From: a virus
Taxonomy: Duplodnaviria; Caudoviricetes
Virus record (IMG/VR): IMGVR_UViG_3300022923_000005
Span: 68,572 to 132,571 of that record
Strand: one strand, 5' to 3'
Length of the DNA: 64,000 nt
The translations under genes were made by a program, and so were the position numbers. This document shows positions 1 to 64,000 of this stretch, one piece after another; the stretch's first letter is position 1; every line of letters begins with the position of its first letter. The notes beneath the pieces are model-generated. The model was not told where the DNA came from. It did not search any database and saw only the letters and a program-made list of their open reading frames with translations.

Positions 1-1110
1 TAATTGTACAAAGTCAACAGTGTTTTCAAAAACTTTTGCAAACTTTTTATTGTAACTATCTTGTACACTATCACTATTTGGGTCGTAAAGTCCTATATGA
101 TTAACAAAGGCTAGTGCTTGTTGTATTGCTGTTCCAATGTTAGTGGCTTCTAAAGGCTCAATAAAACTTGCACTAAGTCCTACTGCTAAACAATTTTTGT
201 TCCATACATTACGAAGATATCCAGCACCAAACTTAAATTTTTTACGTATGTCTAGTTCGTGTCCGTAGTATTTTGTTACTTCTTCTATTGCTTGATCTTC
301 AGTAATAAAATCGTCACAGTATACATATCCATTACCGTATCTTTCTTGTGTAGGTATTTGCCATACCCATCCAGAACTTAATGCTGTAGCAGCAGTGTAA
401 GCAGGAAACTTATCATCTAATTTAGTTGGGAAAGTAACAGCACTGTTCATTGGCAAATATTCTCTGCAATCTTTCCAATCACTTCCTACTTTACTGTGTA
501 TTACTTTTGCAAAACCTGTTGCATCTATATAAAAATCACTTTCGTAAATACCTTTTTCACCGTGTAATTTTTTTACACTACCAAGTGCTTCAACAGACGT
601 AATTGTATCAACAATAATATCAATCCTACGTTTTGCGCAAACATCATTTAAAAATTCATTTAGTTTAAATGTATCGAAATGATATTGATTTGTACTTTCT
701 AATACAGGTTGATAATGTTGTGAATTAATAATAAATTCATCAAACATACTCATTTGATTTTCATTTTCAACAATTAGTTTGTGTAGTACATTAGGATGTC
801 CAATTCTACTTTCTTCAATAATGTATGTAGGAACATTGTGCAAATAATCTTTGCCGTCACCGTTCCAGTTCTTAAAATATATTCCGTGTTTAAATGTGCT
901 ACCACAATGTAAAAAAAATTCTGCAGGATTAATTTTTACAAATTCTAAAAAATCTCTCCAATGCTCAGTAGTACCTTCTCCTACTCCGACAATATCTATA
1001 GTGTCAGAGCGTATAAGTTGTATTTTCATATCAGGATATGCAGCACGTAAAATAAGTCCAGTTGTTAAACCTGCTGTACCGCCACCTACAATTGTTACAC
1101 TATCAATCAT
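1..1110 (-). CDS. Flavin-dependent halogenase (tryptophan halogenase/PrnA family), 3' end outside window
   Basis: Not in ORF track; read by hand from ATG at 1110: MIDSVTIVGGGTAG (GxGxxG), IVGVGEGT, STFKHGIYFKNW (catalytic Lys position), FYIDATGF, GWVWQIP (WxWxIP), AVGLSASFIEPLEAT. Confidence 0.9.
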   Translation of the reverse strand, partial: MIDSVTIVGGGTAGLTTGLILRAAYPDMKIQLIRSDTIDIVGVGEGTTEHWRDFLEFVKINPAEFFLHCGSTFKHGIYFKNWNGDGKDYLHNVPTYIIEESRIGHPNVLHKLIVENENQMSMFDEFIINSQHYQPVLESTNQYHFDTFKLNEFLNDVCAKRRIDIIVDTITSVEALGSVKKLHGEKGIYESDFYIDATGFAKVIHSKVGSDWKDCREYLPMNSAVTFPTKLDDKFPAYTAATALSSGWVWQIPTQERYGNGYVYCDDFITEDQAIEEVTKYYGHELDIRKKFKFGAGYLRNVWNKNCLAVGLSASFIEPLEATNIGTAIQQALAFVNHIGLYDPNSDSVQDSYNKKFAKVFENTVDFVQL

Positions 1111-1702
1111 TTACTTCCTCTTGGTCTACATTAAAGTTAATACTAATTCTCACTTCATCTGAATTATTTACTTCAGTATAGTGTTTAATGTGTGCAGGAA
1201 AGAGTATTAAATCTTCTTCACTAACATATAATGTATGTCGCATATCATTTATTTTTCCTGCTTCAGAGTACGGATAATAATGTTGAGCATATTCGTTAGG
1301 ATTAACAAATACAATATTACCTGCATCGCTATCATATTTTAAATAGTAACATCCTGCTAGTACGTGTGTACTGTGAGAATGTTCTAAAGTATAATCACCT
1401 TTATTATGTATGTTTGCCCACATAGATGCAATCTTAGGACGACAGCCTGGACTAAACCCTGCATTGTTCCAGTAATGTAAAAGGTGCTTGTATATTTCTG
1501 TTACTAGCGGTAAAAACAATTCTTCATTTTGTAAATCTCTATTTACAGAATGTGTGCTTTTGCCACCTGCTTCTAATGCGTGATTAGAATCTTTTACAGA
1601 ATCAAATAAAGTCAATAAAAAGTCAAGTATTTTGGACTTTTCATTTTCTTCTAATTTTACTTCTGTTTTATAGGTACGAACAGGGAACATATCTAATAGC
1701 AT
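1103..1702 (-). CDS. Putative 2OG-Fe(II) oxygenase (phage TIGR02466-like)
   Basis: MWAN..KGDYTLEHSH, GCYYL, LILFPAHIKHYTEVN..RISINFN: HxH...H...RxS jelly-roll pattern. Confidence 0.8.
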   Translation of the reverse strand: MLLDMFPVRTYKTEVKLEENEKSKILDFLLTLFDSVKDSNHALEAGGKSTHSVNRDLQNEELFLPLVTEIYKHLLHYWNNAGFSPGCRPKIASMWANIHNKGDYTLEHSHSTHVLAGCYYLKYDSDAGNIVFVNPNEYAQHYYPYSEAGKINDMRHTLYVSEEDLILFPAHIKHYTEVNNSDEVRISINFNVDQEEVND

Positions 1703-1711
1703 ATTATTACT

Positions 1712-1718
1712 TATTTAG
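1712..1718 (-). promoter_or_regulatory. T4-type late promoter (CTAAATA)
   Basis: TAAATA about 10 nt upstream of the 1702 start; the same motif precedes many structural genes. Confidence 0.55.
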
Positions 1719-1746
1719 ATACAGTTCCCTGTACTTTATTAGTGAT

Positions 1747-2208
1747 TTAGTCTGAAATCTTTTTACCGATTGTTTTAACTAAATTTGGTACTTCTCTATT
1801 AACAGTATCTGTCCAAGCAGGTGATTCTTCTGTACCCCAATTAATAGTAACACGAGAAGCTCTCATTTCACGTGCTTCTTCACTATTTGGTCCTGGTACA
1901 GTATTTTTCACTGCTGCAATGTGATCTTGCCAATTTGTTGTTCCATTTTGCATATCTTTAAACAACATATCAAGTTGCTCACCGATATCACCGTATGCGT
2001 TTCTTCTTAAAACACTGTATGATGGTGGTGCTTGAACATTTTGTTCCCACACACCGTTATGTAAAATCCAAGTATCATTAATATCATCAGATGCACAAGT
2101 TGTCCATCTTACTTTTGCGTCCGGACCTTCGTAAACTTCGAATTCTTCGCCCGGCTCGCAGATATGTTGAATACCACCTTGGAAATCTACTAATACACTT
2201 TTAGCCAT
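1747..2208 (-). CDS. Tail-fibre-associated small protein
   Basis: RRNAYGDIGEQLDMLFKD...WQDHIAAVK motif typical of small proteins encoded next to fibre tips in aquatic phages; lies directly after the three fibre genes. Confidence 0.5.
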   Translation of the reverse strand: MAKSVLVDFQGGIQHICEPGEEFEVYEGPDAKVRWTTCASDDINDTWILHNGVWEQNVQAPPSYSVLRRNAYGDIGEQLDMLFKDMQNGTTNWQDHIAAVKNTVPGPNSEEAREMRASRVTINWGTEESPAWTDTVNREVPNLVKTIGKKISD

Positions 2209-2220
2209 AATTTATTACTC

Positions 2221-3138
2221 CTATTTGTAGTTCCATACTATGCAGATGCCTCTTCGGCCCGTTCCGCCACGTCTTCTACCACGTGGTGCACCAACTCCAC
2301 CACTACCTGGTGATGCTTGGCCTTCACGTTGTGATGGTTGTGGGCCACTATCGTGAACACCAATACTAGAACCACCAAAATATGAACTGCCTCCTAAACC
2401 TCCTCCGTGGTGTGTATGTCCGCGTCCTCCGCCTCCATACTGGTTTAGGTTTCCACCGGATCCAACTCCGGGACGTCCACCTGAGTGTCCGCCAACACGT
2501 CTTGCTCCTTCGCCACCACTTGCTGATAGATAAGGACCAAAACTACTTGAACCACCGTTACCCGCTGAGTTGTGATAGTTTACACCACCACCTCCACCGT
2601 TAAGTGTAACGGAAACTGATGAAATACCTGTTACGTCAATTACTTCTTCTGCGTAACCGCCAGCACCTCCGGATTCACCGTGGCCTGTTCCACCGCCACC
2701 TGCTCCGCAGATCTGTACTCTAATTCTTTGTACGCCGGCCGGTCTGTTCCAAGTAGAATTACTTGTATAATAGTTAACACTTACTAAGTCTCCATAAGTG
2801 TAATCATAACCGTTTCCTGCGTCATTAATTTTTAAAACTTGGTTAGCAGCACCTAAACTAGATTTACCTGTACCACCACCTGATGGTGCTAGTGAACCTG
2901 TAACTGCTGCTCCTGTTAAATCAACACTACCTGCTGCAAATTTTGCTGCTGATAATCCGTTTGCTGGATCAATCTTAGCACCTGTTACTGCTCCGTCTGC
3001 AATGTTATCTGTGTCAATTGAAGAATCAATAATTTTGTTTCTGTTAATTTGTCCTGAGCCAATGTCTGCTGCACCAATAGTACCGTCAACAATACCAGCA
3101 CCTGTAATTTTCTTTAGTCCTTCGTAACTTATTGCCAT
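2221..3138 (-). CDS. Gly-rich tail fibre/tip protein, paralogue 3
   Basis: N-terminal (D/G)xI/VTxxKI repeats, GGTG linker, C-terminal Gly-rich domain (YTSNSTW..PAGV.RIRVQ..GAGGGG). Confidence 0.7.
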   Translation of the reverse strand: MAISYEGLKKITGAGIVDGTIGAADIGSGQINRNKIIDSSIDTDNIADGAVTGAKIDPANGLSAAKFAAGSVDLTGAAVTGSLAPSGGGTGKSSLGAANQVLKINDAGNGYDYTYGDLVSVNYYTSNSTWNRPAGVQRIRVQICGAGGGGTGHGESGGAGGYAEEVIDVTGISSVSVTLNGGGGGVNYHNSAGNGGSSSFGPYLSASGGEGARRVGGHSGGRPGVGSGGNLNQYGGGGRGHTHHGGGLGGSSYFGGSSIGVHDSGPQPSQREGQASPGSGGVGAPRGRRRGGTGRRGICIVWNYK

Positions 3139-3139
3139 A

Positions 3140-4054
3140 CTATCTGTACTCCCAAACCACTACCATTCCAGAACGTCCTGTACCACCTCTTCTTCTACCT
3201 CGAGGAGCACCTGTTCCGCCTGTTCCTTGTGATGCTTGTCCTTCACGTTGTGATACTTGAGGACCACTGTCGTGAACTCCAATACTTGATCCACCAAAAT
3301 AACCATTACCGCCAGCGCCGCCACCGTGGTGTGTATGACCTGCACCGCCTCCACCGTAAATGTTTAAATTACCTCCTGAACCAATACCTGGGCGTCCACC
3401 TGAGTGTCCACCTACTCGTCTAGCACCTTCTCCGCCTGACGCACTTAAATATGGTCCAAATGATGTTGTTCCGCCATTACCAGCACTGTTATGGTAGTTT
3501 ACACCACCTCCACCACCGCCAATGGAAATACTTACTGAACTAATACTTGATACATTTAGATATTCTTCTGCATATCCACCTGATCCGCCTGCTTCTCCGT
3601 GACCTGTTCCGCCACCTCCGCCGCCGATTACTTGTACTCTAATTCTTGTTACACCTGATGGTTTACTCCAAGTTGTGTTACTTGTGTAAACTCTACAAGC
3701 ACTTAAACCTGTTTCGCCTGTAGTTGGATTACCACTACCGTCTGTTTTAATATTTCTTCTAGCAGATCCGCCGCTGTATGCTAAACCAGTACCACCTTTT
3801 GATCCTGAAAGAGCTCCGCCTACTTTACTTCCTGCTAAGTCAATACTATTATTACCTAATTTACTTGCTGTAATTGCACCGTCTGCAACATCACCTGTTG
3901 GAATACTTGCGTTTGCAAGTTTGGCTTCTGTAATTGCTCCAGTATCAAATTTTGGAGTATCAATTGTTGTTCCTGCAACGTCATTTGCAACAATAGTTGT
4001 ATCAACTAGGCCTTCGCCTGTAATTTTTTGTAATCCTTCGTAACTAAATGCCAT
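3140..4054 (-). CDS. Gly-rich tail fibre/tip protein, paralogue 2
   Basis: Start moved to 4054 (MAFSYEG, matching MAISYEG and MPFNYNS; TAATG overlap with the upstream stop). Same architecture as its neighbours. Confidence 0.7.
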   Translation of the reverse strand: MAFSYEGLQKITGEGLVDTTIVANDVAGTTIDTPKFDTGAITEAKLANASIPTGDVADGAITASKLGNNSIDLAGSKVGGALSGSKGGTGLAYSGGSARRNIKTDGSGNPTTGETGLSACRVYTSNTTWSKPSGVTRIRVQVIGGGGGGTGHGEAGGSGGYAEEYLNVSSISSVSISIGGGGGGVNYHNSAGNGGTTSFGPYLSASGGEGARRVGGHSGGRPGIGSGGNLNIYGGGGAGHTHHGGGAGGNGYFGGSSIGVHDSGPQVSQREGQASQGTGGTGAPRGRRRGGTGRSGMVVVWEYR

Positions 4055-4965
4055 TATCTTAAACTCCAAACAACTACCATACCGGATTTTCCACTTGCAC
4101 CTCTTCTACGTGCTTGTGGTGCGCCAACACCACCACTTCCGGGTGCTGCTTGACCTTCACGCTGTGATGGTTGCGGTCCACTATCGTGAACTCCAATGTT
4201 TCCTCCACCGAAATAACTAGTACCTCCGTGTCCTCCACCGTGGTGCGTATGGCCTGCGCCACCGCCTCCGTACATATTAATATTACCACTTGATCCAATG
4301 CCTGGTCGTCCGCCTGTGTGTCCACCAACACGTCTTGCACCTTCGCCACCACTTGCTGATAAGTAAGGACCAAAACTTGATGTTCCTCCATTACCTGCTT
4401 GGTTGTGATAGTTAACGCCGCCGCCTTGTCCGCCAATTGTTACACTAACTGAACTTACGCCTGTTACATCAATGATTTCTTCTGAGTAACCACCTGCGCC
4501 ACCTGCTTCTCCGTGACCTGAACCACCTGCACCTCCACCAACTACTTGTACTCTTACTCTAGTACAGCCTGTTGGTTTACTCCAAGTACTGTTTCCTGTG
4601 TACACATTACACTGAATAAGTCCACTAAATCCCCATTCAAGTGCATTACCTGAATTGTTTACCATTAAAGTTCTATCAGCAGTTGTCGAAGTTAATGCCG
4701 TACCACCGTTGGCAACAGGTAATGTACCGGTCGGTATGCTGCCTGATAAACTAACTGCACCGTCTGCGATAGCAGTTTCAGTAATACTAGTATCACCTAT
4801 TTTATCAGCAGTAATGTTTGCTGCATTAATTTTATCACCTGTAATATCTCCTGCTGCTACTGATGCTGCGTTAACTGCACCTCCAGCAAAATCATCACCT
4901 GTTAATGATGCATCAACAATACCTTCATTTGTAATCTTCTTAACACTGTTATAATTAAATGGCAT
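4054..4965 (-). CDS. Gly-rich tail fibre/tip protein, paralogue 1
   Basis: Same architecture; AGGAG RBS upstream. Confidence 0.7.
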   Translation of the reverse strand: MPFNYNSVKKITNEGIVDASLTGDDFAGGAVNAASVAAGDITGDKINAANITADKIGDTSITETAIADGAVSLSGSIPTGTLPVANGGTALTSTTADRTLMVNNSGNALEWGFSGLIQCNVYTGNSTWSKPTGCTRVRVQVVGGGAGGSGHGEAGGAGGYSEEIIDVTGVSSVSVTIGGQGGGVNYHNQAGNGGTSSFGPYLSASGGEGARRVGGHTGGRPGIGSSGNINMYGGGGAGHTHHGGGHGGTSYFGGGNIGVHDSGPQPSQREGQAAPGSGGVGAPQARRRGASGKSGMVVVWSLR

Positions 4966-4980
4966 TTACAAATTCTCCTA

Positions 4981-5322
4981 TTAAATCGCCTCTACAAGCC
5001 AGCCACTTGCTGTACCTGAATAAACTAATGTAAAAGCCGCACCCTCTGTACTCACTGTCATAGTATCTGCATTACGCATAATCTTATGTGACCCAGGATC
5101 AACTGTTAAGTTGTTTGTTTGAAACGATCCATTTACATCAAAAATCTTAATGATGTCTCCTACGAAAGGGTTACCTGGTAGGTCTAATGTTGCTACACCT
5201 GACGAAGTATCTACAAAATAAATTTTGTTTGCTTCAATTGCTTGGCTAGCATTAATCGATTCCTGAGCGAAGAGTGAGGGAGGTACAACTCCTCTTGGAT
5301 TTGCTTTAACTTCTCTTCCCAT
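4981..5322 (-). CDS. Small virion protein, fibre/baseplate attachment-type beta domain
   Basis: YFVDTSSG..TLDLP.NP.VGD.I.I.D..GSF..NNLTV pattern resembles T4 gp9/gp10/gp34-type domains. Confidence 0.5.
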   Translation of the reverse strand: MGREVKANPRGVVPPSLFAQESINASQAIEANKIYFVDTSSGVATLDLPGNPFVGDIIKIFDVNGSFQTNNLTVDPGSHKIMRNADTMTVSTEGAAFTLVYSGTASGWLVEAI

Positions 5323-5336
5323 CTTTTCTCTCCTCG

Positions 5337-5657
5337 TTATACTGTTGCTGTTTCAATGCCGTATGCTACTGCACTGACGTTAATTGTGTCAGAACGTACA
5401 ACTAAAACTTTGTTAGCGTCCATTACAATACCTGTACGCTCAATAACTGAATTACCAACTAACTCTGAATCAAATTCAATAAATTCATCATTTGCTGGTG
5501 TTGCACTTGCGGACACCGCCACTCTAATTTTTGCCGAACTAGCATTCCTATTACATACAGACAGTGTAATTACACTAAAAGTATCTGCTGGAACAGTGTA
5601 CAGAGTAGTATCTGTAGCCGCTGCTAGATCTGCTGTTCCTAATCTTCCTGTTGCCAT
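5337..5657 (-). CDS. Small virion adaptor-like protein (family also at 19187 and 23299)
   Basis: LYTVPA..ITLSVCNR...IVM....L.V pattern shared with the two other ~110-125 aa genes. Confidence 0.55.
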   Translation of the reverse strand: MATGRLGTADLAAATDTTLYTVPADTFSVITLSVCNRNASSAKIRVAVSASATPANDEFIEFDSELVGNSVIERTGIVMDANKVLVVRSDTINVSAVAYGIETATV

Positions 5658-5679
5658 TTTACATTTTCTCCATTATGTT

Positions 5680-8600
5680 TTATGTTAAGAAGTAACTCCA
5701 CGCTACTGGTAAACCACGCACACCGCCTTTAAAGTTCATATTTGCATCAACATTAATTGCCTGTTGTGTTGTAGTTGTTATAGCATCAGCAGCAATGTAT
5801 ATGAAACCTGCTGTAACACTATTTACGTTTAGTGATGCACCACCACCACCAATTTGTGAACTAATGTACGCTTTAATTGCTCTCTGCGTAGGTACAACAC
5901 TATCACTATCTGCTGTAAAGAATGGATCTGTACTAAATTCGTCAATACTTGCTGATCCACCACCTAGTGTAACTTCACCCAGTGATAGTTCTTGTAGTCC
6001 TGCAATGTTAAATGCATCTGCATTCAATGTTGCAACACCAGTTGATTGTTCAATACTAAACAAGTCACCAACTCTAAAGTTACCGTCTTGGTCAGTAGCA
6101 GTGAAGAACACTCTACCACCATTACGCTCTCTAGTTTCATTGGACTGTATTGGATCCTGTAAAGGATCATTTGGATAGTTTGTTTCTGTAAACGATCCAG
6201 TACCAATGTCTAGGAAGTCGTGTCCTGTTAGACGTACTTGTGAGTATCTAATTCTTGTAGTAACACTTGTACCGTGCGGTGGAACATTAATAACTTTCAT
6301 TTCTGGTGATATCTGTAAGAAACAAGTTAATGCACCATCGTTTGATCCAAGTAGTGTAACAATGTTAACCAACTTGAATGTTTCGTTTGGTAAGTGTCCA
6401 AATACAATATTTGATCCTGTTGGCGGAAGTGAACTTAATTGTCTAATTGCAATAAAGTTTCCGCTTTGGAAGAAGTCTGCATAACCATTACCGCCTACTA
6501 AGTCAGCACTTGCTGAAACGTATCCTGTACCTCTACTTCTTAATGAAGGAGTAGCAAGTACACCGCTTCCTGTTCTAACTTCGAATGGTAATGCATAAAT
6601 CTCACTTGGATCTGTAATTGTCATTGTAGGTGCAGTATCATATCCTGAACCTGGTTCAGTAATACGAACTTCAAAGATTTTATTCTGAGCTACTCCAGCT
6701 CTACCTTTTGTAGTTGCACCTGTTTTAATTCTGTATACACCGTCGCCTGTATCTGTATCAATAATTGTCCAGTAACCTACACGCTGATGTGTACCAAATG
6801 CTACAGCACTAAATCCGTTTGATGTAACATCTCCAGATCCAACACCTTGCCAAGTAAAGTTAAAGCCATCTTGTGACATAGCAACGTATGAATAACCTTC
6901 GCCATCTTCACCTGTTTTGTATGCAGTAATCATAAACTGACCTTGGCCGTATGCAATTTTCTGCAATCCTGCTGGTGTAGTTGAGTCTGGTGAACTAATA
7001 TCTTTGGATTTCCAAGTTGCACCTTTATCAATACTAACTGCAATTGTGCTGCTGTCTGTTGCTGTTGCAACAAAGTGGTTTTGACCAAATGCTATACTTG
7101 ACCAAGCACTTGCTCCTGGTAAAGTAGTTACATCTACCCAGTTAAGTCCTGCGTCAACACTGTAAGCAGCAGTTGTTGTACCTGATTTAACTGCAATCAT
7201 TGTACCTTGTCCTGCTGTAATTGCAGTAAAGCCTGTGCTGTTTAAAGTTCCTGTTACGTCCCAAACTTCACCGTCTAATGAAATCGCTACAGTTGTACTA
7301 TCACTTGCAATTGCAATAAATCTTTGGTTGTAATTATCGTATGTTACGTCAATCCAACTTGCACTTGCTGGTAAACTAGTTGCTGTCCAAGTAATACCGT
7401 CTGCTGAGTAAGCAGCATTTGATGTTCCTGAAGCAACTGCAACTATTCTAGCAACCTTAGCAATGGATGATCCATCGTCAATTTTACCTGATGCCATTGC
7501 AGTCCAGTTAGAAGCACTTGGTAATGTTACTCCACTCCAAGTTTTACCGTCAACGCTTCTTGCGCCGCCTGCACTACCTGTTTGTGCTGCAACAAATGCA
7601 CCTGCTCTACCGTAACCTGCTGTGTCAACTTCAAGGATTTCTCCTGTTGCACTATTAATTGCTGTTACTGTTAATGTAATATCGTTAACACCGTCAACAC
7701 CACCTAACTGTGATCCTGTAATTGTTAAGTCTTCAAGTCTAGTATAACCAGTACCGCCTGATACAACACTAACTGAGTACTTCCATCCGTTTCTAATTAC
7801 TTGGAAGGACGCACTTGTACCAGTGCCGCCTGTTGCTGTCGGTAAGTAAACATCAGCAGTTTCAATAAATTGTGCTGTTGTCCAAGTACCTGAACTTGGC
7901 ATTGTACTAACTTCTGTTCCAAATCCTGGATCGCTAAACTGTATTCTAGGTTCAACAATGTATGTTGAAGAAGCATCTGGTGCTTGAATTGTAGTACCTG
8001 CTACAATGTGATCCCAGCCACTCGCGCCATCGCTTTCTCTAATTACTGCTGCAAGTTTTGTACCTGCATTGTATGCACTAATTAAACCAAACTGTCCAAC
8101 ACCTGCACCGCCTGTAACATATACTTTCATTCCAACATATGCTGAGCTAATTTCTGCATCAGTTGCTGCAAGTGTAATTGCACTTGTAGTACCACCCTGT
8201 GCTGTGTTAGCGTTACTTACGTAACCAAATCCACCAAAGTTACCAACTACTTCTGGAGCATTAGCACTATCGTCTACGTTGTCTTGTAAGAAAACACTGT
8301 GTACAGCGTTATCTCTAAACTCGTCAACAATTGCTGCTGCGCCTGTACCAGCACCTGAAATTAGGAACTCGCCTTCTTCGTAGTCAATACCAGCATTTTC
8401 AAATTCAAATGCGTAAACTTCTTCTGCATTGTCTGTTGTAACGTCTTTAACTGTTGCTTCATACTGGAATTTGTTATCTACTATAGCAGTTTGTGGTGTT
8501 TCTGAACCATCAAAGCCTTCTGCTACTGAACCAAAGTCACCGTATGAGTTGTTACCATTTGTACCTCTAATTCTTCCACCTTCAGTTGACAAGTAACCAA

Positions 8601-11600
8601 TGTGTGAGTAGTAAGTAAACACTGATACAAGCTCTGCTCTACCATTGTTTGCTACCCAAGCACCAATACCGTCGGATATAACCTGTGTAAAGTCGTTGGA
8701 TACAATCGAATCGTTACCACCGTTGTGTAAAGCACCATCAATCTTTTGACCGATACCACCGTTACCAAACGTTGTATTGTTTTGTACATATGGAGAACGT
8801 TCTGTAATCCATACTCTGTAATCTTCTGGACCCCAACCTGGATCAAGTGAACAATAAGCACCACCTGATACACGACTTGTTCCGTAAGTATTTGGAGCAA
8901 GTAAGTCACCATTCATACCTTTTAATGTTTGGTTTCTAATACCTGTACCGTTACGCAAGTAGTATAAGTCTTCTTCTTGTGATCCGTTTACAGCATTACC
9001 ATAGTATCTTGCACATAGTAATGTTTTGTAGTTACCTGGATATGAAATATCATAAATTAATGCTTCTAATATTTCTCCAATGTCTCTTTCACAAGATGCA
9101 CTGTTGTATACTAACTTAACAGTTGCTGAACCTGTGTCATCTACCATTACTCTAGCAGTACCATTTCTTTCATTTGAAATAGTAAACTTAGTTGCACTTA
9201 AAATGTTTTGTACATAGTAAGTTACACCTGCTTTAATACCATCTGATTCATCAGCAAGTGACGGAGCACCAACAATTGTTCCTTCGAATTGAATTGCTGT
9301 GTTTCTCTGTAACCAACTTGTACTACCAATTGTAATACTGTTGTCTGATGCTGTTGTTGCTGTAACAGTTTCTTTGTAAGTATCTGCAATGTATGCTGTT
9401 GATTCTGCAACAATAAAGTCTTTGTTTCTTAAAATCTGTGTAGCAGCGTGATGTACATTTCTGTAATCTGATACACATCTACTGCCTTCAGTTGATCCAC
9501 TGTAAATCACATCAAGTAAATCTTCCATCAATGTTTCAATACGTGCTTCTGCTGTTGCATCACCTGCAACACCATCCATATAAGTTTTTAAGAAATCAAA
9601 TGCAGCAATAGTTGCTGTTTTTTGACCTTTATCATATACATCACTTGCAGTACTTCTTAAGTAAGCGTATGCTGCTTTAAGTGTTTTGTGATTACTGTTA
9701 AACATAAAGTCAAACATTACTGCTTCAGAAATTAATCTAGCATCACGTTTACACTTGTCAGTGTCATATGTTAAACTTGGATAAGTTGCTGCTAAGAAGT
9801 TGCTCATAGCAGTAACCATTGTTTCTTGTGCAGCATCTACGTTTTGTGCTGCTGTAATTAATGCAGTAGTAGTTGAAACAGCATTTGTTGCTGCTGGTTC
9901 TTGTACAACGTCTGCAATGATTGCTAAACCGCTACCATCACTTAAACTTGCTGCACTGCCATTAAACACTGTTGATACAGTTAATGTCGCTGCTGCTGGA
10001 GTACTAACTACCCAATATTTTTGTCCTGCTGTTAAACCATTACCAGTTGTTCTAGGTGTAAACGAATCTCCTGTGCTTAAACCGTGTGCTGATGCAGTAG
10101 TAATTACGTTTGATGCAATGCTACTTACACTTACACTTGGTGCACTAGTTGTTGCGCCACCACTAATTAAGTCAATAATAATATTCATTAACTCAACAAC
10201 TCTGTCTTTTGCTGCTGTAGACGCTGCTGTACCAAATTTAAATTGTGCTACAGTAGATTGTCTTGATGTAGCAGTTTGATCTAGCACAATATTTGCTAAA
10301 TGATCACGCATAAATTGATATGCTGCTACAGTCGCAGTAGGTTCACTTGAATCTGCTCCAAAGTTACCAGCGTATGGTCCGCCAGGTCCATCATAGTATG
10401 CTAAACCAGCTCTAATTGCTTGACTGTTACCGCCATATGTCATATCATATGTAAGTGCGTCAATCAAATAACCAACATCTTGTTTACATTTTGTTCTGCT
10501 GTATTTTAATAATGGATATTCAGCAGTAATAAATGCTGTAACTTCTTCTTGTAAGTATTTTTTGTTTTCAACAAGTTGTGTTCTTGCATTTCCATAACCA
10601 ACCAAGTAACTAGTGTTGTAACCTGTTGGGTCTGTTCTGAAACTGTGTGCAAAATTACCAACTCTAAAATCACTTTGTTGAATTAATGCACCCATTAATC
10701 TATCAACAAAGTTCTTTTCTGGTGTATCAGCAAATGGTACTGCAATGCTTTGTGATTCTGCATTACCTGTTGTAGGAGTTACAGTTGCTCCTGTAACCAC
10801 ACTTTGTATCACACCGTTTAAGTGTTTGTATGTTTCGATAGAATATTTTGCATCTGTAGTATGAGTTGTACCAGTATCCATAGTTACTGTAGTTGAACGT
10901 ACTTCTTCACCAATTACACAAGTATTTTCTGGAACCATAATTGGTCCTACTTCAGTGTATAAACCTGTTTTTACTTTTACAAGTGAGTTAGGCATATATC
11001 TAGCAGGTACTCTTGAAGCATCTTCATCTTCAAGTGCATTCAATACAATAGTAATAAGTGCAGTTGACTTTGTCAAAACACCTGATTCTGCTGCAATTGT
11101 AGCATCTTTGTGTTGTGCAACAACTGAAGTTGAATTATCACCGTTTGTAGTTTGATAATTTACTGCTGGATCTGTTTGTGCAAAAACGTGTCCTACAACT
11201 GTAAGCATATATTGGAATGCAGCAATGTGCTGATCTTTTTGATCACCTAAAAGTGGATTCGCTACAGATTCTGACTCGCTTAATGCTCCGACATAACTGT
11301 TAGCAGCACCTCTTGACTTAACGTTACCGCCATTACCAAGGTCATAAACTAGTGCATCAACAAGGAAGCCTGTATCTCTTTCACACTTTACATCATCATA
11401 TGTAAAGTTATACCAAATGCTTGTAGCATCTGGTGCTGTATTTGTAAAGTATTCAATTTGATAGTCAATCCATTCTTGAACTTCTCTTTGAATGAAGTGT
11501 CTATTCTTTCTTAATAAATCTTTTGCATTAGGGTTTAAAGCACCTTGATCAATTTGATGACAAGCATAACGTATACTTGCAAATGGTTTATCAACTGTTC

Positions 11601-13230
11601 CACCTGCTAATGGATATGGTTTATCTTGTCCGTGTTCTGCTACCCAGTATACATAATCACTTTGTCCAAGTAAAGCCCACTCTGGATATTCTGCGCCAGC
11701 ACGTAGTACTTCACCTTCTTGTCCAATTGGAAGTCTAGTAACACCAGAACCACCAAAGTATACTAAGTCACCTTTTGTAGTAAGGATACTTGTTTCAGAA
11801 CCTGTAATTAATTGATTCCAATAACTACCTGTAATGTCTAAATCTGGTCTTGAGTTAGCAGCACCGCCACCTTCTCCACCAATAGTTGAGTCAGTGTCAC
11901 CTTCTGAACGGTGTTTCTGTACACAAATAAATGCGTTGTCGCCTAATTTAACTGCGTCACCAACTTCATACTCGCGGTCATCAGTCCAATCACCCTGCCA
12001 ACTAATACCTTCGTTAAGTTTATTCCAGTAAGTTGTATTTGTAGGATGAGCAGCGCCTGTACCTGTCATAGATCCAGTTGCTGTTGTAGGAGTAAATACT
12101 GATCCTCCTAATGTTGTTGAAATTGTAAATGTTGTTCCTGAGTCTACAGTTTTAACATAGTACGTTCCACCTGGGAATACGTTACCAAATGTTGAACCAC
12201 TAAATTGAATTACTTGGTTAGCAATTAATCCTGTAGTATCTGCTGCTGTAAACTGGTTGGTACCGTTATCAGTTGCTGTTACAGTCATTGCAATTGCAGG
12301 ACTATCTTGTACAGCTCTATATGTGTAACCGTTAAGTGTTACTACTTCACCAATTTTATAACTTGTAGCAATTGCCCAGTTGTTTTGATATGCAAAACCT
12401 GTTGCAAATAAATCCCAATCGTCAGCACTTGCAGGAGGTGTTGCGCCTGTGCTAATTCTTTTAGCAACATACGAATTACCACCATATAGTACTACATCGC
12501 CTGTTTTGTATTCTGTAGAAGCATTATAAGCATTTTCAAAATTAAAGCCTTCAACAAAAGCATCCCATCTAGCACTATCTGTGGCAAATGCTGCTGATGC
12601 TGTATGATGTTGGCCTGCTTTTACAACGTAAAGATTAGCACCATATTTAACTACATCATATTCTTTGTATCTTGTACCAGTAACCCAGTCACCTTTATAA
12701 TCAATACCATCATTATATTTGTCCCAGTTACCAATGTCTGCTTCTAAACCGTCGGCAGTAGTTGCGGCAGATGCGTGTCCAGTTGAGCAGAGATATGTGT
12801 TTCCACCATATTTAACTAGGTCATTTAACTTATAACGAGTTCCAACTGTCCAGTTTCCTTTCCAATCAGTTCCTTCTGCATAAGTTGTCCAACTTGAAGA
12901 ATCATCTTCAAGTCCAAGGGCAGTTGTTGCGGCAGATGTGTGTGCGGTATTTGCAATGTACAAATTCCCACCATATTTTACAACATCATTAATTACATAA
13001 TCTGTTGCAATAGTCCAATCCCCTTTCCAGGATTGACCATCTGTCATTTGGTTCCATTTACTTGGAACTACATTTAAGTCCGTATAAAAATCGCTGTTGG
13101 CGGTATGACCAACTGCACAGATGTAAGTACGTCCTCCGTACTTTACAACATCATCTTTGTAGTATGTCGTGGCACCTGCCCAGTCCCCTTTCCATACAAA
13201 TCTAATTCTACCTAGTTTAAACTCTGCCAT
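5680..13230 (-). CDS. Giant virion structural protein (2516 aa)
   Basis: N-terminal W....Y..DDVV.YGG repeats (CBM5/12-like), helical Y...KC.RD.G.L..AL.YD repeats, beta-helix-like segment, S.DG.TW propeller repeats, C-terminal GHDFLDIGTG...GGRVFF domain seen in large T4-like virion proteins. Confidence 0.8.
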   Translation of the reverse strand: MAEFKLGRIRFVWKGDWAGATTYYKDDVVKYGGRTYICAVGHTANSDFYTDLNVVPSKWNQMTDGQSWKGDWTIATDYVINDVVKYGGNLYIANTAHTSAATTALGLEDDSSSWTTYAEGTDWKGNWTVGTRYKLNDLVKYGGNTYLCSTGHASAATTADGLEADIGNWDKYNDGIDYKGDWVTGTRYKEYDVVKYGANLYVVKAGQHHTASAAFATDSARWDAFVEGFNFENAYNASTEYKTGDVVLYGGNSYVAKRISTGATPPASADDWDLFATGFAYQNNWAIATSYKIGEVVTLNGYTYRAVQDSPAIAMTVTATDNGTNQFTAADTTGLIANQVIQFSGSTFGNVFPGGTYYVKTVDSGTTFTISTTLGGSVFTPTTATGSMTGTGAAHPTNTTYWNKLNEGISWQGDWTDDREYEVGDAVKLGDNAFICVQKHRSEGDTDSTIGGEGGGAANSRPDLDITGSYWNQLITGSETSILTTKGDLVYFGGSGVTRLPIGQEGEVLRAGAEYPEWALLGQSDYVYWVAEHGQDKPYPLAGGTVDKPFASIRYACHQIDQGALNPNAKDLLRKNRHFIQREVQEWIDYQIEYFTNTAPDATSIWYNFTYDDVKCERDTGFLVDALVYDLGNGGNVKSRGAANSYVGALSESESVANPLLGDQKDQHIAAFQYMLTVVGHVFAQTDPAVNYQTTNGDNSTSVVAQHKDATIAAESGVLTKSTALITIVLNALEDEDASRVPARYMPNSLVKVKTGLYTEVGPIMVPENTCVIGEEVRSTTVTMDTGTTHTTDAKYSIETYKHLNGVIQSVVTGATVTPTTGNAESQSIAVPFADTPEKNFVDRLMGALIQQSDFRVGNFAHSFRTDPTGYNTSYLVGYGNARTQLVENKKYLQEEVTAFITAEYPLLKYSRTKCKQDVGYLIDALTYDMTYGGNSQAIRAGLAYYDGPGGPYAGNFGADSSEPTATVAAYQFMRDHLANIVLDQTATSRQSTVAQFKFGTAASTAAKDRVVELMNIIIDLISGGATTSAPSVSVSSIASNVITTASAHGLSTGDSFTPRTTGNGLTAGQKYWVVSTPAAATLTVSTVFNGSAASLSDGSGLAIIADVVQEPAATNAVSTTTALITAAQNVDAAQETMVTAMSNFLAATYPSLTYDTDKCKRDARLISEAVMFDFMFNSNHKTLKAAYAYLRSTASDVYDKGQKTATIAAFDFLKTYMDGVAGDATAEARIETLMEDLLDVIYSGSTEGSRCVSDYRNVHHAATQILRNKDFIVAESTAYIADTYKETVTATTASDNSITIGSTSWLQRNTAIQFEGTIVGAPSLADESDGIKAGVTYYVQNILSATKFTISNERNGTARVMVDDTGSATVKLVYNSASCERDIGEILEALIYDISYPGNYKTLLCARYYGNAVNGSQEEDLYYLRNGTGIRNQTLKGMNGDLLAPNTYGTSRVSGGAYCSLDPGWGPEDYRVWITERSPYVQNNTTFGNGGIGQKIDGALHNGGNDSIVSNDFTQVISDGIGAWVANNGRAELVSVFTYYSHIGYLSTEGGRIRGTNGNNSYGDFGSVAEGFDGSETPQTAIVDNKFQYEATVKDVTTDNAEEVYAFEFENAGIDYEEGEFLISGAGTGAAAIVDEFRDNAVHSVFLQDNVDDSANAPEVVGNFGGFGYVSNANTAQGGTTSAITLAATDAEISSAYVGMKVYVTGGAGVGQFGLISAYNAGTKLAAVIRESDGASGWDHIVAGTTIQAPDASSTYIVEPRIQFSDPGFGTEVSTMPSSGTWTTAQFIETADVYLPTATGGTGTSASFQVIRNGWKYSVSVVSGGTGYTRLEDLTITGSQLGGVDGVNDITLTVTAINSATGEILEVDTAGYGRAGAFVAAQTGSAGGARSVDGKTWSGVTLPSASNWTAMASGKIDDGSSIAKVARIVAVASGTSNAAYSADGITWTATSLPASASWIDVTYDNYNQRFIAIASDSTTVAISLDGEVWDVTGTLNSTGFTAITAGQGTMIAVKSGTTTAAYSVDAGLNWVDVTTLPGASAWSSIAFGQNHFVATATDSSTIAVSIDKGATWKSKDISSPDSTTPAGLQKIAYGQGQFMITAYKTGEDGEGYSYVAMSQDGFNFTWQGVGSGDVTSNGFSAVAFGTHQRVGYWTIIDTDTGDGVYRIKTGATTKGRAGVAQNKIFEVRITEPGSGYDTAPTMTITDPSEIYALPFEVRTGSGVLATPSLRSRGTGYVSASADLVGGNGYADFFQSGNFIAIRQLSSLPPTGSNIVFGHLPNETFKLVNIVTLLGSNDGALTCFLQISPEMKVINVPPHGTSVTTRIRYSQVRLTGHDFLDIGTGSFTETNYPNDPLQDPIQSNETRERNGGRVFFTATDQDGNFRVGDLFSIEQSTGVATLNADAFNIAGLQELSLGEVTLGGGSASIDEFSTDPFFTADSDSVVPTQRAIKAYISSQIGGGGASLNVNSVTAGFIYIAADAITTTTQQAINVDANMNFKGGVRGLPVAWSYFLT

Positions 13231-13252
13231 TATCTACTCCGTAGTGTACATA

Positions 13253-13259
13253 TATTTAT
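13253..13259 (-). promoter_or_regulatory. Late promoter ATAAATA
   Basis: Intergenic, upstream of the 2516-aa gene and its GGAG RBS. Confidence 0.65.
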
Positions 13260-13260
13260 G

Positions 13261-16200
13261 TTATTCTCTATTCTTAAATGATCTAAAGAACATACTTTGT
13301 GCTAACATACTGCCTTGAATGCCAGCCTTTTCTCCTTTAAAATCCATTACAACAGGAACTTGAACTGTCAAGTTTGCCGAGTTGCCAATGAGATTTGGTC
13401 CTATTTTAACCGTACCTGCGATGAAGCTCGCTGTTAACAAGTCTGCACCACCAACATTTAGTCTGTTAGTCAAGTACGCTTTAATTGCTCTTTGTGTTGG
13501 AACAATATTGTTTGAGTCTGCTGTGAATAATGGATCAGTACTAAATTCTCTAATTACTGTTCCAGTACCACCAACTCTAATTCCGCCTAGTGCTAGTTCT
13601 GATAATCCATTAAGATCAAAGAAGTCTGCACTAATTGTTACGATACCAGTTGCCTGTTCAACTGCAAATAATTCACCACATCTAAAGTTACCTGATTGGT
13701 CAGTACTTGCATAGAACACTCTACCACCGTTTAATTCTTGTACTTCGTTTTCTGGATATGATAGGTAATTTTGCGTATACAACTGTGGATAGTTTGTTTC
13801 TGTAAAGTTACCTGTACCAATGTCCAAATAGTCGTGTCCTGTAATACGACACTGACTGTATCTTGTATTAATTGTTACACCTGTATCATTAACAATATCA
13901 TTTTCAATCTTTAAGTCAGGTGTTACACGGAATGTTAACAAGAAGTTTCCATCTTCTTGTTGACCTTCATTTTCAATTGCAACAACTGTGTATAGTTCAG
14001 GATTGTCAGTAAGTCTTAACTGCGCACCCGGACCAATTACTTTAGGCATATCTTTAACTGTAATAAATTTACCTACTGGTGTAATATCAGCAAAACCGTC
14101 ACCTAAAATAGTAACCGATGTTGTTGATGTTTTATATTGTGTACCTCTGTTAATCCAACTTGGTTGTGCAAGTACTCTATCTGCAATTCTTGTAGTATCA
14201 AGTACAAGTTCACCTGTGTTGTTAGGATCAATAACATTGTATGTAGGTCCTGTAGCAGGATATCCACTACCTGGATCAATTAAGTTAACTGATGCAATTC
14301 TACCTGCATTAACATTTGCTCTACCAAATGCTTTTCTACCAGTAGTAACTAACAAGTGTGTAGTTGTTACATCTTCGTTTAGAATTACCCAATGACCTTT
14401 TCTGTTGTCGCCACCGTCGCCTGTTGTTACATCTGGATTACCAAATGCAAGTTGACCCCAGTTACCTTCTGATATAACTGTTTTCTTAGTCCAATAAATT
14501 CCATCTTCTGATTGGTAAATGTAATCTACAGGTCCTAATGTTGGTTCACCTGCAATTTCTTGTCCATTTGTATCAACTGTTGCAATAAACAAACCTTGTC
14601 CATATGCTAAGTCATTCCAATCAAGTATTGTTGAACCATCTGGTGTAGGCATAGTCGCTGCTTGCCAAGTTTCACCTCTAGTATAACTGTATGCAACTTC
14701 ACCTGTTGGTGCAATTGCTACGAATCTGTTATTACCATATGCTAATTTAAACCAATCTTTCTGTGAACTGTCTGCAACTACGTCCATAATAACTGTTGTC
14801 CAGTTAATTGTTGAACCGTTATATTCACCGTATGCTGCTATGTTTTGCGATTGTGAAATTGCAACAAATCTTCCTGAACCATATGCTACTTGAGTCCATT
14901 GGTCGAACGTTGAGTCACCACCTGCTGGAATATTTGCAAGTGTCCAGGTTGTTCCTGTTTCACTAAATGCTGCATAACCACCTGTCTTAGATACAGCAAC
15001 AAATATGCCGCCGCCAAATGTAATACTTGACCAATCAGCACTAATTGGTAATGTGTATGCACCCCAAGTGTTACCGTCTTCTGATACAGCAACTTCGTTG
15101 CTTAATTCTTTAATTGCAACAAATCTATTGTTACCAGCAGCAATTGTATGCCAATTTCCTGAACTTGGTAAGTTAGAAACATTCCAGTTTGTACCATCGT
15201 TTGACCAGTTTACTGTCGAACCTGTACTTGCAACTGCAACATATCTACCACTTGCGGCTTGTCCTTCTGCACTAAAAGTAACAATGCTGTTTGTACTATC
15301 ATTTGAAATACTTGTTACAGTAATTGTAATGTTATTATCGTCATTACCAATTAACCCTGTGCCTTCTAATACAATTGTGTCTCCAACTGTGTATCCTGCT
15401 CCGCCGGAGTTAAGTGTTACAGTGTAATCTCTACCTTCTTTCAACACGTTAAATGTTGCAGTAGCAGGAATAACATCAACTGTTGTTCCGTTACCTGGAT
15501 CACCTACTACGTTTGTAAATAATTTTCTTGTTTCTCCAAATGTAATATCACCCCAAGTTGTTCCTGCTGTCAAACTCATTGTTGCAGAAGCAAACGGTGG
15601 TGGATCAAATACTACTCTTGGTTCAAACAAGTAAGAAGAAGTAGTTGTAATTAAACTTACTGGTGGTGTACCAGGAATAATATGATCCCATCCGTCTTCA
15701 CCTGTAGTTTCTTTCTTAACTTGTAATTGTTTTGTTAAACTATTGTATGCTTTAACTTCACCATACTGTCCTGTACCAGGACCTGATGTAATAATAATTC
15801 TTAAACCTAATAAGTTTGCTTCATCATTGTCGTCCTGTGCTGCAAGTTGGATGCTAGTTTCGTTACCAGACTGTGCGTTGTTACCAATAAGTGTAAATCC
15901 GCCTCCACCTGCTGCTGCTGATGCTTCACCTGTAACAATTCTTGCTTCAAATAATGCATCATCTCTAAATTCTTCTTGTACAACTTCAACATCTGCACCA
16001 GAACCAATAAATGTATAATCTGCTGATGTGTAATTTTGTCCACAGTGTAAAAACTCAACTGCTAAAATTTCATCATTTACTTCACCTGCAAATGCACGTT
16101 GTACAGATGCTTGGTTATTTCTAGTGTTTACTTTTGCAATTACAGGAACTTCAGTTGGATCAGTACCGTCTGCTAATGCTCCAATAAATCCGTATGAGTT

Positions 16201-18798
16201 GTTACCGTTAGTTGCTCTAATAACGCCGCCGTTTTCTGCAAGGTAACCTACTTGACAGTAATATGTAAACACTGATACAAGTTCTGCTCTACCGTTGTTT
16301 AAAACGTGTGCGCCTATACCATCACTTAAAACTTGTGTAAAGTCGTTGGATACAATAGACTTATTACCACCGTTGTGCAACGAACCGTCAATTTTTTGTC
16401 CTGTACAATTATTACCTTGATTGGTTACGTTTTGAATGTAAGGAGATCTATTAATAATCCAACATTCTTCGTGTGCAGGTCCCCAACCTGGATCAAGTGA
16501 TACACAAGATGGTCCAGTTGGTCTTTGATATTGTTCAAAGACGTTTGGCGGATTAAGTGTTCCTGTTAAACCTTTGATAGATAAGTTTCTAACACCGCAG
16601 GTATCTCTAACACGGAACATATCTGTTAATGCACTTCCGTTAATTTTGTTTGAATAGTAAAGTGCTTCTAATTGTGTTTTGTAATTAGAAGTGTATAATA
16701 AATCCCATTTGATTGCAATTACGTATCTTTCAATATCATAACCTAAATCACTAGGTTGTACATAGTCTGAATAAAACGCTGTCATATAAGCAGCAGTTTC
16801 TGCTGCTAAAAATGCTTTATTCGCTTCTAAAACTCTATTTGCATTTACAATTGCTTCTGCTGATGAAGCAGCATTTTCACCGTACTTCGCAGGTGCATCA
16901 CCTGAACCTACTACAGCATATGTGTAGTACGTTACAAAGTCAGTTAGAATACTATCTACTCTATCTGCCGTTGCTGCATCACTAAAAATAGGAATATTTG
17001 TAATAATAGGATCTTCAACACCTACACCACCACCTGATATTTCTTGATCAATAATAAACACTTGTTCTTGAGTGTTTCCTGCTGTCTTAGAAACATTTTG
17101 ATTTAACAATATCTGTCTAATCACTTGTTTCAAGTGTGTAATAATTGTACCTCTACTTGTAGTATCAGCACTTGTCAATGTTGCTGTTGCCGGACGAACA
17201 GTGCTTGAACGTAGTTCGTCGCCAAGTACAACTGTTTTCTTAGGAACAATAAGAGGTAAAATTTCTTCAAATTTTCCTGTTGTAAGTTGTACAGTTTTAG
17301 TTGTGTCTTGTCCATCGTCTGCAATTTCTAATGCAAATCTAATTGTTTTAACAGGTTTCTGAATATCAATACCTGCGTCTGGATCTGTTGTATCGTCAAC
17401 ACCTTTGATTGGGTCAACGTGAATAATTTTTGGAATACGTCCGTACAGATCATAATCTGCTGTGTCGTCATTTTGTACAGTTAGGATATTTCCTTCTAAT
17501 CCTTTTGCAATATTAGTTGCACCTAAAGTAGAACCGTCCCCAACGTTTGCTCTTGCAAGACCAAAAGATAATAAATCACCAGGATTAACTAATCCTGCTT
17601 GACTTGAACCTTCTAATAATGTATCCCAGTACTGATAACCTTCACCGTTATCTCCTGGAAAGTTCATTGCGCCTTCTGCATTAGATGCTACGTGTTCAAA
17701 GTTACATTTGTATGCACTACCTTTGTAAGTTACTACATCACCAACTGCATAAGTTTGATTTTCTGTCCAAGCATTTTTAAATGATTGTCCTGTAACTACA
17801 ATTTCCCAGTTACCTGCATCTAAATAATCTAATGAACTACCGTCTGATGTTGTATCTAATAATGCAACATATGTATAACCGCCACGTCTTACAACGTCAC
17901 CTGTTTTATATTGTCCTGTTGGTGTCCAGTCGCCTACAAGTTTCATTCCTTTATGAATGATAGCCCAATGTACTGTATTGTCGCCTACTTGATAAATCGA
18001 ATCGCTTGGAATCTGTCCTATATGATTTGTTAACGCTTGGTAAACATAACCACCGTGCATTACTAAGTCACCTACTGCGTAGTAATCTTCTAATACCCAA
18101 GCGCCTTTTGCTTTTCCGCCTGGTATCTCAGTTGCAAAATTTGCATCGTCTAAATTAGTTGTTGCTGTATGTCCTGTAGTTACACGTAACAAACTACCAC
18201 CATAACTTACTAAATCGTTATACTTGTATCTGTAACCATCAGTCCAGTCACCTACATAACCTTTTAGTTGTGTGTAAATTTCCCATTTCGCTTGATCTGC
18301 TTCTAAGCCGTCTGCTGCTGATGCCGCTGCTGTGTGTCCAGTAATACATTTGTATACTGTTGCGCCATACTTAACTAGATCACCGATACCATATACTGCA
18401 CCTGCTGTCCAAGCACCGTCCCAATCAACAGTAGTTGCATAAATTGCCCAGTTAGAAATGTTTACATCAAAATCACTTGTTGATGTATATGCAGTTGTGT
18501 TTATCCATAAGTAACCGCCGTATCTTACAATATCACCTGGATAGTAATCTGTACTTCCAGCCCAATCACTTCGCCAGTTTTGACCTTGAGTCATTACTGT
18601 CCAAGCCGGTGTTGCAAATGTTTCACCCGGTGGTGTAAAAATTTGATCTGTGTTAAAAGTTGAACTTGAAGTGTGAGCTCTAATAGCAATATATGAACTA
18701 CCGCTATATTCTACAACGTCATCTTTGTTGTATGCAACAGCACCACTCCACGCACCTTTCCACGTATACCTAATTCGACTTATTTTAAACTCTGCCAT
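13261..18798 (-). CDS. Giant virion structural protein (1845 aa), paralogue of 5680-13230
   Basis: Starts MAEFKISRIRYTWKG versus MAEFKLGRIRFVWKG; shares SLDPGWGP, LHNGGN.SIVSNDFTQV and the C-terminal domain; has fewer helical repeats. Confidence 0.8.
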   Translation of the reverse strand: MAEFKISRIRYTWKGAWSGAVAYNKDDVVEYSGSSYIAIRAHTSSSTFNTDQIFTPPGETFATPAWTVMTQGQNWRSDWAGSTDYYPGDIVRYGGYLWINTTAYTSTSDFDVNISNWAIYATTVDWDGAWTAGAVYGIGDLVKYGATVYKCITGHTAAASAADGLEADQAKWEIYTQLKGYVGDWTDGYRYKYNDLVSYGGSLLRVTTGHTATTNLDDANFATEIPGGKAKGAWVLEDYYAVGDLVMHGGYVYQALTNHIGQIPSDSIYQVGDNTVHWAIIHKGMKLVGDWTPTGQYKTGDVVRRGGYTYVALLDTTSDGSSLDYLDAGNWEIVVTGQSFKNAWTENQTYAVGDVVTYKGSAYKCNFEHVASNAEGAMNFPGDNGEGYQYWDTLLEGSSQAGLVNPGDLLSFGLARANVGDGSTLGATNIAKGLEGNILTVQNDDTADYDLYGRIPKIIHVDPIKGVDDTTDPDAGIDIQKPVKTIRFALEIADDGQDTTKTVQLTTGKFEEILPLIVPKKTVVLGDELRSSTVRPATATLTSADTTSRGTIITHLKQVIRQILLNQNVSKTAGNTQEQVFIIDQEISGGGVGVEDPIITNIPIFSDAATADRVDSILTDFVTYYTYAVVGSGDAPAKYGENAASSAEAIVNANRVLEANKAFLAAETAAYMTAFYSDYVQPSDLGYDIERYVIAIKWDLLYTSNYKTQLEALYYSNKINGSALTDMFRVRDTCGVRNLSIKGLTGTLNPPNVFEQYQRPTGPSCVSLDPGWGPAHEECWIINRSPYIQNVTNQGNNCTGQKIDGSLHNGGNKSIVSNDFTQVLSDGIGAHVLNNGRAELVSVFTYYCQVGYLAENGGVIRATNGNNSYGFIGALADGTDPTEVPVIAKVNTRNNQASVQRAFAGEVNDEILAVEFLHCGQNYTSADYTFIGSGADVEVVQEEFRDDALFEARIVTGEASAAAGGGGFTLIGNNAQSGNETSIQLAAQDDNDEANLLGLRIIITSGPGTGQYGEVKAYNSLTKQLQVKKETTGEDGWDHIIPGTPPVSLITTTSSYLFEPRVVFDPPPFASATMSLTAGTTWGDITFGETRKLFTNVVGDPGNGTTVDVIPATATFNVLKEGRDYTVTLNSGGAGYTVGDTIVLEGTGLIGNDDNNITITVTSISNDSTNSIVTFSAEGQAASGRYVAVASTGSTVNWSNDGTNWNVSNLPSSGNWHTIAAGNNRFVAIKELSNEVAVSEDGNTWGAYTLPISADWSSITFGGGIFVAVSKTGGYAAFSETGTTWTLANIPAGGDSTFDQWTQVAYGSGRFVAISQSQNIAAYGEYNGSTINWTTVIMDVVADSSQKDWFKLAYGNNRFVAIAPTGEVAYSYTRGETWQAATMPTPDGSTILDWNDLAYGQGLFIATVDTNGQEIAGEPTLGPVDYIYQSEDGIYWTKKTVISEGNWGQLAFGNPDVTTGDGGDNRKGHWVILNEDVTTTHLLVTTGRKAFGRANVNAGRIASVNLIDPGSGYPATGPTYNVIDPNNTGELVLDTTRIADRVLAQPSWINRGTQYKTSTTSVTILGDGFADITPVGKFITVKDMPKVIGPGAQLRLTDNPELYTVVAIENEGQQEDGNFLLTFRVTPDLKIENDIVNDTGVTINTRYSQCRITGHDYLDIGTGNFTETNYPQLYTQNYLSYPENEVQELNGGRVFYASTDQSGNFRCGELFAVEQATGIVTISADFFDLNGLSELALGGIRVGGTGTVIREFSTDPLFTADSNNIVPTQRAIKAYLTNRLNVGGADLLTASFIAGTVKIGPNLIGNSANLTVQVPVVMDFKGEKAGIQGSMLAQSMFFRSFKNRE

Positions 18799-18807
18799 AT
18801 CTTAATC

Positions 18808-19176
18808 CTAATCGCCTGAAAGATTAGCAGGGAAAGTGTAATCCTGGTTTACTCTTTGTACTAACATTCCTTCATCGTCCACGTAATATAATATACTTCT
18901 TTGATCCCATTTGTATTGTGGGTATTTCATATTTGCAAAGTTTGGCTCGTGATTTTCAGCAATACCTTCAAAATAATCAATACCGGGTTCAAAGTCCTCA
19001 AATGTTTGCTCAGGCGGTCCAGGTAAGTTGATATCAATTGAATCTTTATCTTTCAATTGATCGCTTCTTAATAAAAACAGTTCGCCGTCTGCGTTTCTTC
19101 TGATAGCGTAAAAATATCTAGGGCTATCGCCTAATGATTCATCTGGTGATTGTCCAAAATAATATGGGCTCGGCAT
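18808..19176 (-). CDS. Hypothetical virion-associated protein
   Basis: 122-aa ORF with GGAGG RBS inside the structural operon. Confidence 0.6.
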   Translation of the reverse strand: MPSPYYFGQSPDESLGDSPRYFYAIRRNADGELFLLRSDQLKDKDSIDINLPGPPEQTFEDFEPGIDYFEGIAENHEPNFANMKYPQYKWDQRSILYYVDDEGMLVQRVNQDYTFPANLSGD

Positions 19177-19186
19177 AATTTTCCTC

Positions 19187-19519
19187 CTACGATATCTCTA
19201 CGTAACTTATTACTACATCAACACTGTCATCAGTGTCTGATTCTATTCTTAAACCTGCTGTGGCTGGTAAAATTAATCTTTCACCTTGTGTCACAACTTT
19301 TGCACTCGACGCCGGAGGTATAGGTACTGATCGTACATAGTTTCCTTGCGTAGAATTCTCATCAATAACATAGACATTAACAACAACAGTATCATAATCT
19401 GATGTATTCGCTAAATTACATCCTACAACAGTTGCTCTAACTCCTTCAGGAATTTGCAACACATCTACTGGTTCTGTGCCTACGTTGTTTATTACTGCGT
19501 TTTTAAATACTGTTGGCAT
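19187..19519 (-). CDS. Small virion adaptor-like protein
   Basis: VVGCNLAN...RLILP...LRI pattern; paralogous to 5337 and 23299. Confidence 0.55.
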   Translation of the reverse strand: MPTVFKNAVINNVGTEPVDVLQIPEGVRATVVGCNLANTSDYDTVVVNVYVIDENSTQGNYVRSVPIPPASSAKVVTQGERLILPATAGLRIESDTDDSVDVVISYVEIS

Positions 19520-19525
19520 ATCTTT

Positions 19526-20593
19526 TTATCCTAACATTAGTGCAAATGACGCTGCAATATCATTCGCTACAATTTCTGATACCGCACCTGAAGCACCTGC
19601 TGGTGAACTCCAAGCACTACCATCCCAAATCTCTAAAGACTTAGAATTAGTATTGTATCTTGTCATTCCAAGTACTGCATATGCAGTTGGTCTTTCAGCA
19701 TTTGTACCTCTTGGTGGAACAAAGCCGTTGTTTGTATCAATTTTAAAATAACCTGTTCCTGTTTGCAAAATCTGTGTAATTGCATTATTAGAAACATTTT
19801 CAATAACATTATCAGTTATTTTAAAATTACCTAATCTTACACCGCCGGCTCCATTACCGTCAATATGTAAGTCTAATCCTGTAGTAGTAGTTATCTCATT
19901 ATCGCGAAACATTAAATTTCCTACATCAAGCGTAGGCACATTTAGCGTATCTGCGTAAACGTCATTCACATACATTGATCTCCATCTAAATGATGGGCTA
20001 CCTAAATCAAATGTAACATCTTGTTCTGGAATCAAATTACTTTTAATTGCAGCATTAATAGTAATTGAGTCTGTAATACTGTCACCAAATGTAATATTAC
20101 CTGCAATAGTTACATCGCCGTCTACTGATAAATCACCAGTAATATCTACATTTCCATTAATAGTTGTATTTGAATGTACTTCAAGTATACCTGCTCCGTT
20201 TGGTCTAATTTCTAAATTAGAATTAGATACAATAGTTTGGATAGTATTGCCTGAAATTTCAAAATCATCTACTTGTAATTTACTGTTATAGACAACAGGA
20301 TCATCACCTGATGGTGCAAAACTAATTGTATTAAGATCGCTGGAAATAGTGTTACCAGTAATGTGTAAATTACCGATATCTAGTTGATTGTCTACTCTAA
20401 GTGTTGTTGTGCGTGTTGTTCCACTAACGTCTAAGTCAGTTGTAGGAGATGAGTTGTTGACACCAATGCGAGCATTGTTTACATCAATATACAAAATATC
20501 TGGGTCTGTTGCTCCATTTCTGAAAGATAAATCTACGTTATCTCTAACCAGATTTGCTTTCAAGAGCGGCCCACTTATACGACCTATTGCCAT
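19526..20593 (-). CDS. Tail fibre/shaft protein
   Basis: Repeated I.GNTI.....N.NL.I.PNG.G beta units, P.GT.AERP....GM.RYNT domain, hydrophobic C-terminus FALMLG. Confidence 0.65.
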   Translation of the reverse strand: MAIGRISGPLLKANLVRDNVDLSFRNGATDPDILYIDVNNARIGVNNSSPTTDLDVSGTTRTTTLRVDNQLDIGNLHITGNTISSDLNTISFAPSGDDPVVYNSKLQVDDFEISGNTIQTIVSNSNLEIRPNGAGILEVHSNTTINGNVDITGDLSVDGDVTIAGNITFGDSITDSITINAAIKSNLIPEQDVTFDLGSPSFRWRSMYVNDVYADTLNVPTLDVGNLMFRDNEITTTTGLDLHIDGNGAGGVRLGNFKITDNVIENVSNNAITQILQTGTGYFKIDTNNGFVPPRGTNAERPTAYAVLGMTRYNTNSKSLEIWDGSAWSSPAGASGAVSEIVANDIAASFALMLG

Positions 20594-20695
20594 TTGCTCT
20601 CCTTAACACGGGGATCCTGTCCCTCCAACTACCTTACATTGCGAGTTGACCACAGTAAAAGGTTAACGTTGGTCTTCGTTAACAATAGTATTTAG
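20594..20695 (-). promoter_or_regulatory. Late promoter CTAAATA (20695-20689) plus structured 5' leader with possible pseudoknot
   Basis: Minus strand: GTTAACG/CGTTAAC stem whose loop GACCA is complementary to downstream TGGTC; CAACT/AGTTG and GGGA/TCCC stems; then AAGGAG RBS. Confidence 0.55.
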
Positions 20696-20708
20696 CCAAA
20701 AGGAAAAA

Positions 20709-22100
20709 TTAGCCGAGTATAAGGCTGTATTCGTTACCTAAATCTTCCATAAGATTAATGTCTACTTCAGCACCACCACCTGTTGCAACCCTATATCCTG
20801 CTGTAGTTTGAGAGCCTACTGTAAGGGTAACATCGTTGACAGCATCTGTGCCGCCTAGGAAAACTGCTCCTGAAATAGTAATGGAATTAGTTGCATTATA
20901 ACCAATTCCTTCTTCGGTAATTTCGACGCTTAGAACGCCTGATGCAATAGTTAATCTACACTCAAACCCATTACCAAAACCGTTGGTAGATGTAGGTCCA
21001 CTATTAATAATTTGATCTACTAAACCTGATATATTGCTACTTGCAATTGTTACTGCTTCAACTTGTCCGGCAAAACACTCTAAACGCTGTCCGTCAGTAT
21101 TCCATCTTGTATCGCCAATTTCTGGTACACTAGGTCTAGTGCTATCGTCACCTGCTGGAATCTTAAATGCATTTGTACCCATAAATCTAAGATATCCAAT
21201 TCCTGTATTACGCATTTTGACTGGCTCAGTTGCTGACATATTTGTTATATCATTGTTTTGAAAATCAAACCCTTCAATATGTGTAATACCTGTATCAGGC
21301 GAAAGGAAAAAATCATCATCTGATTGTAAACCAAATAATTGATTGCTTACACCATTTAACCACATCTGATCACTAACTTTAACTGCATTAGGTCTGTTAG
21401 TTTCAACATTTGTTAAGTCTGGTGTATACATACTGTTCCATCTTCTTACAGTACTATCAACAATATTTCCTGTACCAAAATCATACTGGTCGTCATCGCC
21501 TGGAATAATTGATTGTGAAAAATCTGGAATAATTTCTATAGTGTCGCCACCAGGTGTATCTGGATTGTAAAGTTCGTCACCTAAAATTATATTTGAATAT
21601 TTTGTAAGATTACCATCAACTGTTACATTACCTGTAACATTCATATTACCTAAAAAACTTCCTGCTGATTGTACGTCTACAATACCTGTGCCACTTGCAC
21701 TTAGTTCTACTGCTGTTGCTGAATTATTACTGCTTATTACATTGTCAGTAAACTGTAAATCGTCTGTACGCATACGTTCCATTACAATAGTACCCATACC
21801 GCCATTTAACATAATGTTGATAGGTCCTACAACGGAACTAAATTTTGCTGTATCTGCGTCAACAGTTACATTATCTATTTTTGCATTTTGTGTTACAGAA
21901 GCATTAGTTGTCTTTACATCTGTTCTTACATCTAAATCATATAAAGGAGCGTCAGTCTTAATACCTATAAGACCGTTTTCAACATCAAATTGTAATATTG
22001 GTGTTGCATCAAACGTAGTATTTTTAAAAGCAAGATTTACTCCTTCTCTTGTAAGAGTAGAGTTGAGTAAGTGTCCGCCAATTCGCCCCAATTGAGCCAT
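20709..22100 (-). CDS. Tail fibre/shaft protein, paralogue of 19526-20593
   Basis: Starts MAQLGRIGGHLL versus MAIGRISGPLL; IP.GDD.TRP...GDTRWNT; ends YSLILG. Confidence 0.65.
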   Translation of the reverse strand: MAQLGRIGGHLLNSTLTREGVNLAFKNTTFDATPILQFDVENGLIGIKTDAPLYDLDVRTDVKTTNASVTQNAKIDNVTVDADTAKFSSVVGPINIMLNGGMGTIVMERMRTDDLQFTDNVISSNNSATAVELSASGTGIVDVQSAGSFLGNMNVTGNVTVDGNLTKYSNIILGDELYNPDTPGGDTIEIIPDFSQSIIPGDDDQYDFGTGNIVDSTVRRWNSMYTPDLTNVETNRPNAVKVSDQMWLNGVSNQLFGLQSDDDFFLSPDTGITHIEGFDFQNNDITNMSATEPVKMRNTGIGYLRFMGTNAFKIPAGDDSTRPSVPEIGDTRWNTDGQRLECFAGQVEAVTIASSNISGLVDQIINSGPTSTNGFGNGFECRLTIASGVLSVEITEEGIGYNATNSITISGAVFLGGTDAVNDVTLTVGSQTTAGYRVATGGGAEVDINLMEDLGNEYSLILG

Positions 22101-22110
22101 CTACTTCTCC

Positions 22111-22638
22111 TTAGTTTGCAAATCCAAAAAATACTGTAATATTTTTACTAAAAGGTACTGGACTAGTAAATTTTAAATACCAACCATCTGCATATGGTGC
22201 TCCAGGTCCTGATAAACTTCCGCTTGAACTTTGTTCTAGTGTAAAGTTAGTTGTTGGAATTTGCATTACGTTTTCAACAAGCACAATAACATTATTTGCA
22301 CTTGCAGGAATATTTGCTAAAGGACCAAATACTGTTTCAACAGCATCGCCAGGACCAAAAGATTCAATGCTAATTGCACTTGCACCTGCTGCTCTAATTG
22401 TTTCCCAATTGTTTCCAACATATCCTTCAATTTCGTTTGTATCTGTATTATAACGAATTGACCCATTAGCATCTGTAGGTTGTCTCACGCCAGACACTTG
22501 TGGTCTTTGTGCTGTTGTGCCTTTAGGCATTAACAAAGCACCGTTTGCATCCATCACAACTCGACCATATGGATTTACACTAATAGTGTTATCGCTTGGA
22601 CTGTACTTTGATGTATTTTGTGCTTTTAAAAACTTCAT
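22111..22638 (-). CDS. Fibre-associated virion protein
   Basis: PKGTTAQRP...GSIRYNTD...EGY....W domain plus V.VENVMQ.P...F baseplate-type domain. Confidence 0.6.
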   Translation of the reverse strand: MKFLKAQNTSKYSPSDNTISVNPYGRVVMDANGALLMPKGTTAQRPQVSGVRQPTDANGSIRYNTDTNEIEGYVGNNWETIRAAGASAISIESFGPGDAVETVFGPLANIPASANNVIVLVENVMQIPTTNFTLEQSSSGSLSGPGAPYADGWYLKFTSPVPFSKNITVFFGFAN

Positions 22639-22641
22639 TAT

Positions 22642-23289
22642 CTATCCTTCGTTTGGTATCATTACCCTGTCAATATTACGTGAACATACTTCTACTACTT
22701 TGTAATTTAGTTCCTCAATAGCATATTCTAAAGCAAACTTTTGCCAACTAAATCTTTCAGGTAATGAAGTATCCCAACTAGCATCTTCTACAATTAAAAG
22801 AGGCTTATGTTTTTTTATTGTTTCTGTTGCTCCTACAAGCACATCCCAGTCTCCGCCATCACAATCAATCTTAATGTAATCTATATTTTCAAAATCAAAA
22901 TCGTCAATTGCATAGTAAATTTGACTAGGGTGTATTTTTGCTCTTAAACGGAACCTCATTTTTTCTGCTTCTTGTCCTACTGCACAATGAAAGTGTGTTA
23001 CTTTATCTTGTGCTACATTGTAGGGAAAAAACTTTCTACATCTTTGATCAAAACAAAATACGTGTTCAAAATCGTGTTGTAAGTATCTTGAAAATTCACC
23101 GTCTCTACATCCAATATCAATAGCATTACGATAATTTTTAATGTAAGGCTTGCTTAATATGTATGTTTGCTTACAGTGATGATCTGGGAACTCCTTAATA
23201 CCATCAGGACTATAAAAGAAGTCAGTATCAAACCATTCAGGTTTATAACTCCAAGTGTCCCAATGTGTGGCTTCTAATGGATATCCCAT
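22642..23289 (-). CDS. FkbM-family SAM-dependent methyltransferase
   Basis: AIDIGCRDGEFS motif I; IDYIKIDCDGGDWDVLVGATETIKKHKPLLIVE is FkbM-like. Confidence 0.75.
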   Translation of the reverse strand: MGYPLEATHWDTWSYKPEWFDTDFFYSPDGIKEFPDHHCKQTYILSKPYIKNYRNAIDIGCRDGEFSRYLQHDFEHVFCFDQRCRKFFPYNVAQDKVTHFHCAVGQEAEKMRFRLRAKIHPSQIYYAIDDFDFENIDYIKIDCDGGDWDVLVGATETIKKHKPLLIVEDASWDTSLPERFSWQKFALEYAIEELNYKVVEVCSRNIDRVMIPNEG

Positions 23290-23298
23290 AATAAATCC

Positions 23299-23676
23299 TT
23301 AAACCGGTAACGTACTAATAGTTACAGCAAGTAATCCTGAAGCACTAGTTGCTACCCAAACTTCATCCCCTTCGTCTAAAACAATTTTTTCATCGCTGAA
23401 AAATACTGTTTCTCCTGCTGGCACTGTTAATCTACTTACAACAGTGTTTGCAGCACTAGGTGAATCACCGCTAGGAACAATATGAATAGTTGCAACAATT
23501 GTGTTAACTGATTCGTCAGTAATATCAAGTGTACCTGTATTACATAACGCCATTGTAGTAATAGCATTACGCTGTCCTGTAACTGCACCGCCAATCGGTG
23601 CGCCCGTTGTACTACTTGTAAATACCTTAACCGGAACTGTTACGTCTGTTGATGTGCTTAATGTATTTGTTATCAT
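23299..23676 (-). CDS. Small virion adaptor-like protein
   Basis: AITTMALCN...TVPAGET...EKIVLDEGDEV; same family as 5337 and 19187. Confidence 0.55.
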   Translation of the reverse strand: MITNTLSTSTDVTVPVKVFTSSTTGAPIGGAVTGQRNAITTMALCNTGTLDITDESVNTIVATIHIVPSGDSPSAANTVVSRLTVPAGETVFFSDEKIVLDEGDEVWVATSASGLLAVTISTLPV

Positions 23677-23685
23677 CTCTTTATC

Positions 23686-24657
23686 CTAAAATAGCATACT
23701 TAATAATAATGCTTTGTTTTTACTTATCAATTCGTCACTAACACCATTGGAGCCTACGAACACAATCCCTGACCCGCCTATGCCTGGAGTACAAGCGTGT
23801 ATAATAGTAGAACCGTTTACAAATGCAGGTGTTACAGCAATCTCTTCTAATTCAATTGCATAGTTAGTTTGTAATTTACCTGTTCCTTGTGTTCTTACAA
23901 ACACGTTAGCGTTTGTATCGTTATTTGTAAGTTCGTTACCTATAATTTCTATATCTTGAATTACAGTTCTATTTGTGTAAAATTGTGTATTTAAAATACC
24001 GTCAACTAAAACTGATACTCCACTTTCTCCAAATGTACTGTAACCTGTTTCATCTTCTAAATATTGTAATGAACCAGTTACGTCTTTCTCACTAATGATA
24101 ACTCTTGTGTTGTCATCAATAATTTGGAATGTTGGATTATCTCTAATGCTGTCATCAACATATTTTTTGTTAGGAATATCGTCATCGTCTGTAATTTGTT
24201 GTTCGTAATTTGTTGTACCGCTAACTTTAACAACACCGCCACCGGTACCAATAAGTGTTAAATCACCTGAGTCTGTATCTGAATTAGTTAAAATACTTCT
24301 AAGTCTTAATTTAGACGTAGCATAGTTAACTGCTCCGCCTTCAACAGAGCCTATAGCAATATTAAATGCATCATCATTTTCGTCATAAAAGAATGATACT
24401 GGTTCTGATGTACCTCTATCAATTTCTAAACCTGAATATCTTAATGATACTCCTGCGCCTGTTTCACCAACGTTTAATCTGATGATATTATCTTGAACAT
24501 CTAAGTTTTCTGCACTAACAGTAAGTGTATCACCTTCAACAACAAGGTTACCTGTAACTTTAATCTGGCCTATTCTTGGACCAGTATCAAGAGTAATAAC
24601 ACCACCTTCGTATGTCTTTATAGTGTAGTCACCGTTAGTTTGTAAAAACTGTGCCAT
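23686..24657 (-). CDS. Tail fibre-like virion protein
   Basis: VTGNLVVEGD...LDVQDNIIRLN...SGLEIDRG; DDDIPNKKYVD; hydrophobic end ALLLSMLF. Confidence 0.6.
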   Translation of the reverse strand: MAQFLQTNGDYTIKTYEGGVITLDTGPRIGQIKVTGNLVVEGDTLTVSAENLDVQDNIIRLNVGETGAGVSLRYSGLEIDRGTSEPVSFFYDENDDAFNIAIGSVEGGAVNYATSKLRLRSILTNSDTDSGDLTLIGTGGGVVKVSGTTNYEQQITDDDDIPNKKYVDDSIRDNPTFQIIDDNTRVIISEKDVTGSLQYLEDETGYSTFGESGVSVLVDGILNTQFYTNRTVIQDIEIIGNELTNNDTNANVFVRTQGTGKLQTNYAIELEEIAVTPAFVNGSTIIHACTPGIGGSGIVFVGSNGVSDELISKNKALLLSMLF

Positions 24658-25020
24658 CTATATTCCCTTTAGCAAAACTATACGTTGAGATGAATCATCA
24701 TCTACTTCCCAACTATAATTTTTATTTGTAAAATCTTTCATCACGTTATCAACTATTTCTTTTATAAAAACCCAAACACTTGATTCTAAAACTAATCCGG
24801 ATAATGACATTTCATTATCTTCTAGTTCGCTTACTTGTTTTTTAACAAGTTTACAAATGCCTACGTTGCCTTCTCTATCTTCTACCTTAAACTCTGAGTT
24901 TGAAATTTGTGCTAAGACGTTACCGTTATGGCACGCCTTAGCACTTTCAATTTTAACCGAAACAACCAAGTCTTTTAGATTTTTTAAAAAATCCCAAAAT
25001 ACATTAATTGGTGGTTCCAT
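24658..25020 (-). CDS. Hypothetical protein, diverged paralogue of 25033-25482
   Basis: Colinear shared residues: M..P.N, G.V/I..Q..S..F, C.L, L...EM..S, W. Confidence 0.55.
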   Translation of the reverse strand: MEPPINVFWDFLKNLKDLVVSVKIESAKACHNGNVLAQISNSEFKVEDREGNVGICKLVKKQVSELEDNEMSLSGLVLESSVWVFIKEIVDNVMKDFTNKNYSWEVDDDSSQRIVLLKGI

Positions 25021-25032
25021 CCTCAGTTATCC

Positions 25033-25482
25033 TTAAGCGTCTTCAGTGAAGTCGTCGTCATCAGTACCAGTTAAGGTATTGTCATCACCTGCTTCTTCAA
25101 CTTGTGCTGCGCCATCTGAAGTAGATGTTGCAAAGTTCCAAGGAACAGTCAAACCGTCATATGCGTTTGAACCTGTTGCTGTAGGTGCTGATAGTGTTGC
25201 TTTCTTTCCAGCAATTTTACTTACTAGATAAGTTTCACTGTCGTCCATTTTAAACGAAATACACATTTCACCTGCTGCTAAGTTTGCTGGCAATTTACCA
25301 GTTGTTAGTACACAAGTATATTCGCCTGCTGTTTCAATTTCTTCGCATACAAATTTCTTTGAACCTTTTTGCTTTACGATATAACCTTCTTTAACTGCTG
25401 TGTCGTTATGAAAGTTTACTTTGATTTCAGATCCAGCCGCTGTTGGCTCTCCGAATAATCTTTTGTTTAGTGGTCTTCCCAT
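25033..25482 (-). CDS. Virion protein, candidate capsid decoration protein
   Basis: Start moved to ATG 25482 (MGRPLNKRLFG) behind an AGGAG RBS; has its own late promoter; close downstream of the major capsid gene. Confidence 0.55.
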   Translation of the reverse strand: MGRPLNKRLFGEPTAAGSEIKVNFHNDTAVKEGYIVKQKGSKKFVCEEIETAGEYTCVLTTGKLPANLAAGEMCISFKMDDSETYLVSKIAGKKATLSAPTATGSNAYDGLTVPWNFATSTSDGAAQVEEAGDDNTLTGTDDDDFTEDA

Positions 25483-25587
25483 TTGTTTTCTCCTATATAA
25501 GTAGTCCAATCCGGGTTCTATCCGGTACGCTGTGGGTTAAACAGCATAAGTCCGCCTTGCGGCTCGCTATCTGACACAAGTATTTAT
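25483..25587 (-). promoter_or_regulatory. Late promoter ATAAATA (25587-25581) plus structured 5' leader
   Basis: Minus strand: GCC-GCAA-GGC hairpin, TATGCTGT/ACAGCGTA stem with a G-U pair, CCGG/CCGG stem. Confidence 0.55.
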
Positions 25588-25856
25588 CTTTTAGATAATA
25601 AAGCCATAAGCTCTACTTTACTAATAGCAGTAAGTATGCGATTAATATGGTCTAATTCTTCTTGTGCTTTTTCTAGATAAGTTGTGCGTTTTGTTTGCTT
25701 ATATTTTATAATATGCTCCATATGTTCCTTCATATGCTTTTCTAACATTTTATCAAATGTTTTAACATCGTGAGCAAACATAGGAAAACGTTTCCGCCAC
25801 TTTTGTAATTGATCTCTAAGTTTAGGAAAATCTCTGTAACTTGTAATCTTTTCCAT
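25584..25856 (-). CDS. Hypothetical basic helical protein
   Basis: Probable start ATG 25856 (MEKITSY), preceded by TAAATA at 25867-25862. Confidence 0.55.
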   Translation of the reverse strand: MEKITSYRDFPKLRDQLQKWRKRFPMFAHDVKTFDKMLEKHMKEHMEHIIKYKQTKRTTYLEKAQEELDHINRILTAISKVELMALLSKR

Positions 25857-25888
25857 ATTGCTATTTAACAATCAGAAAGTCAAGTCAT

Positions 25889-25918
25889 AAAAAAAGGGCA
25901 GTGTTTCCACCGCCCTTT
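25889..25918 (-). terminator. Rho-independent terminator after the major capsid gene
   Basis: Minus strand AAAGGGCGGTG-GAAA-CACTGCCC followed by T7. Confidence 0.9.
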
Positions 25919-25940
25919 CTAAATACTCTAATGAGTTGGC

Positions 25941-27113
25941 TTACGCAAAACGTAAGTTTGCTGATGTTACAGCAACTTTACCCAAGTAGTCAGCCGCATT
26001 ACCAAGAGATGATGCAGTGTTTGTTAACTCTACATAACCATATCTTGTCATAAACGAAACTACTGGCTCAAAAGTACCTGGATCAAGTACAACACCAGAT
26101 GACATTAAAGGAATGTATGGGCAATAGAATGCTGCCGCATCTGATTCTGAAGATCCTTTGTAACCAACAAGTACATCGTCTGATGTAGCATAGCCGTTTA
26201 CGTATACTTTCATAGCACTGTTTAAAGTTCCTACAAACTTAGTGTTTGTTGGTGCTTCAAATGTACCTTCTGTAGTTCTAGCAAATGCTGAAGTTGTAGC
26301 AGACTGTAATAATGTTAATACAGTTGGTGATACAACAGCCCAGTTACCAGCACCACGACGTGTACGCTGTGCAATCAAGTTGCTAACTCTGTTGATTTGA
26401 ACAGCAAGTGCTGCGTGTTCGTCACCAACGAAAGTAGCAGTACCTGATACTGCGCCTTGGTCGTATGTAAGTGCTGCTGTGCCAGCAAGTGTTGATAAAG
26501 AAGTAATAACTTCTTGGTCGATCTCAGCAGTAATTTCCTGCGCTAACGCAGCCATAATTTCTGCTTCAACATCAATACCTTGTTGTGCTTGAGCATCTTG
26601 AGCAGCCTCAAAAGTCCAGCGAGCTGATAACTTACGAGTTTTTGCTTCTACAGTTTGTTTCAAGATTTGAATTGAAAGTCTGTTACCAGCAGCGCCTTCT
26701 AATGAAGCAGTTGAACCTGCTTTAATATCGTCGTTACCTGAATAACCTTCAGCAATCTTGAATGGGCTTAGTGCCTCTTCACCTGCTGTGGCACCTGTGC
26801 CTGAGCTAGATGAAAAATCGTCAGCATATCTTACACGTAATGTGTGGATTTGGCCAACTGGTCCAGTCATTGGTTGTACACCAACAAGTTCATTTGCAAT
26901 GACTGTTGGCATTACACGTCTGATCACTGGTAGGATCACACGATTTAGTGTTGCAACGTTGCCAGCGGAAGTGGCGCCTGCTGTAGCACTCTCTGACAAA
27001 TACTTACGGGTATTCTCGAGAGTTGCCTCCATTACAGAACGCTTGTTACCTTGGAGCCCTTCTAAAAGTGCGCCTTTGGTTTCCGACCAGCGTGACTCTA
27101 ATAATTGTGACAT
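25941..27113 (-). CDS. gp23: Major capsid protein (T4 gp23 family)
   Basis: LVGVQPMTGPVG, KTRKLSARWTFEAAQD, FYCPYIPL, F.P...FMTRYG; start set at 27113 (MSQLLE) behind AAGGAG. Confidence 0.95.
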   Translation of the reverse strand: MSQLLESRWSETKGALLEGLQGNKRSVMEATLENTRKYLSESATAGATSAGNVATLNRVILPVIRRVMPTVIANELVGVQPMTGPVGQIHTLRVRYADDFSSSSGTGATAGEEALSPFKIAEGYSGNDDIKAGSTASLEGAAGNRLSIQILKQTVEAKTRKLSARWTFEAAQDAQAQQGIDVEAEIMAALAQEITAEIDQEVITSLSTLAGTAALTYDQGAVSGTATFVGDEHAALAVQINRVSNLIAQRTRRGAGNWAVVSPTVLTLLQSATTSAFARTTEGTFEAPTNTKFVGTLNSAMKVYVNGYATSDDVLVGYKGSSESDAAAFYCPYIPLMSSGVVLDPGTFEPVVSFMTRYGYVELTNTASSLGNAADYLGKVAVTSANLRFA

Positions 27114-27126
27114 TTTGTTTATCTCC

Positions 27127-28224
27127 TTAAATTTTAAGTCCCGCAAGTCTGCGGATGTCAAATATCTCAGCGGTCTTATTCTCTTGACCGTTGATATGTG
27201 CCTGTGTTTCTTTATCGCCTGTTACTTCCTTAGCCTCGTTCAACGCTACTTTCTTAGTAGATTTTCCATCCATTACGGCTGGAATATACTTGTCGAATGT
27301 TGCGTGTAGTTTATCTGTTTGGACAGATTCTAAAAGTTCACTCATTACTTCTTGCTTTTCTTTGTTTAGAGGTGATAACAATTCTGCCATTACTTCTTTA
27401 CGCTGAGCTGCATCTTGCATACGAGCAATTTCTGCGTCTTTGCTTTCAGTCAACTTCTCTGCTTCCTCTGCTTTCGCATTGGCTTCTTTAACTGCTTCTT
27501 CTCTTTGTTTTACAACTTTAAGAAGTTTTGCTGTTTCAGATTTTTCGTTTAGATGACTTGCTGCATACTCACTTGCGAAACTTTCAAAAATTCTGCGACC
27601 AAAATCGTTTTTGCGAGCTGCTTCAATATCTTCTTTTAACTGACCCATCTCTGCTTTCAAGCCTTTACGTACAGTTGTTTCAACTACTGTTGAAGCTCTG
27701 TCAATAAAGTCTTTCTTGATTGCTTCGAATTTAGCCTTGCTATCACGTACCAATTTAACTTTGGTTTCAGCAAGATCTTTTTTATCAGAGTGGAATTCTG
27801 CGATTTCTTTCGCTAATGCATCCACGATAAAAGATTCTAATTTAGCAACATTGCCCGCTGCTGACTTACGATCTTCACGAAGTTCGTCTAGTTCCTTTTT
27901 CAAGTTGTTAAGAACGAATGATTCCATTGCTTTAGAATCTTTCTTCATTTTCTTAGCATACTTGGCTCTAGCCTCGATAAGTCCCTGACGGTCTTCAGCA
28001 AATTCAGATAATTCAGCAGTAATTCTGTCTGAAAGCATCTTCTCTACTGCTTCTGCCATTTGAGCTTTATCGTGTTCGTACTTCTGTGCAAATTCTTCAC
28101 GTAAACCAGTTGCGACTGTGTCACGGTTTTCTTGAACTGCGGTTTCCCAAGCGGTTTCAATTTCCGACTTGACTTCTTCGGAAATCACATTGTTTTCAAA
28201 CAATTGTTTTACAAAATCTAACAT
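27127..28224 (-). CDS. gp22: Prohead core scaffolding protein (gp22-like)
   Basis: Coiled-coil, Glu/Lys-rich, in the canonical position between gp21 and gp23. Confidence 0.75.
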   Translation of the reverse strand: MLDFVKQLFENNVISEEVKSEIETAWETAVQENRDTVATGLREEFAQKYEHDKAQMAEAVEKMLSDRITAELSEFAEDRQGLIEARAKYAKKMKKDSKAMESFVLNNLKKELDELREDRKSAAGNVAKLESFIVDALAKEIAEFHSDKKDLAETKVKLVRDSKAKFEAIKKDFIDRASTVVETTVRKGLKAEMGQLKEDIEAARKNDFGRRIFESFASEYAASHLNEKSETAKLLKVVKQREEAVKEANAKAEEAEKLTESKDAEIARMQDAAQRKEVMAELLSPLNKEKQEVMSELLESVQTDKLHATFDKYIPAVMDGKSTKKVALNEAKEVTGDKETQAHINGQENKTAEIFDIRRLAGLKI

Positions 28225-28235
28225 CTGTGATTCTC

Positions 28236-28862
28236 CTAATGATTTAATCCTGAAATGATTTTCTTCAAGGACTCTGCAATATACTTCTGTGCCTGTGGGT
28301 CGCCTTGTACTTCTTGTGCTAATTTAAACGCCTGGAAACCACCTTTTTCATTCATAAGGTGTTCATAAACTGGTGTAGGATAAGCACCCGGCGCACTTGG
28401 TTGTGCAACAACGTCAACAGTAATGATTTCAAAACCGTTTACGTTACCTTCTCCGTCTACTTCTCCTGAACCTCTTGAGCTAACTCCAAGTTTAACTCCG
28501 CTTTCCAACATCGTGGACACTAATTGTCCCATTGGTGTTGGAAGCATCTTAAGTTTTCCGTAACCGTTAGGACCGTCCATCCACATCTTTGTGATCATAT
28601 GGGACACACGGTCGAGGTTTATTCTTAAATCTTGAGGATGATCTACTTCACCAAGCACTGAATACCCCCCAGAAATCTGTTCGTTGAGCGTTTTGACAGC
28701 CCTATCAATTTCTTGCGAAGAATAAACACGCTGGTTAGCATTACGAATGTCACCTTGAATACAGATACCACTCAAATGTAATGTTTTACCCTCGCCTTCA
28801 TCACGCTCAATTACGATTTTAGCCTGATCGAAGCTCAGATGTTCTGCTAGTGTAGTTTTCAA
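28236..28862 (-). CDS. gp21: Prohead maturation protease (T4 gp21 family)
   Basis: N.NQRVY, LGEVDHP, LGVSSRGSG, DVVAQPSAPGAY. Confidence 0.95.
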   Translation of the reverse strand: MKTTLAEHLSFDQAKIVIERDEGEGKTLHLSGICIQGDIRNANQRVYSSQEIDRAVKTLNEQISGGYSVLGEVDHPQDLRINLDRVSHMITKMWMDGPNGYGKLKMLPTPMGQLVSTMLESGVKLGVSSRGSGEVDGEGNVNGFEIITVDVVAQPSAPGAYPTPVYEHLMNEKGGFQAFKLAQEVQGDPQAQKYIAESLKKIISGLNH

Positions 28863-28877
28863 CCTATATACCCTCTA

Positions 28878-29822
28878 TTATCTACGGCCACGGAAAATTG
28901 ATTGCTTGTTATCAGCGTTTTCGCCAGCGCCTTTCTTTTCTGCACCGTGTCCTTTTTCTGGGGACATCTTAGTTGCACCTTTAGCGCCTGGAACGTTAAC
29001 GTTGCCAGCATTTTCTTCTTTAGCGTTAATATCTGCTAATCCACCGTCATTTTTCTCTGACGCTTCACCGCCTTTTGCGATGTTAGCAGTAGTACCGCCC
29101 ATATCGTTTTTCATATTGTCAACAACTGATTTTTTGTTGTCAGCACCTTCTGCAGCACCTTTTGATTCAGCACCGTGTCCGCCTGCTACTTTTTCAACAT
29201 ACTCACGCATTGTTTCTAACTCATCTTTTGGCTCAGCAACTGCTTCTTCGCTTGACTCTGGAGCAAACATTTCGTCTTTTTCTTCTTCGTCGCCCATTTC
29301 GTCACCAGCATCGTCGCCGCCTTTGATTTCGTCAAATTTTGCTTGAAGTTCGTCAACAATTGAATCTAAATCTTGGAATAACTCTTCTGGCTCTTTTTCG
29401 CCGTCTTCGTCATCGCCTGTAATGTCTGATTCTAAGTCATCACCAGCGTCTCCGCCCATAGCATCCATTGGATCTTCGTCGTCGCCTTCTACAGCAACTT
29501 CTTCAAATTCTTCTTCTACTTCTTCGTCGTCTGCAGATTCATCAACTTCTTCGTCTTTAGATGACTCGTCAACTTCTTCGTCAGTTGCTTCGTCTACTTT
29601 ATCTTCTTCTGAATCAGCATCTTTAGAAGCCTCATCAACTTCTTCGTCTTTTGAATCTTCTTTTACGTCCTCATCTTCTTCCATTTCTTCTTCGATAAGG
29701 TTTTCGTAGATTTCTCTTGATTTTGTTACCACATATTCGTGGAATAATTCTTCTGCTTTTGCAGTATTGTCATTAACCAAATGCTCAAGCATTTGTTCTA
29801 ATGTTGTTTTTTGATCTGCCAT
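28878..29822 (-). CDS. Highly acidic prohead core protein
   Basis: D/E-rich with repeated EEVDE(S/A) units; lies upstream of gp21 like T4 gp67/gp68. Confidence 0.6.
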   Translation of the reverse strand: MADQKTTLEQMLEHLVNDNTAKAEELFHEYVVTKSREIYENLIEEEMEEDEDVKEDSKDEEVDEASKDADSEEDKVDEATDEEVDESSKDEEVDESADDEEVEEEFEEVAVEGDDEDPMDAMGGDAGDDLESDITGDDEDGEKEPEELFQDLDSIVDELQAKFDEIKGGDDAGDEMGDEEEKDEMFAPESSEEAVAEPKDELETMREYVEKVAGGHGAESKGAAEGADNKKSVVDNMKNDMGGTTANIAKGGEASEKNDGGLADINAKEENAGNVNVPGAKGATKMSPEKGHGAEKKGAGENADNKQSIFRGRR

Positions 29823-29866
29823 TTTATTCTCCTATAAATTGATTATCGTAAGGCTGTTTGTTAATG

Positions 29867-29873
29867 TATTTAC
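29867..29873 (-). promoter_or_regulatory. Late promoter GTAAATA for the head operon
   Basis: Intergenic TAAATA upstream of 29822. Confidence 0.6.
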
Positions 29874-29894
29874 ATTTTACTTATAAAAATGGGG

Positions 29895-30560
29895 TTAAAT
29901 GGTAGTTTTTTGATTCGTTTTGCTTTGATATATACTTTCCGGAAACGTGCTATCAAACTCTTCCTTACTAATATGTGTCAAATTTCCGTGCTGAGGACCT
30001 AATTTATCGGGTATAAAGCCGCCTTCTTCAACAACTCTAAAGAATTTAGTGTGTCTAAACTCCTTAATAACCTTCTCTGTTTGTCCTAGCCAGTTACCAA
30101 AAAACGTTGCTGCATCACTGCTTTTCTTATAATTGAACGTATCTGCGTATACATTGTTGAATTTGCCTTTGACTCCTGCATAGTCAAATCCAATAATATA
30201 AATGTTTTTATGTCCATTACTAGCAGCAAACCATAATGCAGTAGGGCCGCTTGACCAACCCTTGTGTGGTGAAAATAAGTTAATATTTGATTTTGTTTTT
30301 ATGCCTTTGTTAGGATTTGTCCAAATAGTTCCTTTTTTATGATAGTCAGCATCAATTAATTCGTTAACCATCTTAACGTCAACTGCTATTAAAAAGTGTG
30401 GATCAAATTCTCTATATTGTGCGTTGCAACCGTAGACTGTACCTTTGTTTATTAAACTAGGGCAATCAATTGCAAGTCTACTGTTTCCGTTACCTAGAAC
30501 GAAAGCAGCATCATTTTGAAATCTTTTTCGGTTACTCTTGTGGTTCAACTGGTGCTGCAT
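29895..30560 (-). CDS. DUF115/Maf-like Rossmann-type protein, candidate glycosyltransferase
   Basis: AFVLGNGNSR, VYGCN, PHFLIAVD, WSSGPTAL.FA, IYIIGFD: pattern of MAF_flag10/MptE-like and GT29-like domains. Start codon uncertain. Confidence 0.55.
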   Translation of the reverse strand: MQHQLNHKSNRKRFQNDAAFVLGNGNSRLAIDCPSLINKGTVYGCNAQYREFDPHFLIAVDVKMVNELIDADYHKKGTIWTNPNKGIKTKSNINLFSPHKGWSSGPTALWFAASNGHKNIYIIGFDYAGVKGKFNNVYADTFNYKKSSDAATFFGNWLGQTEKVIKEFRHTKFFRVVEEGGFIPDKLGPQHGNLTHISKEEFDSTFPESIYQSKTNQKTTI

Positions 30561-30771
30561 ACATCTGCCTAATAAAATTTAGTTCCGATTCTTTCTCGGC
30601 AGCGTGTGCTTCAGCCTGCATTCTAATTTCGTTGATCTGTCTAAGAGTTAGTCTGATCTTTCTTGTATCGTCACGTTGCAATACAGAACTGTCTTTGCTG
30701 TTGTCGTATCTACGGTCAACTGCAAAGTCATTAATCTCATCGTTAAAATATAAAAATTCTCTTAGAAGCAT
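30532..30771 (-). CDS. Small conserved head-module protein
   Basis: MLLREF...DTRKIRLTLRQIN.IR..; directly downstream of the portal gene, with ATAAATA at 30783-30777. Confidence 0.65.
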   Translation of the reverse strand: MLLREFLYFNDEINDFAVDRRYDNSKDSSVLQRDDTRKIRLTLRQINEIRMQAEAHAAEKESELNFIRQMYAAPVEPQE

Positions 30772-30785
30772 ACTACTATTTATGA

Positions 30786-32492
30786 CTAGGCAGGAGTTTC
30801 TGTGCCGCCTGCCGCATCCCCTTCTCCGCCTGCTGGTTCAGCCGCTGCTGCCATATCTTCAGGCGCTTGTGCAGTCTGGTCTCCCATATCTGTCTCCATA
30901 CCGCCTGGAGTAATACCTGCTCCTCGCAACTCGCCTGCTGCATCAGTAGGTGGTTGTAAGTTGCCTGCATTTTCTTCTTTCCACATTCTCTCGTTCTCAG
31001 CAATTTCTTCTGCTGTTAAACCAAGATAACGTTTTAGTGCAAAACGTTTAGACAAGTGTGGAACTTGTTGTATCGCACCAAAGATGTTTGCTCTAGTAGT
31101 ATCAAGTTCTGCTTGACGATACGCAGCAAAGTTTTGTGGTGGATTAAATTTTAGTTCAAACATACTAGGGTCAATGTTAACACCTGCACTGTCTAACCAC
31201 ATTTTAAATTCTAAATCTAATGATTCTACAATGTTTGCTTGAAGTCTTTCACAATACTTGTTAAAACGTAATTCTTGAATATAAGCAGTTCCTACTTTAC
31301 CGTCACTTACTGTATTTGCTTGTTCGTCAATTGCTGTAGGCAAGTAACTTGCTGGAATACGTAAAGCACGGAATAATTTATTAGTAAAATAACGTAGGTC
31401 AGTAATTTCACCTAGGTTAGTTCCGCCTGGTAGTGTTTCAACTTTAGAGCCACGTCCTTCTGCTGTTTGCGGAAAGAAGTAATCTTCATTAGTTGATAGT
31501 GGATTGTAACTAGCATCAATAACACTTGTACCTCCACCTGTTGCACTTGGAATACGTCTTTGTTGTATTTCGTTTTTAACTTTTTCAACAAAGCTCATTG
31601 CCATATGCGCAGGCATATTACCTACGTCAACGTAAAAAATTCTACGTTCAGGCGCACGTTGAATACGATAGATAATAATCGCATCTTCTAATAACTCTTT
31701 TTGTTTGTATACTTTAAAAACACTTTCTAAAAGTGAATTACCAAAAGGATAATTTTGATCTAATCCTTCTGATAATGAAATGTGTACCATATGTTTTGCA
31801 TCTACAGCAATTTCATTTGCTTCTCTTTGAAACCTAGTGCCTGATGGTGTTGGAACTTGACCTGCCATTCCTCTACCAAATCCACCCCCGGAAGTATAAG
31901 AACTCGTTCCGCTAGGTGAAGTGTTAGTTGTATTGTGTGGAGTCGTTGCTACTAAATCTTTAAAATTAAAATTAATATCTCTTACAACATACTGCTCGGG
32001 AATCTTTCCATCGGATTCGTTAACAATAATTTTTGTGACTTTGGTTTGATCCACGTATAAAAGTTTTTTAGTTTCTGGATCCCTAATGAAAAAACAGTCT
32101 CCATATTTAAATGTGTTCCTTACAATTCTAAAAATTCGTTTGTCAATTTGATTTAATTTGGTCCATTTTTGTAGCGCATCTTTTAATAGTCTAGTTTCTA
32201 CATTAGTTGCCTGCTGTCTAAAATGGAAATGAAACGGTGTTGCGTTTTCTCTATCTTTATCTGTACAAAATTCTGCAAGAATATCTAATGCAGCATTTAC
32301 TTCTGAATCCATATCCATTGTATCGTACTGCATATAACGTTCGATACGATTTGGTGCACCTGCATATACATCTGGCAAATATGAACTATAGTTTGCTCGT
32401 GCAGGGCCGGGACGTCCGCCGCCACTAATTGGGCTGTAACTTCCGCCTGTATTATCAGCGTTAACTGGTGTAAAGTATTTTTTCCAACTCAT
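30786..32492 (-). CDS. gp20: Portal protein (T4 gp20 family)
   Basis: EDAIIIYRIQRAPERRIFYVDVGNMP, EDYFFP..GRGSKVETLPGG.NLGEI.D..YF. Confidence 0.95.
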   Translation of the reverse strand: MSWKKYFTPVNADNTGGSYSPISGGGRPGPARANYSSYLPDVYAGAPNRIERYMQYDTMDMDSEVNAALDILAEFCTDKDRENATPFHFHFRQQATNVETRLLKDALQKWTKLNQIDKRIFRIVRNTFKYGDCFFIRDPETKKLLYVDQTKVTKIIVNESDGKIPEQYVVRDINFNFKDLVATTPHNTTNTSPSGTSSYTSGGGFGRGMAGQVPTPSGTRFQREANEIAVDAKHMVHISLSEGLDQNYPFGNSLLESVFKVYKQKELLEDAIIIYRIQRAPERRIFYVDVGNMPAHMAMSFVEKVKNEIQQRRIPSATGGGTSVIDASYNPLSTNEDYFFPQTAEGRGSKVETLPGGTNLGEITDLRYFTNKLFRALRIPASYLPTAIDEQANTVSDGKVGTAYIQELRFNKYCERLQANIVESLDLEFKMWLDSAGVNIDPSMFELKFNPPQNFAAYRQAELDTTRANIFGAIQQVPHLSKRFALKRYLGLTAEEIAENERMWKEENAGNLQPPTDAAGELRGAGITPGGMETDMGDQTAQAPEDMAAAAEPAGGEGDAAGGTETPA

Positions 32493-32499
32493 ATCTTAT

Positions 32500-32527
32500 A
32501 TTATACATCCTTTTGCTATAAAAGCAA
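32500..32527 (-). promoter_or_regulatory. Sigma70-like promoter upstream of portal
   Basis: Minus strand TTGCTT-16 nt-TATAAT, 7 nt before the ATG. Confidence 0.45.
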
Positions 32528-32538
32528 GTTCTTTTTTG

Positions 32539-35178
32539 TTATACAGAAGAATATAAATCTCCAACTGCTTCACCACTAACACCAAGTTGTTTTTTGGCTA
32601 ACATAGTTTGTGTTGTTGCCAATTGGACAAGTTGATTCATACTAGTATTTAATTCACCTAACAACTGATCTGGTGTTTTCTGAGTAGTGTTGCTACTCAT
32701 TGGTGTTCCGTCTGGGTTAGTAGTACCTTCTGCGTCTTTCTTTTTCTGTTCTTCTTCTGCTTTTTTCTTTTCTGCTTCTGCTTTTTTCTTTTCTTCTTCT
32801 GCTTTTTGTTCTAGTGTTTTTTGAGCATCATTAGTATCTGTTGTTTTTTCTTCTGGATTACCAGGTACTTCATTTTTCTTTTCTTCTGCTTTGGCTTCTT
32901 CTGCTTTTATTTCGGCATTACGTTTATTGATTAATTCTAGATCTTTCTTGTATTGCTCAATCTGTTTCTGTGATTCTTCTCTACCTTTTGATTCTCTGCC
33001 CCAATATTCGTTTACACCTGCTTCTGAACGTTTAATACGTTCTTCTTCTGCTTTAATTTTTGCTTCAATGGCTGCAATATCTTCAGGACCAACTAGTGCT
33101 TCTCCAATCTGTTCACCAATTGCTTCACCTGCTGACGATCCTGCCCAATATCCAACAGCACCTCCAATTACACCACCTATTAGCGTACCAACTACAGGAA
33201 CAACCGAACCTAATGCAGCACCTGCTGCTGCGCCAGCCATTGCTCCGCCAGTACCGCCTACAACACCGCCTGTTACTTCTGCTTTGTCTACACTTGCTTC
33301 GTTTGATGTGATATTTCCTGCTTCAAGATCTTGGTCGATTTGATTCATCGACTGATAACCTTCATACAATCCGTATAATAATCCTAACGGACCTGCACGT
33401 TTCATAATACCTTTAGCAGCACCTTTCATACCGCCGCCGCCAGTAGCACCTGGTTTTGGTTTTTGTCCAGTAGCACCTGCTCCTGCACCTGCACCGGCTG
33501 TACCAGGACGGCCTCTTAGGCCTAGCATTTGTGCTGCGGCCGCTGCGCCTGCTGCAAGTTCTAGTGCTTTAAGTGCAGCATTTGCTCCACCCATTGCTAT
33601 TAAGAATTTGTCAAAATTATTTGCTGCCATATTAAGAGCTGGCACTAGATATTTCTCAGCAGCATCTAGTGCTTTATTAAATACTTTTTCTAACGGTGCA
33701 AGATCAACGCTACCAAGCATTGTTGTAAATGCAGTACTTGCTTCTGCAATATTTTCTTTGAACGTTTTAATTGATGCTGGATCAATTACGCCTTCAGTAC
33801 CTTTTTTAATATCTTCTTTTGCTTTTTTTAGGTCGTCTTGAATTTGTTTTGTTACTTCGCCAAGTGTTTTATTTCTTTCTGCTACGTCTGCTGCTGCAAC
33901 GAAGAAGTCATTCATAGACGCATCAAATTTACCTACAGTTTCACCAATGGGCGATTCAGCAAACTTCTTGGCTTCTGCTGCATAGGTATCATAAAATTCA
34001 CTAGCAAACCCTTCTTCTAACCCTTGACCGCTTTGAATCTTCTTAAATATTTCTTGTGCTGCTCCGCCAGACTCTCTTAGGAAAGCCATTGCCTTGACAC
34101 CTTCATCAGATGTTGCAGTACCTGTCGCTAAAATTTCCTTAATACCAACTTGGTGTGCCTTAGGAATTGAATCCATAAGTTTATCCATTTCGGCCTGTTG
34201 TTTAGGATCTAGTTTAGAACGCATTATACGATACTGTGCATCTGCCATTCTAGCGTCTTGTTCTGCTTGTAGAGCTTCTTTAGATTTACCAGTTAACTTT
34301 GAAACAGCATCTAGGTTTTTCATATACTGACCAGTAAGATTAATCAGTTGCCTATTGCTCAATTGTTCAGCTCTGCCACTTCTTGCAAGTCTACCTGAAT
34401 ATTCTGCAAGTCCGTTGTTAATATCAACTGTGCTAAAACCTAATCTTGCTAGTTCATCACCAACCTGCGACTTTCTAATTTGTTTACCTAGATCGGCTAA
34501 ACGTTTAGCACCGTCTGCTGTAGTACCACCGAGGAACATTAAGCCTTGTGAATTCTTTTGTACTACTCCGGCAAACTGTTCCATAGTCATACCAGCACCG
34601 CCGGCTGCTTTACTAAATTCTGCTATGTTACCACCGAAGTTAGCACCTACTGATGCTGCTGCCTGGAACTGTGTTTGTAGTGTTTCTACTGCACCTGCAA
34701 CAGGTCCATAAACACCTTTAATTGCATCGCCAACTAATGGAATGTTACCTAATGTATCTGTGGCGCTTGTAATGCTATCGCCCATTCCGGAGATACTAGA
34801 TAATGAACCTCCAATAAAGTCAATAGCCTTTTGAACTTGTTGGCCCATTTTGCCAACAAGGTTAAGACTGTCTTTTAGTCCTTGTCCCCAACTATCTGTG
34901 CTTTCTGCTGCATCATCAAGAGATTCACTTAATCCATCTGCGGATTTTGCTGATCCCTCTTGTGATCTTTGGAATTTTCTGCCGCTTCTTACAGCATTTT
35001 CAGTCTGTTTTCCTAGTTTACCTAGGTCTTTGTCAACTTGTCCTACATTTTTAAACTCTACGCCCTGGGCTTTAGCCATAGCGGTCATAGCAGCAAGTAG
35101 TTGCTTTAGAGTGGCTTCAGTCGCAGCATTGTTAAGTACTACTTCTTCATTACCAATTTGTCCCGTTACGTCGGCCAT
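32539..35178 (-). CDS. Tape-measure-like / baseplate hub protein (gp29-like)
   Basis: 879 aa, Ala/Gly-rich and helical, with a GA.AGAA.GS.VPVVGT..GG..GG glycine zipper; divergent from the gp26-like gene. Confidence 0.7.
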   Translation of the reverse strand: MADVTGQIGNEEVVLNNAATEATLKQLLAAMTAMAKAQGVEFKNVGQVDKDLGKLGKQTENAVRSGRKFQRSQEGSAKSADGLSESLDDAAESTDSWGQGLKDSLNLVGKMGQQVQKAIDFIGGSLSSISGMGDSITSATDTLGNIPLVGDAIKGVYGPVAGAVETLQTQFQAAASVGANFGGNIAEFSKAAGGAGMTMEQFAGVVQKNSQGLMFLGGTTADGAKRLADLGKQIRKSQVGDELARLGFSTVDINNGLAEYSGRLARSGRAEQLSNRQLINLTGQYMKNLDAVSKLTGKSKEALQAEQDARMADAQYRIMRSKLDPKQQAEMDKLMDSIPKAHQVGIKEILATGTATSDEGVKAMAFLRESGGAAQEIFKKIQSGQGLEEGFASEFYDTYAAEAKKFAESPIGETVGKFDASMNDFFVAAADVAERNKTLGEVTKQIQDDLKKAKEDIKKGTEGVIDPASIKTFKENIAEASTAFTTMLGSVDLAPLEKVFNKALDAAEKYLVPALNMAANNFDKFLIAMGGANAALKALELAAGAAAAAQMLGLRGRPGTAGAGAGAGATGQKPKPGATGGGGMKGAAKGIMKRAGPLGLLYGLYEGYQSMNQIDQDLEAGNITSNEASVDKAEVTGGVVGGTGGAMAGAAAGAALGSVVPVVGTLIGGVIGGAVGYWAGSSAGEAIGEQIGEALVGPEDIAAIEAKIKAEEERIKRSEAGVNEYWGRESKGREESQKQIEQYKKDLELINKRNAEIKAEEAKAEEKKNEVPGNPEEKTTDTNDAQKTLEQKAEEEKKKAEAEKKKAEEEQKKKDAEGTTNPDGTPMSSNTTQKTPDQLLGELNTSMNQLVQLATTQTMLAKKQLGVSGEAVGDLYSSV

Positions 35179-35205
35179 TAATTATATTCCCAGAAATATG
35201 CGCAC

Positions 35206-35245
35206 ATAAATAGTTATTGTAAATATATACAACAATGTTATTTAT
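35206..35245. promoter_or_regulatory. Face-to-face late promoters (ATAAATA + at 35206-35212, ATAAATA - at 35245-35239)
   Basis: One motif per strand in the 78-bp gap between divergent genes, plus a second TAAATA on + at 35220. Confidence 0.6.
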
Positions 35246-35256
35246 CGGAGAAAAAT

Positions 35257-36180
35257 ATGGATGAAAATACAGAAATGCCAAAGGTTGAAATTGCCGGGCA
35301 GCCTGCTACTAGTGGCGCACCCCAACAGGCAGCGACTCCAGCGGCTCCTGTCAATCCGTTAGCCGGCTATTATAGACAGCCTAAAGTTTACCTAAGATTG
35401 CCAAGTGGTGGCAAATGGTATCAAGAAGGCACACTCGATGTAAGTGAAGATGGACAATATGCTGTGTACGCAATGACAGCAAAAGACGAATTAATGTATA
35501 AGACACCAGACGCTTTAATGAATGGTGCAGCAACAACAGAAGTTATAAAAAGTTGTATTCCTGCAATCAGAGAACCGTGGAAAATGCCTACACTTGATGT
35601 AGACGCTTGTTTAGTTGCTATTAGAATTGCAACTTACGGTGAGAAGATGGAAATTACAACAACGTGTCCTGCTTGTAAAGAACAACAAAATTATGACTAT
35701 ATGCTAAGTGAGCATTTAGAAAGAATTAGTGGATTTCAATATCCAGAACAGTATACAATCGGCGACCTTAACTTTACTTTGAAGCCTTACAACTACAAAG
35801 AAGTAACGTCTAAACAATTACAACAAATGGAACAAGAAAGAATTTTCCAAGTTATCAATGACGAAAAAATGTCGGAAGAAGAAAAACTTGAAAGATTTGG
35901 TTCTAGTTTTATTAAATTAACAGAAATGACTGTTGCTGTAGTTGTTCATAGTATTGCTTCAATTACATCACCGCAAGGTACTGTAACAGATAAAGATATG
36001 ATAGCAGACTTTATTACTAATGCTGATAAAGAAATATTTAAAAGCCTTAGTGAACATCTTCAAAGTGTTGCTGCTAACCTTGAACTTAAAACTAAAAAAG
36101 TTAAGTGTGGTGATTGCGAACACGAGTTCGATGTTGCATTGACAATGGATCAAGCAAATTTTTTCGGAGCAAAATCTTAA
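35257..36180 (+). CDS. gp26: Baseplate hub assembly protein (T4 gp26-like)
   Basis: LPS.G..Y, MTAKDE, AIRIATYGE, two CxxC pairs (CPAC, CGDC), ends ..ANFF. Confidence 0.7.
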   Translation: MDENTEMPKVEIAGQPATSGAPQQAATPAAPVNPLAGYYRQPKVYLRLPSGGKWYQEGTLDVSEDGQYAVYAMTAKDELMYKTPDALMNGAATTEVIKSCIPAIREPWKMPTLDVDACLVAIRIATYGEKMEITTTCPACKEQQNYDYMLSEHLERISGFQYPEQYTIGDLNFTLKPYNYKEVTSKQLQQMEQERIFQVINDEKMSEEEKLERFGSSFIKLTEMTVAVVVHSIASITSPQGTVTDKDMIADFITNADKEIFKSLSEHLQSVAANLELKTKKVKCGDCEHEFDVALTMDQANFFGAKS

Positions 36181-36204
36181 CCCTTTCTCGTCCTGAGATT
36201 TTGC
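36156..36204 (+). other. Putative programmed -1 ribosomal frameshift signal
   Basis: In-frame A_AAT_TTT_TTC (two overlapping X_XXY_YYZ heptamers) followed by stem GCAAAATCT (36169-77)/AGATTTTGC (36196-204); the -1 frame is open to 36392. Confidence 0.65.
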
Positions 36205-36392
36205 GTGAAGCCGAAAAACTAGATAAAGAGGCGAGGAATCTGAAGAGAGAACTTCTTAAAATGTGTTGGTATATGAGAGGTCTTTCTTACAGTGAACTTG
36301 CGAATATGTCTTTTGAAGAACGTGAAATAATCAACGATATTATCAAAGATAATTTAGAAACTACAAAGAAAACCAAACTGCCGTTTTTCTAA
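36162..36392 (+). CDS. gp51-like hub assembly segment, probably made as a -1 frameshift extension of the gp26-like protein
   Basis: WYMRGLSYSEL.NMS.EER..I resembles the gp51 core; no convincing RBS or start of its own. Confidence 0.6.
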   Translation, partial: FRSKILTLSRPEILREAEKLDKEARNLKRELLKMCWYMRGLSYSELANMSFEEREIINDIIKDNLETTKKTKLPFF

Positions 36393-38866
36393 GCGGCAAG
36401 TTCTTTCTTAATAATTGCTTGTACTTCTGGTTTTAGTTTCTTAATCTGCACAACCAAATCTCCCATATTAACCGGTGCTGCCGGTGTCTTTTGGGTAGGA
36501 TTATAATCTTTCTGTCCTTGTGTTCTATCAGGAGCAGCGTACGGCTCTTCGCCTGGATTGGCTGCTGCATCTGGTTGTGTATCTGTGCTTGTAGCGTCTT
36601 GTGCTGGTGTTTCTGCATCTTGTGGTGTAGTTGTAGCATCAGCACCTTGATCACCTGCTGTTGACGCTGTATTCGCGTCTGTTGCGCCATCTTTTGATGT
36701 TGTAGTGCTAGTAGTTGAAGTAGTTGCTTGAGTATTCAATTTGTCACGTAGTTCTTCTGCTTCACCAGGTTGTAATGCTTCACCTTTTTCAACAGGTTGA
36801 TCTGTCTGTGTGTCCAAAACGTCATAGGTTTTTGGATTTTGTGCATTTGGTTGCATAATAAATTTATCACCTTCTTGTGGTTCAAACTTACCTGCTTCTT
36901 TATTCATTTTATCACTCATAGGTTCTGCTTTTTCAGGAGCAAGTCCTACGCCATCCTTAATAGGCTTACTAGTTTGCTTATCAATAATGTCTACTTTTGT
37001 TTCGTCTTTTGTATTTTTCTGTAGATAGTATCTTTCATCTTTACTTGATGTAGTACCACCTGTTGTTGGAGTGGCACTTGTTGTAGCAGTATCCCCTGTT
37101 GCTGCTGCATCATCAGTTGGCGCATCAGTATCTGTAGCGCCTGCATCAGTTGCTGTATCTGTCGCTGTGTCAGTTGCTGTATCTGTAGCACCTGCATCAG
37201 TTGCAGTGTCAGTTGCACTTGTATCTTGTGCAGCATCAGCGGCTGGCTCTTGTGCAGTTGGAAGTTCAATCTTCATTGCATCATAAGTGCCTTTAATTAC
37301 ATCATCTGCTACACCTGCTGGTTTTAAAACTTGGTCTGCAATTTCGTTTGAGTCTGTAGGTTCACCTGCTTTTTGCCAAGCCTTCATAAGTTTGTCTGCT
37401 GTAACTTTTGCAGTTAAGTTTCTACCTGCTTGTTTAATAGCACCTACACCTTTACCTATAGCGCCTGCTGCTTTTTTAAGAATTCCAGGTGCTTCGTTAA
37501 TAGTCTGTCTATTATAATATGCCACTGCATCAAATACACTTTCAAACATCAACTTGTTTTCTAGCATATGATCATTTACTTGTGTAATTTTATTGAACAG
37601 TAAATAAATCTGTCCTTCTGAAAGTTTTGTACCTGTGTATGTTTTGCTTTCTTGTGCTGGTGCTTCGCCAGTTAGTTCTGCTTTTTGTTCTGGACTTACA
37701 GGTTTTGCATTGTGCTTGTTCTTAGCGTTGTCATCAACTGTTTGTAAAGCACCCTGTGCTGCTGCGGCTACAGGTCCGCCTACATCCATAATTTTTTCAA
37801 TTGCTGCATCTGCATTATCAAGCACAGCCATCGCTTGTTCTAGTTGATCACTTGTTAGTGCATCTCTTGGTATATCACCAACTGTTTTTGCAAGTGCTGT
37901 TAAACTTTCATTTGCATCTTGTGTTGTTGATAGGAATCCGTGTAACTTACCTGCTGCTTCATAATATTCTGGACTAAAAGTTTTTGCACTGTTTGCTGCA
38001 TCTGATAATGCTTTATATTGTGCTACCTGCTCAGGAGTCATTGTTAAATCATAATTGTAATAGAAGCCGTTGATGTTACCTGACATTTTTAAATTCTGAG
38101 CACCGTCAAGTACACCCGAATCAAATCCTGCATCTGCTACTGCTTTGTCCACTGCTGCTGTAAAGTTGGCTTTTTCAAAACCATCCATCATTGCAGTTGC
38201 TTCTGCTTCACTACCTGCGGCAATGTTGTCAATAATGTTGTCTGTAATACCTTGGATTGCTGCGCCAGCAAGAGCACCATATGCTGCTGTTTTAACTGAC
38301 TTACCAACTGCTGTTGATAGTTTTTCACCTTGTAGTAAATCTTTTGTTGCTCTAGCAAGGAAACCTGCAACAGCACCGCCTAATGGTCCGCCTGCAATAG
38401 CAGCCGCTGCTGTAAGAATACCAACAGCAATACTTGCTTTGCCTGGATTGGCTTTTGCCCAATCACTTACTGCTTTCACAGCGTTTACTACTTTAGAATC
38501 TTTTGCACCAATTTTTGTTTTTAGTTCATCAAATTTTTGATCTGCATTTTTAACAGGTCCTGCTTGTTGAACTGCTCTGCCCAGTTCATTAATTTTTCCG
38601 TCAATCCATTTAAGTGCTTCAACAGGTAAGCCTGCAATGTCTTTTGCTTTACCAACACCAGTTCTGTTGTCGCCTGCTTCGTCAGCACCTTTTTCAATGC
38701 TGGTAAACAGTTGTGTAATTTGCTGTTTTGAAAGTGCTGCTTCAGTAACGTATCTTTCAACATCTGCTACCCAAGGCTGAATAGTCTTTTGTTCAAATAA
38801 AGTAAATGCAGGATCATTCCAACCTTCACTGATCAGTGTTCTTTTTTGCAGTTGACTTAGTCTCAT
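36389..38866 (-). CDS. Probable head-packaged (internal/ejection) protein, 825 aa
   Basis: Several gp21-type [LIV]xE sites, a hydrophobic Gly/Ala hairpin and Thr/Asp/Ala low-complexity linkers. Confidence 0.45.
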   Translation of the reverse strand: MRLSQLQKRTLISEGWNDPAFTLFEQKTIQPWVADVERYVTEAALSKQQITQLFTSIEKGADEAGDNRTGVGKAKDIAGLPVEALKWIDGKINELGRAVQQAGPVKNADQKFDELKTKIGAKDSKVVNAVKAVSDWAKANPGKASIAVGILTAAAAIAGGPLGGAVAGFLARATKDLLQGEKLSTAVGKSVKTAAYGALAGAAIQGITDNIIDNIAAGSEAEATAMMDGFEKANFTAAVDKAVADAGFDSGVLDGAQNLKMSGNINGFYYNYDLTMTPEQVAQYKALSDAANSAKTFSPEYYEAAGKLHGFLSTTQDANESLTALAKTVGDIPRDALTSDQLEQAMAVLDNADAAIEKIMDVGGPVAAAAQGALQTVDDNAKNKHNAKPVSPEQKAELTGEAPAQESKTYTGTKLSEGQIYLLFNKITQVNDHMLENKLMFESVFDAVAYYNRQTINEAPGILKKAAGAIGKGVGAIKQAGRNLTAKVTADKLMKAWQKAGEPTDSNEIADQVLKPAGVADDVIKGTYDAMKIELPTAQEPAADAAQDTSATDTATDAGATDTATDTATDTATDAGATDTDAPTDDAAATGDTATTSATPTTGGTTSSKDERYYLQKNTKDETKVDIIDKQTSKPIKDGVGLAPEKAEPMSDKMNKEAGKFEPQEGDKFIMQPNAQNPKTYDVLDTQTDQPVEKGEALQPGEAEELRDKLNTQATTSTTSTTTSKDGATDANTASTAGDQGADATTTPQDAETPAQDATSTDTQPDAAANPGEEPYAAPDRTQGQKDYNPTQKTPAAPVNMGDLVVQIKKLKPEVQAIIKKELAA
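37120..37220 (-). repeat. Coding tandem repeat (TDTA/TDAGA units)
   Basis: Protein ATDTATDAGATDTATDTATDTATDAGATDTDA; DNA 12-15 nt units. Confidence 0.75.
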
Positions 38867-39780
38867 AGCATTTTTCCTAGTTCAATTTTCTGTCTTGGCG
38901 TAAGTGTGTCTAGTTGTTTTTGTATATCCGCTGGAATCATTTTAGCACCCATAGCACCTGCGGCTGCACCTTTAGCAAATCCTGCTAGTCCACCTGACGC
39001 TGCTTGTCCGTCAAAACTAGTATCAGAAGTTTTTGCTTGTCCACCTTGATCACGTGCAATAGCATCTTGCACTGCTGCATAAAATACATCGTCAAGTTGT
39101 CCACTTGACAGTCCTTCCATCAGTGTACCTACATTTGAAAAATCTATGCTTTGATTTACTACAGCCTTGTTACCACTTGGTGGTACAATTTTCTTTTTGC
39201 CCATACTTTTTACATTTACGGCGTCTTTAGGATCAGGTTCTGTTGTAGTTGGTGCAGTAGTTGTTGCACCCTGAGGCGCAGTTTTCTGTGTATTAGCGTC
39301 TGTATTAGGCGCAGTTTTCTGTGCATCTGCTGGTTGTTGTGTTGCATCTGCTTTATTATCTGTATTTGTTTTCTTAAGGTTAGCAGCGGCACCTGCAACT
39401 GCACTTCCTGCTGCTGCAATACCTTTGCCAAGAGCGCCAACGGCCTTAACCGGCGCAGCCGCCGCTTTTCCTAAAGCGGAGCCTACTTTAGCACCTGTTG
39501 TAACCTTTTTCATTGCTTCTTTAGCACTATCTGTAGGATAACCATTTTTAGCAAGCCAGTTTAGTACCATATCAGGCGTTGCACCTTCACCCTTATCTTG
39601 AGTTCCTAGGTACTTCATAAATTCTTTTTTCATTAAGTTGGCTTCTTTGCCAAGTTCAAGACGTCCTGCTGCTTTGTCACTGCCTACTTTTGCAAGTGCC
39701 TTGTCTTTAATCGTGGATAAAAAGCCCTTGGGTTTTTCATCTAGACGATCTGTTTCTACTAAAATCTCATTAAGACGCAT
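38863..39780 (-). CDS. Probable head-packaged protein, 305 aa
   Basis: MRLNEILVETDRLDE N-terminus; G.PTDS motif shared with the downstream 825-aa protein; late promoter at 39825-39819. Confidence 0.45.
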   Translation of the reverse strand: MRLNEILVETDRLDEKPKGFLSTIKDKALAKVGSDKAAGRLELGKEANLMKKEFMKYLGTQDKGEGATPDMVLNWLAKNGYPTDSAKEAMKKVTTGAKVGSALGKAAAAPVKAVGALGKGIAAAGSAVAGAAANLKKTNTDNKADATQQPADAQKTAPNTDANTQKTAPQGATTTAPTTTEPDPKDAVNVKSMGKKKIVPPSGNKAVVNQSIDFSNVGTLMEGLSSGQLDDVFYAAVQDAIARDQGGQAKTSDTSFDGQAASGGLAGFAKGAAAGAMGAKMIPADIQKQLDTLTPRQKIELGKML

Positions 39781-39818
39781 TATAATTCTCTCGTAAGTGC
39801 TATACTTTTACTTAGTGT

Positions 39819-39825
39819 TATTTAT
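39819..39825 (-). promoter_or_regulatory. Late promoter ATAAATA
   Basis: Upstream of the 39780 start. Confidence 0.6.
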
Positions 39826-39836
39826 TTCTAATCAAT

Positions 39837-40275
39837 CGTTTAAAGAGATCTAAAGATCTCTAGCGTTTTCGCTAACGCTCAACGCTTTTTCTTCCCTAAA
39901 CGTTTGTGTAGTTGTATTATTTAAATTACGAAGTAATTTTTTAGCATCATCTAGATATTTGAGCCACAATTCGCCCGTTGCCGGACGAATAAGTGTGGAT
40001 AACATCATCTGAGTTATCGTCGCCACACCTGTTAAAGAAGATTACATATAATATGTACGGAGGCGGCAGACCGTCAACCCCCTACTTCAGCATTCGCAAT
40101 ATCCGCGGAAAGCAGTTAATCCCTAACAGTCGAAATTACTTGCTTTGTGGTTGTATCTTTTTCACAGCGCCACATCTTTTATGCCTAAGTTAGCATTGTC
40201 CTTGCAACACGCCAGTATCTGAACCGGGTATTTCACCGTTCCTCAAGACGAGTCGAGCATCCCCGACCAAACTTT
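39837..40275 (-). ncRNA. Candidate large structured non-coding RNA, family not recognised
   Basis: About 46% GC over 39961-40260 by hand count; many stems; GCAA tetraloop and G-U pairs consistently favour the minus strand; loop-to-distal pairing suggests a pseudoknot; no credible ORF. Confidence 0.6.
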
Positions 40276-40293
40276 GTTGCTATGTAAAATTGA

Positions 40294-40746
40294 TTAAGCC
40301 TTGTTTTTGATGTGTCGTTCTAGAAGTGCCTGCCGTAGTTTGTCTGAACCGCCTACTCTAACGTTGATAATTCCGTTATAGTACTCTTCTGATTCTAATA
40401 CTCTACGGTCAAATTGTTCTCTAGCCTCGAGATAGGACATTTCGCCCCTGCCTGTACATAGGTATAATATTTCTCTAGTAAAATTTTGTGGCCCTAATGC
40501 GTCTACATCTGCTTGAAGTTTATCAGACGAACCCCAATAGTCCTTCCAATCACTTTCTTTGTATCCGCGTCTCTTGTTTTTTTTGCCTTTTAGTGGTGGC
40601 TTTGTAGTTTTAAACTTGGCTAGTTTTTTGCCTATGTATTTTTTATTGTTGGTCTTGTTGGTAATTAGGTATACAAACCCTTCATATTCGTCAGGAATAC
40701 TATCTAGGGGTTTGTTATTAAATGTCCAACTCGGATTCTCCATCAC
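40294..40746 (-). CDS. Stand-alone GIY-YIG nuclease (Seg-like catalytic domain)
   Basis: GFVYLITN..N.KKYIGKK, YWGSS, F.REIL, E...Q, YYN; no C-terminal DNA-binding extension. Confidence 0.8.
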   Translation of the reverse strand: MMENPSWTFNNKPLDSIPDEYEGFVYLITNKTNNKKYIGKKLAKFKTTKPPLKGKKNKRRGYKESDWKDYWGSSDKLQADVDALGPQNFTREILYLCTGRGEMSYLEAREQFDRRVLESEEYYNGIINVRVGGSDKLRQALLERHIKNKA

Positions 40747-40975
40747 TCTTACTTACTTTTGATGGTCTTCCTACCTTGCCTTTTCTGGCTTGTTTACGAT
40801 CTTGCCTCTTTGATTGTATTTCGTTACGTCTTATACTTGCGTGTCGCCTAATTTCTGATAACCAAAATCTTGCCTTAATGCCTGCTTCGTCACTTCCTTT
40901 ATATTCAAACCGATCTTGCCACTTAAAGTAGTTTTGAAACGCTTCAATCATTTCGTCGTGACTGTCTGTACTCAT
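40718..40975 (-). CDS. Small basic protein, Hc1 (histone H1-like)-type
   Basis: FEYKGSDEAGIKARFWLSEIRRHASIRRNEI resembles the Hc1 F..KGNKAAG.RARK.L.E core; KVGRPSK AT-hook-like tail. Confidence 0.45.
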   Translation of the reverse strand: MSTDSHDEMIEAFQNYFKWQDRFEYKGSDEAGIKARFWLSEIRRHASIRRNEIQSKRQDRKQARKGKVGRPSKVSKSDGESELDI

Positions 40976-41520
40976 CTTAAATTTGGGCCTGTAAAAAATA
41001 ATGCCATTGACTTCCTAATACCAGAAGTTACTGGAGTTACTTTATGCTGTATCCAACTAGGAAACACTAAAAGTGATCCTGGTTTGTTAAATTCTGGAAT
41101 TGGCCACTCTCCATTTATAAAAAGTTTGAATTCTCCGCCTTCATATTCTGTGTCGCTACAGTTTAATAGGGCAGTTAACTTAATATCATACTGTTCTTCT
41201 AATACACCGTCGCCGTGCCAACTATATTCGCCTTTGTAGTATGCATCATATTCATTGTAAAGCATTGTAGTGAAGTTATTTGGTTGATACAAATCAAATC
41301 CAAAGTTGTATTTGTTAATATCGTAAACAATGTTTACAATTCTATCTACATCTTGTTTCAATTCACCATATTGCATTACACCTACACGACTTGTTTTCTT
41401 AACACCGTCAGCAGGTTCGTCAAATCCATCATTTACAATCTTGCTTTTGAACGTTTCAACCAGTTGTGGTAGTTGTTCTTGTGGGTGTGCATCTGGTGAA
41501 CAAAAGTAACTTACCTTCAT
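40972..41520 (-). CDS. 2OG-Fe(II) oxygenase (prolyl-4-hydroxylase-like)
   Basis: YSWHGD, KLTALL, EYEGGEF, GSLLVFPSWIQHKVTPVTSGIRKS. Confidence 0.85.
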   Translation of the reverse strand: MKVSYFCSPDAHPQEQLPQLVETFKSKIVNDGFDEPADGVKKTSRVGVMQYGELKQDVDRIVNIVYDINKYNFGFDLYQPNNFTTMLYNEYDAYYKGEYSWHGDGVLEEQYDIKLTALLNCSDTEYEGGEFKLFINGEWPIPEFNKPGSLLVFPSWIQHKVTPVTSGIRKSMALFFTGPNLR

Positions 41521-43295
41521 TGCACAATCTCTACATCATTTGAGTAACTTGTAAAGCCGTTCTCTTTAATAACTTTCAATACGTGATTAACACGGCCTGC
41601 TAAATCATCTCTATGCGAGATCAAAAATACATTTTTGTTACGTTCACGTGTCATTTTCTTAAGAATACTAATACTACTTTCTACACCAGCACTATCCATA
41701 CCACTATCAACAAGTTCATCAATAAACAATAAATTAATGCCGTGATATAATGATTCCCAAACGTCTCTAAATGCCCAACTTAGACTTAAAATGAGTCTAT
41801 TTCGCTCACCTCTACTGAGGTTATCGAAGTCTAAGTCCTGTCCTAGTTGTGTAATAACCACCGTTAAATCGTTCTGAAACTCTACAATGTGCGGTAATCC
41901 TACCTTTGCCAAGTAGTAAGTTAAGCGTTGATTTAGATATGCTAAGTTCTGTTCAATAATCTTTTTACGAACAAAACTATCTTTGTTTGTAAGAAGTTTG
42001 TATAAGAAATCCATATGATCTTTTACTTTGCTTAGATCATTAAGTTCTTCAAAACTTACTTCTTGTAATGCAGTTTCTTTTAAATCATCAATCTGTTCAA
42101 GATATGGATTTTCTTCTGCCTTCTTTTGTTCTAATTCTTTCTGTAAACTTTCAACTGTGTTACGATGATTGTATGCTTCTTCAACACTATCATATTGTGT
42201 TGTAGGACACGCTTCTAGTTCACCGATATCAGCAACTACTTTTGCGTGTTCTTGATACTGTGTTTCATTTGACACTATTTGTTGTGCTGCTTCTTGTAGC
42301 AATGCTTCTTTACTTTTCAGTATTTCGTCTTGTTTGTCATCGTGTAATTCTTGTCCACAAGCATAACACTTGTGATCTTTAAGATCAGCAATTTCTTTGT
42401 CTAGTTTATTAATTACTTTTTCTTGTTTTTGATTGTCAGCAGTAATATTTGCCATCCAACGTTGTGCTTCTTCCAACGAACGTTTCTTATCATTAAATGC
42501 TTCCCAACATTTGTGTGCTTCAATCTCTGCTTCAATGTCAATCTTTTCTAGTTTAGCAATTCCTGCTTCTAGTTCTGTAATATTTGTAAGTTTAGTATCT
42601 TCCCACATCTTTTGTTTGCGTTCTAAACTTTCGATGTTTGCTTGTATTCTTTCATTAGATGCTTTTACAGTTTCTATTCTTGTGTTCTCTGCATTTATTG
42701 CATCTCTATTAATGCGCATTTTTTCTTTAAGTTGATCTGCTTTCTCAGAAAGCATAGTAATACCTAGCAACTGCTCAATAATGTTGCGTTGGTCATTATT
42801 CTTCATACTTAAGAAAGGCTCTGTGTAAGTGTTAAGTGCTAGAATATGCTTGAACATATCGTGGCTCATACCAAACAAGTCTTCAATTGACTTTTGTGTT
42901 TCTCTACTGTCGCCTTGCGCTTCATTTAGATCACTAGGATCTTGTTCTGTGCCGTTAACTACAAATTTAAGAATATTTGGTTTACGTCCTCTATGAATAG
43001 AATAATCAACGCCATTCTTTTCAAAGTCAATACTAACTAACATTCCTTTGCCATTAATCTTGTTAATAAGATTATCTCGCTTAATATTAGTAAGTGCATT
43101 GCCGTAAATTGCATAACTTAGTGCATTGACGATAGTTGTTTTACCAGTGCCGTTTCTGGAACCGCTATCGTCTCCGCCTAAGTCTAGATTTTCACCTAGC
43201 ACTAGTGTAAGTTCTCCTTTGTCAAAATCAATTGCTTGAGTTTGATTACCTACACTCATAAAGTTTTTAACTGTTATATTTTTAATTTTTATCAT
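41517..43295 (-). CDS. gp46: Recombination endonuclease ATPase subunit (Rad50/SbcC; T4 gp46)
   Basis: KNFMSVGN, NGTGKTT Walker A, CYAC zinc hook, LSRGE signature, LFIDE Walker B, ISH. Confidence 0.93.
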   Translation of the reverse strand: MIKIKNITVKNFMSVGNQTQAIDFDKGELTLVLGENLDLGGDDSGSRNGTGKTTIVNALSYAIYGNALTNIKRDNLINKINGKGMLVSIDFEKNGVDYSIHRGRKPNILKFVVNGTEQDPSDLNEAQGDSRETQKSIEDLFGMSHDMFKHILALNTYTEPFLSMKNNDQRNIIEQLLGITMLSEKADQLKEKMRINRDAINAENTRIETVKASNERIQANIESLERKQKMWEDTKLTNITELEAGIAKLEKIDIEAEIEAHKCWEAFNDKKRSLEEAQRWMANITADNQKQEKVINKLDKEIADLKDHKCYACGQELHDDKQDEILKSKEALLQEAAQQIVSNETQYQEHAKVVADIGELEACPTTQYDSVEEAYNHRNTVESLQKELEQKKAEENPYLEQIDDLKETALQEVSFEELNDLSKVKDHMDFLYKLLTNKDSFVRKKIIEQNLAYLNQRLTYYLAKVGLPHIVEFQNDLTVVITQLGQDLDFDNLSRGERNRLILSLSWAFRDVWESLYHGINLLFIDELVDSGMDSAGVESSISILKKMTRERNKNVFLISHRDDLAGRVNHVLKVIKENGFTSYSNDVEIVQ

Positions 43296-44302
43296 AGGTC
43301 TCGATAAATCTCCGTAAGCATACGCTTGTCATAAGAGTCGCTGTCTAACTGTTCGATTTGATTCATTACAATAGTATCAACACTTTCAAATGACAAATCG
43401 ATAGGATCGATATTTGATTCCACTTCTACTTTTTCTGGAATCAACATAAGTTCACGTAGTTTAAATTGTGGAATAAACTGTTCCTTGATAAAGTTTGCTT
43501 CTTCAAAAGTAATCTGCACATCAATAGTAACTCGACAGTGCATATTTTCTTTTAGATGATCTTCTGGCTTTTCTAAAAGTTGACTTAGTCTAAATGTTCT
43601 AAACACAGGTTGCTTAGGCCAAGTTTTATATTCAGGCACTCCGCCCCAGTCTAAGAACATCATACCACGTTCGTCATCCCACGCATCTGCATAGTTGTGT
43701 GGAAATGCATTACCAATATACGTTACATTGCCTTTTGTTTGCCGTTTATGAAAGTGTCCACTAAACACATATTCTTGATTGACAAAATGATCAGGTTGCA
43801 GTTCTCCGTGATCAGGCATCTCAACCATTGCATTCATTTTAAAGTATGGCAGTTCGAAGTGACCAAACACGTATCTACTTTTTATATTCTTTACTGCTTT
43901 CCATTCTTCTCCAACAAGCCAAGGCAACAGTGTAACATCGCCTTCTGTTAGTTGTTCAGTAATAGGAACAATGTTAGGAAATAGTCGCATAAACTCAACA
44001 CTATTGATTTCACGTTTGTCTTTATAGAATAAATCGTGATTACCTACCATAAAGTAAGTTTTCTCAAATGTTTCGTTTAGTCTTTCTAGATTAGAAACTG
44101 TATAGTTCATTGTGCTGACATCTGTTGTCGCACGGTTATGATGCCAATCACCTAAAAATATACAAGTCTCAGCACCAGCGGCTTTTGCTTCTTCACAAAA
44201 CCATTTTACAAATTCCTCACAATCCATATTGTGAGTCCTACTACCACTTTTCATTCCAAAGTGAATATCTGTGAAGCAGGCTGCTTTCTTAAATAACGGC
44301 AT
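43292..44302 (-). CDS. gp47: Recombination nuclease subunit (Mre11/SbcD; T4 gp47)
   Basis: TDIHFG, FLGDW, VGNHD, FGHFE, SGHFH metallophosphoesterase motifs. Confidence 0.93.
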   Translation of the reverse strand: MPLFKKAACFTDIHFGMKSGSRTHNMDCEEFVKWFCEEAKAAGAETCIFLGDWHHNRATTDVSTMNYTVSNLERLNETFEKTYFMVGNHDLFYKDKREINSVEFMRLFPNIVPITEQLTEGDVTLLPWLVGEEWKAVKNIKSRYVFGHFELPYFKMNAMVEMPDHGELQPDHFVNQEYVFSGHFHKRQTKGNVTYIGNAFPHNYADAWDDERGMMFLDWGGVPEYKTWPKQPVFRTFRLSQLLEKPEDHLKENMHCRVTIDVQITFEEANFIKEQFIPQFKLRELMLIPEKVEVESNIDPIDLSFESVDTIVMNQIEQLDSDSYDKRMLTEIYRDL

Positions 44303-44320
44303 TCTTTACTCCTATACTAC

Positions 44321-44349
44321 ATTTTATAGTAGTTTTGTTCATAAGTCAA
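44321..44349 (-). promoter_or_regulatory. Sigma70-type promoter for gp47-gp46 operon
   Basis: Minus strand TTGACT-17 nt-TAAAAT, then AGGAG RBS. Confidence 0.65.
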
Positions 44350-45188
44350 GACTTTTTCTTAGGTGCAGGCACTGCTTTGGGTGGATTCTGACTGTCACCT
44401 CTACCTTGCTCTTGTCTAGTCCAACTTGGATTCATTCCATTCATTTCTAAAATATCGTCTCTAATATTTTGGTTACGTTTTTCGATATTGATGATACGTA
44501 CAAAACTATTAGTAACAGCAGCGGTATAGTAAGCAAAAGGATTATTACTCTTAGATTCATCAAACTGTAGTCCTATCTGTGCCAACTGTAATATTGCTTG
44601 GCCTTTCATTTCGTCATTGTAAGTGTAACCACGTACATTACCACGTGTTGCATATCTATCACACAACTTCATCCACATCCTTGCAAGATCATTTGTCGCT
44701 TTGCCACATTTTCCGTCAAAGTATCCGTTTTCCATTCCTCCAACCCAATGGCTTTTTCCTACACAGATTAAGTTACCCTTTTCATCAAACTTCCAATGTT
44801 GGAAAGGTGGAAAGTTTACTTTTACGTGATGATCTGCCACAGTCTTTTTTGTTTTCTTGCGTGTTAAATCTTCTGGTACGTGTTCAAATGTCATTACTCT
44901 GAAAACTACATCTTCTTTTGCAATCTTTCTATAATCAATTTCAAACTGTTTTGCTGGTATCTTCTTACCGGCTGCTTCAACTGCGTCAGCGTGTGCTTGT
45001 TTTGCTAATCTGGCTGCACGGTTACGTTTTGCTTCTGCTGTAGTTCTAATGTTAATTTTTTCAAGACTTGGTACAATTAAGTCGTATTGGTTGTAATCAG
45101 GGTCGACAAATGAACAGAATGTGTTCTTACTGCGGTGTATTTCAGCAAGTAGGTCCTTATTCGTCAAATAGTTTGTTCGTTTTGCCAT
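44346..45188 (-). CDS. gp55: Late transcription sigma factor (T4 gp55 family) with large insertion
   Basis: NYLTNKDLL.EI, N.RGYTY.DEM, FDESKS.NPFAYYT....NSF.R.I..EK; adjacent to gp47 as in T4-like phages. Confidence 0.85.
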   Translation of the reverse strand: MAKRTNYLTNKDLLAEIHRSKNTFCSFVDPDYNQYDLIVPSLEKINIRTTAEAKRNRAARLAKQAHADAVEAAGKKIPAKQFEIDYRKIAKEDVVFRVMTFEHVPEDLTRKKTKKTVADHHVKVNFPPFQHWKFDEKGNLICVGKSHWVGGMENGYFDGKCGKATNDLARMWMKLCDRYATRGNVRGYTYNDEMKGQAILQLAQIGLQFDESKSNNPFAYYTAAVTNSFVRIINIEKRNQNIRDDILEMNGMNPSWTRQEQGRGDSQNPPKAVPAPKKKS

Positions 45189-45236
45189 ATTTTTATTCTC
45201 CTGTATGAATTAATATAATAGCACATTTCTCTTGAA

Positions 45237-45243
45237 ATAAATA
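45237..45243 (+). promoter_or_regulatory. Late promoter ATAAATA for the baseplate operon
   Basis: Upstream of 45271. Confidence 0.65.
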
Positions 45244-45270
45244 GAGTTATAATAAGGAAATTTTACCAAA

Positions 45271-46443
45271 ATGTTAAATATTAATCCGTTAGCAAAATTA
45301 ACCACACAAGTCAACAGTTCCATTGCGGCTGATATCGCTGCTGCAACACAAAAAGCAAAAGGTGCTATAGCAGTTGCAGGCAATTTGCAAGATAAAATTG
45401 CACTTGATGGAAAGATTGACCAATTAGCAGGTGGTGTTACCAGTGGTCTCAACCAAGCAGCAGCAGGTGCAAACGTTGCAGGCTTACTTGGCGGCGCAGA
45501 ATCTGCGATGCAAACAGGTCTTGGTAAAACAATTACATCAGCCGTTGGTTCAAACGCACTTGGAAATGCAGCAGAAGCAGTTGGCTCTCTATCTAATGTA
45601 AGTAATGTGTTTGGCGGTGTAGCATCAACAATTGAGCAAACAGCGGGAGATATTTCCGGTGCTCTTACCAAATTGACTGGCGGGGACTTAGCAGGCGGCT
45701 TTAAAGACATTGCAAGTGCCATTGGGCAAACTGCCGGCAACTTGAATGATATTTTAAGTTTAAAACGTGGCGCCAACTTACCTCCAGGTGGTGAATTGTT
45801 TACTACAGCAGGTGAAAAGATTAAACTTAACCCTAGTGCCGAAAATGACTGGCGTGTAAAAATTAGTTGTAATTGGAAGATATTTAATAGTCCATTGTTT
45901 TCAGTTTTAGAAAAAACTGGAGGTGTTACTTGGCCAGTATTACCTACAATGGAAATTAGAACAACCGCAAACTATTCAGAATTAGCACCAGTACATAATA
46001 ATTATCCTTATCTTGCTTACAAGAACTCACAAGTGGACGCAATTAGTATTAGTGGTGACTTTATTTGTGAAACTGAACAAGATGCAGCATATTGGATTGC
46101 AGCAACAACATTCTTTAGAACAGTCACTAAAATGTTTTATGGCCAAGGAGAAAACACAGGTAATCCTCCGCCGGTATGTATGTTAAACGGTTATGGTAGT
46201 ATGATGTTTCATAATACTCCGGTAGTAGTAAAAAGTTTTTCTGTTAGTATGCCTAACGATGTTAACTATATTAAAGTAAGTCCAAACCTTACAAACAGTG
46301 ATAGACCTACTTGGGTTCCTATCAAGAGTAATGTAACTGCTGAAGTACAACCTATCTACAACAGAGCAAGTATGAGAAAATTCAGTTTACAACAATACGC
46401 CGCTGGACAGATGTCTGGTAAAGGCGGAGTAGGATACTTCTAA
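45271..46443 (+). CDS. Tail tube initiator / baseplate protein (gp48/gp54-like)
   Basis: Ala/Gly-rich N-half; GNPPPVC.LNGYG..MF...PVVVKSFSV tube-fold motif; sits before the LysM-like wedge gene. Confidence 0.6.
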   Translation: MLNINPLAKLTTQVNSSIAADIAAATQKAKGAIAVAGNLQDKIALDGKIDQLAGGVTSGLNQAAAGANVAGLLGGAESAMQTGLGKTITSAVGSNALGNAAEAVGSLSNVSNVFGGVASTIEQTAGDISGALTKLTGGDLAGGFKDIASAIGQTAGNLNDILSLKRGANLPPGGELFTTAGEKIKLNPSAENDWRVKISCNWKIFNSPLFSVLEKTGGVTWPVLPTMEIRTTANYSELAPVHNNYPYLAYKNSQVDAISISGDFICETEQDAAYWIAATTFFRTVTKMFYGQGENTGNPPPVCMLNGYGSMMFHNTPVVVKSFSVSMPNDVNYIKVSPNLTNSDRPTWVPIKSNVTAEVQPIYNRASMRKFSLQQYAAGQMSGKGGVGYF

Positions 46444-46742
46444 TGGCAAAATACGATAATGCATCACACTATAGTAACACTCCAACAAAAGGTTTCTATT
46501 TAGACTTATTCCAAGCCAGACCAGTACCCAGAGAAGCAGATGATTTTGTATATACTATTGAAAGCCAATACAATCATCGTCCAGATTTATTAGCATATGA
46601 TCTTTATGGGAATGAAAAACTTTGGTGGGTATTTGTGCAAAGAAATATGGAAATTCTTAAAGATCCAATATATGATTTTGAAACCGGAGTTCAAATACAG
46701 ATTCCAAAAGATTCAAATCTTAAAAAATATTTAGGAGTCTAA
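46443..46742 (+). CDS. gp53: Baseplate wedge protein, LysM-like (gp53-like)
   Basis: RPDLLAYDLYGN..LWWVF..RN.....P. Confidence 0.8.
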   Translation: MAKYDNASHYSNTPTKGFYLDLFQARPVPREADDFVYTIESQYNHRPDLLAYDLYGNEKLWWVFVQRNMEILKDPIYDFETGVQIQIPKDSNLKKYLGV

Positions 46743-46743
46743 C

Positions 46744-49509
46744 GTGGCTGCCGAATTCACTGAACGCAGAATACAAAGCAATGGTAACACTGTCAATTTT
46801 AATATTGACCGAAGCCAGCCGTATGTTGATGTTCAGAAGAACGGCCAAACTCAAAGAATATACGGAACGCAGGAACAACTAGACAGATATCAAAACAAAA
46901 AACCAGATGGTACAGCAGCGTTACCAGGCTCTATTAAAACAAAAGTTAATACAGGTAAAGCATTAGTAAAAGATGCAAAAACAAAAATTACAGAAGCAGT
47001 ACCATTAGTGGATGACTTTGCAGATTTTAATTCTGCTCTTCCTGAAGATTTTAGTATAGATGCACTTGTTGAAAATTTAGATAATTTATCTAGGAAAAAA
47101 CAATTAGGAAATAGTCCAAGTAAATTTCCAAATCCACTAGAACAATTTGCATCAATGGTTCCTTTATGGACGTTGGCAGTGCTTACTCCTAAACAATTTA
47201 ATAAACCGTCAGAATACAGAACAGACGACCTTAGTTTTGCAGAACAGACAGATCCAAGACGTGTTGCGGCAGGCAAAGATGATCAAAATATAGAAACAGT
47301 AATAGACTTAGAAAGTTCTATTATATTTTCAAGTGCTGGTAGGGCTGATAACACTCGTGCAAAAGTATTTGGTGTTGCTTCACCTGAATACTATATTGAT
47401 AATTTTAAAATGATGTCAGTAGTTGCACCTACACCTGCAACAGGAAACACTAACGCAATAAGTTTTGAATTTGATGTAATGGAACCTTATAGTATGGGAT
47501 TACTTTTACAAAGTATGCAAAGTGCTTCGCTAAAAGCAGGATATCCAGATTATCTAATGGCTCCGTTTTTACTTAGATTAGATTTCAAAGGATACGATGA
47601 AAGAGGCAGGATTATTAAAAGTTTAAAACCTAAACACTTTGTTTTAAAATTTAAAAAAGTTGAATTCAATGTTTCTGAAGGTGGTAGTCAATATTCTGTA
47701 CAAGCATATCCTTATAATCACCAAGGCTTTGCTGACACAGTAGATATGTTATGGCAAGATATTAGTATTGCTCCTGAACCTGACAAAGAGGCAACAGTTT
47801 ATAGTATATTAGGTGATCCAGATAATCCTAAAAGTTTAGTTCGTACTCTAAATGATAATGAACAAAAATTAGTAAATCAAGGAAAGTATAAAATTAAAGA
47901 TCAGTACGAAATACAGTTTCCTGAAAGAACATACGACTTTAAAGGAATATTGCCAACTAAAAAGGAAGATAACGTAAGTTTTGATCCGTATGGAGATCCT
48001 GTGAAGCAAAGTGTAGGTGGCAAAGGTGCTGCTGGTCAAGGTTTCGTAGATGCTGGTAAAAATCCTATAGGCGAAAGTACATTTGATTACAGTCCTAAAA
48101 AAGGCGGTAACTTTGCTTTTAGAAAAGAAGATGATGTAGTTAATGAAGAAACTGGCAGAATTGAAAGAGGTAAGTTAACAATTAATCCTAAAGAACGTGT
48201 GTTTAACTTTTCTCAGAAAATGAAATTAAGTGATATTATCACACAGACTATTTTAAGCAGTGAACAAAGTGCAAGAGCAGTAAATGGCGAACTACCATTA
48301 ACAGCAGAAGGTTATGTTAATTGGTTTAGAATAGATGTGCAGATTGAATTTTTAGATTATGACGACAGCATTGGCGATTATGCTAAAAAATACACATATA
48401 GAGTTGTACCATATCTAGCTCACGCTAGTGTGTTTGGAAACAGCACTGCTAAACCACCAGGTCAAAAAGAATTAAAAAAACAAATTGTAAAAGAATACAA
48501 TTACATTTACACAGGACAGAATGCAGATATAATAGACTTTGATATCAAAATTAACAATTTATTTTATACTGGTATAAATCCTGCTGTTGAAGGTAACACA
48601 CAAAGTCAAAGCGACAATGATGGCGGCGGTACAGGCACTGACAAAACCAAAGATGTTTCGGCCACTACCGGCACAGACAAAAAAGCACAGATTGCTAATT
48701 TAGGAAAAACAAAAGCCAAAAAAGATCCTGATATGTTTAATGTTCTGAAAGGTGGTTCAGGTACACAATCTGTTGAACAAAGAGTTGCTGAAAACTTTCA
48801 CAATGCATTAATAAAAAATGCAAGTGCTGATCTTATTAAAGTTGATTTAAAAATATTAGGAGATACTTTTTGGTTAGTTGAAAGTGGATTAAGTAATTAC
48901 TTTGTACAAGCAAAACCGGCATCCCAATATATGGCAGACGGAACTTGTAATTATGAAGGCAACGATGTATTCATAAGAATTAATTTTAGAACTCCTATAG
49001 ATGTAAACGGAGCCGCTGGCACTGGAGATAAACCAGATGGACTTTATTCATTTAGCAAAGCAACTACACTAAGTCCGTTTAGCGGAATATATAGAGTTTT
49101 TAAACTTGAGAATGAATTTAGCGGTGGACTGTTTACACAAGTATTAAGTTGTGTAAGAATGCAAGGTCAAGAAGAAGATTTTGATGGAGACGCAGTCAAA
49201 GAAGAAGCCGGAACTAATGCACTTGCAAGTAAAATAGGACCAGAAAAAGAAAATAAAACAAATGTATCACAAGAACTTCCAATGTCTAATAAACTTGCAG
49301 AGATATTTGGTCTAGAAAGTATAAAAGAATTACAAGAAAAATATCCTGCAGGTCCTGCAGACAAACCCAAAGTACCTGAAGGACCTGTCATTACTGAAAG
49401 AAGAAGACAATCTAACGGTACACTTGTTAATTTTAACATTGACAGAACAAAACCATTTACCGATACAACAGATGCAGATGGTAATATATTAAGGATTTAC
49501 GAAAACTAG
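46744..49509 (+). CDS. Baseplate hub protein (gp27-like), 921 aa
   Basis: GTG start after AGGAG; I.GD, SG.Y.V....N.FSGG.FTQ.L near the C-terminus; located between gp53-like and gp5-like genes. Confidence 0.55.
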   Translation: MAAEFTERRIQSNGNTVNFNIDRSQPYVDVQKNGQTQRIYGTQEQLDRYQNKKPDGTAALPGSIKTKVNTGKALVKDAKTKITEAVPLVDDFADFNSALPEDFSIDALVENLDNLSRKKQLGNSPSKFPNPLEQFASMVPLWTLAVLTPKQFNKPSEYRTDDLSFAEQTDPRRVAAGKDDQNIETVIDLESSIIFSSAGRADNTRAKVFGVASPEYYIDNFKMMSVVAPTPATGNTNAISFEFDVMEPYSMGLLLQSMQSASLKAGYPDYLMAPFLLRLDFKGYDERGRIIKSLKPKHFVLKFKKVEFNVSEGGSQYSVQAYPYNHQGFADTVDMLWQDISIAPEPDKEATVYSILGDPDNPKSLVRTLNDNEQKLVNQGKYKIKDQYEIQFPERTYDFKGILPTKKEDNVSFDPYGDPVKQSVGGKGAAGQGFVDAGKNPIGESTFDYSPKKGGNFAFRKEDDVVNEETGRIERGKLTINPKERVFNFSQKMKLSDIITQTILSSEQSARAVNGELPLTAEGYVNWFRIDVQIEFLDYDDSIGDYAKKYTYRVVPYLAHASVFGNSTAKPPGQKELKKQIVKEYNYIYTGQNADIIDFDIKINNLFYTGINPAVEGNTQSQSDNDGGGTGTDKTKDVSATTGTDKKAQIANLGKTKAKKDPDMFNVLKGGSGTQSVEQRVAENFHNALIKNASADLIKVDLKILGDTFWLVESGLSNYFVQAKPASQYMADGTCNYEGNDVFIRINFRTPIDVNGAAGTGDKPDGLYSFSKATTLSPFSGIYRVFKLENEFSGGLFTQVLSCVRMQGQEEDFDGDAVKEEAGTNALASKIGPEKENKTNVSQELPMSNKLAEIFGLESIKELQEKYPAGPADKPKVPEGPVITERRRQSNGTLVNFNIDRTKPFTDTTDADGNILRIYEN

Positions 49510-51270
49510 ATGGCACAAGATAAAAGAACTAGATATGATAGAACACGTGGTGTTGGATTAGGCTCCGGAGTCTATGTTGCTAAAGTTGTTAGTACAATGG
49601 ATCCTACATTTAACGGCAGACTTAAAGTAACTTTATTGAAAGCGCAAGGTAACGATGTAGGTACAGAAAATCAAACCTATCTTGTAAATTACGCTTCACC
49701 GTTTTTTGGAGTAACACCATTCGAAGGAATGGGTCTCAATGAAAATGATTTTAATGATACACAAAAGTCATATGGTATGTGGGCTATTCCACCAGACGTT
49801 GGTGTAAGAGTTCTTGTTCTGTTTGCAGATGGTGATCCTGGAAGGGGTTATTGGTTCGCTTGTGTTCCGCCTAATTTTGCTAATCATATGGTACCTGCAA
49901 TAGGTGCAACAACAAATGTTGCAATATCACCGGAAGATAAAAAAAGATACAACACAGATCAACCGTTACCGGTAGGAGAAATTAATAAAACTTTTAATTC
50001 TAGTGAAAAAGGCAATTTAGAAATTGATGCTGAAAAAATTAAAAAACCTGTTCATCCTATTGCAGATAGATTTTTAAGACAAGGTACTATCGAAGATGAT
50101 GTAAGAGGTCCTAGTGTAAGTAGTGCTAGACGTCAAGTGCCAAATACAGTATTTGGTATTTCTACACCAGGTCCGTTAGATTACAGTCAAGGCAGTAAGC
50201 GTATGGCAATTGGACCTGCAGAATCGCAAACACCTACTCCTATTCCTATCAGTAGACTAGGTGGTACACAATTTGTAATGGATGATGGAGATGATAGATA
50301 TCAACGTAAAACTGCACCCGGTGTAGGTCCTGTAGAATATGCAGATATTAATGCAGGAGAAAAAGGCATACCTGATCTTCCGTACAACGAATACACAAGA
50401 CTTAGAACACGTACAGGACATCAATTATTACTACACAATTCTGAGGACCTAATTTATCTTACAAATTCAGGCGGCACGGCTTGGATCGAAATGACCAGTA
50501 ATGGTAAAATAGATATTTACGGTGCAGATAGTATTAGTGTGCATAGTGAAAATGATCTCAACATAAGAGCAGACAGAGATGTAAACATAGAAGCAGGTAG
50601 AAACATCAATATGAAAGCGACTGCTGAGTATGTTTCTCCTGATGAATTACACCGCAGAGCAGAAGGAGATACAAAAGTTATTCCTAAAATTGTTGATGGC
50701 GATGAAATTGAAAGTGGTAGAATACAAATTGAAAGTGCATTTAACACAAACATACTGATAGGTGCAAATGGAAGGATTGAAACACGCTTGTATGAGAATC
50801 AAGAAGAAGTTCCAACAAGTGGTGATTTAGATATTCTTGTTGCAGGAAATTATAGACATACTATCGGTGGCACAACAGATATAAACACAATAGGTGACAG
50901 GTCAGATACACAAGCCAATTGGGATATAAACACAGGCGGATATAATTATCTTACTTCAGGTGCAAACACAGAAGTTGCAGCCGGCGGCGATATTATTATG
51001 TCAGCAAGTCCTAACATACACTTAAATGGACCTGCTGCAACTGGTGCAGCACTTGCAGATTCTGCACAATCTATTGCAGATCTAATTACACACGATAACC
51101 TATTCACTAATACTGTTTCAGAATGGAATCCTACAAAATATCAACAAGGTGCTTTCAACAGTATTATGAAACGTATACCAATGCACGAACCTTGGGCATT
51201 GCACGAAAACCAAACACCTGATATCTTACAACCTGCTAACACAGATAGAGAAAGACCGAGCGAGGAATAA
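49510..51270 (+). CDS. gp5: Baseplate central spike (gp5/VgrG-like)
   Basis: OB-fold DP...GRLKV, P.VG..VLV.FADGD...GYW; RTRTGHQ..L; beta-helix repeats; no lysozyme domain evident. Confidence 0.75.
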   Translation: MAQDKRTRYDRTRGVGLGSGVYVAKVVSTMDPTFNGRLKVTLLKAQGNDVGTENQTYLVNYASPFFGVTPFEGMGLNENDFNDTQKSYGMWAIPPDVGVRVLVLFADGDPGRGYWFACVPPNFANHMVPAIGATTNVAISPEDKKRYNTDQPLPVGEINKTFNSSEKGNLEIDAEKIKKPVHPIADRFLRQGTIEDDVRGPSVSSARRQVPNTVFGISTPGPLDYSQGSKRMAIGPAESQTPTPIPISRLGGTQFVMDDGDDRYQRKTAPGVGPVEYADINAGEKGIPDLPYNEYTRLRTRTGHQLLLHNSEDLIYLTNSGGTAWIEMTSNGKIDIYGADSISVHSENDLNIRADRDVNIEAGRNINMKATAEYVSPDELHRRAEGDTKVIPKIVDGDEIESGRIQIESAFNTNILIGANGRIETRLYENQEEVPTSGDLDILVAGNYRHTIGGTTDINTIGDRSDTQANWDINTGGYNYLTSGANTEVAAGGDIIMSASPNIHLNGPAATGAALADSAQSIADLITHDNLFTNTVSEWNPTKYQQGAFNSIMKRIPMHEPWALHENQTPDILQPANTDRERPSEE

Positions 51271-51273
51271 ACA

Positions 51274-51711
51274 ATGGCAAACATATACAACAAAAAAGCA
51301 GTTGCAGTAAACAAAGCGTCCGTTGGCGATCAAACTTCTTCAACTTTTACATATAAAGGTTTTAGCAGTCAAAACCCTAAACAAGGCTTTAAACTGTATG
51401 ATATAGACTTAGTAAAACAGGATCTAATTAATCATTTTTATATTAAAAAAGGAGAAAAACTGCAAAATCCTGAATTTGGAACAATTATCTGGGATATGAT
51501 TTTTGAACCATTTACTGAAGAAACTAAAAAATTAATAGCAGACGATGTCGAAACTATTGTAAATTACGATCCTAGAGTTGTAGTTGACAGCGTTTCTATC
51601 GATAGCACAGAGATGGGTATGAGAATTGAAGCAAGTGTTACATATCTACCTTTCAACGTAAGTGATAGAATGACATTTGATTTTGACAGAACAACGTCAA
51701 CAATTAAGTAA
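51274..51711 (+). CDS. gp25: Baseplate wedge subunit (gp25-like)
   Basis: KGEKLQNPEFGT.IW..IFEP, YDPRV. Confidence 0.88.
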   Translation: MANIYNKKAVAVNKASVGDQTSSTFTYKGFSSQNPKQGFKLYDIDLVKQDLINHFYIKKGEKLQNPEFGTIIWDMIFEPFTEETKKLIADDVETIVNYDPRVVVDSVSIDSTEMGMRIEASVTYLPFNVSDRMTFDFDRTTSTIK

Positions 51712-51728
51712 GCAGTTAATGAATAACG

Positions 51729-51735
51729 CTAAATA
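51729..51735 (+). promoter_or_regulatory. Late promoter CTAAATA
   Basis: Intergenic, upstream of 51756. Confidence 0.6.
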
Positions 51736-51755
51736 TTACTAAGGAATAGGACGCA

Positions 51756-54700
51756 ATGAGCACTACAGCAAGACAAAACAATTTAATACTTAACGAGGAC
51801 TGGACTCGTATCTATCAGACGTTTCGTAACGCTGATTTCAAGTCTTATGACTTTGAAAACTTGCGTAGAGTTATTATTACATACTTGCGTGAAAATTATC
51901 CAGAAGATTTTAACGATTACATTGAAAGTTCTGAGTATCTAGCACTGATTGATGCAGTAGCATTCTTAGGACAAAGCCTTTCATTTAGACTTGACCTTGC
52001 AAGTAGAGAAAACTTTATTGAATTAGCAGAGCGTAAAGAAAGTGTTTTACGTATTGGTAAGATGCTGTCATACAATGCAAAACGTAACACACCAGCAAAA
52101 GGCCTATTGAAGTTTGTAAACGTTGCAACTACAGAAGATATTACAGATAGCAACGGTCGCAACCTAGCACAACAAGTAGTTCGTTGGAATGATCCAACAA
52201 ATACAAACTGGGCAGAACAATTTATTTTAGTTTTAAATGCTGCTATGAGTGATAACACAGAATTTGGCAGAAGTCAAGGCACTGCAAACATACAGAATAT
52301 TCCTACAGAACAATATAGATTTAGATCTTTTTCAGCAGATGTTCCAATTTTTTCTTTTAGCAAATCTGTTGCAGGAAGGAATATGGCATTTGAATTGGTA
52401 AGCACATCATTTAAAGATGCAGAAGAAATTTACGAGGAATCACCAACACCAGGCAACCAACTAGGATTTGTTTATCGTCAAGATGGACAAGGTCCAGGCA
52501 GTGCAAACACAGGATTTTACTTACAGTTTAAACAGGGTTCTTTAGAACTAGCAGATTTTAATATAGATGTACCGACAACAAATGAAAAAGTTGCTGTTGA
52601 AAGTCAGAACATTAATAATGACGATGTTTGGTTGTATTCATTAGATGCAAATGGCGGCCAAGGATCTGAATGGTTAAAAGTTTCCAACCTTGTTGGAAAC
52701 AATATTGCTTACAATAGTATTGTTGGCGGTAACAGAAATATCTATGCTGTTGATACAAAAGAGAATGATACAGTTGATTTAGTATTTGCAGATGGTGTAT
52801 ACGGAAATTTACCACAAGGTAATTTTAGAACTTACTATAGAGTGAGTAATGGATTAAGTTACACAATTAGTCCTAATGAACTGCGTGGGATTAATATTAC
52901 AGTTCCATACTTAAACAAAGCAGGACAAAGACATAGTATAACAATTGGTTTAGCACTACAGCAGTCAGTAAGCACTGCTGCTCCTTCGGAGTCTATAGAC
53001 AGCATCAGACAGAATGCTCCTGCACAATATTATACACAGAATAGAATGATTACAGGAGAAGATTATAATCTTGCTCCGTTGTCAACATCACAAAATATTT
53101 TAAAAGTAAAAAGTGTAAACAGAACATCAAGCGGCATCTCACGTAACATTGACATTATTGATGCAAGTGGAAAGTATGGTTCATTAAATGTATTTGGTGA
53201 TGATGGATATATTTACAAACAGGAATCAGAAAAAACTTTAAGTTTCAAATTTACAAGCAGAACTGATATTATTAATTTTATTAAAAATAAAATTGAAAAA
53301 GTGTTTTCAGATACCGATGTGTATAATTTTTATATTACAAGATTTGAAAAAATTCTTTTCTCAGAAACTACTATTGAGTGGAACAGTGTTACAAACGATA
53401 CTAACATTGGCACAGGTTACTTTATTAACAATATTGATTTAAGTTTACTTAAAGTAGGAACATACGCTACAAACAACTTGAAATATGTTTTGCCAGGTGC
53501 AAGTATCAAATTTACAGCACCAGAAGGTTTCCACTTTATGACAGGCCAAAATAATAAACTAATGGAGGGTGATGCAGATCATCCAGGCAGTTCGACTTAC
53601 GTATGGGCTAAAGTACAAAATGTAATTGGTGACGGAACAAACGCAGGCAGAGGAGTGCTTTCGACAGGATTAGGACCAATAACATTTAGTGAAAACATTC
53701 CAACAGGTGCAATTGCAAATAGAATAGTTCCAAAGTTTGTCTCAGATATTAATGACGCTATTGAAACGCAAATGACTAATATTGCATTTGCTAATTTAAA
53801 CTTTGGTTTAAGATATGATATTAACACAGCGCAGTGGAAAATTATTCAAGCAGAAAACTTAGATTTAACAAGTGCATTTAGTTTAGGTAAAGCAGGAGAT
53901 ATATCAAGTGAAAACTTAGATGCGTCTTGGATTATTGCATTTGTAAAAGATAACGATCAATATGTTGTAAGAGTAAGAAAACTTGATTATGTTTTTGGTA
54001 GCGTTGCACAAAACAGATTTTACTTTGATAAAAATGATAAAGCATACAACAATATTACAGGCAAACTTGAAAAAGATTCTGTAAAAGTTTTAGGCATTAA
54101 TAATCAAAGTAGTGGTGTAGGATCGTTGTTGAACGATTATACATTTGAGGTGTCAGATACTATACAGTTTGATGACGGATATGAATCTAGTCAAGAAATT
54201 AAACTGTCATTTAGTGACAAAGACAGCGACGGAGTTGTTGACGATCCCCAATCATTTGAAAATATTGTTGGTACTGATTTAGATTTAAACTTTCTATTCT
54301 TTAAGGAAGAAGCAGATGCGTATGGAACAAGTATTTTTAATCTTGTAGATAATAGCAATAATACTATTGTTGTAGCACAAAGAGAATCACAAGTTAATAT
54401 TAACGATTATACAGACGGCCAGTTAATTTATTTTTACGATGACAATGAAGATAGAGTCAAAAGCGTAAACAAATCAACAAACACTCTAAACCTTGAAACT
54501 ACTTACAAAGCAGAAATAGGAAGACGAGATCTTAAGTTTCAATATACTCACGCTGCAAGTACAGACAGAAGAATTGATCCTAGTGTAACAAACATTGTTG
54601 ATATCTTTATTTTAACAAGAGCATATGATACATCATTTAGAAATTTCCTTGCAGGAGTTGGACAACAGCCAGATGAACCTACGTCGGAAGATTTAAGAAT

Positions 54701-55355
54701 TGCTTTTGGTAGCGGATTAAATCAGATAAAAGCAATAAGTGATGAAATAATTTATCATCCTGTAAAATATAAAGTATTATTTGGGCAAACTGCTGATCCA
54801 AAAGTACAAGCACAATTTAAAGTTGTTAAGAATCCTAATAGAACAATCAACGATAATAATTTAAAAGTTAGAATTGTAAATGCTATGAATACTTTCTTTA
54901 GTATTAATAACTGGGACTTCGGTGATAGATTTTATCTTAGTGAATTAACAGCATATGTTATCAATGTAGTTTCGCCAGACGTTACAAATTTTGTAATTCT
55001 ACCAAGAGACCCAGCACAAGTATTTGGAAGTTTATTTGAAATACAAAGTAAACCAGATGAAATCTTTGTAAGCGGAGCGTCGGTTGATGACGTTAAAATA
55101 GTAACTAGCATTACTGCTGCAGAAATTAGAGCCAGCGCAGGTACAGTTGTAACTGATTCAGGCTCGAACACAACAACAAGTTCTACTAGCACTACTGTAC
55201 AGGCTGCAAGGACTGCAAGTTCTTCAAGTGCTATAACCACTTCAACAACTCCACCAAGTAGTTCAAGTAGCTCAAGCTCAAGTAGCTCAAGCTCAAGTAG
55301 CTCTAGCGGGTCAAGTGGCTCAAGTGGATCTAGCGGCGGAGGCTCTAGTTATTAA
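51756..55355 (+). CDS. gp6: Baseplate wedge protein (gp6-like), extended, with Ser-rich tail
   Basis: DF..YDFE.LR, F.DGVYG.LP, ESIDSIRQNAP..YYTQNRMIT.EDY. Confidence 0.8.
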   Translation: MSTTARQNNLILNEDWTRIYQTFRNADFKSYDFENLRRVIITYLRENYPEDFNDYIESSEYLALIDAVAFLGQSLSFRLDLASRENFIELAERKESVLRIGKMLSYNAKRNTPAKGLLKFVNVATTEDITDSNGRNLAQQVVRWNDPTNTNWAEQFILVLNAAMSDNTEFGRSQGTANIQNIPTEQYRFRSFSADVPIFSFSKSVAGRNMAFELVSTSFKDAEEIYEESPTPGNQLGFVYRQDGQGPGSANTGFYLQFKQGSLELADFNIDVPTTNEKVAVESQNINNDDVWLYSLDANGGQGSEWLKVSNLVGNNIAYNSIVGGNRNIYAVDTKENDTVDLVFADGVYGNLPQGNFRTYYRVSNGLSYTISPNELRGINITVPYLNKAGQRHSITIGLALQQSVSTAAPSESIDSIRQNAPAQYYTQNRMITGEDYNLAPLSTSQNILKVKSVNRTSSGISRNIDIIDASGKYGSLNVFGDDGYIYKQESEKTLSFKFTSRTDIINFIKNKIEKVFSDTDVYNFYITRFEKILFSETTIEWNSVTNDTNIGTGYFINNIDLSLLKVGTYATNNLKYVLPGASIKFTAPEGFHFMTGQNNKLMEGDADHPGSSTYVWAKVQNVIGDGTNAGRGVLSTGLGPITFSENIPTGAIANRIVPKFVSDINDAIETQMTNIAFANLNFGLRYDINTAQWKIIQAENLDLTSAFSLGKAGDISSENLDASWIIAFVKDNDQYVVRVRKLDYVFGSVAQNRFYFDKNDKAYNNITGKLEKDSVKVLGINNQSSGVGSLLNDYTFEVSDTIQFDDGYESSQEIKLSFSDKDSDGVVDDPQSFENIVGTDLDLNFLFFKEEADAYGTSIFNLVDNSNNTIVVAQRESQVNINDYTDGQLIYFYDDNEDRVKSVNKSTNTLNLETTYKAEIGRRDLKFQYTHAASTDRRIDPSVTNIVDIFILTRAYDTSFRNFLAGVGQQPDEPTSEDLRIAFGSGLNQIKAISDEIIYHPVKYKVLFGQTADPKVQAQFKVVKNPNRTINDNNLKVRIVNAMNTFFSINNWDFGDRFYLSELTAYVINVVSPDVTNFVILPRDPAQVFGSLFEIQSKPDEIFVSGASVDDVKIVTSITAAEIRASAGTVVTDSGSNTTTSSTSTTVQAARTASSSSAITTSTTPPSSSSSSSSSSSSSSSSSGSSGSSGSSGGGSSY
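55257..55350 (+). repeat. Poly-Ser/Gly coding repeat (TCAAGTAGCTCAAGC units)
   Basis: 15-nt unit repeated about 2.7 times at 55263-55303. Confidence 0.8.
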
Positions 55356-58300
55356 TGGCAGATAAAAAAGTTTACCCAGACAGTAAGATTCCTATTAGAA
55401 AAACATCAGAGTTCCTACCTGATATTTTTAAGACAGAAGCCAATGATAAATTTTTGGCAGGTGTCGTTGATCCTTTAATACAGCCTGGAGCAACAGATAA
55501 ACTAGTTGGATATATTGGTCGTAGATATGGTAAAACATATAATTCTAAAGACATTTATTTAGATGATGACGATACCTTGCGCAGTAGGTATCAGTTAGAA
55601 CCAGGTGTAACTATTGAAAAAGATCGTAAAATTGAAAACTTTCACGATTATATAGATTTAAAAAATATTTTAACATTTTTTGGAAACTATAATGGTCGTG
55701 ATGATATTATCAACAAGCAAGAACATTACAGTTGGAATCCACCTATTGACTGGGATAAGTTTACAAACTATAGAGAATATTTTTGGGCACCGCAAGGACC
55801 GCCCTCGGTCTCTGTATTTGGACAAAGCAGTGCAGTTACATCTACATATAAAGTAACAACTAGTATAGGTAGCACTTGGATTTTTACACCAGACGGTGCA
55901 ACTAACAATCCAAACATTGTTTTATATAGAGGACAAACATATAGGTTTGAAGTAAACAGTCCTACAGAAGGATTTGTTATTAGAACAAACTATGACACAG
56001 GTAGTTTAATTTATAATCCGCAAATTACTTACTTTGTAGGTGACTATGCAATATTCGATGATAAACTATGGCGTGCAAAAGTAGATGTGTCACCGGCAGA
56101 CGGCAGTAGTATTTCTGTTGATTCACAAGACTGGGAATTGGTAGATGATAATGCTGTTTTAGATTCATTGACTTATGGCGGCGGCATTACAAATAATGGT
56201 GCAAAAAGAGGCGTTGTAACATTTAAGGTGCCTATGGACGCACCTGACATTTTATATTATCAAAGTGATGTTGATCCAAATAGGCTTGGACAATTTATTA
56301 TAGGTAATATTGAAGACGCAACATTTATTGATCCTGAATTAGAAATTATTGGCAAAAAAGATTACACAAGTGCAAACGGTGTAACACTTACTAATGGCTT
56401 AGTAATTGAATTTAGAGGGCAAGTAGCACAAGAGAAATATGCAGAAGGTACTTGGTTAGTAGAAGGAGTAGGCAAAGAGATTTCACTTACTAAATTTACT
56501 GATTTGATTCCGCCAAGCGTTACATCTACTACACCTGAAATACTTTTTGATAATGAAGGTTTTGATAGCCAACCCTATGATGATGCTACACAGTTTCCTG
56601 GAAGTAAAGATTATATTACTATTAATAGAACAAGTAGAGATTTAAACCCTTGGAGTAGATATAATAGATGGTTCCATAGAAGTGTTTTAGAATATTCACA
56701 TCAGCAACGAGGCGTAGAGTTTGAGGCTACAGAAGATACTAGAGCAAAGCGTCCTATTATTGAATTCCATCCTAATATTCAATTGTTTAATCACGGCGGT
56801 GTAAGTAAACAAACTGTTGACTATATTGATGACTACACTACAGACATTTTTTCTAAGATAGAAGGTAGTACAGGTTACAGTGTTGACGGAGAATTTTTAT
56901 TCGAAGGTGCAAGAGTACTTGTTATTGCTGACACTGATAATTTAGCAAACAATAAAATTTATGAAGTAAGATTTATTACACACAACGGACGTAAGCAAAT
57001 TAATCTACGTGAAGCAGCAGATGCAGATAGTGCTGAAAATGAATGTTTACTTGTAAGACGTGGTAATGTAAATGCAGGACTGATGTTCCATTACAACGGT
57101 TCTAAGTGGGTACCTAGTCAACCTAAAACAAATGTAAACCAATATCCGTTGTTTGATCTTTATGATGCAGATGGAAATAGTTTTGGTGATCAAAATGTTT
57201 ATCCGGTTACTACATTTAGAGGAACACCTATTATAAGTTATGCTGTAGGTTCTGGAAGAACAGATACAGAGCTAGGATTTAAATTAAAGTACCTAAACAT
57301 TAACAATGTTGGTGATATTACATTTGACTGGAACTTGGATAAAGATTCATTTCAATACACACAATTGCAGGATACAATTACAGTACCAGTTAATAAAGGT
57401 TATCTAAAAATTGAAGGTGCATATGATAACGGTTGGACAAAAACTAATGACAAATATTTACAACCTATTATTAACACAGTAAAAATTGTTGAAGATGGTA
57501 TAAGCACAATTGACTGGACTAACACAATTGATTGGACCACAGTTACAGATAAATTAGAAATTTGTTTTTACAAAAACGGCTTAAAGTTTGATGAATCATT
57601 TACAAGAAATGTTTCTTTGTTTACATTTGAAAATGAATTTGCTGTAGGTGATGTTGTTACAATTAAAATTATTGATGATGTTGTGCCTGGTACAGGGTAC
57701 TATGAATTTCCTGTAGGATTAGAAAAGAATCCACTTAATACACAAGTAAAAGAATTTACTCTTGGACAGGCAACCGACCACTTAGTTAGTTCGCTAGAAT
57801 ATAACAAAGACTTTACAGGAACAGTTCCGGGCGTTTCAAATCTAAGAGATTTATCAGGTTTTCAAAGTTACACAAAAAGATTTCTAAAGCACAGTGGTGT
57901 TGCAGCAGCGTCAGTTACACTACTTAATGATAGAAATTATAATTTAATTAAATCTATTCAATATGCTAAAAAGGCATACAGTGTTTTTAAAGATAATTTT
58001 ATAAAGAAGGCATCTGAGATTGAGTTTGAAGATGTACCAGCAAACTTTGTTGATAATATTATTGAAGAACTTACAAGAACTAAAAGTGTAGCAAGTCCTT
58101 TTGCTGATACAGATGTAATGGGCTCAGGAGCATTTACAAGTATTGATTACGAAGTTGATGATGTAGGTATTACAACATTTGCATTAAGCACTGCGTTTGA
58201 TATTAATGCACTTAATAGAAAAGCAGTATATGTTTATATTAATGATAGACAACTACTACTTAACAGTGAATACACAATTGATTCAACATTTGCATTTGTA

Positions 58301-61300
58301 AGAATTAGTAAGCAACTAGTACGTGGAGACAAAATACAAATTAGAGAATATGTTTCTACATCATTTAGTTATGTGCCACCTACACCTACTTCATTAGGTT
58401 TATACAAAAAGTATACACCAAAAAAGTTTATTGACGACACATATTTAGAACCAAGAGAAGTTATACAAGGACACGATGGTAGTATTACACAAGCCTACGG
58501 TGACTTCCGTGATGACTTAATACTAGAACTTGAATATAGAATTTACAATAATATTAAAAATAATTATGACGAAAATGTTTTTGATATTGATAGTGTAATC
58601 GGCAGTTACTATCATAGAACAGACTTTACTAAATCAAATGTCGACGACATTGTTAACCAAGAATTTTTAAAGTGGGTAGCAGATACTAATTTAGGTTACA
58701 CACTTAATACATATTTTGATAGTGAAGAACCATTTACATATACATATAACCAAATGGCAAGTCCAGACGGTAAAGAATCTTTACCTGGTTGGTGGAGAGG
58801 AGTATACAAATACTACTATGACACAGACCGTCCTCACTCTCATCCTTGGGAATGTTTAGGTTTTACAGAAAAGCCAAGTTGGTTTGATACAGAATACGGT
58901 GAAGCACCATACACTAATGGTAATTTATTATTATGGGAAGATATCAGAGATGGTAAAATATGTCAAGGCGAGAGAGCAGGCACATATCCACGCTATGCAA
59001 GAACAAGCATTCTAAGCCATATTCCATCAGACGCAGATGGTAACTTAGTAGATCCATTAACAAGCGGACTTGCACAAAACTTTGTATTGTTTAACAATCA
59101 AGGTAGTTTTAAAATTGGTGATATAGGTCCTGTTGAATATGCTTGGCGTTCAAGTTCAGAGTTTCCTTTTGCAATAACAATTGCAATGTGTTTGTTGAAA
59201 CCGTTTGAATTTATTATTAGTAATTTTGATAGAGCTCAAACAAAGCGTAATATTCTAAATCAAATTGTTGACAAGACAACAGAAACATTTATCACTCCGG
59301 CAGAACTAGAGTTACCAGTTGCTGGAGCAAAACAAACTAGCGGCTTGGCAAACTATATCACATCATATGTAAAAAGTAGAGGTTTAGAAGTAGCAGATGT
59401 ACAAGAAGATATAACACATATTAATGTAAGACTGTCATCTAGACTAAGTGGATTTGTTGATCAAGAACAGCAAAAATATTCTGTAGATAGTAAAAATCCT
59501 AAGTCGTCTTCAAGTAATGCACTTATTCCAAATGAAAACTTTAACATTATATTTGATGTAAGTTCTCCTATTGCTACATTAACTTATAGCGGTATGATAT
59601 TTGAAAAAACTTCTATGGGTTGGACAGTATCTGGTTATGACGATGTTAAACCTTACTTTGAATATTATGAAGCAGTAGCGAATCAAAAGGATCCTGTAAT
59701 TAGTATTGGCGGATTGAGTGAAGCATTTAGTTTATGGGAACCTAACAAATTATTTGCTAATGGATCTATTGTTGAAAATAGAGGTACATATTTTAGAGCA
59801 AAAGAATCTCATACTTCGTCAGAATCATTTGATGAAATGTTTTGGACAAAATTACCTGCACTTCCTGTTGTAGGAGCAACGACAGCACAAAGACGTAGAA
59901 ACTTTAACACAACTACAATTCGAAGATTATCATACGGTGAACAGTTTACTACCATACAACAGGTTGCAGATTTTATCATAGGTCATCAAGAATTCCTTAA
60001 AGCAAGTGGTTTTGTATTTGACAACTACGATGGTACAACACAGTCTGTTCAAGACTGGACAACTGCACTTAAAGAATTTATGTTTTGGACACAGCACAAT
60101 TGGGCTGTAGGGTCATTACTTACAGTAAGTCCAGGCGCACAAAAACTTACAATTAATGTACCTGTTGGTGTTGCAGATAATCTACTTGATGGATTTTACG
60201 AATACAATGTGTTAGGTAGTAACGGTGTTCCGTTAGATACTAGCAACATAAATGTTAACAGACAGTTTCAAGAATTTATAATCACAACTACTGACACAGA
60301 AGATGGATTATACTATCTAAAAGTAAATCTTGTACTTAAAGAACACGTTACAGTTTTTGACGATAGAACTGTATTCAATGACGTAATTTTTGATAAGCCT
60401 AGTGGTTATAGACAAGAAAGAATTAGATCACAAGGTTTTAGGACAGTTGATTGGGATGGCGATTATACAAGTCCAGGCTTTATTTTTGATAATGTTAATA
60501 TTGTTGCGTGGCAGCCATTTAGAAATTATAAACTAGGTGATATTGTTCAGTATAGATCATCTAATTACACCAGTTTGCGTACACATACTAGTGATCAAGA
60601 ATTCAATGCTAGTAATTGGACAATATTAGATAGCGAACCTAAAAAACAATTAATTCCAAACTTTGATTATAGAATTAATCAAATAGAAGATTATTTTAAT
60701 GTAGATAGCGAAGGACTTGGCAAAAGCCAAAGAGATCTTGCTAGACATACTGTAGGTTATCAAACTAGAGAATATTTAGAATCTATTGCAGAAGATCCAA
60801 TTACACAGTTTCAATTGTATCAAGGCTTTATTAGAGAGAAAGGAAGTAAAAATCCTATTAGTAAAGTTTTTAACAAAGCCACTAATAGTGTAAACGGTGT
60901 ACAGTTAGACGAGCAGTGGGCATTTAAAGTTGGAACACTAGGCGGTGATGCGCAATCTTATAATATTGAACTGTCACTAGACACAGATCAATTTAAAGTT
61001 AATCCGCAGCCTGTAGTAATTACACCTGAAAAAGGAGATTTCTTAGATAGGTATTACAGAGTAAATCAAAGCAACTTTGATTATGCTCCTATACCTTACA
61101 CAGATAATATCAATCCTGTAACAGATAATGCAAAGCCTACACAAACAGCAGGCTATGTCAAGTTAGGACAAACAGAATATGTTATTAAACATTTTTCAGA
61201 TATTAGTACTGAATTAGATGTTAACACAGTTAGTAACAATGAACACATATGGATAACATTTAGCGGACCTACTTGGACAGTAAAAAGAATTAATGTAGCA

Positions 61301-64000
61301 TTTGAATTACCGATACTTTCAGTAGTTCAAGAAAATACAACAGTAACTATTGACTTCGGAAAACGTCATAACTTTGCTGTTGATGATTATATTGGTGTTA
61401 AGAACTTAGAAGACATTTCAGGGTTCTATCAGATTACAGCAATCACTAATAACACAGTTACATACGAACTTACAGAGAAAGCACCTAAAGCAGATTATAA
61501 TACTAGCACAGCAGTATATCCTATATATTTCTCTGACGTAAGATATAATTCTTACAACGATATAAGTGAAGAAGAAATTGCTTTACTTCAAAACAAATCT
61601 AAATTATGGATTGACCATAATGGCGAATTGAAATGGGAAGTAGTAGAAAAGAATAAAATTTATACAGACAAAAAGATTACAAACTATGGTTTATCAGAAC
61701 CAGTAAGAGTTGGTGAAAAAGTACTTTACAATCCTGCACTGAAACAAGTGTTTGCTAGTGCATCGGCTACGCCGCGTGTAATGGTGTATTTAGAAACAGC
61801 ACAAGGTCTTTCTGTCAAACAAATTTTACAACCACCAGATGCATTTATTGATGGCAACATCAATTCATTTGGTTTAGAACTTGCTATTAGTCCTGACAGC
61901 AAATGGTTAGCAGTTGGCTCGCCTAAAGCAACAGGTATTAGTAGCAATTATAGAGGCGAATATAACCCTTACGTAAATTATGGTATAGGTCAAATTGTAC
62001 TATTTTCAGGTAGGTTATGGAAATCAAAAGTTGATATTGCAGCAGACGGCAGCAGTATAAACATATACTCCGAAGATTGGGAACAAGTTAAATCAATAGA
62101 AGCAGTTGAGTTTGGTTCCAATGACGGAGAAACACAAATGGGTAGTGTTACATTATATGAATGGACACTGAATCAATGGAACTATAGAACAACATTGCTC
62201 AGCCCACGCTTAGATGCGTTTGAAGAATTTGGACACGCAATAGCAATTAGTAAAACTGCTACCGGTTATGGTATGGCAGTAAGTGCTCCAGGATCTTTAC
62301 ACGCTAAAGGTAGAGTATGGTTATACCATTATACTGAAGCAACAGGTTGGGAAACAATTCAAAACACGAACTATGTCGGTGAATATAATCCGGGCGAAAT
62401 ATTTTTTGAAGGTCAAATAGATAATGATATTTTAACTGTGAAAGATACAGGTGATAGTACACCTATCGCAGGCAAGTTAAAAAGTGGTGCCAGTGTTACT
62501 GGTACGGGAGTATTAGATGGAACATATATTCTGGAGCAGCTCGATTGGCCTGTTTCAGATGATGGAACTGTCCATACCGAAAAGGGTGGAGTCGGAACTT
62601 ATAGAGTTTCAAAAAATCATACTACCCCTACTGAAAGTGTTAGAATGCAATCCAACTATTTTTATCCGTCGGGTTCAGTCGTTACTTACAATGGGAAGTT
62701 TTGGCAAGCGCAGTATGATACCTACGGGGATGGCAGTACAATTAGTATAGACTCTAATGAGTGGGCACAACTTGATGCAGTTGCCACTCAAGCATCGCTG
62801 CCACAATCCGTTGCATTAGAAGATGATGGTTCTAGTTTATTCACAGGGTTGCTTACCGACGGACAGGTTAATGAACTAGTAATGAATGGCACAAGGTTTG
62901 GCTCTTCATTGTCAATGAGCTATGATGGTAATGTATTAGTTGTCGGTGCACCAGATGCAGACAACCAGTTCTTCCCCAACTATAAAGGTGTGTGGAGACC
63001 AGACTATGAATACATTCAAGGAGATGTTGTAAAATATCAAAACGCATATCATAGATTATCTAACATTGGCCCGTCACAGGTACCGCAAGACAGTACAATT
63101 AGAAGTTATAACGAAGATCCAAGTAATGGTTATCCTTGGGTAGATGCAGGAGATAGTACACCAAGCATTACAGGCAAGATGTTTGTATACAGAAAAGATG
63201 CCAGTGGCAACTATAACTTGTTACAAACTGTCGCTGCTGATAACTTAGATAGTTTCAACGATTTAGATCAAGCACACCCAGACATAATGGCAGCAGGTGA
63301 TAAGTTTGGTTATGCGGTTGCAGTAGATTACTCTGGAAACAACATTGTTGTAAGTAGTCCTCAAGCAGATATCAACTATCAAAATCAAGGTAGTGCATAC
63401 ATATTTGAATACAAAAATGATTCAAGTGTGTATGAATATCGTATTACACAGAAACTTGAAAGTTTTGAAAAGTTTCCAAATGAATTCTTTGGACAATCGA
63501 TTTGCATTAGTCCTAACACAAGCGTAATTGCAATTGGTGCAAACAATAGCCCGTATGTGCAAACAACTATTTTTGATAATTCTCAAACGTCATTTGATGA
63601 AGGACGTTCAACATTTAAAAACTTTGAAGGATTTACAGGTAGTGTTTATGTATTTGAGAAGAAAGAACATACATATTATCTAACTGAAAAACTAGATGCT
63701 GATTTATCACTAAATGAATCCTTTGGTACTTCAGTAAGTTGTGAGAAAGATGTTGTTGTAGTAGGATCACCTGATTACATTGAACCTATTACAGAAGATA
63801 ATAACATTGTTTTCACTGGTACTAAAGTTGGAATGGTAAGACTATTCAAAAAACCAGATGGTGTAAGTCCACTTACAGTAATTGCAGAACAACCGCAACA
63901 CACTGACTTAGAACAAATTAAGCGTATAGCACTTTATGAAAAACAAGATGATGTTAAAATACAGGATTTAGAATTTTTTGATCCTGCAAAACTAAAAATT
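55355..64000 (+). CDS. Giant baseplate/virion protein (>2880 aa, gp7-like position), 3' end outside window
   Basis: Not in ORF track; starts at a TAATG overlap (MADKKVYPDSKIPIRKTSEFLPDIFKT); the frame reads cleanly where checked and at the window end (..DPAKLKI); CBM-like repeats and FG-GAP-like propeller repeats (FG..V.....VVG.P). Confidence 0.8.
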   Translation, partial: MADKKVYPDSKIPIRKTSEFLPDIFKTEANDKFLAGVVDPLIQPGATDKLVGYIGRRYGKTYNSKDIYLDDDDTLRSRYQLEPGVTIEKDRKIENFHDYIDLKNILTFFGNYNGRDDIINKQEHYSWNPPIDWDKFTNYREYFWAPQGPPSVSVFGQSSAVTSTYKVTTSIGSTWIFTPDGATNNPNIVLYRGQTYRFEVNSPTEGFVIRTNYDTGSLIYNPQITYFVGDYAIFDDKLWRAKVDVSPADGSSISVDSQDWELVDDNAVLDSLTYGGGITNNGAKRGVVTFKVPMDAPDILYYQSDVDPNRLGQFIIGNIEDATFIDPELEIIGKKDYTSANGVTLTNGLVIEFRGQVAQEKYAEGTWLVEGVGKEISLTKFTDLIPPSVTSTTPEILFDNEGFDSQPYDDATQFPGSKDYITINRTSRDLNPWSRYNRWFHRSVLEYSHQQRGVEFEATEDTRAKRPIIEFHPNIQLFNHGGVSKQTVDYIDDYTTDIFSKIEGSTGYSVDGEFLFEGARVLVIADTDNLANNKIYEVRFITHNGRKQINLREAADADSAENECLLVRRGNVNAGLMFHYNGSKWVPSQPKTNVNQYPLFDLYDADGNSFGDQNVYPVTTFRGTPIISYAVGSGRTDTELGFKLKYLNINNVGDITFDWNLDKDSFQYTQLQDTITVPVNKGYLKIEGAYDNGWTKTNDKYLQPIINTVKIVEDGISTIDWTNTIDWTTVTDKLEICFYKNGLKFDESFTRNVSLFTFENEFAVGDVVTIKIIDDVVPGTGYYEFPVGLEKNPLNTQVKEFTLGQATDHLVSSLEYNKDFTGTVPGVSNLRDLSGFQSYTKRFLKHSGVAAASVTLLNDRNYNLIKSIQYAKKAYSVFKDNFIKKASEIEFEDVPANFVDNIIEELTRTKSVASPFADTDVMGSGAFTSIDYEVDDVGITTFALSTAFDINALNRKAVYVYINDRQLLLNSEYTIDSTFAFVRISKQLVRGDKIQIREYVSTSFSYVPPTPTSLGLYKKYTPKKFIDDTYLEPREVIQGHDGSITQAYGDFRDDLILELEYRIYNNIKNNYDENVFDIDSVIGSYYHRTDFTKSNVDDIVNQEFLKWVADTNLGYTLNTYFDSEEPFTYTYNQMASPDGKESLPGWWRGVYKYYYDTDRPHSHPWECLGFTEKPSWFDTEYGEAPYTNGNLLLWEDIRDGKICQGERAGTYPRYARTSILSHIPSDADGNLVDPLTSGLAQNFVLFNNQGSFKIGDIGPVEYAWRSSSEFPFAITIAMCLLKPFEFIISNFDRAQTKRNILNQIVDKTTETFITPAELELPVAGAKQTSGLANYITSYVKSRGLEVADVQEDITHINVRLSSRLSGFVDQEQQKYSVDSKNPKSSSSNALIPNENFNIIFDVSSPIATLTYSGMIFEKTSMGWTVSGYDDVKPYFEYYEAVANQKDPVISIGGLSEAFSLWEPNKLFANGSIVENRGTYFRAKESHTSSESFDEMFWTKLPALPVVGATTAQRRRNFNTTTIRRLSYGEQFTTIQQVADFIIGHQEFLKASGFVFDNYDGTTQSVQDWTTALKEFMFWTQHNWAVGSLLTVSPGAQKLTINVPVGVADNLLDGFYEYNVLGSNGVPLDTSNINVNRQFQEFIITTTDTEDGLYYLKVNLVLKEHVTVFDDRTVFNDVIFDKPSGYRQERIRSQGFRTVDWDGDYTSPGFIFDNVNIVAWQPFRNYKLGDIVQYRSSNYTSLRTHTSDQEFNASNWTILDSEPKKQLIPNFDYRINQIEDYFNVDSEGLGKSQRDLARHTVGYQTREYLESIAEDPITQFQLYQGFIREKGSKNPISKVFNKATNSVNGVQLDEQWAFKVGTLGGDAQSYNIELSLDTDQFKVNPQPVVITPEKGDFLDRYYRVNQSNFDYAPIPYTDNINPVTDNAKPTQTAGYVKLGQTEYVIKHFSDISTELDVNTVSNNEHIWITFSGPTWTVKRINVAFELPILSVVQENTTVTIDFGKRHNFAVDDYIGVKNLEDISGFYQITAITNNTVTYELTEKAPKADYNTSTAVYPIYFSDVRYNSYNDISEEEIALLQNKSKLWIDHNGELKWEVVEKNKIYTDKKITNYGLSEPVRVGEKVLYNPALKQVFASASATPRVMVYLETAQGLSVKQILQPPDAFIDGNINSFGLELAISPDSKWLAVGSPKATGISSNYRGEYNPYVNYGIGQIVLFSGRLWKSKVDIAADGSSINIYSEDWEQVKSIEAVEFGSNDGETQMGSVTLYEWTLNQWNYRTTLLSPRLDAFEEFGHAIAISKTATGYGMAVSAPGSLHAKGRVWLYHYTEATGWETIQNTNYVGEYNPGEIFFEGQIDNDILTVKDTGDSTPIAGKLKSGASVTGTGVLDGTYILEQLDWPVSDDGTVHTEKGGVGTYRVSKNHTTPTESVRMQSNYFYPSGSVVTYNGKFWQAQYDTYGDGSTISIDSNEWAQLDAVATQASLPQSVALEDDGSSLFTGLLTDGQVNELVMNGTRFGSSLSMSYDGNVLVVGAPDADNQFFPNYKGVWRPDYEYIQGDVVKYQNAYHRLSNIGPSQVPQDSTIRSYNEDPSNGYPWVDAGDSTPSITGKMFVYRKDASGNYNLLQTVAADNLDSFNDLDQAHPDIMAAGDKFGYAVAVDYSGNNIVVSSPQADINYQNQGSAYIFEYKNDSSVYEYRITQKLESFEKFPNEFFGQSICISPNTSVIAIGANNSPYVQTTIFDNSQTSFDEGRSTFKNFEGFTGSVYVFEKKEHTYYLTEKLDADLSLNESFGTSVSCEKDVVVVGSPDYIEPITEDNNIVFTGTKVGMVRLFKKPDGVSPLTVIAEQPQHTDLEQIKRIALYEKQDDVKIQDLEFFDPAKLKI

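Follow-up and report, generated by a model that had tools for sequence, protein, structure and literature searches.

A probable programmed −1 frameshift in the gp26-like baseplate-hub chaperone gene of an uncultured giant T4-related phage

The locus described here raises the question of whether a single gp26-like gene of a T4-related phage can supply two proteins by a slip of the reading frame near its 3' end. Frameshifting in tail assembly chaperone genes is classic and nearly universal in long-tailed phages. A review (Atkins et al. 2016, PMC5009743) cites Levin 1993 and Xu, Hendrix and Duda 2004, 2013 and 2014 on lambda gpG/gpGT and the conserved −1 frameshift, and it describes the G-T frameshift as conserved in long-tailed phages 'except T4'. 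For T4, Table 2 of Leiman et al. 2010 (PMC3004832) gives both gp26 (208 aa) and gp51 (249 aa) as hub assembly chaperones. The comparative analyses below make it very probable that the gp26-like gene produces forms of 307 and 378 aa via a −1 slip on an invariant TTTTTTC; the gene would then serve as a single-gene equivalent of gp26 and gp51. A search of the literature outside subscription-only papers found no report of this slip.

The gene is located in the window, i.e., the 64,000-nt stretch of DNA analysed here, which belongs to a 132.6-kb viral record; its carrier is an uncultured giant T4-related phage. The features of the locus are listed in Table 1. The 0-frame product matched the Pfam family PF12322 (T4_baseplate) at 6.5e-15 over residues 72-303, with 55.9 bits against a cut-off of 24.5, and the PHROG family phrog_150 (baseplate hub) at 2.8e-17. 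No second copy of PF12322 was found in the whole record. An AlphaFold model of the 307-aa form had a pLDDT of 76.5, with residues 298-307 disordered. The adjacent gene, which the earlier note had taken to be tape-measure-like, is borne out as such by its PHROG matches; it adjoins the chaperone gene but is transcribed divergently, rather than lying downstream on the same strand. A tape-measure neighbour was likewise observed in Phosso, PA5oct, CBB, 121Q and the two-gene relative L092, and the homologue in CBB is a virion protein (29 peptides).

Table 1. Features of the gp26-like locus in the window and of the two-gene locus in the relative L092 (last row, in the coordinates of that locus)
Feature	Position	Strand	Remarks
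Tape-measure-like gene, 879 aa	32539..35178	−	phrog_794 (tail length tape measure protein), 5.5e-16, and other tape-measure PHROGs
gp26-like baseplate-hub assembly chaperone gene	35257..36180	+	ORF; 0-frame product of 307 aa (short form)
Second heptamer, A_AAT_TTT	36156..36162	+	present in the window; not conserved; incidental
Slippery heptamer, T_TTT_TTC (U_UUU_UUC)	36159..36165	+	0 frame (AA)T TTT TTC; invariant in relatives
−1 frame extension, 75 codons (RSKILTLSRPEIL...LPFF) and stop	36165..36392	+	open frame, conserved
Stem-loop, arms 36169-36178 / 36195-36204, 16-nt loop	36169..36204	+	encloses the 0-frame stop
0-frame stop codon TAA	36178..36180	+	four sense codons past the heptamer
Terminator-like hairpin across the −1 ORF stop	36379..36398	+	consensus scan only
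L092 two-gene locus	long form 3971-5023; short form 5042-5893	one strand	beside a tape-measure-like gene

The 3' end of the gp26-like gene reads GCA AAT TTT TTC GGA GCA AAA TCT TAA and holds two overlapping heptamers, A_AAT_TTT and T_TTT_TTC, both of which had been put forward as slippery. Only the latter is conserved. T_TTT_TTC was found in the same codon register in all 81 loci of the window's clade (the window and 80 others), in 71 of 71 more distant split loci and in six of seven named jumbo phages, the seventh, RsoM2USA, carrying a T9 run. The slip site is therefore in register in each of the 159 split loci examined (158 exact, plus the T9 of RsoM2USA), a set that spans approximately 26-90% protein identity. 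As both the heptamer and the −1 register are kept throughout these homologous loci, the signal is far beyond chance. The codon preceding TTT TTC varies among relatives (AAT, GAT, AGT, ACT or CAT), indicating that A_AAT_TTT is incidental. The three codons of the conserved heptamer showed zero synonymous variation, while other invariant residues had 19-43% minor codons, and the synonymous sites neighbouring the heptamer vary freely. TTC is itself a minority codon, accounting for 23% of the Phe codons elsewhere in the gene. In relatives, the 0-frame stop follows one to six codons past the heptamer. U_UU.C ranks second among tetramers in its tendency to shift, and heptamers of the type H_HH.U_UU.Y rank with the most efficient in E. 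coli (PMC4066793).

Downstream of the heptamer, nine Watson-Crick pairs are formed by GCAAAATCT (36169-36177) with AGATTTTGC (36196-36204), and a U-G pair at 36178/36195 closes the stem. The perfect 9-bp stem enclosing the stop codon was thus as first described; its spacing was not, as T_TTT_TTC is the only conserved heptamer and the stem begins 3 nt past it rather than 6 nt. The usual heptamer-stem spacer is 5-9 nt, so that of this locus is shorter. The minimum free energy of the stem-loop is −11.5 kcal/mol, with a modest z of −1.6. Among 44 distinct sequences, 90.5% of cells were paired. Shuffled sequences gave 81%, with 0 of 500 as high as the real set, and sliding the partner gave 32-53%. 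Compensatory changes in this set speak for the stem, with 46 double-sided compensatory cells over four pairs. Against it, RNAalifold retains only five pairs, and part of the pairing comes free, since the sequence of the stem also codes for two similar peptide motifs, K-I-L and E-I-L, that surround a palindromic core, AGATCT. More distant relatives have hairpins of their own 5-18 nt past the heptamer, at positions that are not conserved between lineages; RNAalifold gave no consensus structure for the mixed distant set, and the hairpins there are lineage-specific. A search of Rfam found no family at the slip site.

The −1 frame is open as far as the TAA at 36390-36392, in agreement with the initial reading, and residues 1-303 joined to the 75-codon extension would constitute a long form of 378 aa. 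In all complete loci, the extension measures about 71-77 codons and is always in the −1 frame; the +1 frame closes within 5-37 codons. A conserved peptide, R-x-K/R-I/L-L, starts at the first −1 codon, straight past the slip. The earlier note had seen no good start for this ORF, and none is conserved among its relatives: depending on the locus, the first ATG is codon 1, 2, 6, 12, 18, 32 or 36 (one of the last two in most close relatives), and the −1 ORF of PA5oct is devoid of ATG, GTG and TTG alike. That of the window has its first ATG only at codon 32, past the N-terminal motif that is conserved best. The GenBank annotations of the extension give differing starts or none. In several relatives an ATG overlaps the 0-frame stop, as ATGA in Phosso and Atu_ph07, where translational coupling would be possible; 121Q has TAATG. 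The 75-aa extension matched no family in Pfam or PHROG, no precomputed Pfam domain is recorded on its homologues, and a tblastn search against phage genomes returned Phosso as the sole match.

Further evidence on the nature of the extension came from an index-free profile search, which yielded 346 relatives. Among the 150 matches listed, approximately 19 were the C-terminus of single-ORF proteins of 319-351 aa, matched from profile position 1. In these continuous long forms the junction reads x-F-R; it has a single Phe codon and lacks the T6 run. A word-indexed search for longer fused forms recovered only one 145-aa protein, and a locus search with a single fused protein (P0240) gave no match, while an alignment query retrieved the loci. 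These comparisons show the extension to be a true C-terminal domain in the PF12322 protein family. A natural long form, modelled with AlphaFold as a proxy for the transframe protein of the window, had a pLDDT of 88.7 and a pTM of 0.85, and its extension consisted of well-predicted helices (pLDDT 82-92).

The number of PF12322 genes differs between the two types of genome. Where, as in rare relatives, the long form is continuous, the genome has two such genes (five of five IMG/VR records, as well as T4), and a single one is present in the frameshift-type genomes of PA5oct, CBB, Atu_ph07, 121Q and five IMG/VR records, two of which are 99-100% complete. In the IMG/VR records with two genes, the pair is adjacent and on one strand, and the order of long form then short form was confirmed in L092. 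Uncultured jumbo phages of the L092 type share the family, the extension domain and the tape-measure-side position with the window; however, their long form is continuous and lacks T6, and their short form is provided by a second paralogue.

Both T4 gp26 and gp51 belong to PF12322, and gp51 has a C-terminal tail of approximately 48 aa beyond the domain, compared to 75 aa for the extension of the window. The two T4 genes had been described as separate; they are indeed two genes, but paralogous ones that are divergently transcribed rather than in tandem. The T4 short form ends in ..FFELL, and the long form continues (..VFKLLVNPDEI..) at the point where the two frames of the window join. Genes 26 and 51 are also, like the gene of the window, near hub and tape-measure genes. 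However, T4 has no slippery site (GAG TTC TTT) and two paralogous genes, whereas the window has one gene and a slip. In hhalign comparisons, the transframe profile was colinear with the gp51 family across the junction up to gp51 residue 247 of 249 (E 1.1e-4, probability 57%), and the tail-only comparison gave an E of 6.8e-4; the extension-only profile was without success against single gp51, and the global mode mis-registered on two Cys pairs. An HMM of the transframe product scored only about 4 bits against T4 gp26 and gp51 in hmmsearch, at the zinc ribbon only, suggesting that the T4 proteins are too distant for a direct HMM match. A protein database gives gp51 homologues a second domain next to PF12322, namely PF28602, but has no such entry for homologues of the extension. 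Homology between the extension and the gp51 tail has only moderate support. The downstream ORF, which the earlier note had called gp51-like, would match only the C-terminal tail of gp51, and it is the whole transframe product that would correspond to gp51.

Comparison gives strong support to the programmed −1 frameshift originally suggested, with its products of 307 and 378 aa: the site and register are invariant and no start is conserved. In addition, a covarying stem follows the site, single-ORF long forms occur in nature, and the gene copy number differs between genomes with and without the frameshift. In the mechanism that we propose, most ribosomes would stay in the 0 frame until the TAA at 36178, releasing the 307-aa short form. 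With TTT and TTC (36160-36165) in the P and A sites, a fraction would slip back by one base, both tRNA-Phe would re-pair on UUU and reading would resume at CGG (36165), adding 75 residues and making a long form of 378 aa (..DQANFF-RSKILTLSR..). The slip, which we infer to be ribosomal, is probably stimulated by the stem-loop that begins 3 nt past the heptamer. The short form would be equivalent to T4 gp26 and the long form (PF12322 and tail) to gp51, and frameshifting on a single late transcript, next to the tape-measure gene, would set a fixed ratio of the two.

An alternative hypothesis is that RNA polymerase adds one U on the T6 run in some transcripts, which standard translation would then convert into the long form. 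Such slippage would fit a signal that consists of a homopolymeric T run, and the resulting −1 fusion would be identical. The T9 run of RsoM2USA also speaks for such a process, since bacterial RNA polymerase slips appreciably on runs of that length. However, polymerase slippage would favour longer runs, whereas exactly six T followed by C are found in 158 of the 159 loci; six T make a short run for transcription of the bacterial or T4 type, and the run keeps to one codon register. In addition, a covarying downstream RNA stem is a hallmark of ribosomal recoding, and U_UUU_UUC is a documented efficient ribosomal motif (PMC4066793). Slippage during transcription is thus an unlikely origin of the long form.

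The possibility that the two frames give separate proteins appears about equally unlikely. Under this hypothesis, the −1 ORF would be translated alone, by coupling or re-initiation at a start that is close by or non-canonical, into a protein of approximately 40-75 aa, and the T run would be kept for its Phe-Phe. The overlapping ATG in Phosso, Atu_ph07 and 121Q would fit, gene callers predict small ORFs at the extension, and T4 gp26 has F-F near its end without a slippery site. However, F-F in T4 is encoded by TTC TTT, and a need for Phe-Phe cannot explain 100% TTT TTC after a wobble T. Nor would an independently translated ORF be expected from the unconserved starts, with none in PA5oct and codon 32 as the first ATG of the window, or from natural single-ORF fusions that align from the first extension residue; the correlation between one-gene and two-gene genomes would also be left unexplained. 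As homopolymer runs are error-prone and some relatives are continuous, a mutation or sequencing error that split a continuous gene was also considered. The same-frame split recurs in 159 independent assemblies, among them finished genomes of isolates sequenced by many laboratories, and purifying selection acts on both of its parts; these comparative data effectively refute decay or mis-assembly. The most likely explanation is therefore that the ribosome shifts frame at the conserved heptamer.

The proposed frameshift resembles that of lambda gpG/gpGT in that a small tail-assembly gene beside the tape measure yields a short and a C-terminally extended form through a −1 slip shortly before its 3' end. 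However, the lambda heptamer is G_GGA_AAG, compared to U_UUU_UUC in the window, and lambda G immediately precedes the tape-measure gene and is transcribed in the same direction, whereas the gene of the window and those of its relatives are divergent from theirs. The virion proteins listed by mass spectrometry for CBB and PA5oct do not include the chaperone homologues, which is weak evidence in itself; gpG and gpGT are also absent from virions. Scans of Pfam and PHROG gave no tail assembly chaperone match, Foldseek against the PDB gave nothing at E<=0.001, and neither a wide VIA-align comparison with both models nor a sequence-profile search of the PDB gave an informative match. Two structural candidates were rejected as within noise: the HK97 chaperone 2ob9_B (Z 3.9, rmsd 4.2, 80 aligned), a match that the second model did not repeat, and an engrailed homeodomain match on the extension (Z 4.5). 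Thus, the link to lambda G/GT drawn in the earlier note holds as an analogy of functional logic; homology was detected by neither sequence nor fold.

A broader interpretation, to which we give somewhat less than an even chance, is that gp26/gp51 is the T4-type counterpart of G/GT, that the U_UUU_UUC slip is the ancestral or majority state in T4-related and jumbo myoviruses, and that T4 represents a derived two-gene state. On the same tentative interpretation, a set ratio of short to long form would be needed to build the hub and tape-measure complex. If true, the 'except T4' gap would disappear and the 'catalytic' role of gp51 would gain a concrete model. A conserved frameshift in the gp26/gp51 family would also join two literatures and provide a testable model for two proteins whose roles have been obscure for decades, namely the same domain with or without a C-terminal adaptor, in a fixed ratio. 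In addition, it would correct the annotation in hundreds of genomes, as the extension now stands as a 'hypothetical protein' whose start is arbitrary, or is overlooked, in Rak2-like, PA5oct-like, Atu_ph07-like and many metagenomic phages. The position of the terminator-like hairpin in the window (Table 1) is consistent with a transcript that ends past the −1 ORF and not past the 0-frame stop.

At all 81 loci compared (80 from a first IMG/VR set, at 51-89% protein identity, and the window), the gp26-like gene closes with xxT TTT TTC, 4-6 further codons and its stop; the -1 frame continues for 69-72 codons, and the +1 frame is shut after 5-37 codons. Seven named jumbo phages share this arrangement, with T_TTT_TTC in six and a T9 run in RsoM2USA. 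A second IMG/VR set of far greater divergence had 71 split loci among its 78, and all 71 carried the extension in the -1 frame with TTTTTTC in register. Within the window's clade, the three slip-site codons showed zero synonymous variation, while invariant residues elsewhere in the gene used 19-43% minor synonymous codons (e.g., Cys TGT/TGC 31/23, Asp GAT/GAC 44/10 and Gln CAA/CAG 39/15) and TTC accounted for only 23% of Phe codons in the remainder of the gene. The codon preceding the run encodes Asn, Asp, Ser, Thr or His, yet T is always its third base. Thus, of the two overlapping heptamers named in the earlier note, T_TTT_TTC and its -1 register are conserved, whereas A_AAT_TTT is incidental, because the codon before the run changes its amino acid. 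Among tetramers, U_UU.C ranks second in its tendency to shift, and heptamers of the form H_HH.U_UU.Y belong to the most efficient group in E. coli (Sharma et al. 2014, PMC4066793). In the literature outside subscription journals and in GenBank annotation, we found no report of this frameshift.

Features of the chaperone region in the window
Feature	Position	Strand	Remarks
Tape-measure-like gene, 879 aa	32539-35178	-	tape-measure PHROGs, phrog_794 5.5e-16
Late-promoter-like motif ATAAATA	35206-35212		
Late-promoter-like motif TGTAAATATATA	35218-35229		
gp26-like gene, 307 aa	35257-36180	+	PF12322 (T4_baseplate, gp26/gp51 family) 6.5e-15, residues 72-303
Slippery heptamer T_TTT_TTC	36159-36165	+	
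-1 frame extension	36165-36392	+	open up to TAA 36390-36392, reading RSKILTLSRPEIL...
RNA stem arms	36169-36178 / 36195-36204		
0-frame stop	36178-36180	+	
Terminator-like hairpin	36379-36398		across the -1 ORF stop, between convergent 36165-36392 (+) and 36389-38866 (-)

The 307-aa ORF, with the 3' end GCA AAT TTT TTC GGA GCA AAA TCT TAA, also matches phrog_150 'baseplate hub' (2.8e-17), and its closest named relatives are those of the jumbo myoviruses Atu_ph07, Phosso, PA5oct and the Rak2-like group (CBB, GAP32, 121Q and others), at approximately 26-32% identity. At 132.6 kb, the source IMG/VR record is 38% complete by CheckV, so the whole genome, at about 350 kb, is that of a jumbo phage. 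The upstream neighbour, divergently oriented, is the tape-measure-like gene, whose product matches only tape-measure PHROGs and no Pfam family; it has a long hydrophobic stretch rich in Gly/Ala (residues 540-720, approximately) and a C-terminal part rich in Lys/Glu. The two motifs in the 78-nt divergent gap between these genes resemble T4-type late promoters, and a GGAG lies 8 nt upstream of the ATG at 35257.

The absence of a good start for the downstream ORF, as claimed previously, was borne out by its homologues. The first ATG in 58 distinct extensions falls at codon 1, 2, 6, 12, 18, 24, 32, 36 (the Met of a WYMRG motif) or 47, the PA5oct extension contains no ATG, GTG or TTG anywhere, and the divergent locus set likewise lacks a fixed start position. 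GenBank entries begin the ORF at an overlapping ATG in Phosso and 121Q, at an internal ATG in CBB and Atu_ph07, and at the codon of an internal Leu in a Vibrio phage. They leave it unannotated in PA5oct (L003:3831-4058) and RsoM2USA; elsewhere (loci L001, L002, L085, L086 and L088) it is a 'hypothetical protein' with an arbitrary start differing from phage to phage, and among gene-caller predictions in public metagenomes its length ranges from 63 to 95 aa. R-x-K/R-I/L-L-x-x-x-P-E-I, the most strongly conserved motif of the N-terminal part, opens at the first -1 codon, inside the overlap, where the 0-frame tail is variable. Judged from these sequences, the downstream ORF encodes a C-terminal extension; it is not an independently started gene.

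The stem proposed downstream of the slip site is real in the window (MFE -11.5 kcal/mol, z -1.6). Among 44 distinct sequences of its clade, 90.5% of cells were paired, compared with 81% in shuffles (none of 500 equalled the observed value), and pairing dropped to 32-53% when the partner was slid by 1-3 columns. Double-sided changes numbered 46 cells across four stem pairs, with UA 18, CG 12 and AU 7 at columns 24/57, AU 26 and GC 13 at 26/55, and GC 34 and AU 10 without mismatches at 27/54. At one covarying pair, a Lys-to-Arg change is coupled to a synonymous Leu codon switch, a covariation beyond protein constraint alone. Three caveats apply: the AGATCT at the heart of the stem is a palindrome and codes for two peptide motifs that resemble each other, RNAalifold retains just five pairs, and the heptamer-to-stem spacer is 3 nt, below the usual length. 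Separate hairpins are present in distant lineages, many of them beginning 5-7 nt past the heptamer and some 12-18 nt past it, indicating that a downstream hairpin is recurrent, but without positional homology between lineages.

A profile of the extension, searched without an index, recovered 346 relatives. Among the 150 listed, about 19 were single proteins of 319-351 aa whose C-terminal 75 residues matched from profile position 1, after a CxxC motif. At seven IMG/VR loci, a continuous ORF encodes the whole long form, with the junction x-F-R, a single Phe codon without the T6 run; split and fused states are interconvertible by a 2-nt difference in this run. The frameshift type has one PF12322 gene in nine of nine cases (PA5oct, CBB, Atu_ph07, 121Q and five large IMG/VR records, of which two are 99-100% complete), and the continuous type has two in six of six (adjacent and on one strand in five IMG/VR records, two of which are near-identical, and divergent in T4, as gp26 and gp51). 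At L092 (1156-5893), a 350-aa long form comes first and a 283-aa short form second, beside a tape-measure-like gene; such adjacent same-strand pairs occur in a minority of related jumbo phages (also L090, L091, L093-L095 and L138). The short and long forms are supplied either by one gene plus a slip or by two genes; this pattern is our strongest argument for a need for both proteins and for a programmed slip.

Transcriptional slippage, from which the same protein would be expected, is a poor fit for a covarying RNA stem and for a run kept at precisely T6-C. Translation of the small ORF by itself accords poorly with absent or shifting starts, codon-level conservation, natural fusions and the copy-number pattern, and sequencing error is excluded by the many independent assemblies with the split. 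A natural test case for ribosomal versus transcriptional slippage is RsoM2USA, whose site (L087:2262-2283) reads GTT TTT TTT TCC, with T9 in place of T6-C.

Both gp26 and gp51 are listed as hub assembly chaperones (Leiman et al. 2010, PMC3004832). PF12322 spans residues 1-206 of 208 in T4 gp26 and 1-201 of 249 in T4 gp51, and a newer Pfam release places a second domain, PF28602, on gp51 homologues. T4 gp26 ends in ..EFFELL, coded GAG TTC TTT without a slippery site and followed by gene 25, whereas gene 51 is divergently transcribed and its product runs on ..DVFKLLVNPDEI.. where the window's transframe product has ..NFFRSKILTLSRPEIL... When aligned with the gp51 family, a profile built from transframe products and natural long forms was colinear across 199 columns (E 1.1e-4, probability 57%; window residues 90-366 to gp51 residues 43-247), and the tails alone gave E 6.8e-4. 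Simpler comparisons (an extension-only profile against single gp51, and a transframe-product HMM against T4 gp26 and gp51) gave no match, and thus the extension is only probably homologous to the gp51 tail. Contrary to what had been supposed, the downstream ORF by itself is thus not gp51-like; on these alignments, the 378-aa product would be the counterpart of gp51 and the 307-aa product that of gp26.

The proposed link to lambda G/GT is a resemblance of logic: a small tail-assembly gene adjoining a tape-measure gene, with a probable -1 slip close to its 3' end that would give one short and one extended product, and chaperone homologues missing from the CBB and PA5oct virion mass-spectrometry lists (weak evidence, being absence from a list), in which the tape-measure-like neighbours are abundant. 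However, the window gene is divergent from the tape-measure gene, not upstream on the same strand, and homology was not found: Foldseek against the PDB gave no match, a sequence-profile search of the PDB nothing relevant, and VIA-align wide a best Z of 4.5 for the long-form model and only generic helical hairpins for the short form. In BFVD, all hits were 'baseplate hub' proteins of the gp26/gp51 type, from many myoviruses. Residues 1-96 of P0263, a natural single-ORF long form, drew a match within noise to the HK97 tail assembly chaperone 2ob9_B (Z 3.9, rmsd 4.2, 80 aligned); the match was absent with the window's own model. The G-T frameshift is described as conserved among long-tailed phages 'except T4' (Atkins et al. 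2016, PMC5009743); the present signal is located in T4's own chaperone family, among T4's relatives.

The window short-form model (pLDDT 76.5) has its last ten residues, the part differing between the two products, disordered. In the P0263 model, which is confident (pLDDT 88.7, pTM 0.85), the extension helices are 262-271, 275-302, 309-313 and 317-337, and the extension may form a small three-helix bundle. The top fold match of these helices (residues 273-315) was an engrailed homeodomain variant at noise level (Z 4.5, rmsd 1.2, 41 residues), and one JGI record labels an extension homologue 'aMBF1'.

What the first reader, a model, noticed from the sequence alone, without database searches (positions are those of the whole stretch)
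39837..40746. Large unrecognised structured RNA directly 3' of a stand-alone GIY-YIG nuclease: candidate nuclease-RNA system
Seen: in a genome where genes abut or overlap, 39781-40293 is by far the largest non-coding gap, and its core is GC-enriched (139/300 at 39961-40260). On the minus strand, the same strand as the nuclease gene whose stop lies about 25 nt upstream, it forms these stems: GTCGGG-GATG-CTCGAC (40267-40252); GAAC..GGT-GAAAT-ACC..GTTC (40241-40221); TGTGG..CCACA (40174-40146); a stem 40146-40109 whose loop CTGTTA(GG) pairs with distal (TT)TAACAG near 40034-40029, giving a pseudoknot; TACATA/TATGTA; GATAAC-TCAGATGAT-GTTATC (40018-39998); and ATTCGTCCG-GCAA-CGGGCGAAT (39990-39969). 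Mismatches resolve as G-U only on the minus strand. AGATGATG occurs twice. I do not see tmRNA, RNase P, tRNA or group I/II intron signatures. The 150-aa nuclease lacks the C-terminal DNA-recognition domains of Seg/I-TevI-type homing endonucleases but has a very basic insert (KFKTTKPPLKGKKNKRRGYK). Inference: the RNA is co-transcribed and may form an RNP with the nuclease, by analogy to HEARO/omegaRNA, or is an independent phage ribozyme or scaffold in the gp46/47 recombination operon.
Basis: partly seen in the sequence, partly recalled or inferred. Interest (0 to 1): 0.88.

Follow-up and report, generated by a model that had tools for sequence, protein, structure and literature searches.

The report
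Knotted twin-box phage RNA behind nuclease
The gene-free stretch behind the small nuclease gene of this uncultured T4-like phage encodes a real, doubly knotted RNA of about 340 bases that hundreds of related aquatic phages share; its job is unknown, and the nuclease looks like a replaceable neighbour, not the RNA's working partner.

Summary
Window 39781-40293 is the largest internal ORF-free gap. On the minus strand it encodes a structured RNA with a core at 39942-40284, followed by three conserved hairpins down to 39844.

Exact 20- and 22-nt words of the RNA recur in 78 and 67 viral contigs. On 42 distinct relatives, 88% of proposed pairs form, against 37-44% for slid controls. Both pseudoknots show compensatory changes. 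No Rfam family matches the window.

Sister loci L095 and L145 begin with the orphan Rfam motif Polynucleobacter-1 and share the window RNA's 3' domain. The family is therefore an uncatalogued relative of that motif.

Two identical 7-nt boxes flank a GCAA-capped hairpin and change in step across at least 13 variants. I found no pairing partner for them.

The nuclease-RNA system reading is not supported. An unrelated PD-(D/E)XK nuclease occupies the same slot before the same RNA in many contigs. The nuclease type switches at least 6 times on a gp46 tree.

Function is unknown. My best guess is an autonomous folded RNA that presents two identical docking sites.

This scan had already noted the family on other genomes.

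The parts
39942..40284 (-). Core of the structured RNA (closing helix P1, hairpins P2-P10, P12-P13, long-range helix P4, two pseudoknots)
   Evidence: Aligned with 41 distinct relatives; 88.1% of cells paired against 37-44% for slid controls; 29 pairs changed on both sides. The wider set A5 gives 83.5% against 40-47%, with 45 pairs changed on both sides.
40124..40129 (-). Pseudoknot 1, 5' strand (CUGUUA in the loop of hairpin P7)
   Evidence: Pairs with 40029-40034. 98.8% paired in A4 and 95.1% in A5, with 5 of 6 pairs changed on both sides.
40029..40034 (-). Pseudoknot 1, 3' strand (UAACAG)
   Evidence: Observed variants: CUGUUA/UAACAG, CUAUUA/UAAUAG, CUGUUU/AAACAG, CUUAAUA/UAUUAAG.
40085..40088 (-). 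Pseudoknot 2, 5' strand (GAAG in the junction GCUGAAGUAGG)
   Evidence: Pairs with 40037-40040. 98.1% paired, and all 4 pairs changed on both sides in A5. Variants: GAAG/CUUC, AGAG/CUCU, AGAA/UUCU, AGGG/CCCU.
40037..40040 (-). Pseudoknot 2, 3' strand (CUUC)
40004..40010 (-). Twin box 1 (AGAUGAU, preceded by ACUC)
   Evidence: Its first six letters equal those of box 2 in 42 of 42 (A4) and 26 of 27 (A5) distinct RNAs, although at least 13 box variants exist.
39946..39952 (-). Twin box 2 (AGAUGAU, preceded by AUCU); its last base overlaps the closing helix P1
39969..39990 (-). 9-bp hairpin capped by GCAA (P13), lying between the two boxes
   Evidence: The exact 22-mer is found in 67 viral contigs. 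99.7% paired in A4.
39924..39938 (-). Hairpin P14 with a UUC loop closed by C-G
   Evidence: 98% paired; 3 of 6 pairs changed on both sides.
39862..39886 (-). Hairpin whose stem covaries and whose 12-13-nt loop GAGCGnnAGCGA is conserved
   Evidence: Stem variants AGCGUU/AACGCU, UGUUU/AAACA and UGCAUU/AAUGCA seen. The motif follows 46 of 50 nuclease-anchored loci and occurs only once in the 132.6-kb genome.
39844..39861 (-). Last hairpin (AGAGAUC-UUUA-GAUCUCU). A possible 3' end, but it lacks a U-run.
   Evidence: The stem covaries among relatives. It is not scored as an intrinsic terminator.
40294..40746 (-). 150-aa GIY-YIG nuclease gene (catalytic domain only)
   Evidence: PF19835 at 3.8e-36; phrog_447. 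The model's best fold match is the I-TevI catalytic domain, probability 0.92. The residues that I take, from knowledge of the GIY-YIG family, to be catalytic (Y25, Y36, R58/R59, E91, N123) are invariant.
40718..40975 (-). 85-aa basic protein (p85), syntenic upstream neighbour of the nuclease slot
   Evidence: Present in 31 of the 33 RNA clusters and in part of the PD-(D/E)XK loci; no family in Pfam, PHROGs or NCBIfam.
41517..44302 (-). gp46 (Rad50/SbcC-like) and gp47 (Mre11/SbcD-like) genes heading the syntenic block
   Evidence: Pfam matches; synteny across loci.
38863..39780 (-). Downstream 305-aa gene, preceded by AUAAAUA at 39819-39825
   Evidence: AUAAAUA matches 7 of 8 positions of the T4 late-promoter word TATAAATA (consensus from my own knowledge; inference only). 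Gene synteny.

Best explanation
The gap encodes a genuine non-coding RNA. Its core of about 340 nt (39942-40284, minus strand) has a closing helix, about ten hairpins, one long-range helix and two pseudoknots. Three conserved hairpins follow, down to 39844.

It belongs to a large, uncatalogued superfamily of RNAs that ends the gp47-gp46-p85-nuclease gene block in uncultured aquatic T4-like phages.

Inferred, not shown: the RNA is made as the 3' part of that transcript. It acts as an autonomous folded RNA, not as a guide for the nuclease. It displays two identical single-stranded 7-nt boxes on either side of a rigid GCAA-capped helix. In this way it docks two copies of one ligand that co-varies with the boxes. 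Given how many box variants exist among close relatives, that ligand is more likely a nucleic acid than a protein.

The upstream nuclease gene is a replaceable occupant of a slot next to the RNA gene. It is either a homing-type selfish nuclease that exploits this very conserved locus, or a recombination nuclease subject to non-orthologous displacement.
For: RNA is real and widespread.
- Exact 20-mer and 22-mer words occur in 78 and 67 IMG/VR contigs, forming 33 clusters at 97% identity.
- 88% of pairs form against about 40% for slid controls; 29 and 45 pairs carry compensatory changes.
- Both pseudoknots covary.
- The RNA is about 83% identical where gp46 is only 50-65% identical.

Not coding. 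Box spacing modulo 3 is uniform at 23/20/19, and the 58-aa ORF is cut short in L003.

Synteny. All 33 clusters share the same gene order. In a gp46-anchored sample, 52 of 52 loci have a nuclease and 45 of 52 have a profile-detectable RNA.

Nuclease is swappable.
- PF24608 PD-(D/E)XK replaces GIY-YIG before the same RNA.
- At least 6 switches occur on the gp46 tree, at least 4 of them forced by well-supported branches.

Twin boxes. They are identical within each RNA across at least 13 variants. No complementary segment exists inside the RNA.

No separate promoter or terminator consensus was found.
Against: - Transcript ends, stability and processing are therefore unknown.
- No ligand for the boxes was found. 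The reverse-complement word has no telling location in the 132.6-kb genome fragment.
- In every lineage sampled a nuclease gene lies upstream of the RNA, directly in most. This fits a functional link to 'a nuclease' as well as it fits synteny or homing.
- GIY-YIG and RNA divergence mostly track gp46 (r = 0.75 and 0.59). This looks like stable vertical inheritance, not an actively mobile gene.
- The helices P1, P4 and P12 are only weakly supported outside the window's near relatives.
Confidence: 0.55

Rival explanations
1. Nuclease-RNA system. The RNA binds the domain-less nuclease and supplies target recognition or regulation, as omega-RNA does for IscB/IsrB, with the twin boxes acting as short guides.
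For: - The RNA starts within a few nucleotides of the nuclease stop codon. A nuclease is present in 52 of 52 gp46-anchored loci and in 50 of 50 GIY-anchored loci with enough flank.
- Both nuclease types are bare catalytic domains without DNA-binding modules.
- The GIY-YIG protein carries an invariant basic insert.
Against: - Two unrelated folds alternate before the same RNA, with at least 6 switches.
- L074 keeps a standard type-A RNA after the swap: the nhmmer profile matches over 354 nt at its L074 coordinates, and the same contig, re-fetched as L172, scores E 5e-98.
- Extra genes separate nuclease and RNA in L117 and L325/L326.
- The only fast-varying single strands are 7 nt long and duplicated.
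- There is no Rfam HEARO match.
- A GIY-YIG relative in phage Melnitz has no such RNA.
Confidence: 0.05
2. Cis-acting 3' untranslated region. It would be a large exonuclease-resistant end-cap and insulator that stabilises the gp47-gp46-nuclease transcript and separates it from the late transcription unit that follows.
For: - The RNA lies at the end of a co-oriented gene block and is followed by three hairpins.
- A late-promoter-like AUAAAUA precedes the next gene.
- No promoter of its own is detected.
Against: - The junction nucleotides are invariant, and there are two pseudoknots and a GNRA-capped helix. This is far more than an end-cap needs.
- The twin-box co-variation is not explained by this reading.
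- The last hairpin lacks a U-run.
Confidence: 0.15
3. DNA-level element. The region would serve as a recombination or replication site, with the twin boxes acting like the identical crossover cores of two recombination sites, or as nuclease target sites.
For: - Identical short cores that vary between lineages but match within one genome are what recombination sites with a shared overlap region look like (general knowledge).
- The locus sits in a recombination operon next to a nuclease.
- The RNA genes are mosaic: L016 resembles L010 at its 5' end and L002 at its 3' end.
Against: - G-U pairs are frequent and strand-specific. Both pseudoknots covary as RNA-type pairs, and the fold is stronger on the minus strand.
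- No recombinase lies nearby.
- The boxes are only about 58 bp apart.
Confidence: 0.08
4. Self-processing ribozyme or remnant of a mobile intron that carried the nuclease gene.
For: - GIY-YIG genes commonly ride in group I introns. TIGR01453 (group I intron endonuclease) gives a weak hit at 7.9e-05, below its cut-off.
- The RNA has the size, pseudoknots and GNRA loop typical of large ribozymes.
Against: - No group I or II intron or small-ribozyme match in Rfam at E<=10.
- No interrupted host gene: the flanking ORFs are complete and syntenic with or without inserts.
- The helix order does not fit the P3-P7 arrangement of group I introns (the comparison rests on my own knowledge).
Confidence: 0.07

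Closest known systems
Polynucleobacter-1 RNA motif (Rfam RF01718; Weinberg et al. 2010, PMC2864571)
   Same: Sister loci L095 and L145 carry a full RF01718 match (67 and 72 bits; gathering score 37) directly after a GIY-YIG stop codon. The same RNAs continue into a 3' domain that matches the window RNA's profile positions 219-360 and 271-360 (E 9e-19 and 2.5e-13). This 3' domain includes the twin boxes, the capped hairpin and the trailing hairpins. The function is unknown for both.
   Different: The window RNA and 16 other type-A loci give no RF01718 match even at E<=10. The 141-position motif covers only the first third of the sister RNAs. The only paper found that names the motif lists it in a table as a candidate from Burkholderiales and fresh water/estuary.
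GOLLD and ROOL RNAs (large ornate non-coding RNAs often carried by phages; comparison from my own knowledge)
   Same: They are large, multi-helix, pseudoknotted RNAs of unknown function that are phage-borne and more conserved than neighbouring proteins.
   Different: There is no Rfam match to either. The helix layout differs. This RNA has a fixed position after a nuclease gene at the end of the gp46/47 block, and twin co-varying boxes, which are not described for those RNAs.
HEARO / omega-RNA with IsrB, IscB or TnpB nucleases
   Same: A structured RNA of a few hundred nucleotides lies next to a small nuclease gene on the same strand.
   Different: The nuclease here is GIY-YIG or PD-(D/E)XK, not RuvC-type. 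There is no guide of 16 nt or more and no transposon ends. There is no HEARO match. The nuclease can be exchanged for an unrelated fold.
Free-standing phage homing endonucleases lodged beside conserved genes, e.g. T4 SegB in the tRNA gene cluster (from my own knowledge)
   Same: A small GIY-YIG gene sits next to a very conserved RNA gene. A second, unrelated nuclease family competes for the same slot, with repeated switches.
   Different: The protein lacks the C-terminal DNA-binding domain of Seg and I-TevI enzymes (150 aa). The slot was never found empty (0 of 52). The gene is inherited mostly vertically under purifying selection. No cleavage site is known.

Membership tests
Polynucleobacter-1 RNA (RF01718) | Covariance-model match at or above the gathering score (37 bits) | tested here: not met
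   There is no match in the window region at E<=10, in the whole 132.6-kb record, or in 16 type-A loci. The criterion is met in the sister loci L095 and L145.
Polynucleobacter-1 RNA (RF01718) | Homology through intermediates (shared domains with bona fide members) | tested here: met
   L095 and L145 carry RF01718 followed by a 3' domain that matches the window RNA's nhmmer profile.
Twin-box phage RNA superfamily (uncatalogued; the name comes from earlier notes of this scan) | Position after the nuclease slot at the end of the gp47-gp46-(p85) block | tested here: met
Twin-box phage RNA superfamily (uncatalogued; the name comes from earlier notes of this scan) | Two covarying pseudoknots | tested here: met
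   PK1 is 95-99% paired and PK2 98% paired, with compensatory changes.
Twin-box phage RNA superfamily (uncatalogued; the name comes from earlier notes of this scan) | Two identical 7-nt boxes (after ACUC and AUCU) flanking a capped hairpin | tested here: met
   AGAUGAU lies at 40010-40004 and at 39952-39946. The same arrangement occurs in 50 of 50 GIY-anchored loci with enough flank.
Twin-box phage RNA superfamily (uncatalogued; the name comes from earlier notes of this scan) | Trailing hairpin with the conserved loop GAGCGnnAGCGA | tested here: met
   It lies at 39862-39886. It is unique in the genome and present in 46 of 50 loci.
HEARO / omega-RNA guide RNAs | Rfam HEARO match, a RuvC-type IscB/IsrB/TnpB neighbour, and a guide segment of 16 nt or more | tested here: not met
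   No Rfam match. The neighbour is a GIY-YIG nuclease. The only variable single strands are 7 nt long.
Group I intron carrying a GIY-YIG gene | Intron covariance-model match and an interrupted host gene with joinable exons | tested here: not met
   No Rfam intron match at E<=10. The flanking ORFs are complete. The candidate 3' ORF is not conserved.
GIY-YIG homing endonuclease (Seg / I-TevI type) | GIY-YIG catalytic domain with the catalytic residues present | tested here: met
   PF19835 at 3.8e-36. The residues that I take, from knowledge of the GIY-YIG family, to be catalytic (Y25, Y36, R58/R59, E91, N123) are invariant. The best fold match is the I-TevI catalytic domain.
GIY-YIG homing endonuclease (Seg / I-TevI type) | Appended DNA-recognition domain | tested here: not met
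   The protein is 150 aa, with residues 7-127 covered by the catalytic-domain model. The rest of the model is two C-terminal helices of low confidence.
GIY-YIG homing endonuclease (Seg / I-TevI type) | Sporadic presence/absence among close relatives, and cleavage of the gene-less allele | tested here: inconclusive
   The slot is never empty (0 of 52). However, the occupant alternates with a PD-(D/E)XK gene at least 6 times. Cleavage cannot be tested with these tools.

The most novel reading that the evidence does not exclude
The RNA is the targeting or regulatory subunit for whichever bare nuclease domain is encoded upstream. The twin boxes would then act as paired short guides that position a domain-less GIY-YIG or PD-(D/E)XK nuclease on a duplicated or palindromic target. 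This would be an RNA-directed nuclease system unrelated to CRISPR or OMEGA.
Probability: 0.04. Interest if true: 0.93.

Novelty: new variant of a known kind. Interest (0 to 1): 0.62.

Why it matters
Few RNAs of this size and complexity lack a known function, and the RNAs of this kind whose function is known are mostly ribozymes, riboswitch-like sensors or RNP scaffolds.

This RNA is held more tightly than the essential recombination proteins beside it. It is present in hundreds of uncultured aquatic T4-like phage contigs. Two sequence words stay identical to each other while changing between lineages, which points to a specific partner still to be found.

Only the first third of a sister branch is catalogued, as an orphan Rfam motif. 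Defining the full-length family, its two pseudoknots, its modular 5' domains and the alternating nuclease slot gives a concrete target for structure work and for partner searches. It also corrects the tempting reading that this is an RNA-guided nuclease.

Tried and rejected
- **Small protein gene.** The 58-aa ORF at 39850-40026 starts at box 1. It was rejected because it ends early in L003, because box spacing modulo 3 is uniform at 23/20/19, and because the hairpin covaries while the peptide is not kept.
- **Group I intron with 5' and 3' exons.** No Rfam match was found and the flanking genes are complete.
- **Boxes as start-site or stop/start mimics.** This was rejected by variants without AUG or UGA/UAA, such as ACAGAAA and ACAGGAA. 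Genome copies of the word lie inside coding frames. No RegA family was found in the genome fragment, but that search had no positive control.
- **Pairing partner for the boxes within the RNA.** Only the AUCU prefix of box 2 pairs, and only in AGAU-type variants. The P3 strand UCGUCU fits in the window but does not covary (by inspection).
- **Partner elsewhere in the genome.** The search was uninformative.
- **CATG avoidance as the cause of the parallel box change.** This holds only in the window's clade. L176-L178 are CATG-poor yet keep GCAUGAU boxes.
- **Cultured carriers.** No phage in the isolate collection matches RNAs of types A, B or C.
- **Protein sequence search of solved structures.** No hit.

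Full report
**What is there**

Genes on the minus strand run in this order:
- gp47 (Mre11/SbcD-like, 43292-44302)
- gp46 (Rad50/SbcC-like, 41517-43295)
- a 2OG-Fe(II) oxygenase (40972-41520)
- an 85-aa basic protein, p85 (40718-40975)
- a 150-aa GIY-YIG nuclease (40294-40746; PF19835 at 3.8e-36)
- a 513-nt gap (39781-40293)
- a 305-aa gene and an 825-aa gene of unknown family

The window is part of a 132.6-kb IMG/VR virus record estimated to be 38% complete. Its gp46/47 genes resemble those of large T4-like and jumbo phages only distantly.

The gap is the largest internal ORF-free stretch of the window.

**Checking the observation**

The minus strand folds better than shuffled sequence (z = -2.56). 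The plus strand does not (z = -1.26).

Rfam gives nothing for the gap at gathering score or at E<=10. The only Rfam hit in the window is freshwater-2 at 25480-25566.

**Relatives**

- A protein search with the downstream gene found four contigs. Their gaps are 87% identical to the window's and already show whole-hairpin swaps that keep pairing.
- Two exact words from the RNA, a 20-mer and a 22-mer, occur in 78 and 67 IMG/VR contigs. This gave 90 loci in 33 clusters at 97% identity.
- All share the order gp47-gp46-(oxygenase)-p85-nuclease-RNA-(p305)-p825.
- Where gp46 proteins are only 50-65% identical, the RNAs are on average 83% identical and the nucleases 71%.

**Structure**

I derived a structure from the window sequence and projected it on a MAFFT alignment of 42 distinct RNAs (A4).
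- 88.1% of cells pair, against 37-44% when the 3' partners are slid by 1-3 columns.
- 29 pairs carry changes on both sides, against 6-14 in the slid controls.
- No shuffle of 500 reaches the observed covariation score.

A wider alignment of 27 RNAs (A5) includes RNAs that follow the other nuclease type. It gives 83.5% against 40-47%, and 45 pairs with changes on both sides.

Both pseudoknots are well supported:
- PK1 pairs 40124-40129 with 40029-40034. It is 95% paired, and 5 of 6 pairs changed on both sides.
- PK2 pairs 40085-40088 with 40037-40040. It is 98% paired, and all 4 pairs changed on both sides.

Support for the other helices varies:
- The variable hairpin at 40221-40241 and the hairpin around box 1 (39998-40018) are clade-specific.
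- P1, P4 and P12 are weaker outside near relatives.
- Low scores for P6 and P3a in A4 come from alignment slips in variable regions.

Three further elements follow the core and covary or are conserved:
- a UUC-loop hairpin (39924-39938)
- a hairpin with the conserved loop GAGCGnnAGCGA (39862-39886), a motif unique in the genome
- a last hairpin (39844-39861) without a U-run

**Twin boxes**

AGAUGAU occurs after ACUC (40010-40004) and after AUCU (39952-39946), on either side of the invariant GCAA-capped 9-bp hairpin.

Across the loci, at least 13 box variants occur: ACAUGAA, ACAUGAU, AGAUGAU, AGAUAAU, AGAUGAA, GAAUAAU, ACAUAAU, GCAUGAU, GCAUAAU, GGAUAAU, AGAUGAG, ACGUGAA and ACAGAAA. Within one RNA the two boxes agree in their first six letters in 42 of 42 and in 26 of 27 aligned sequences.

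The spacing between boxes is not a multiple of three, so no reading frame links them. I found no complementary strand inside the RNA. The genome fragment gave nothing telling either. Whatever reads the boxes is still unknown.

**Relation to Rfam**

Earlier notes of this scan call the family a twin-box RNA and relate it to Polynucleobacter-1 (RF01718). I tested this.
- The window, its whole record and 16 type-A loci give no RF01718 match at E<=10.
- Among loci found through the nuclease, L095 and L145 have full RF01718 matches of 67 and 72 bits right after the stop codon.
- Their downstream parts match my profile of the window's RNA at positions 219-360 and 271-360.

The family is therefore modular. 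The core and 3' domain are shared, while the 5' domain comes in at least three forms:
- the window's type
- the Polynucleobacter-1 type
- a third type seen in most GIY-anchored loci

The window belongs to the superfamily but does not itself meet the Rfam family's criterion. The only paper found that names the motif lists it as an uncharacterised candidate.

**The nuclease**

- Among the 80 closest GIY-YIG relatives, all 50 with enough downstream sequence carry the twin-box signature.
- In L074 the slot holds a PD-(D/E)XK nuclease instead (PF24608, 2e-27).
- Relatives of that protein are followed by the same RNA family in at least 49 of 80 contigs, in the same gp46-(p85) context.
- On a FastTree gp46 tree of 126 distinct rows (89 GIY-YIG, 37 PD-(D/E)XK), the nuclease type changes at least 6 times. 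At least 4 of these changes are forced by well-supported branches.
- In a sample anchored on gp46 alone, 51 loci have GIY-YIG, 1 has PD-(D/E)XK and none has an empty slot. The RNA is detected in 45 of 52.
- L117 and L325/L326 have extra coding sequence between nuclease and RNA.
- The cultured phage Melnitz has a GIY-YIG relative without the RNA.
- The protein model (pLDDT 79) best matches the I-TevI catalytic domain. The residues I take from family knowledge to be catalytic are invariant.

Two unrelated folds alternating before an unchanged RNA argues against a co-evolved RNP. The pattern fits one of two readings:
- two homing-type nucleases competing for a very conserved locus
- non-orthologous displacement of a recombination nuclease

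I cannot decide between these two readings here.

**Verdict**

What the RNA does is unknown. My working model is an autonomous folded RNA that presents two identical docking sites. That model is an inference from the anatomy, not a demonstrated mechanism.

This scan had already found the family on many other genomes.
- the failed direct RF01718 test for this window, with the bridge through L095 and L145
- formal counts for both pseudoknots
- the extent and repeated switching of the nuclease slot
- the never-empty slot
- the CATG observation noted in passing

Noticed in passing
whole record G000 (window = G000:C1:68572-132571): The tetranucleotide CATG is absent from all 132,571 bases (about 392 expected). 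AGCT (55 against 373 expected) and CGCG (22 against 81) are also strongly depleted. This looks like restriction-site avoidance. All CATG-free relatives carry the CATG-free box variant AGAUGAU, but they form essentially one clade. L176-L178 are CATG-poor yet keep GCAUGAU boxes.
   Followed up: partly
window 25480-25566 (-): The only Rfam match in the window is freshwater-2 RNA (64.8 bits; gathering score 49.9). It overlaps the edge of the second-largest internal ORF-free stretch, 25510-25940.
   Followed up: no
window 55355-64000 (+): A giant open reading frame of at least 2,882 aa runs off the window end. It directly follows a 1,199-aa ORF at 51756-55355.
   Followed up: no
window 40972-41520 (-): The 2OG-Fe(II) oxygenase gene between gp46 and p85 is present in only 6 of the 33 RNA clusters (representatives: window, L011, L021, L024, L029, L036). 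Elsewhere gp46 abuts p85.
   Followed up: no
L016 46-402 (-), compared with L010 and L002: This RNA gene is mosaic. Its first ~100 nt equal those of L010 and the rest equals L002. This suggests recombination inside the RNA gene (by inspection).
   Followed up: partly
L099, L111, L112, L139, L143 (GIY-anchored loci): Several contigs end about 155-160 nt after the nuclease stop codon, inside the RNA. This could be expected if a sequence shared between strains breaks assemblies (locus lengths).
   Followed up: no
L091 3894-4043 (Methylophilales phage Melnitz-1): The 148-nt gap after Melnitz's GIY-YIG relative contains the 9-mer CATAGCAAC, which opens the window's RNA, and a TTTGAGCG word. There is no profile match, so this is either a remnant or chance.
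   Followed up: partly
window 40718-40975 (-): The 85-aa basic protein upstream of the nuclease slot has no family. The language-model atlas places it among viral hypothetical proteins, with a weak lead to histone-like Hc1 (score 0.87; the family is on 15% of cluster members). It is an untested candidate for binding the RNA.
   Followed up: partly
window 39844-39940: The palindromes that another first-stage note on this window read as possible DNA elements are the covarying trailing hairpins of the RNA locus. Their stems change in a compensating way among relatives, and the loop motif is unique in the genome.
   Followed up: partly
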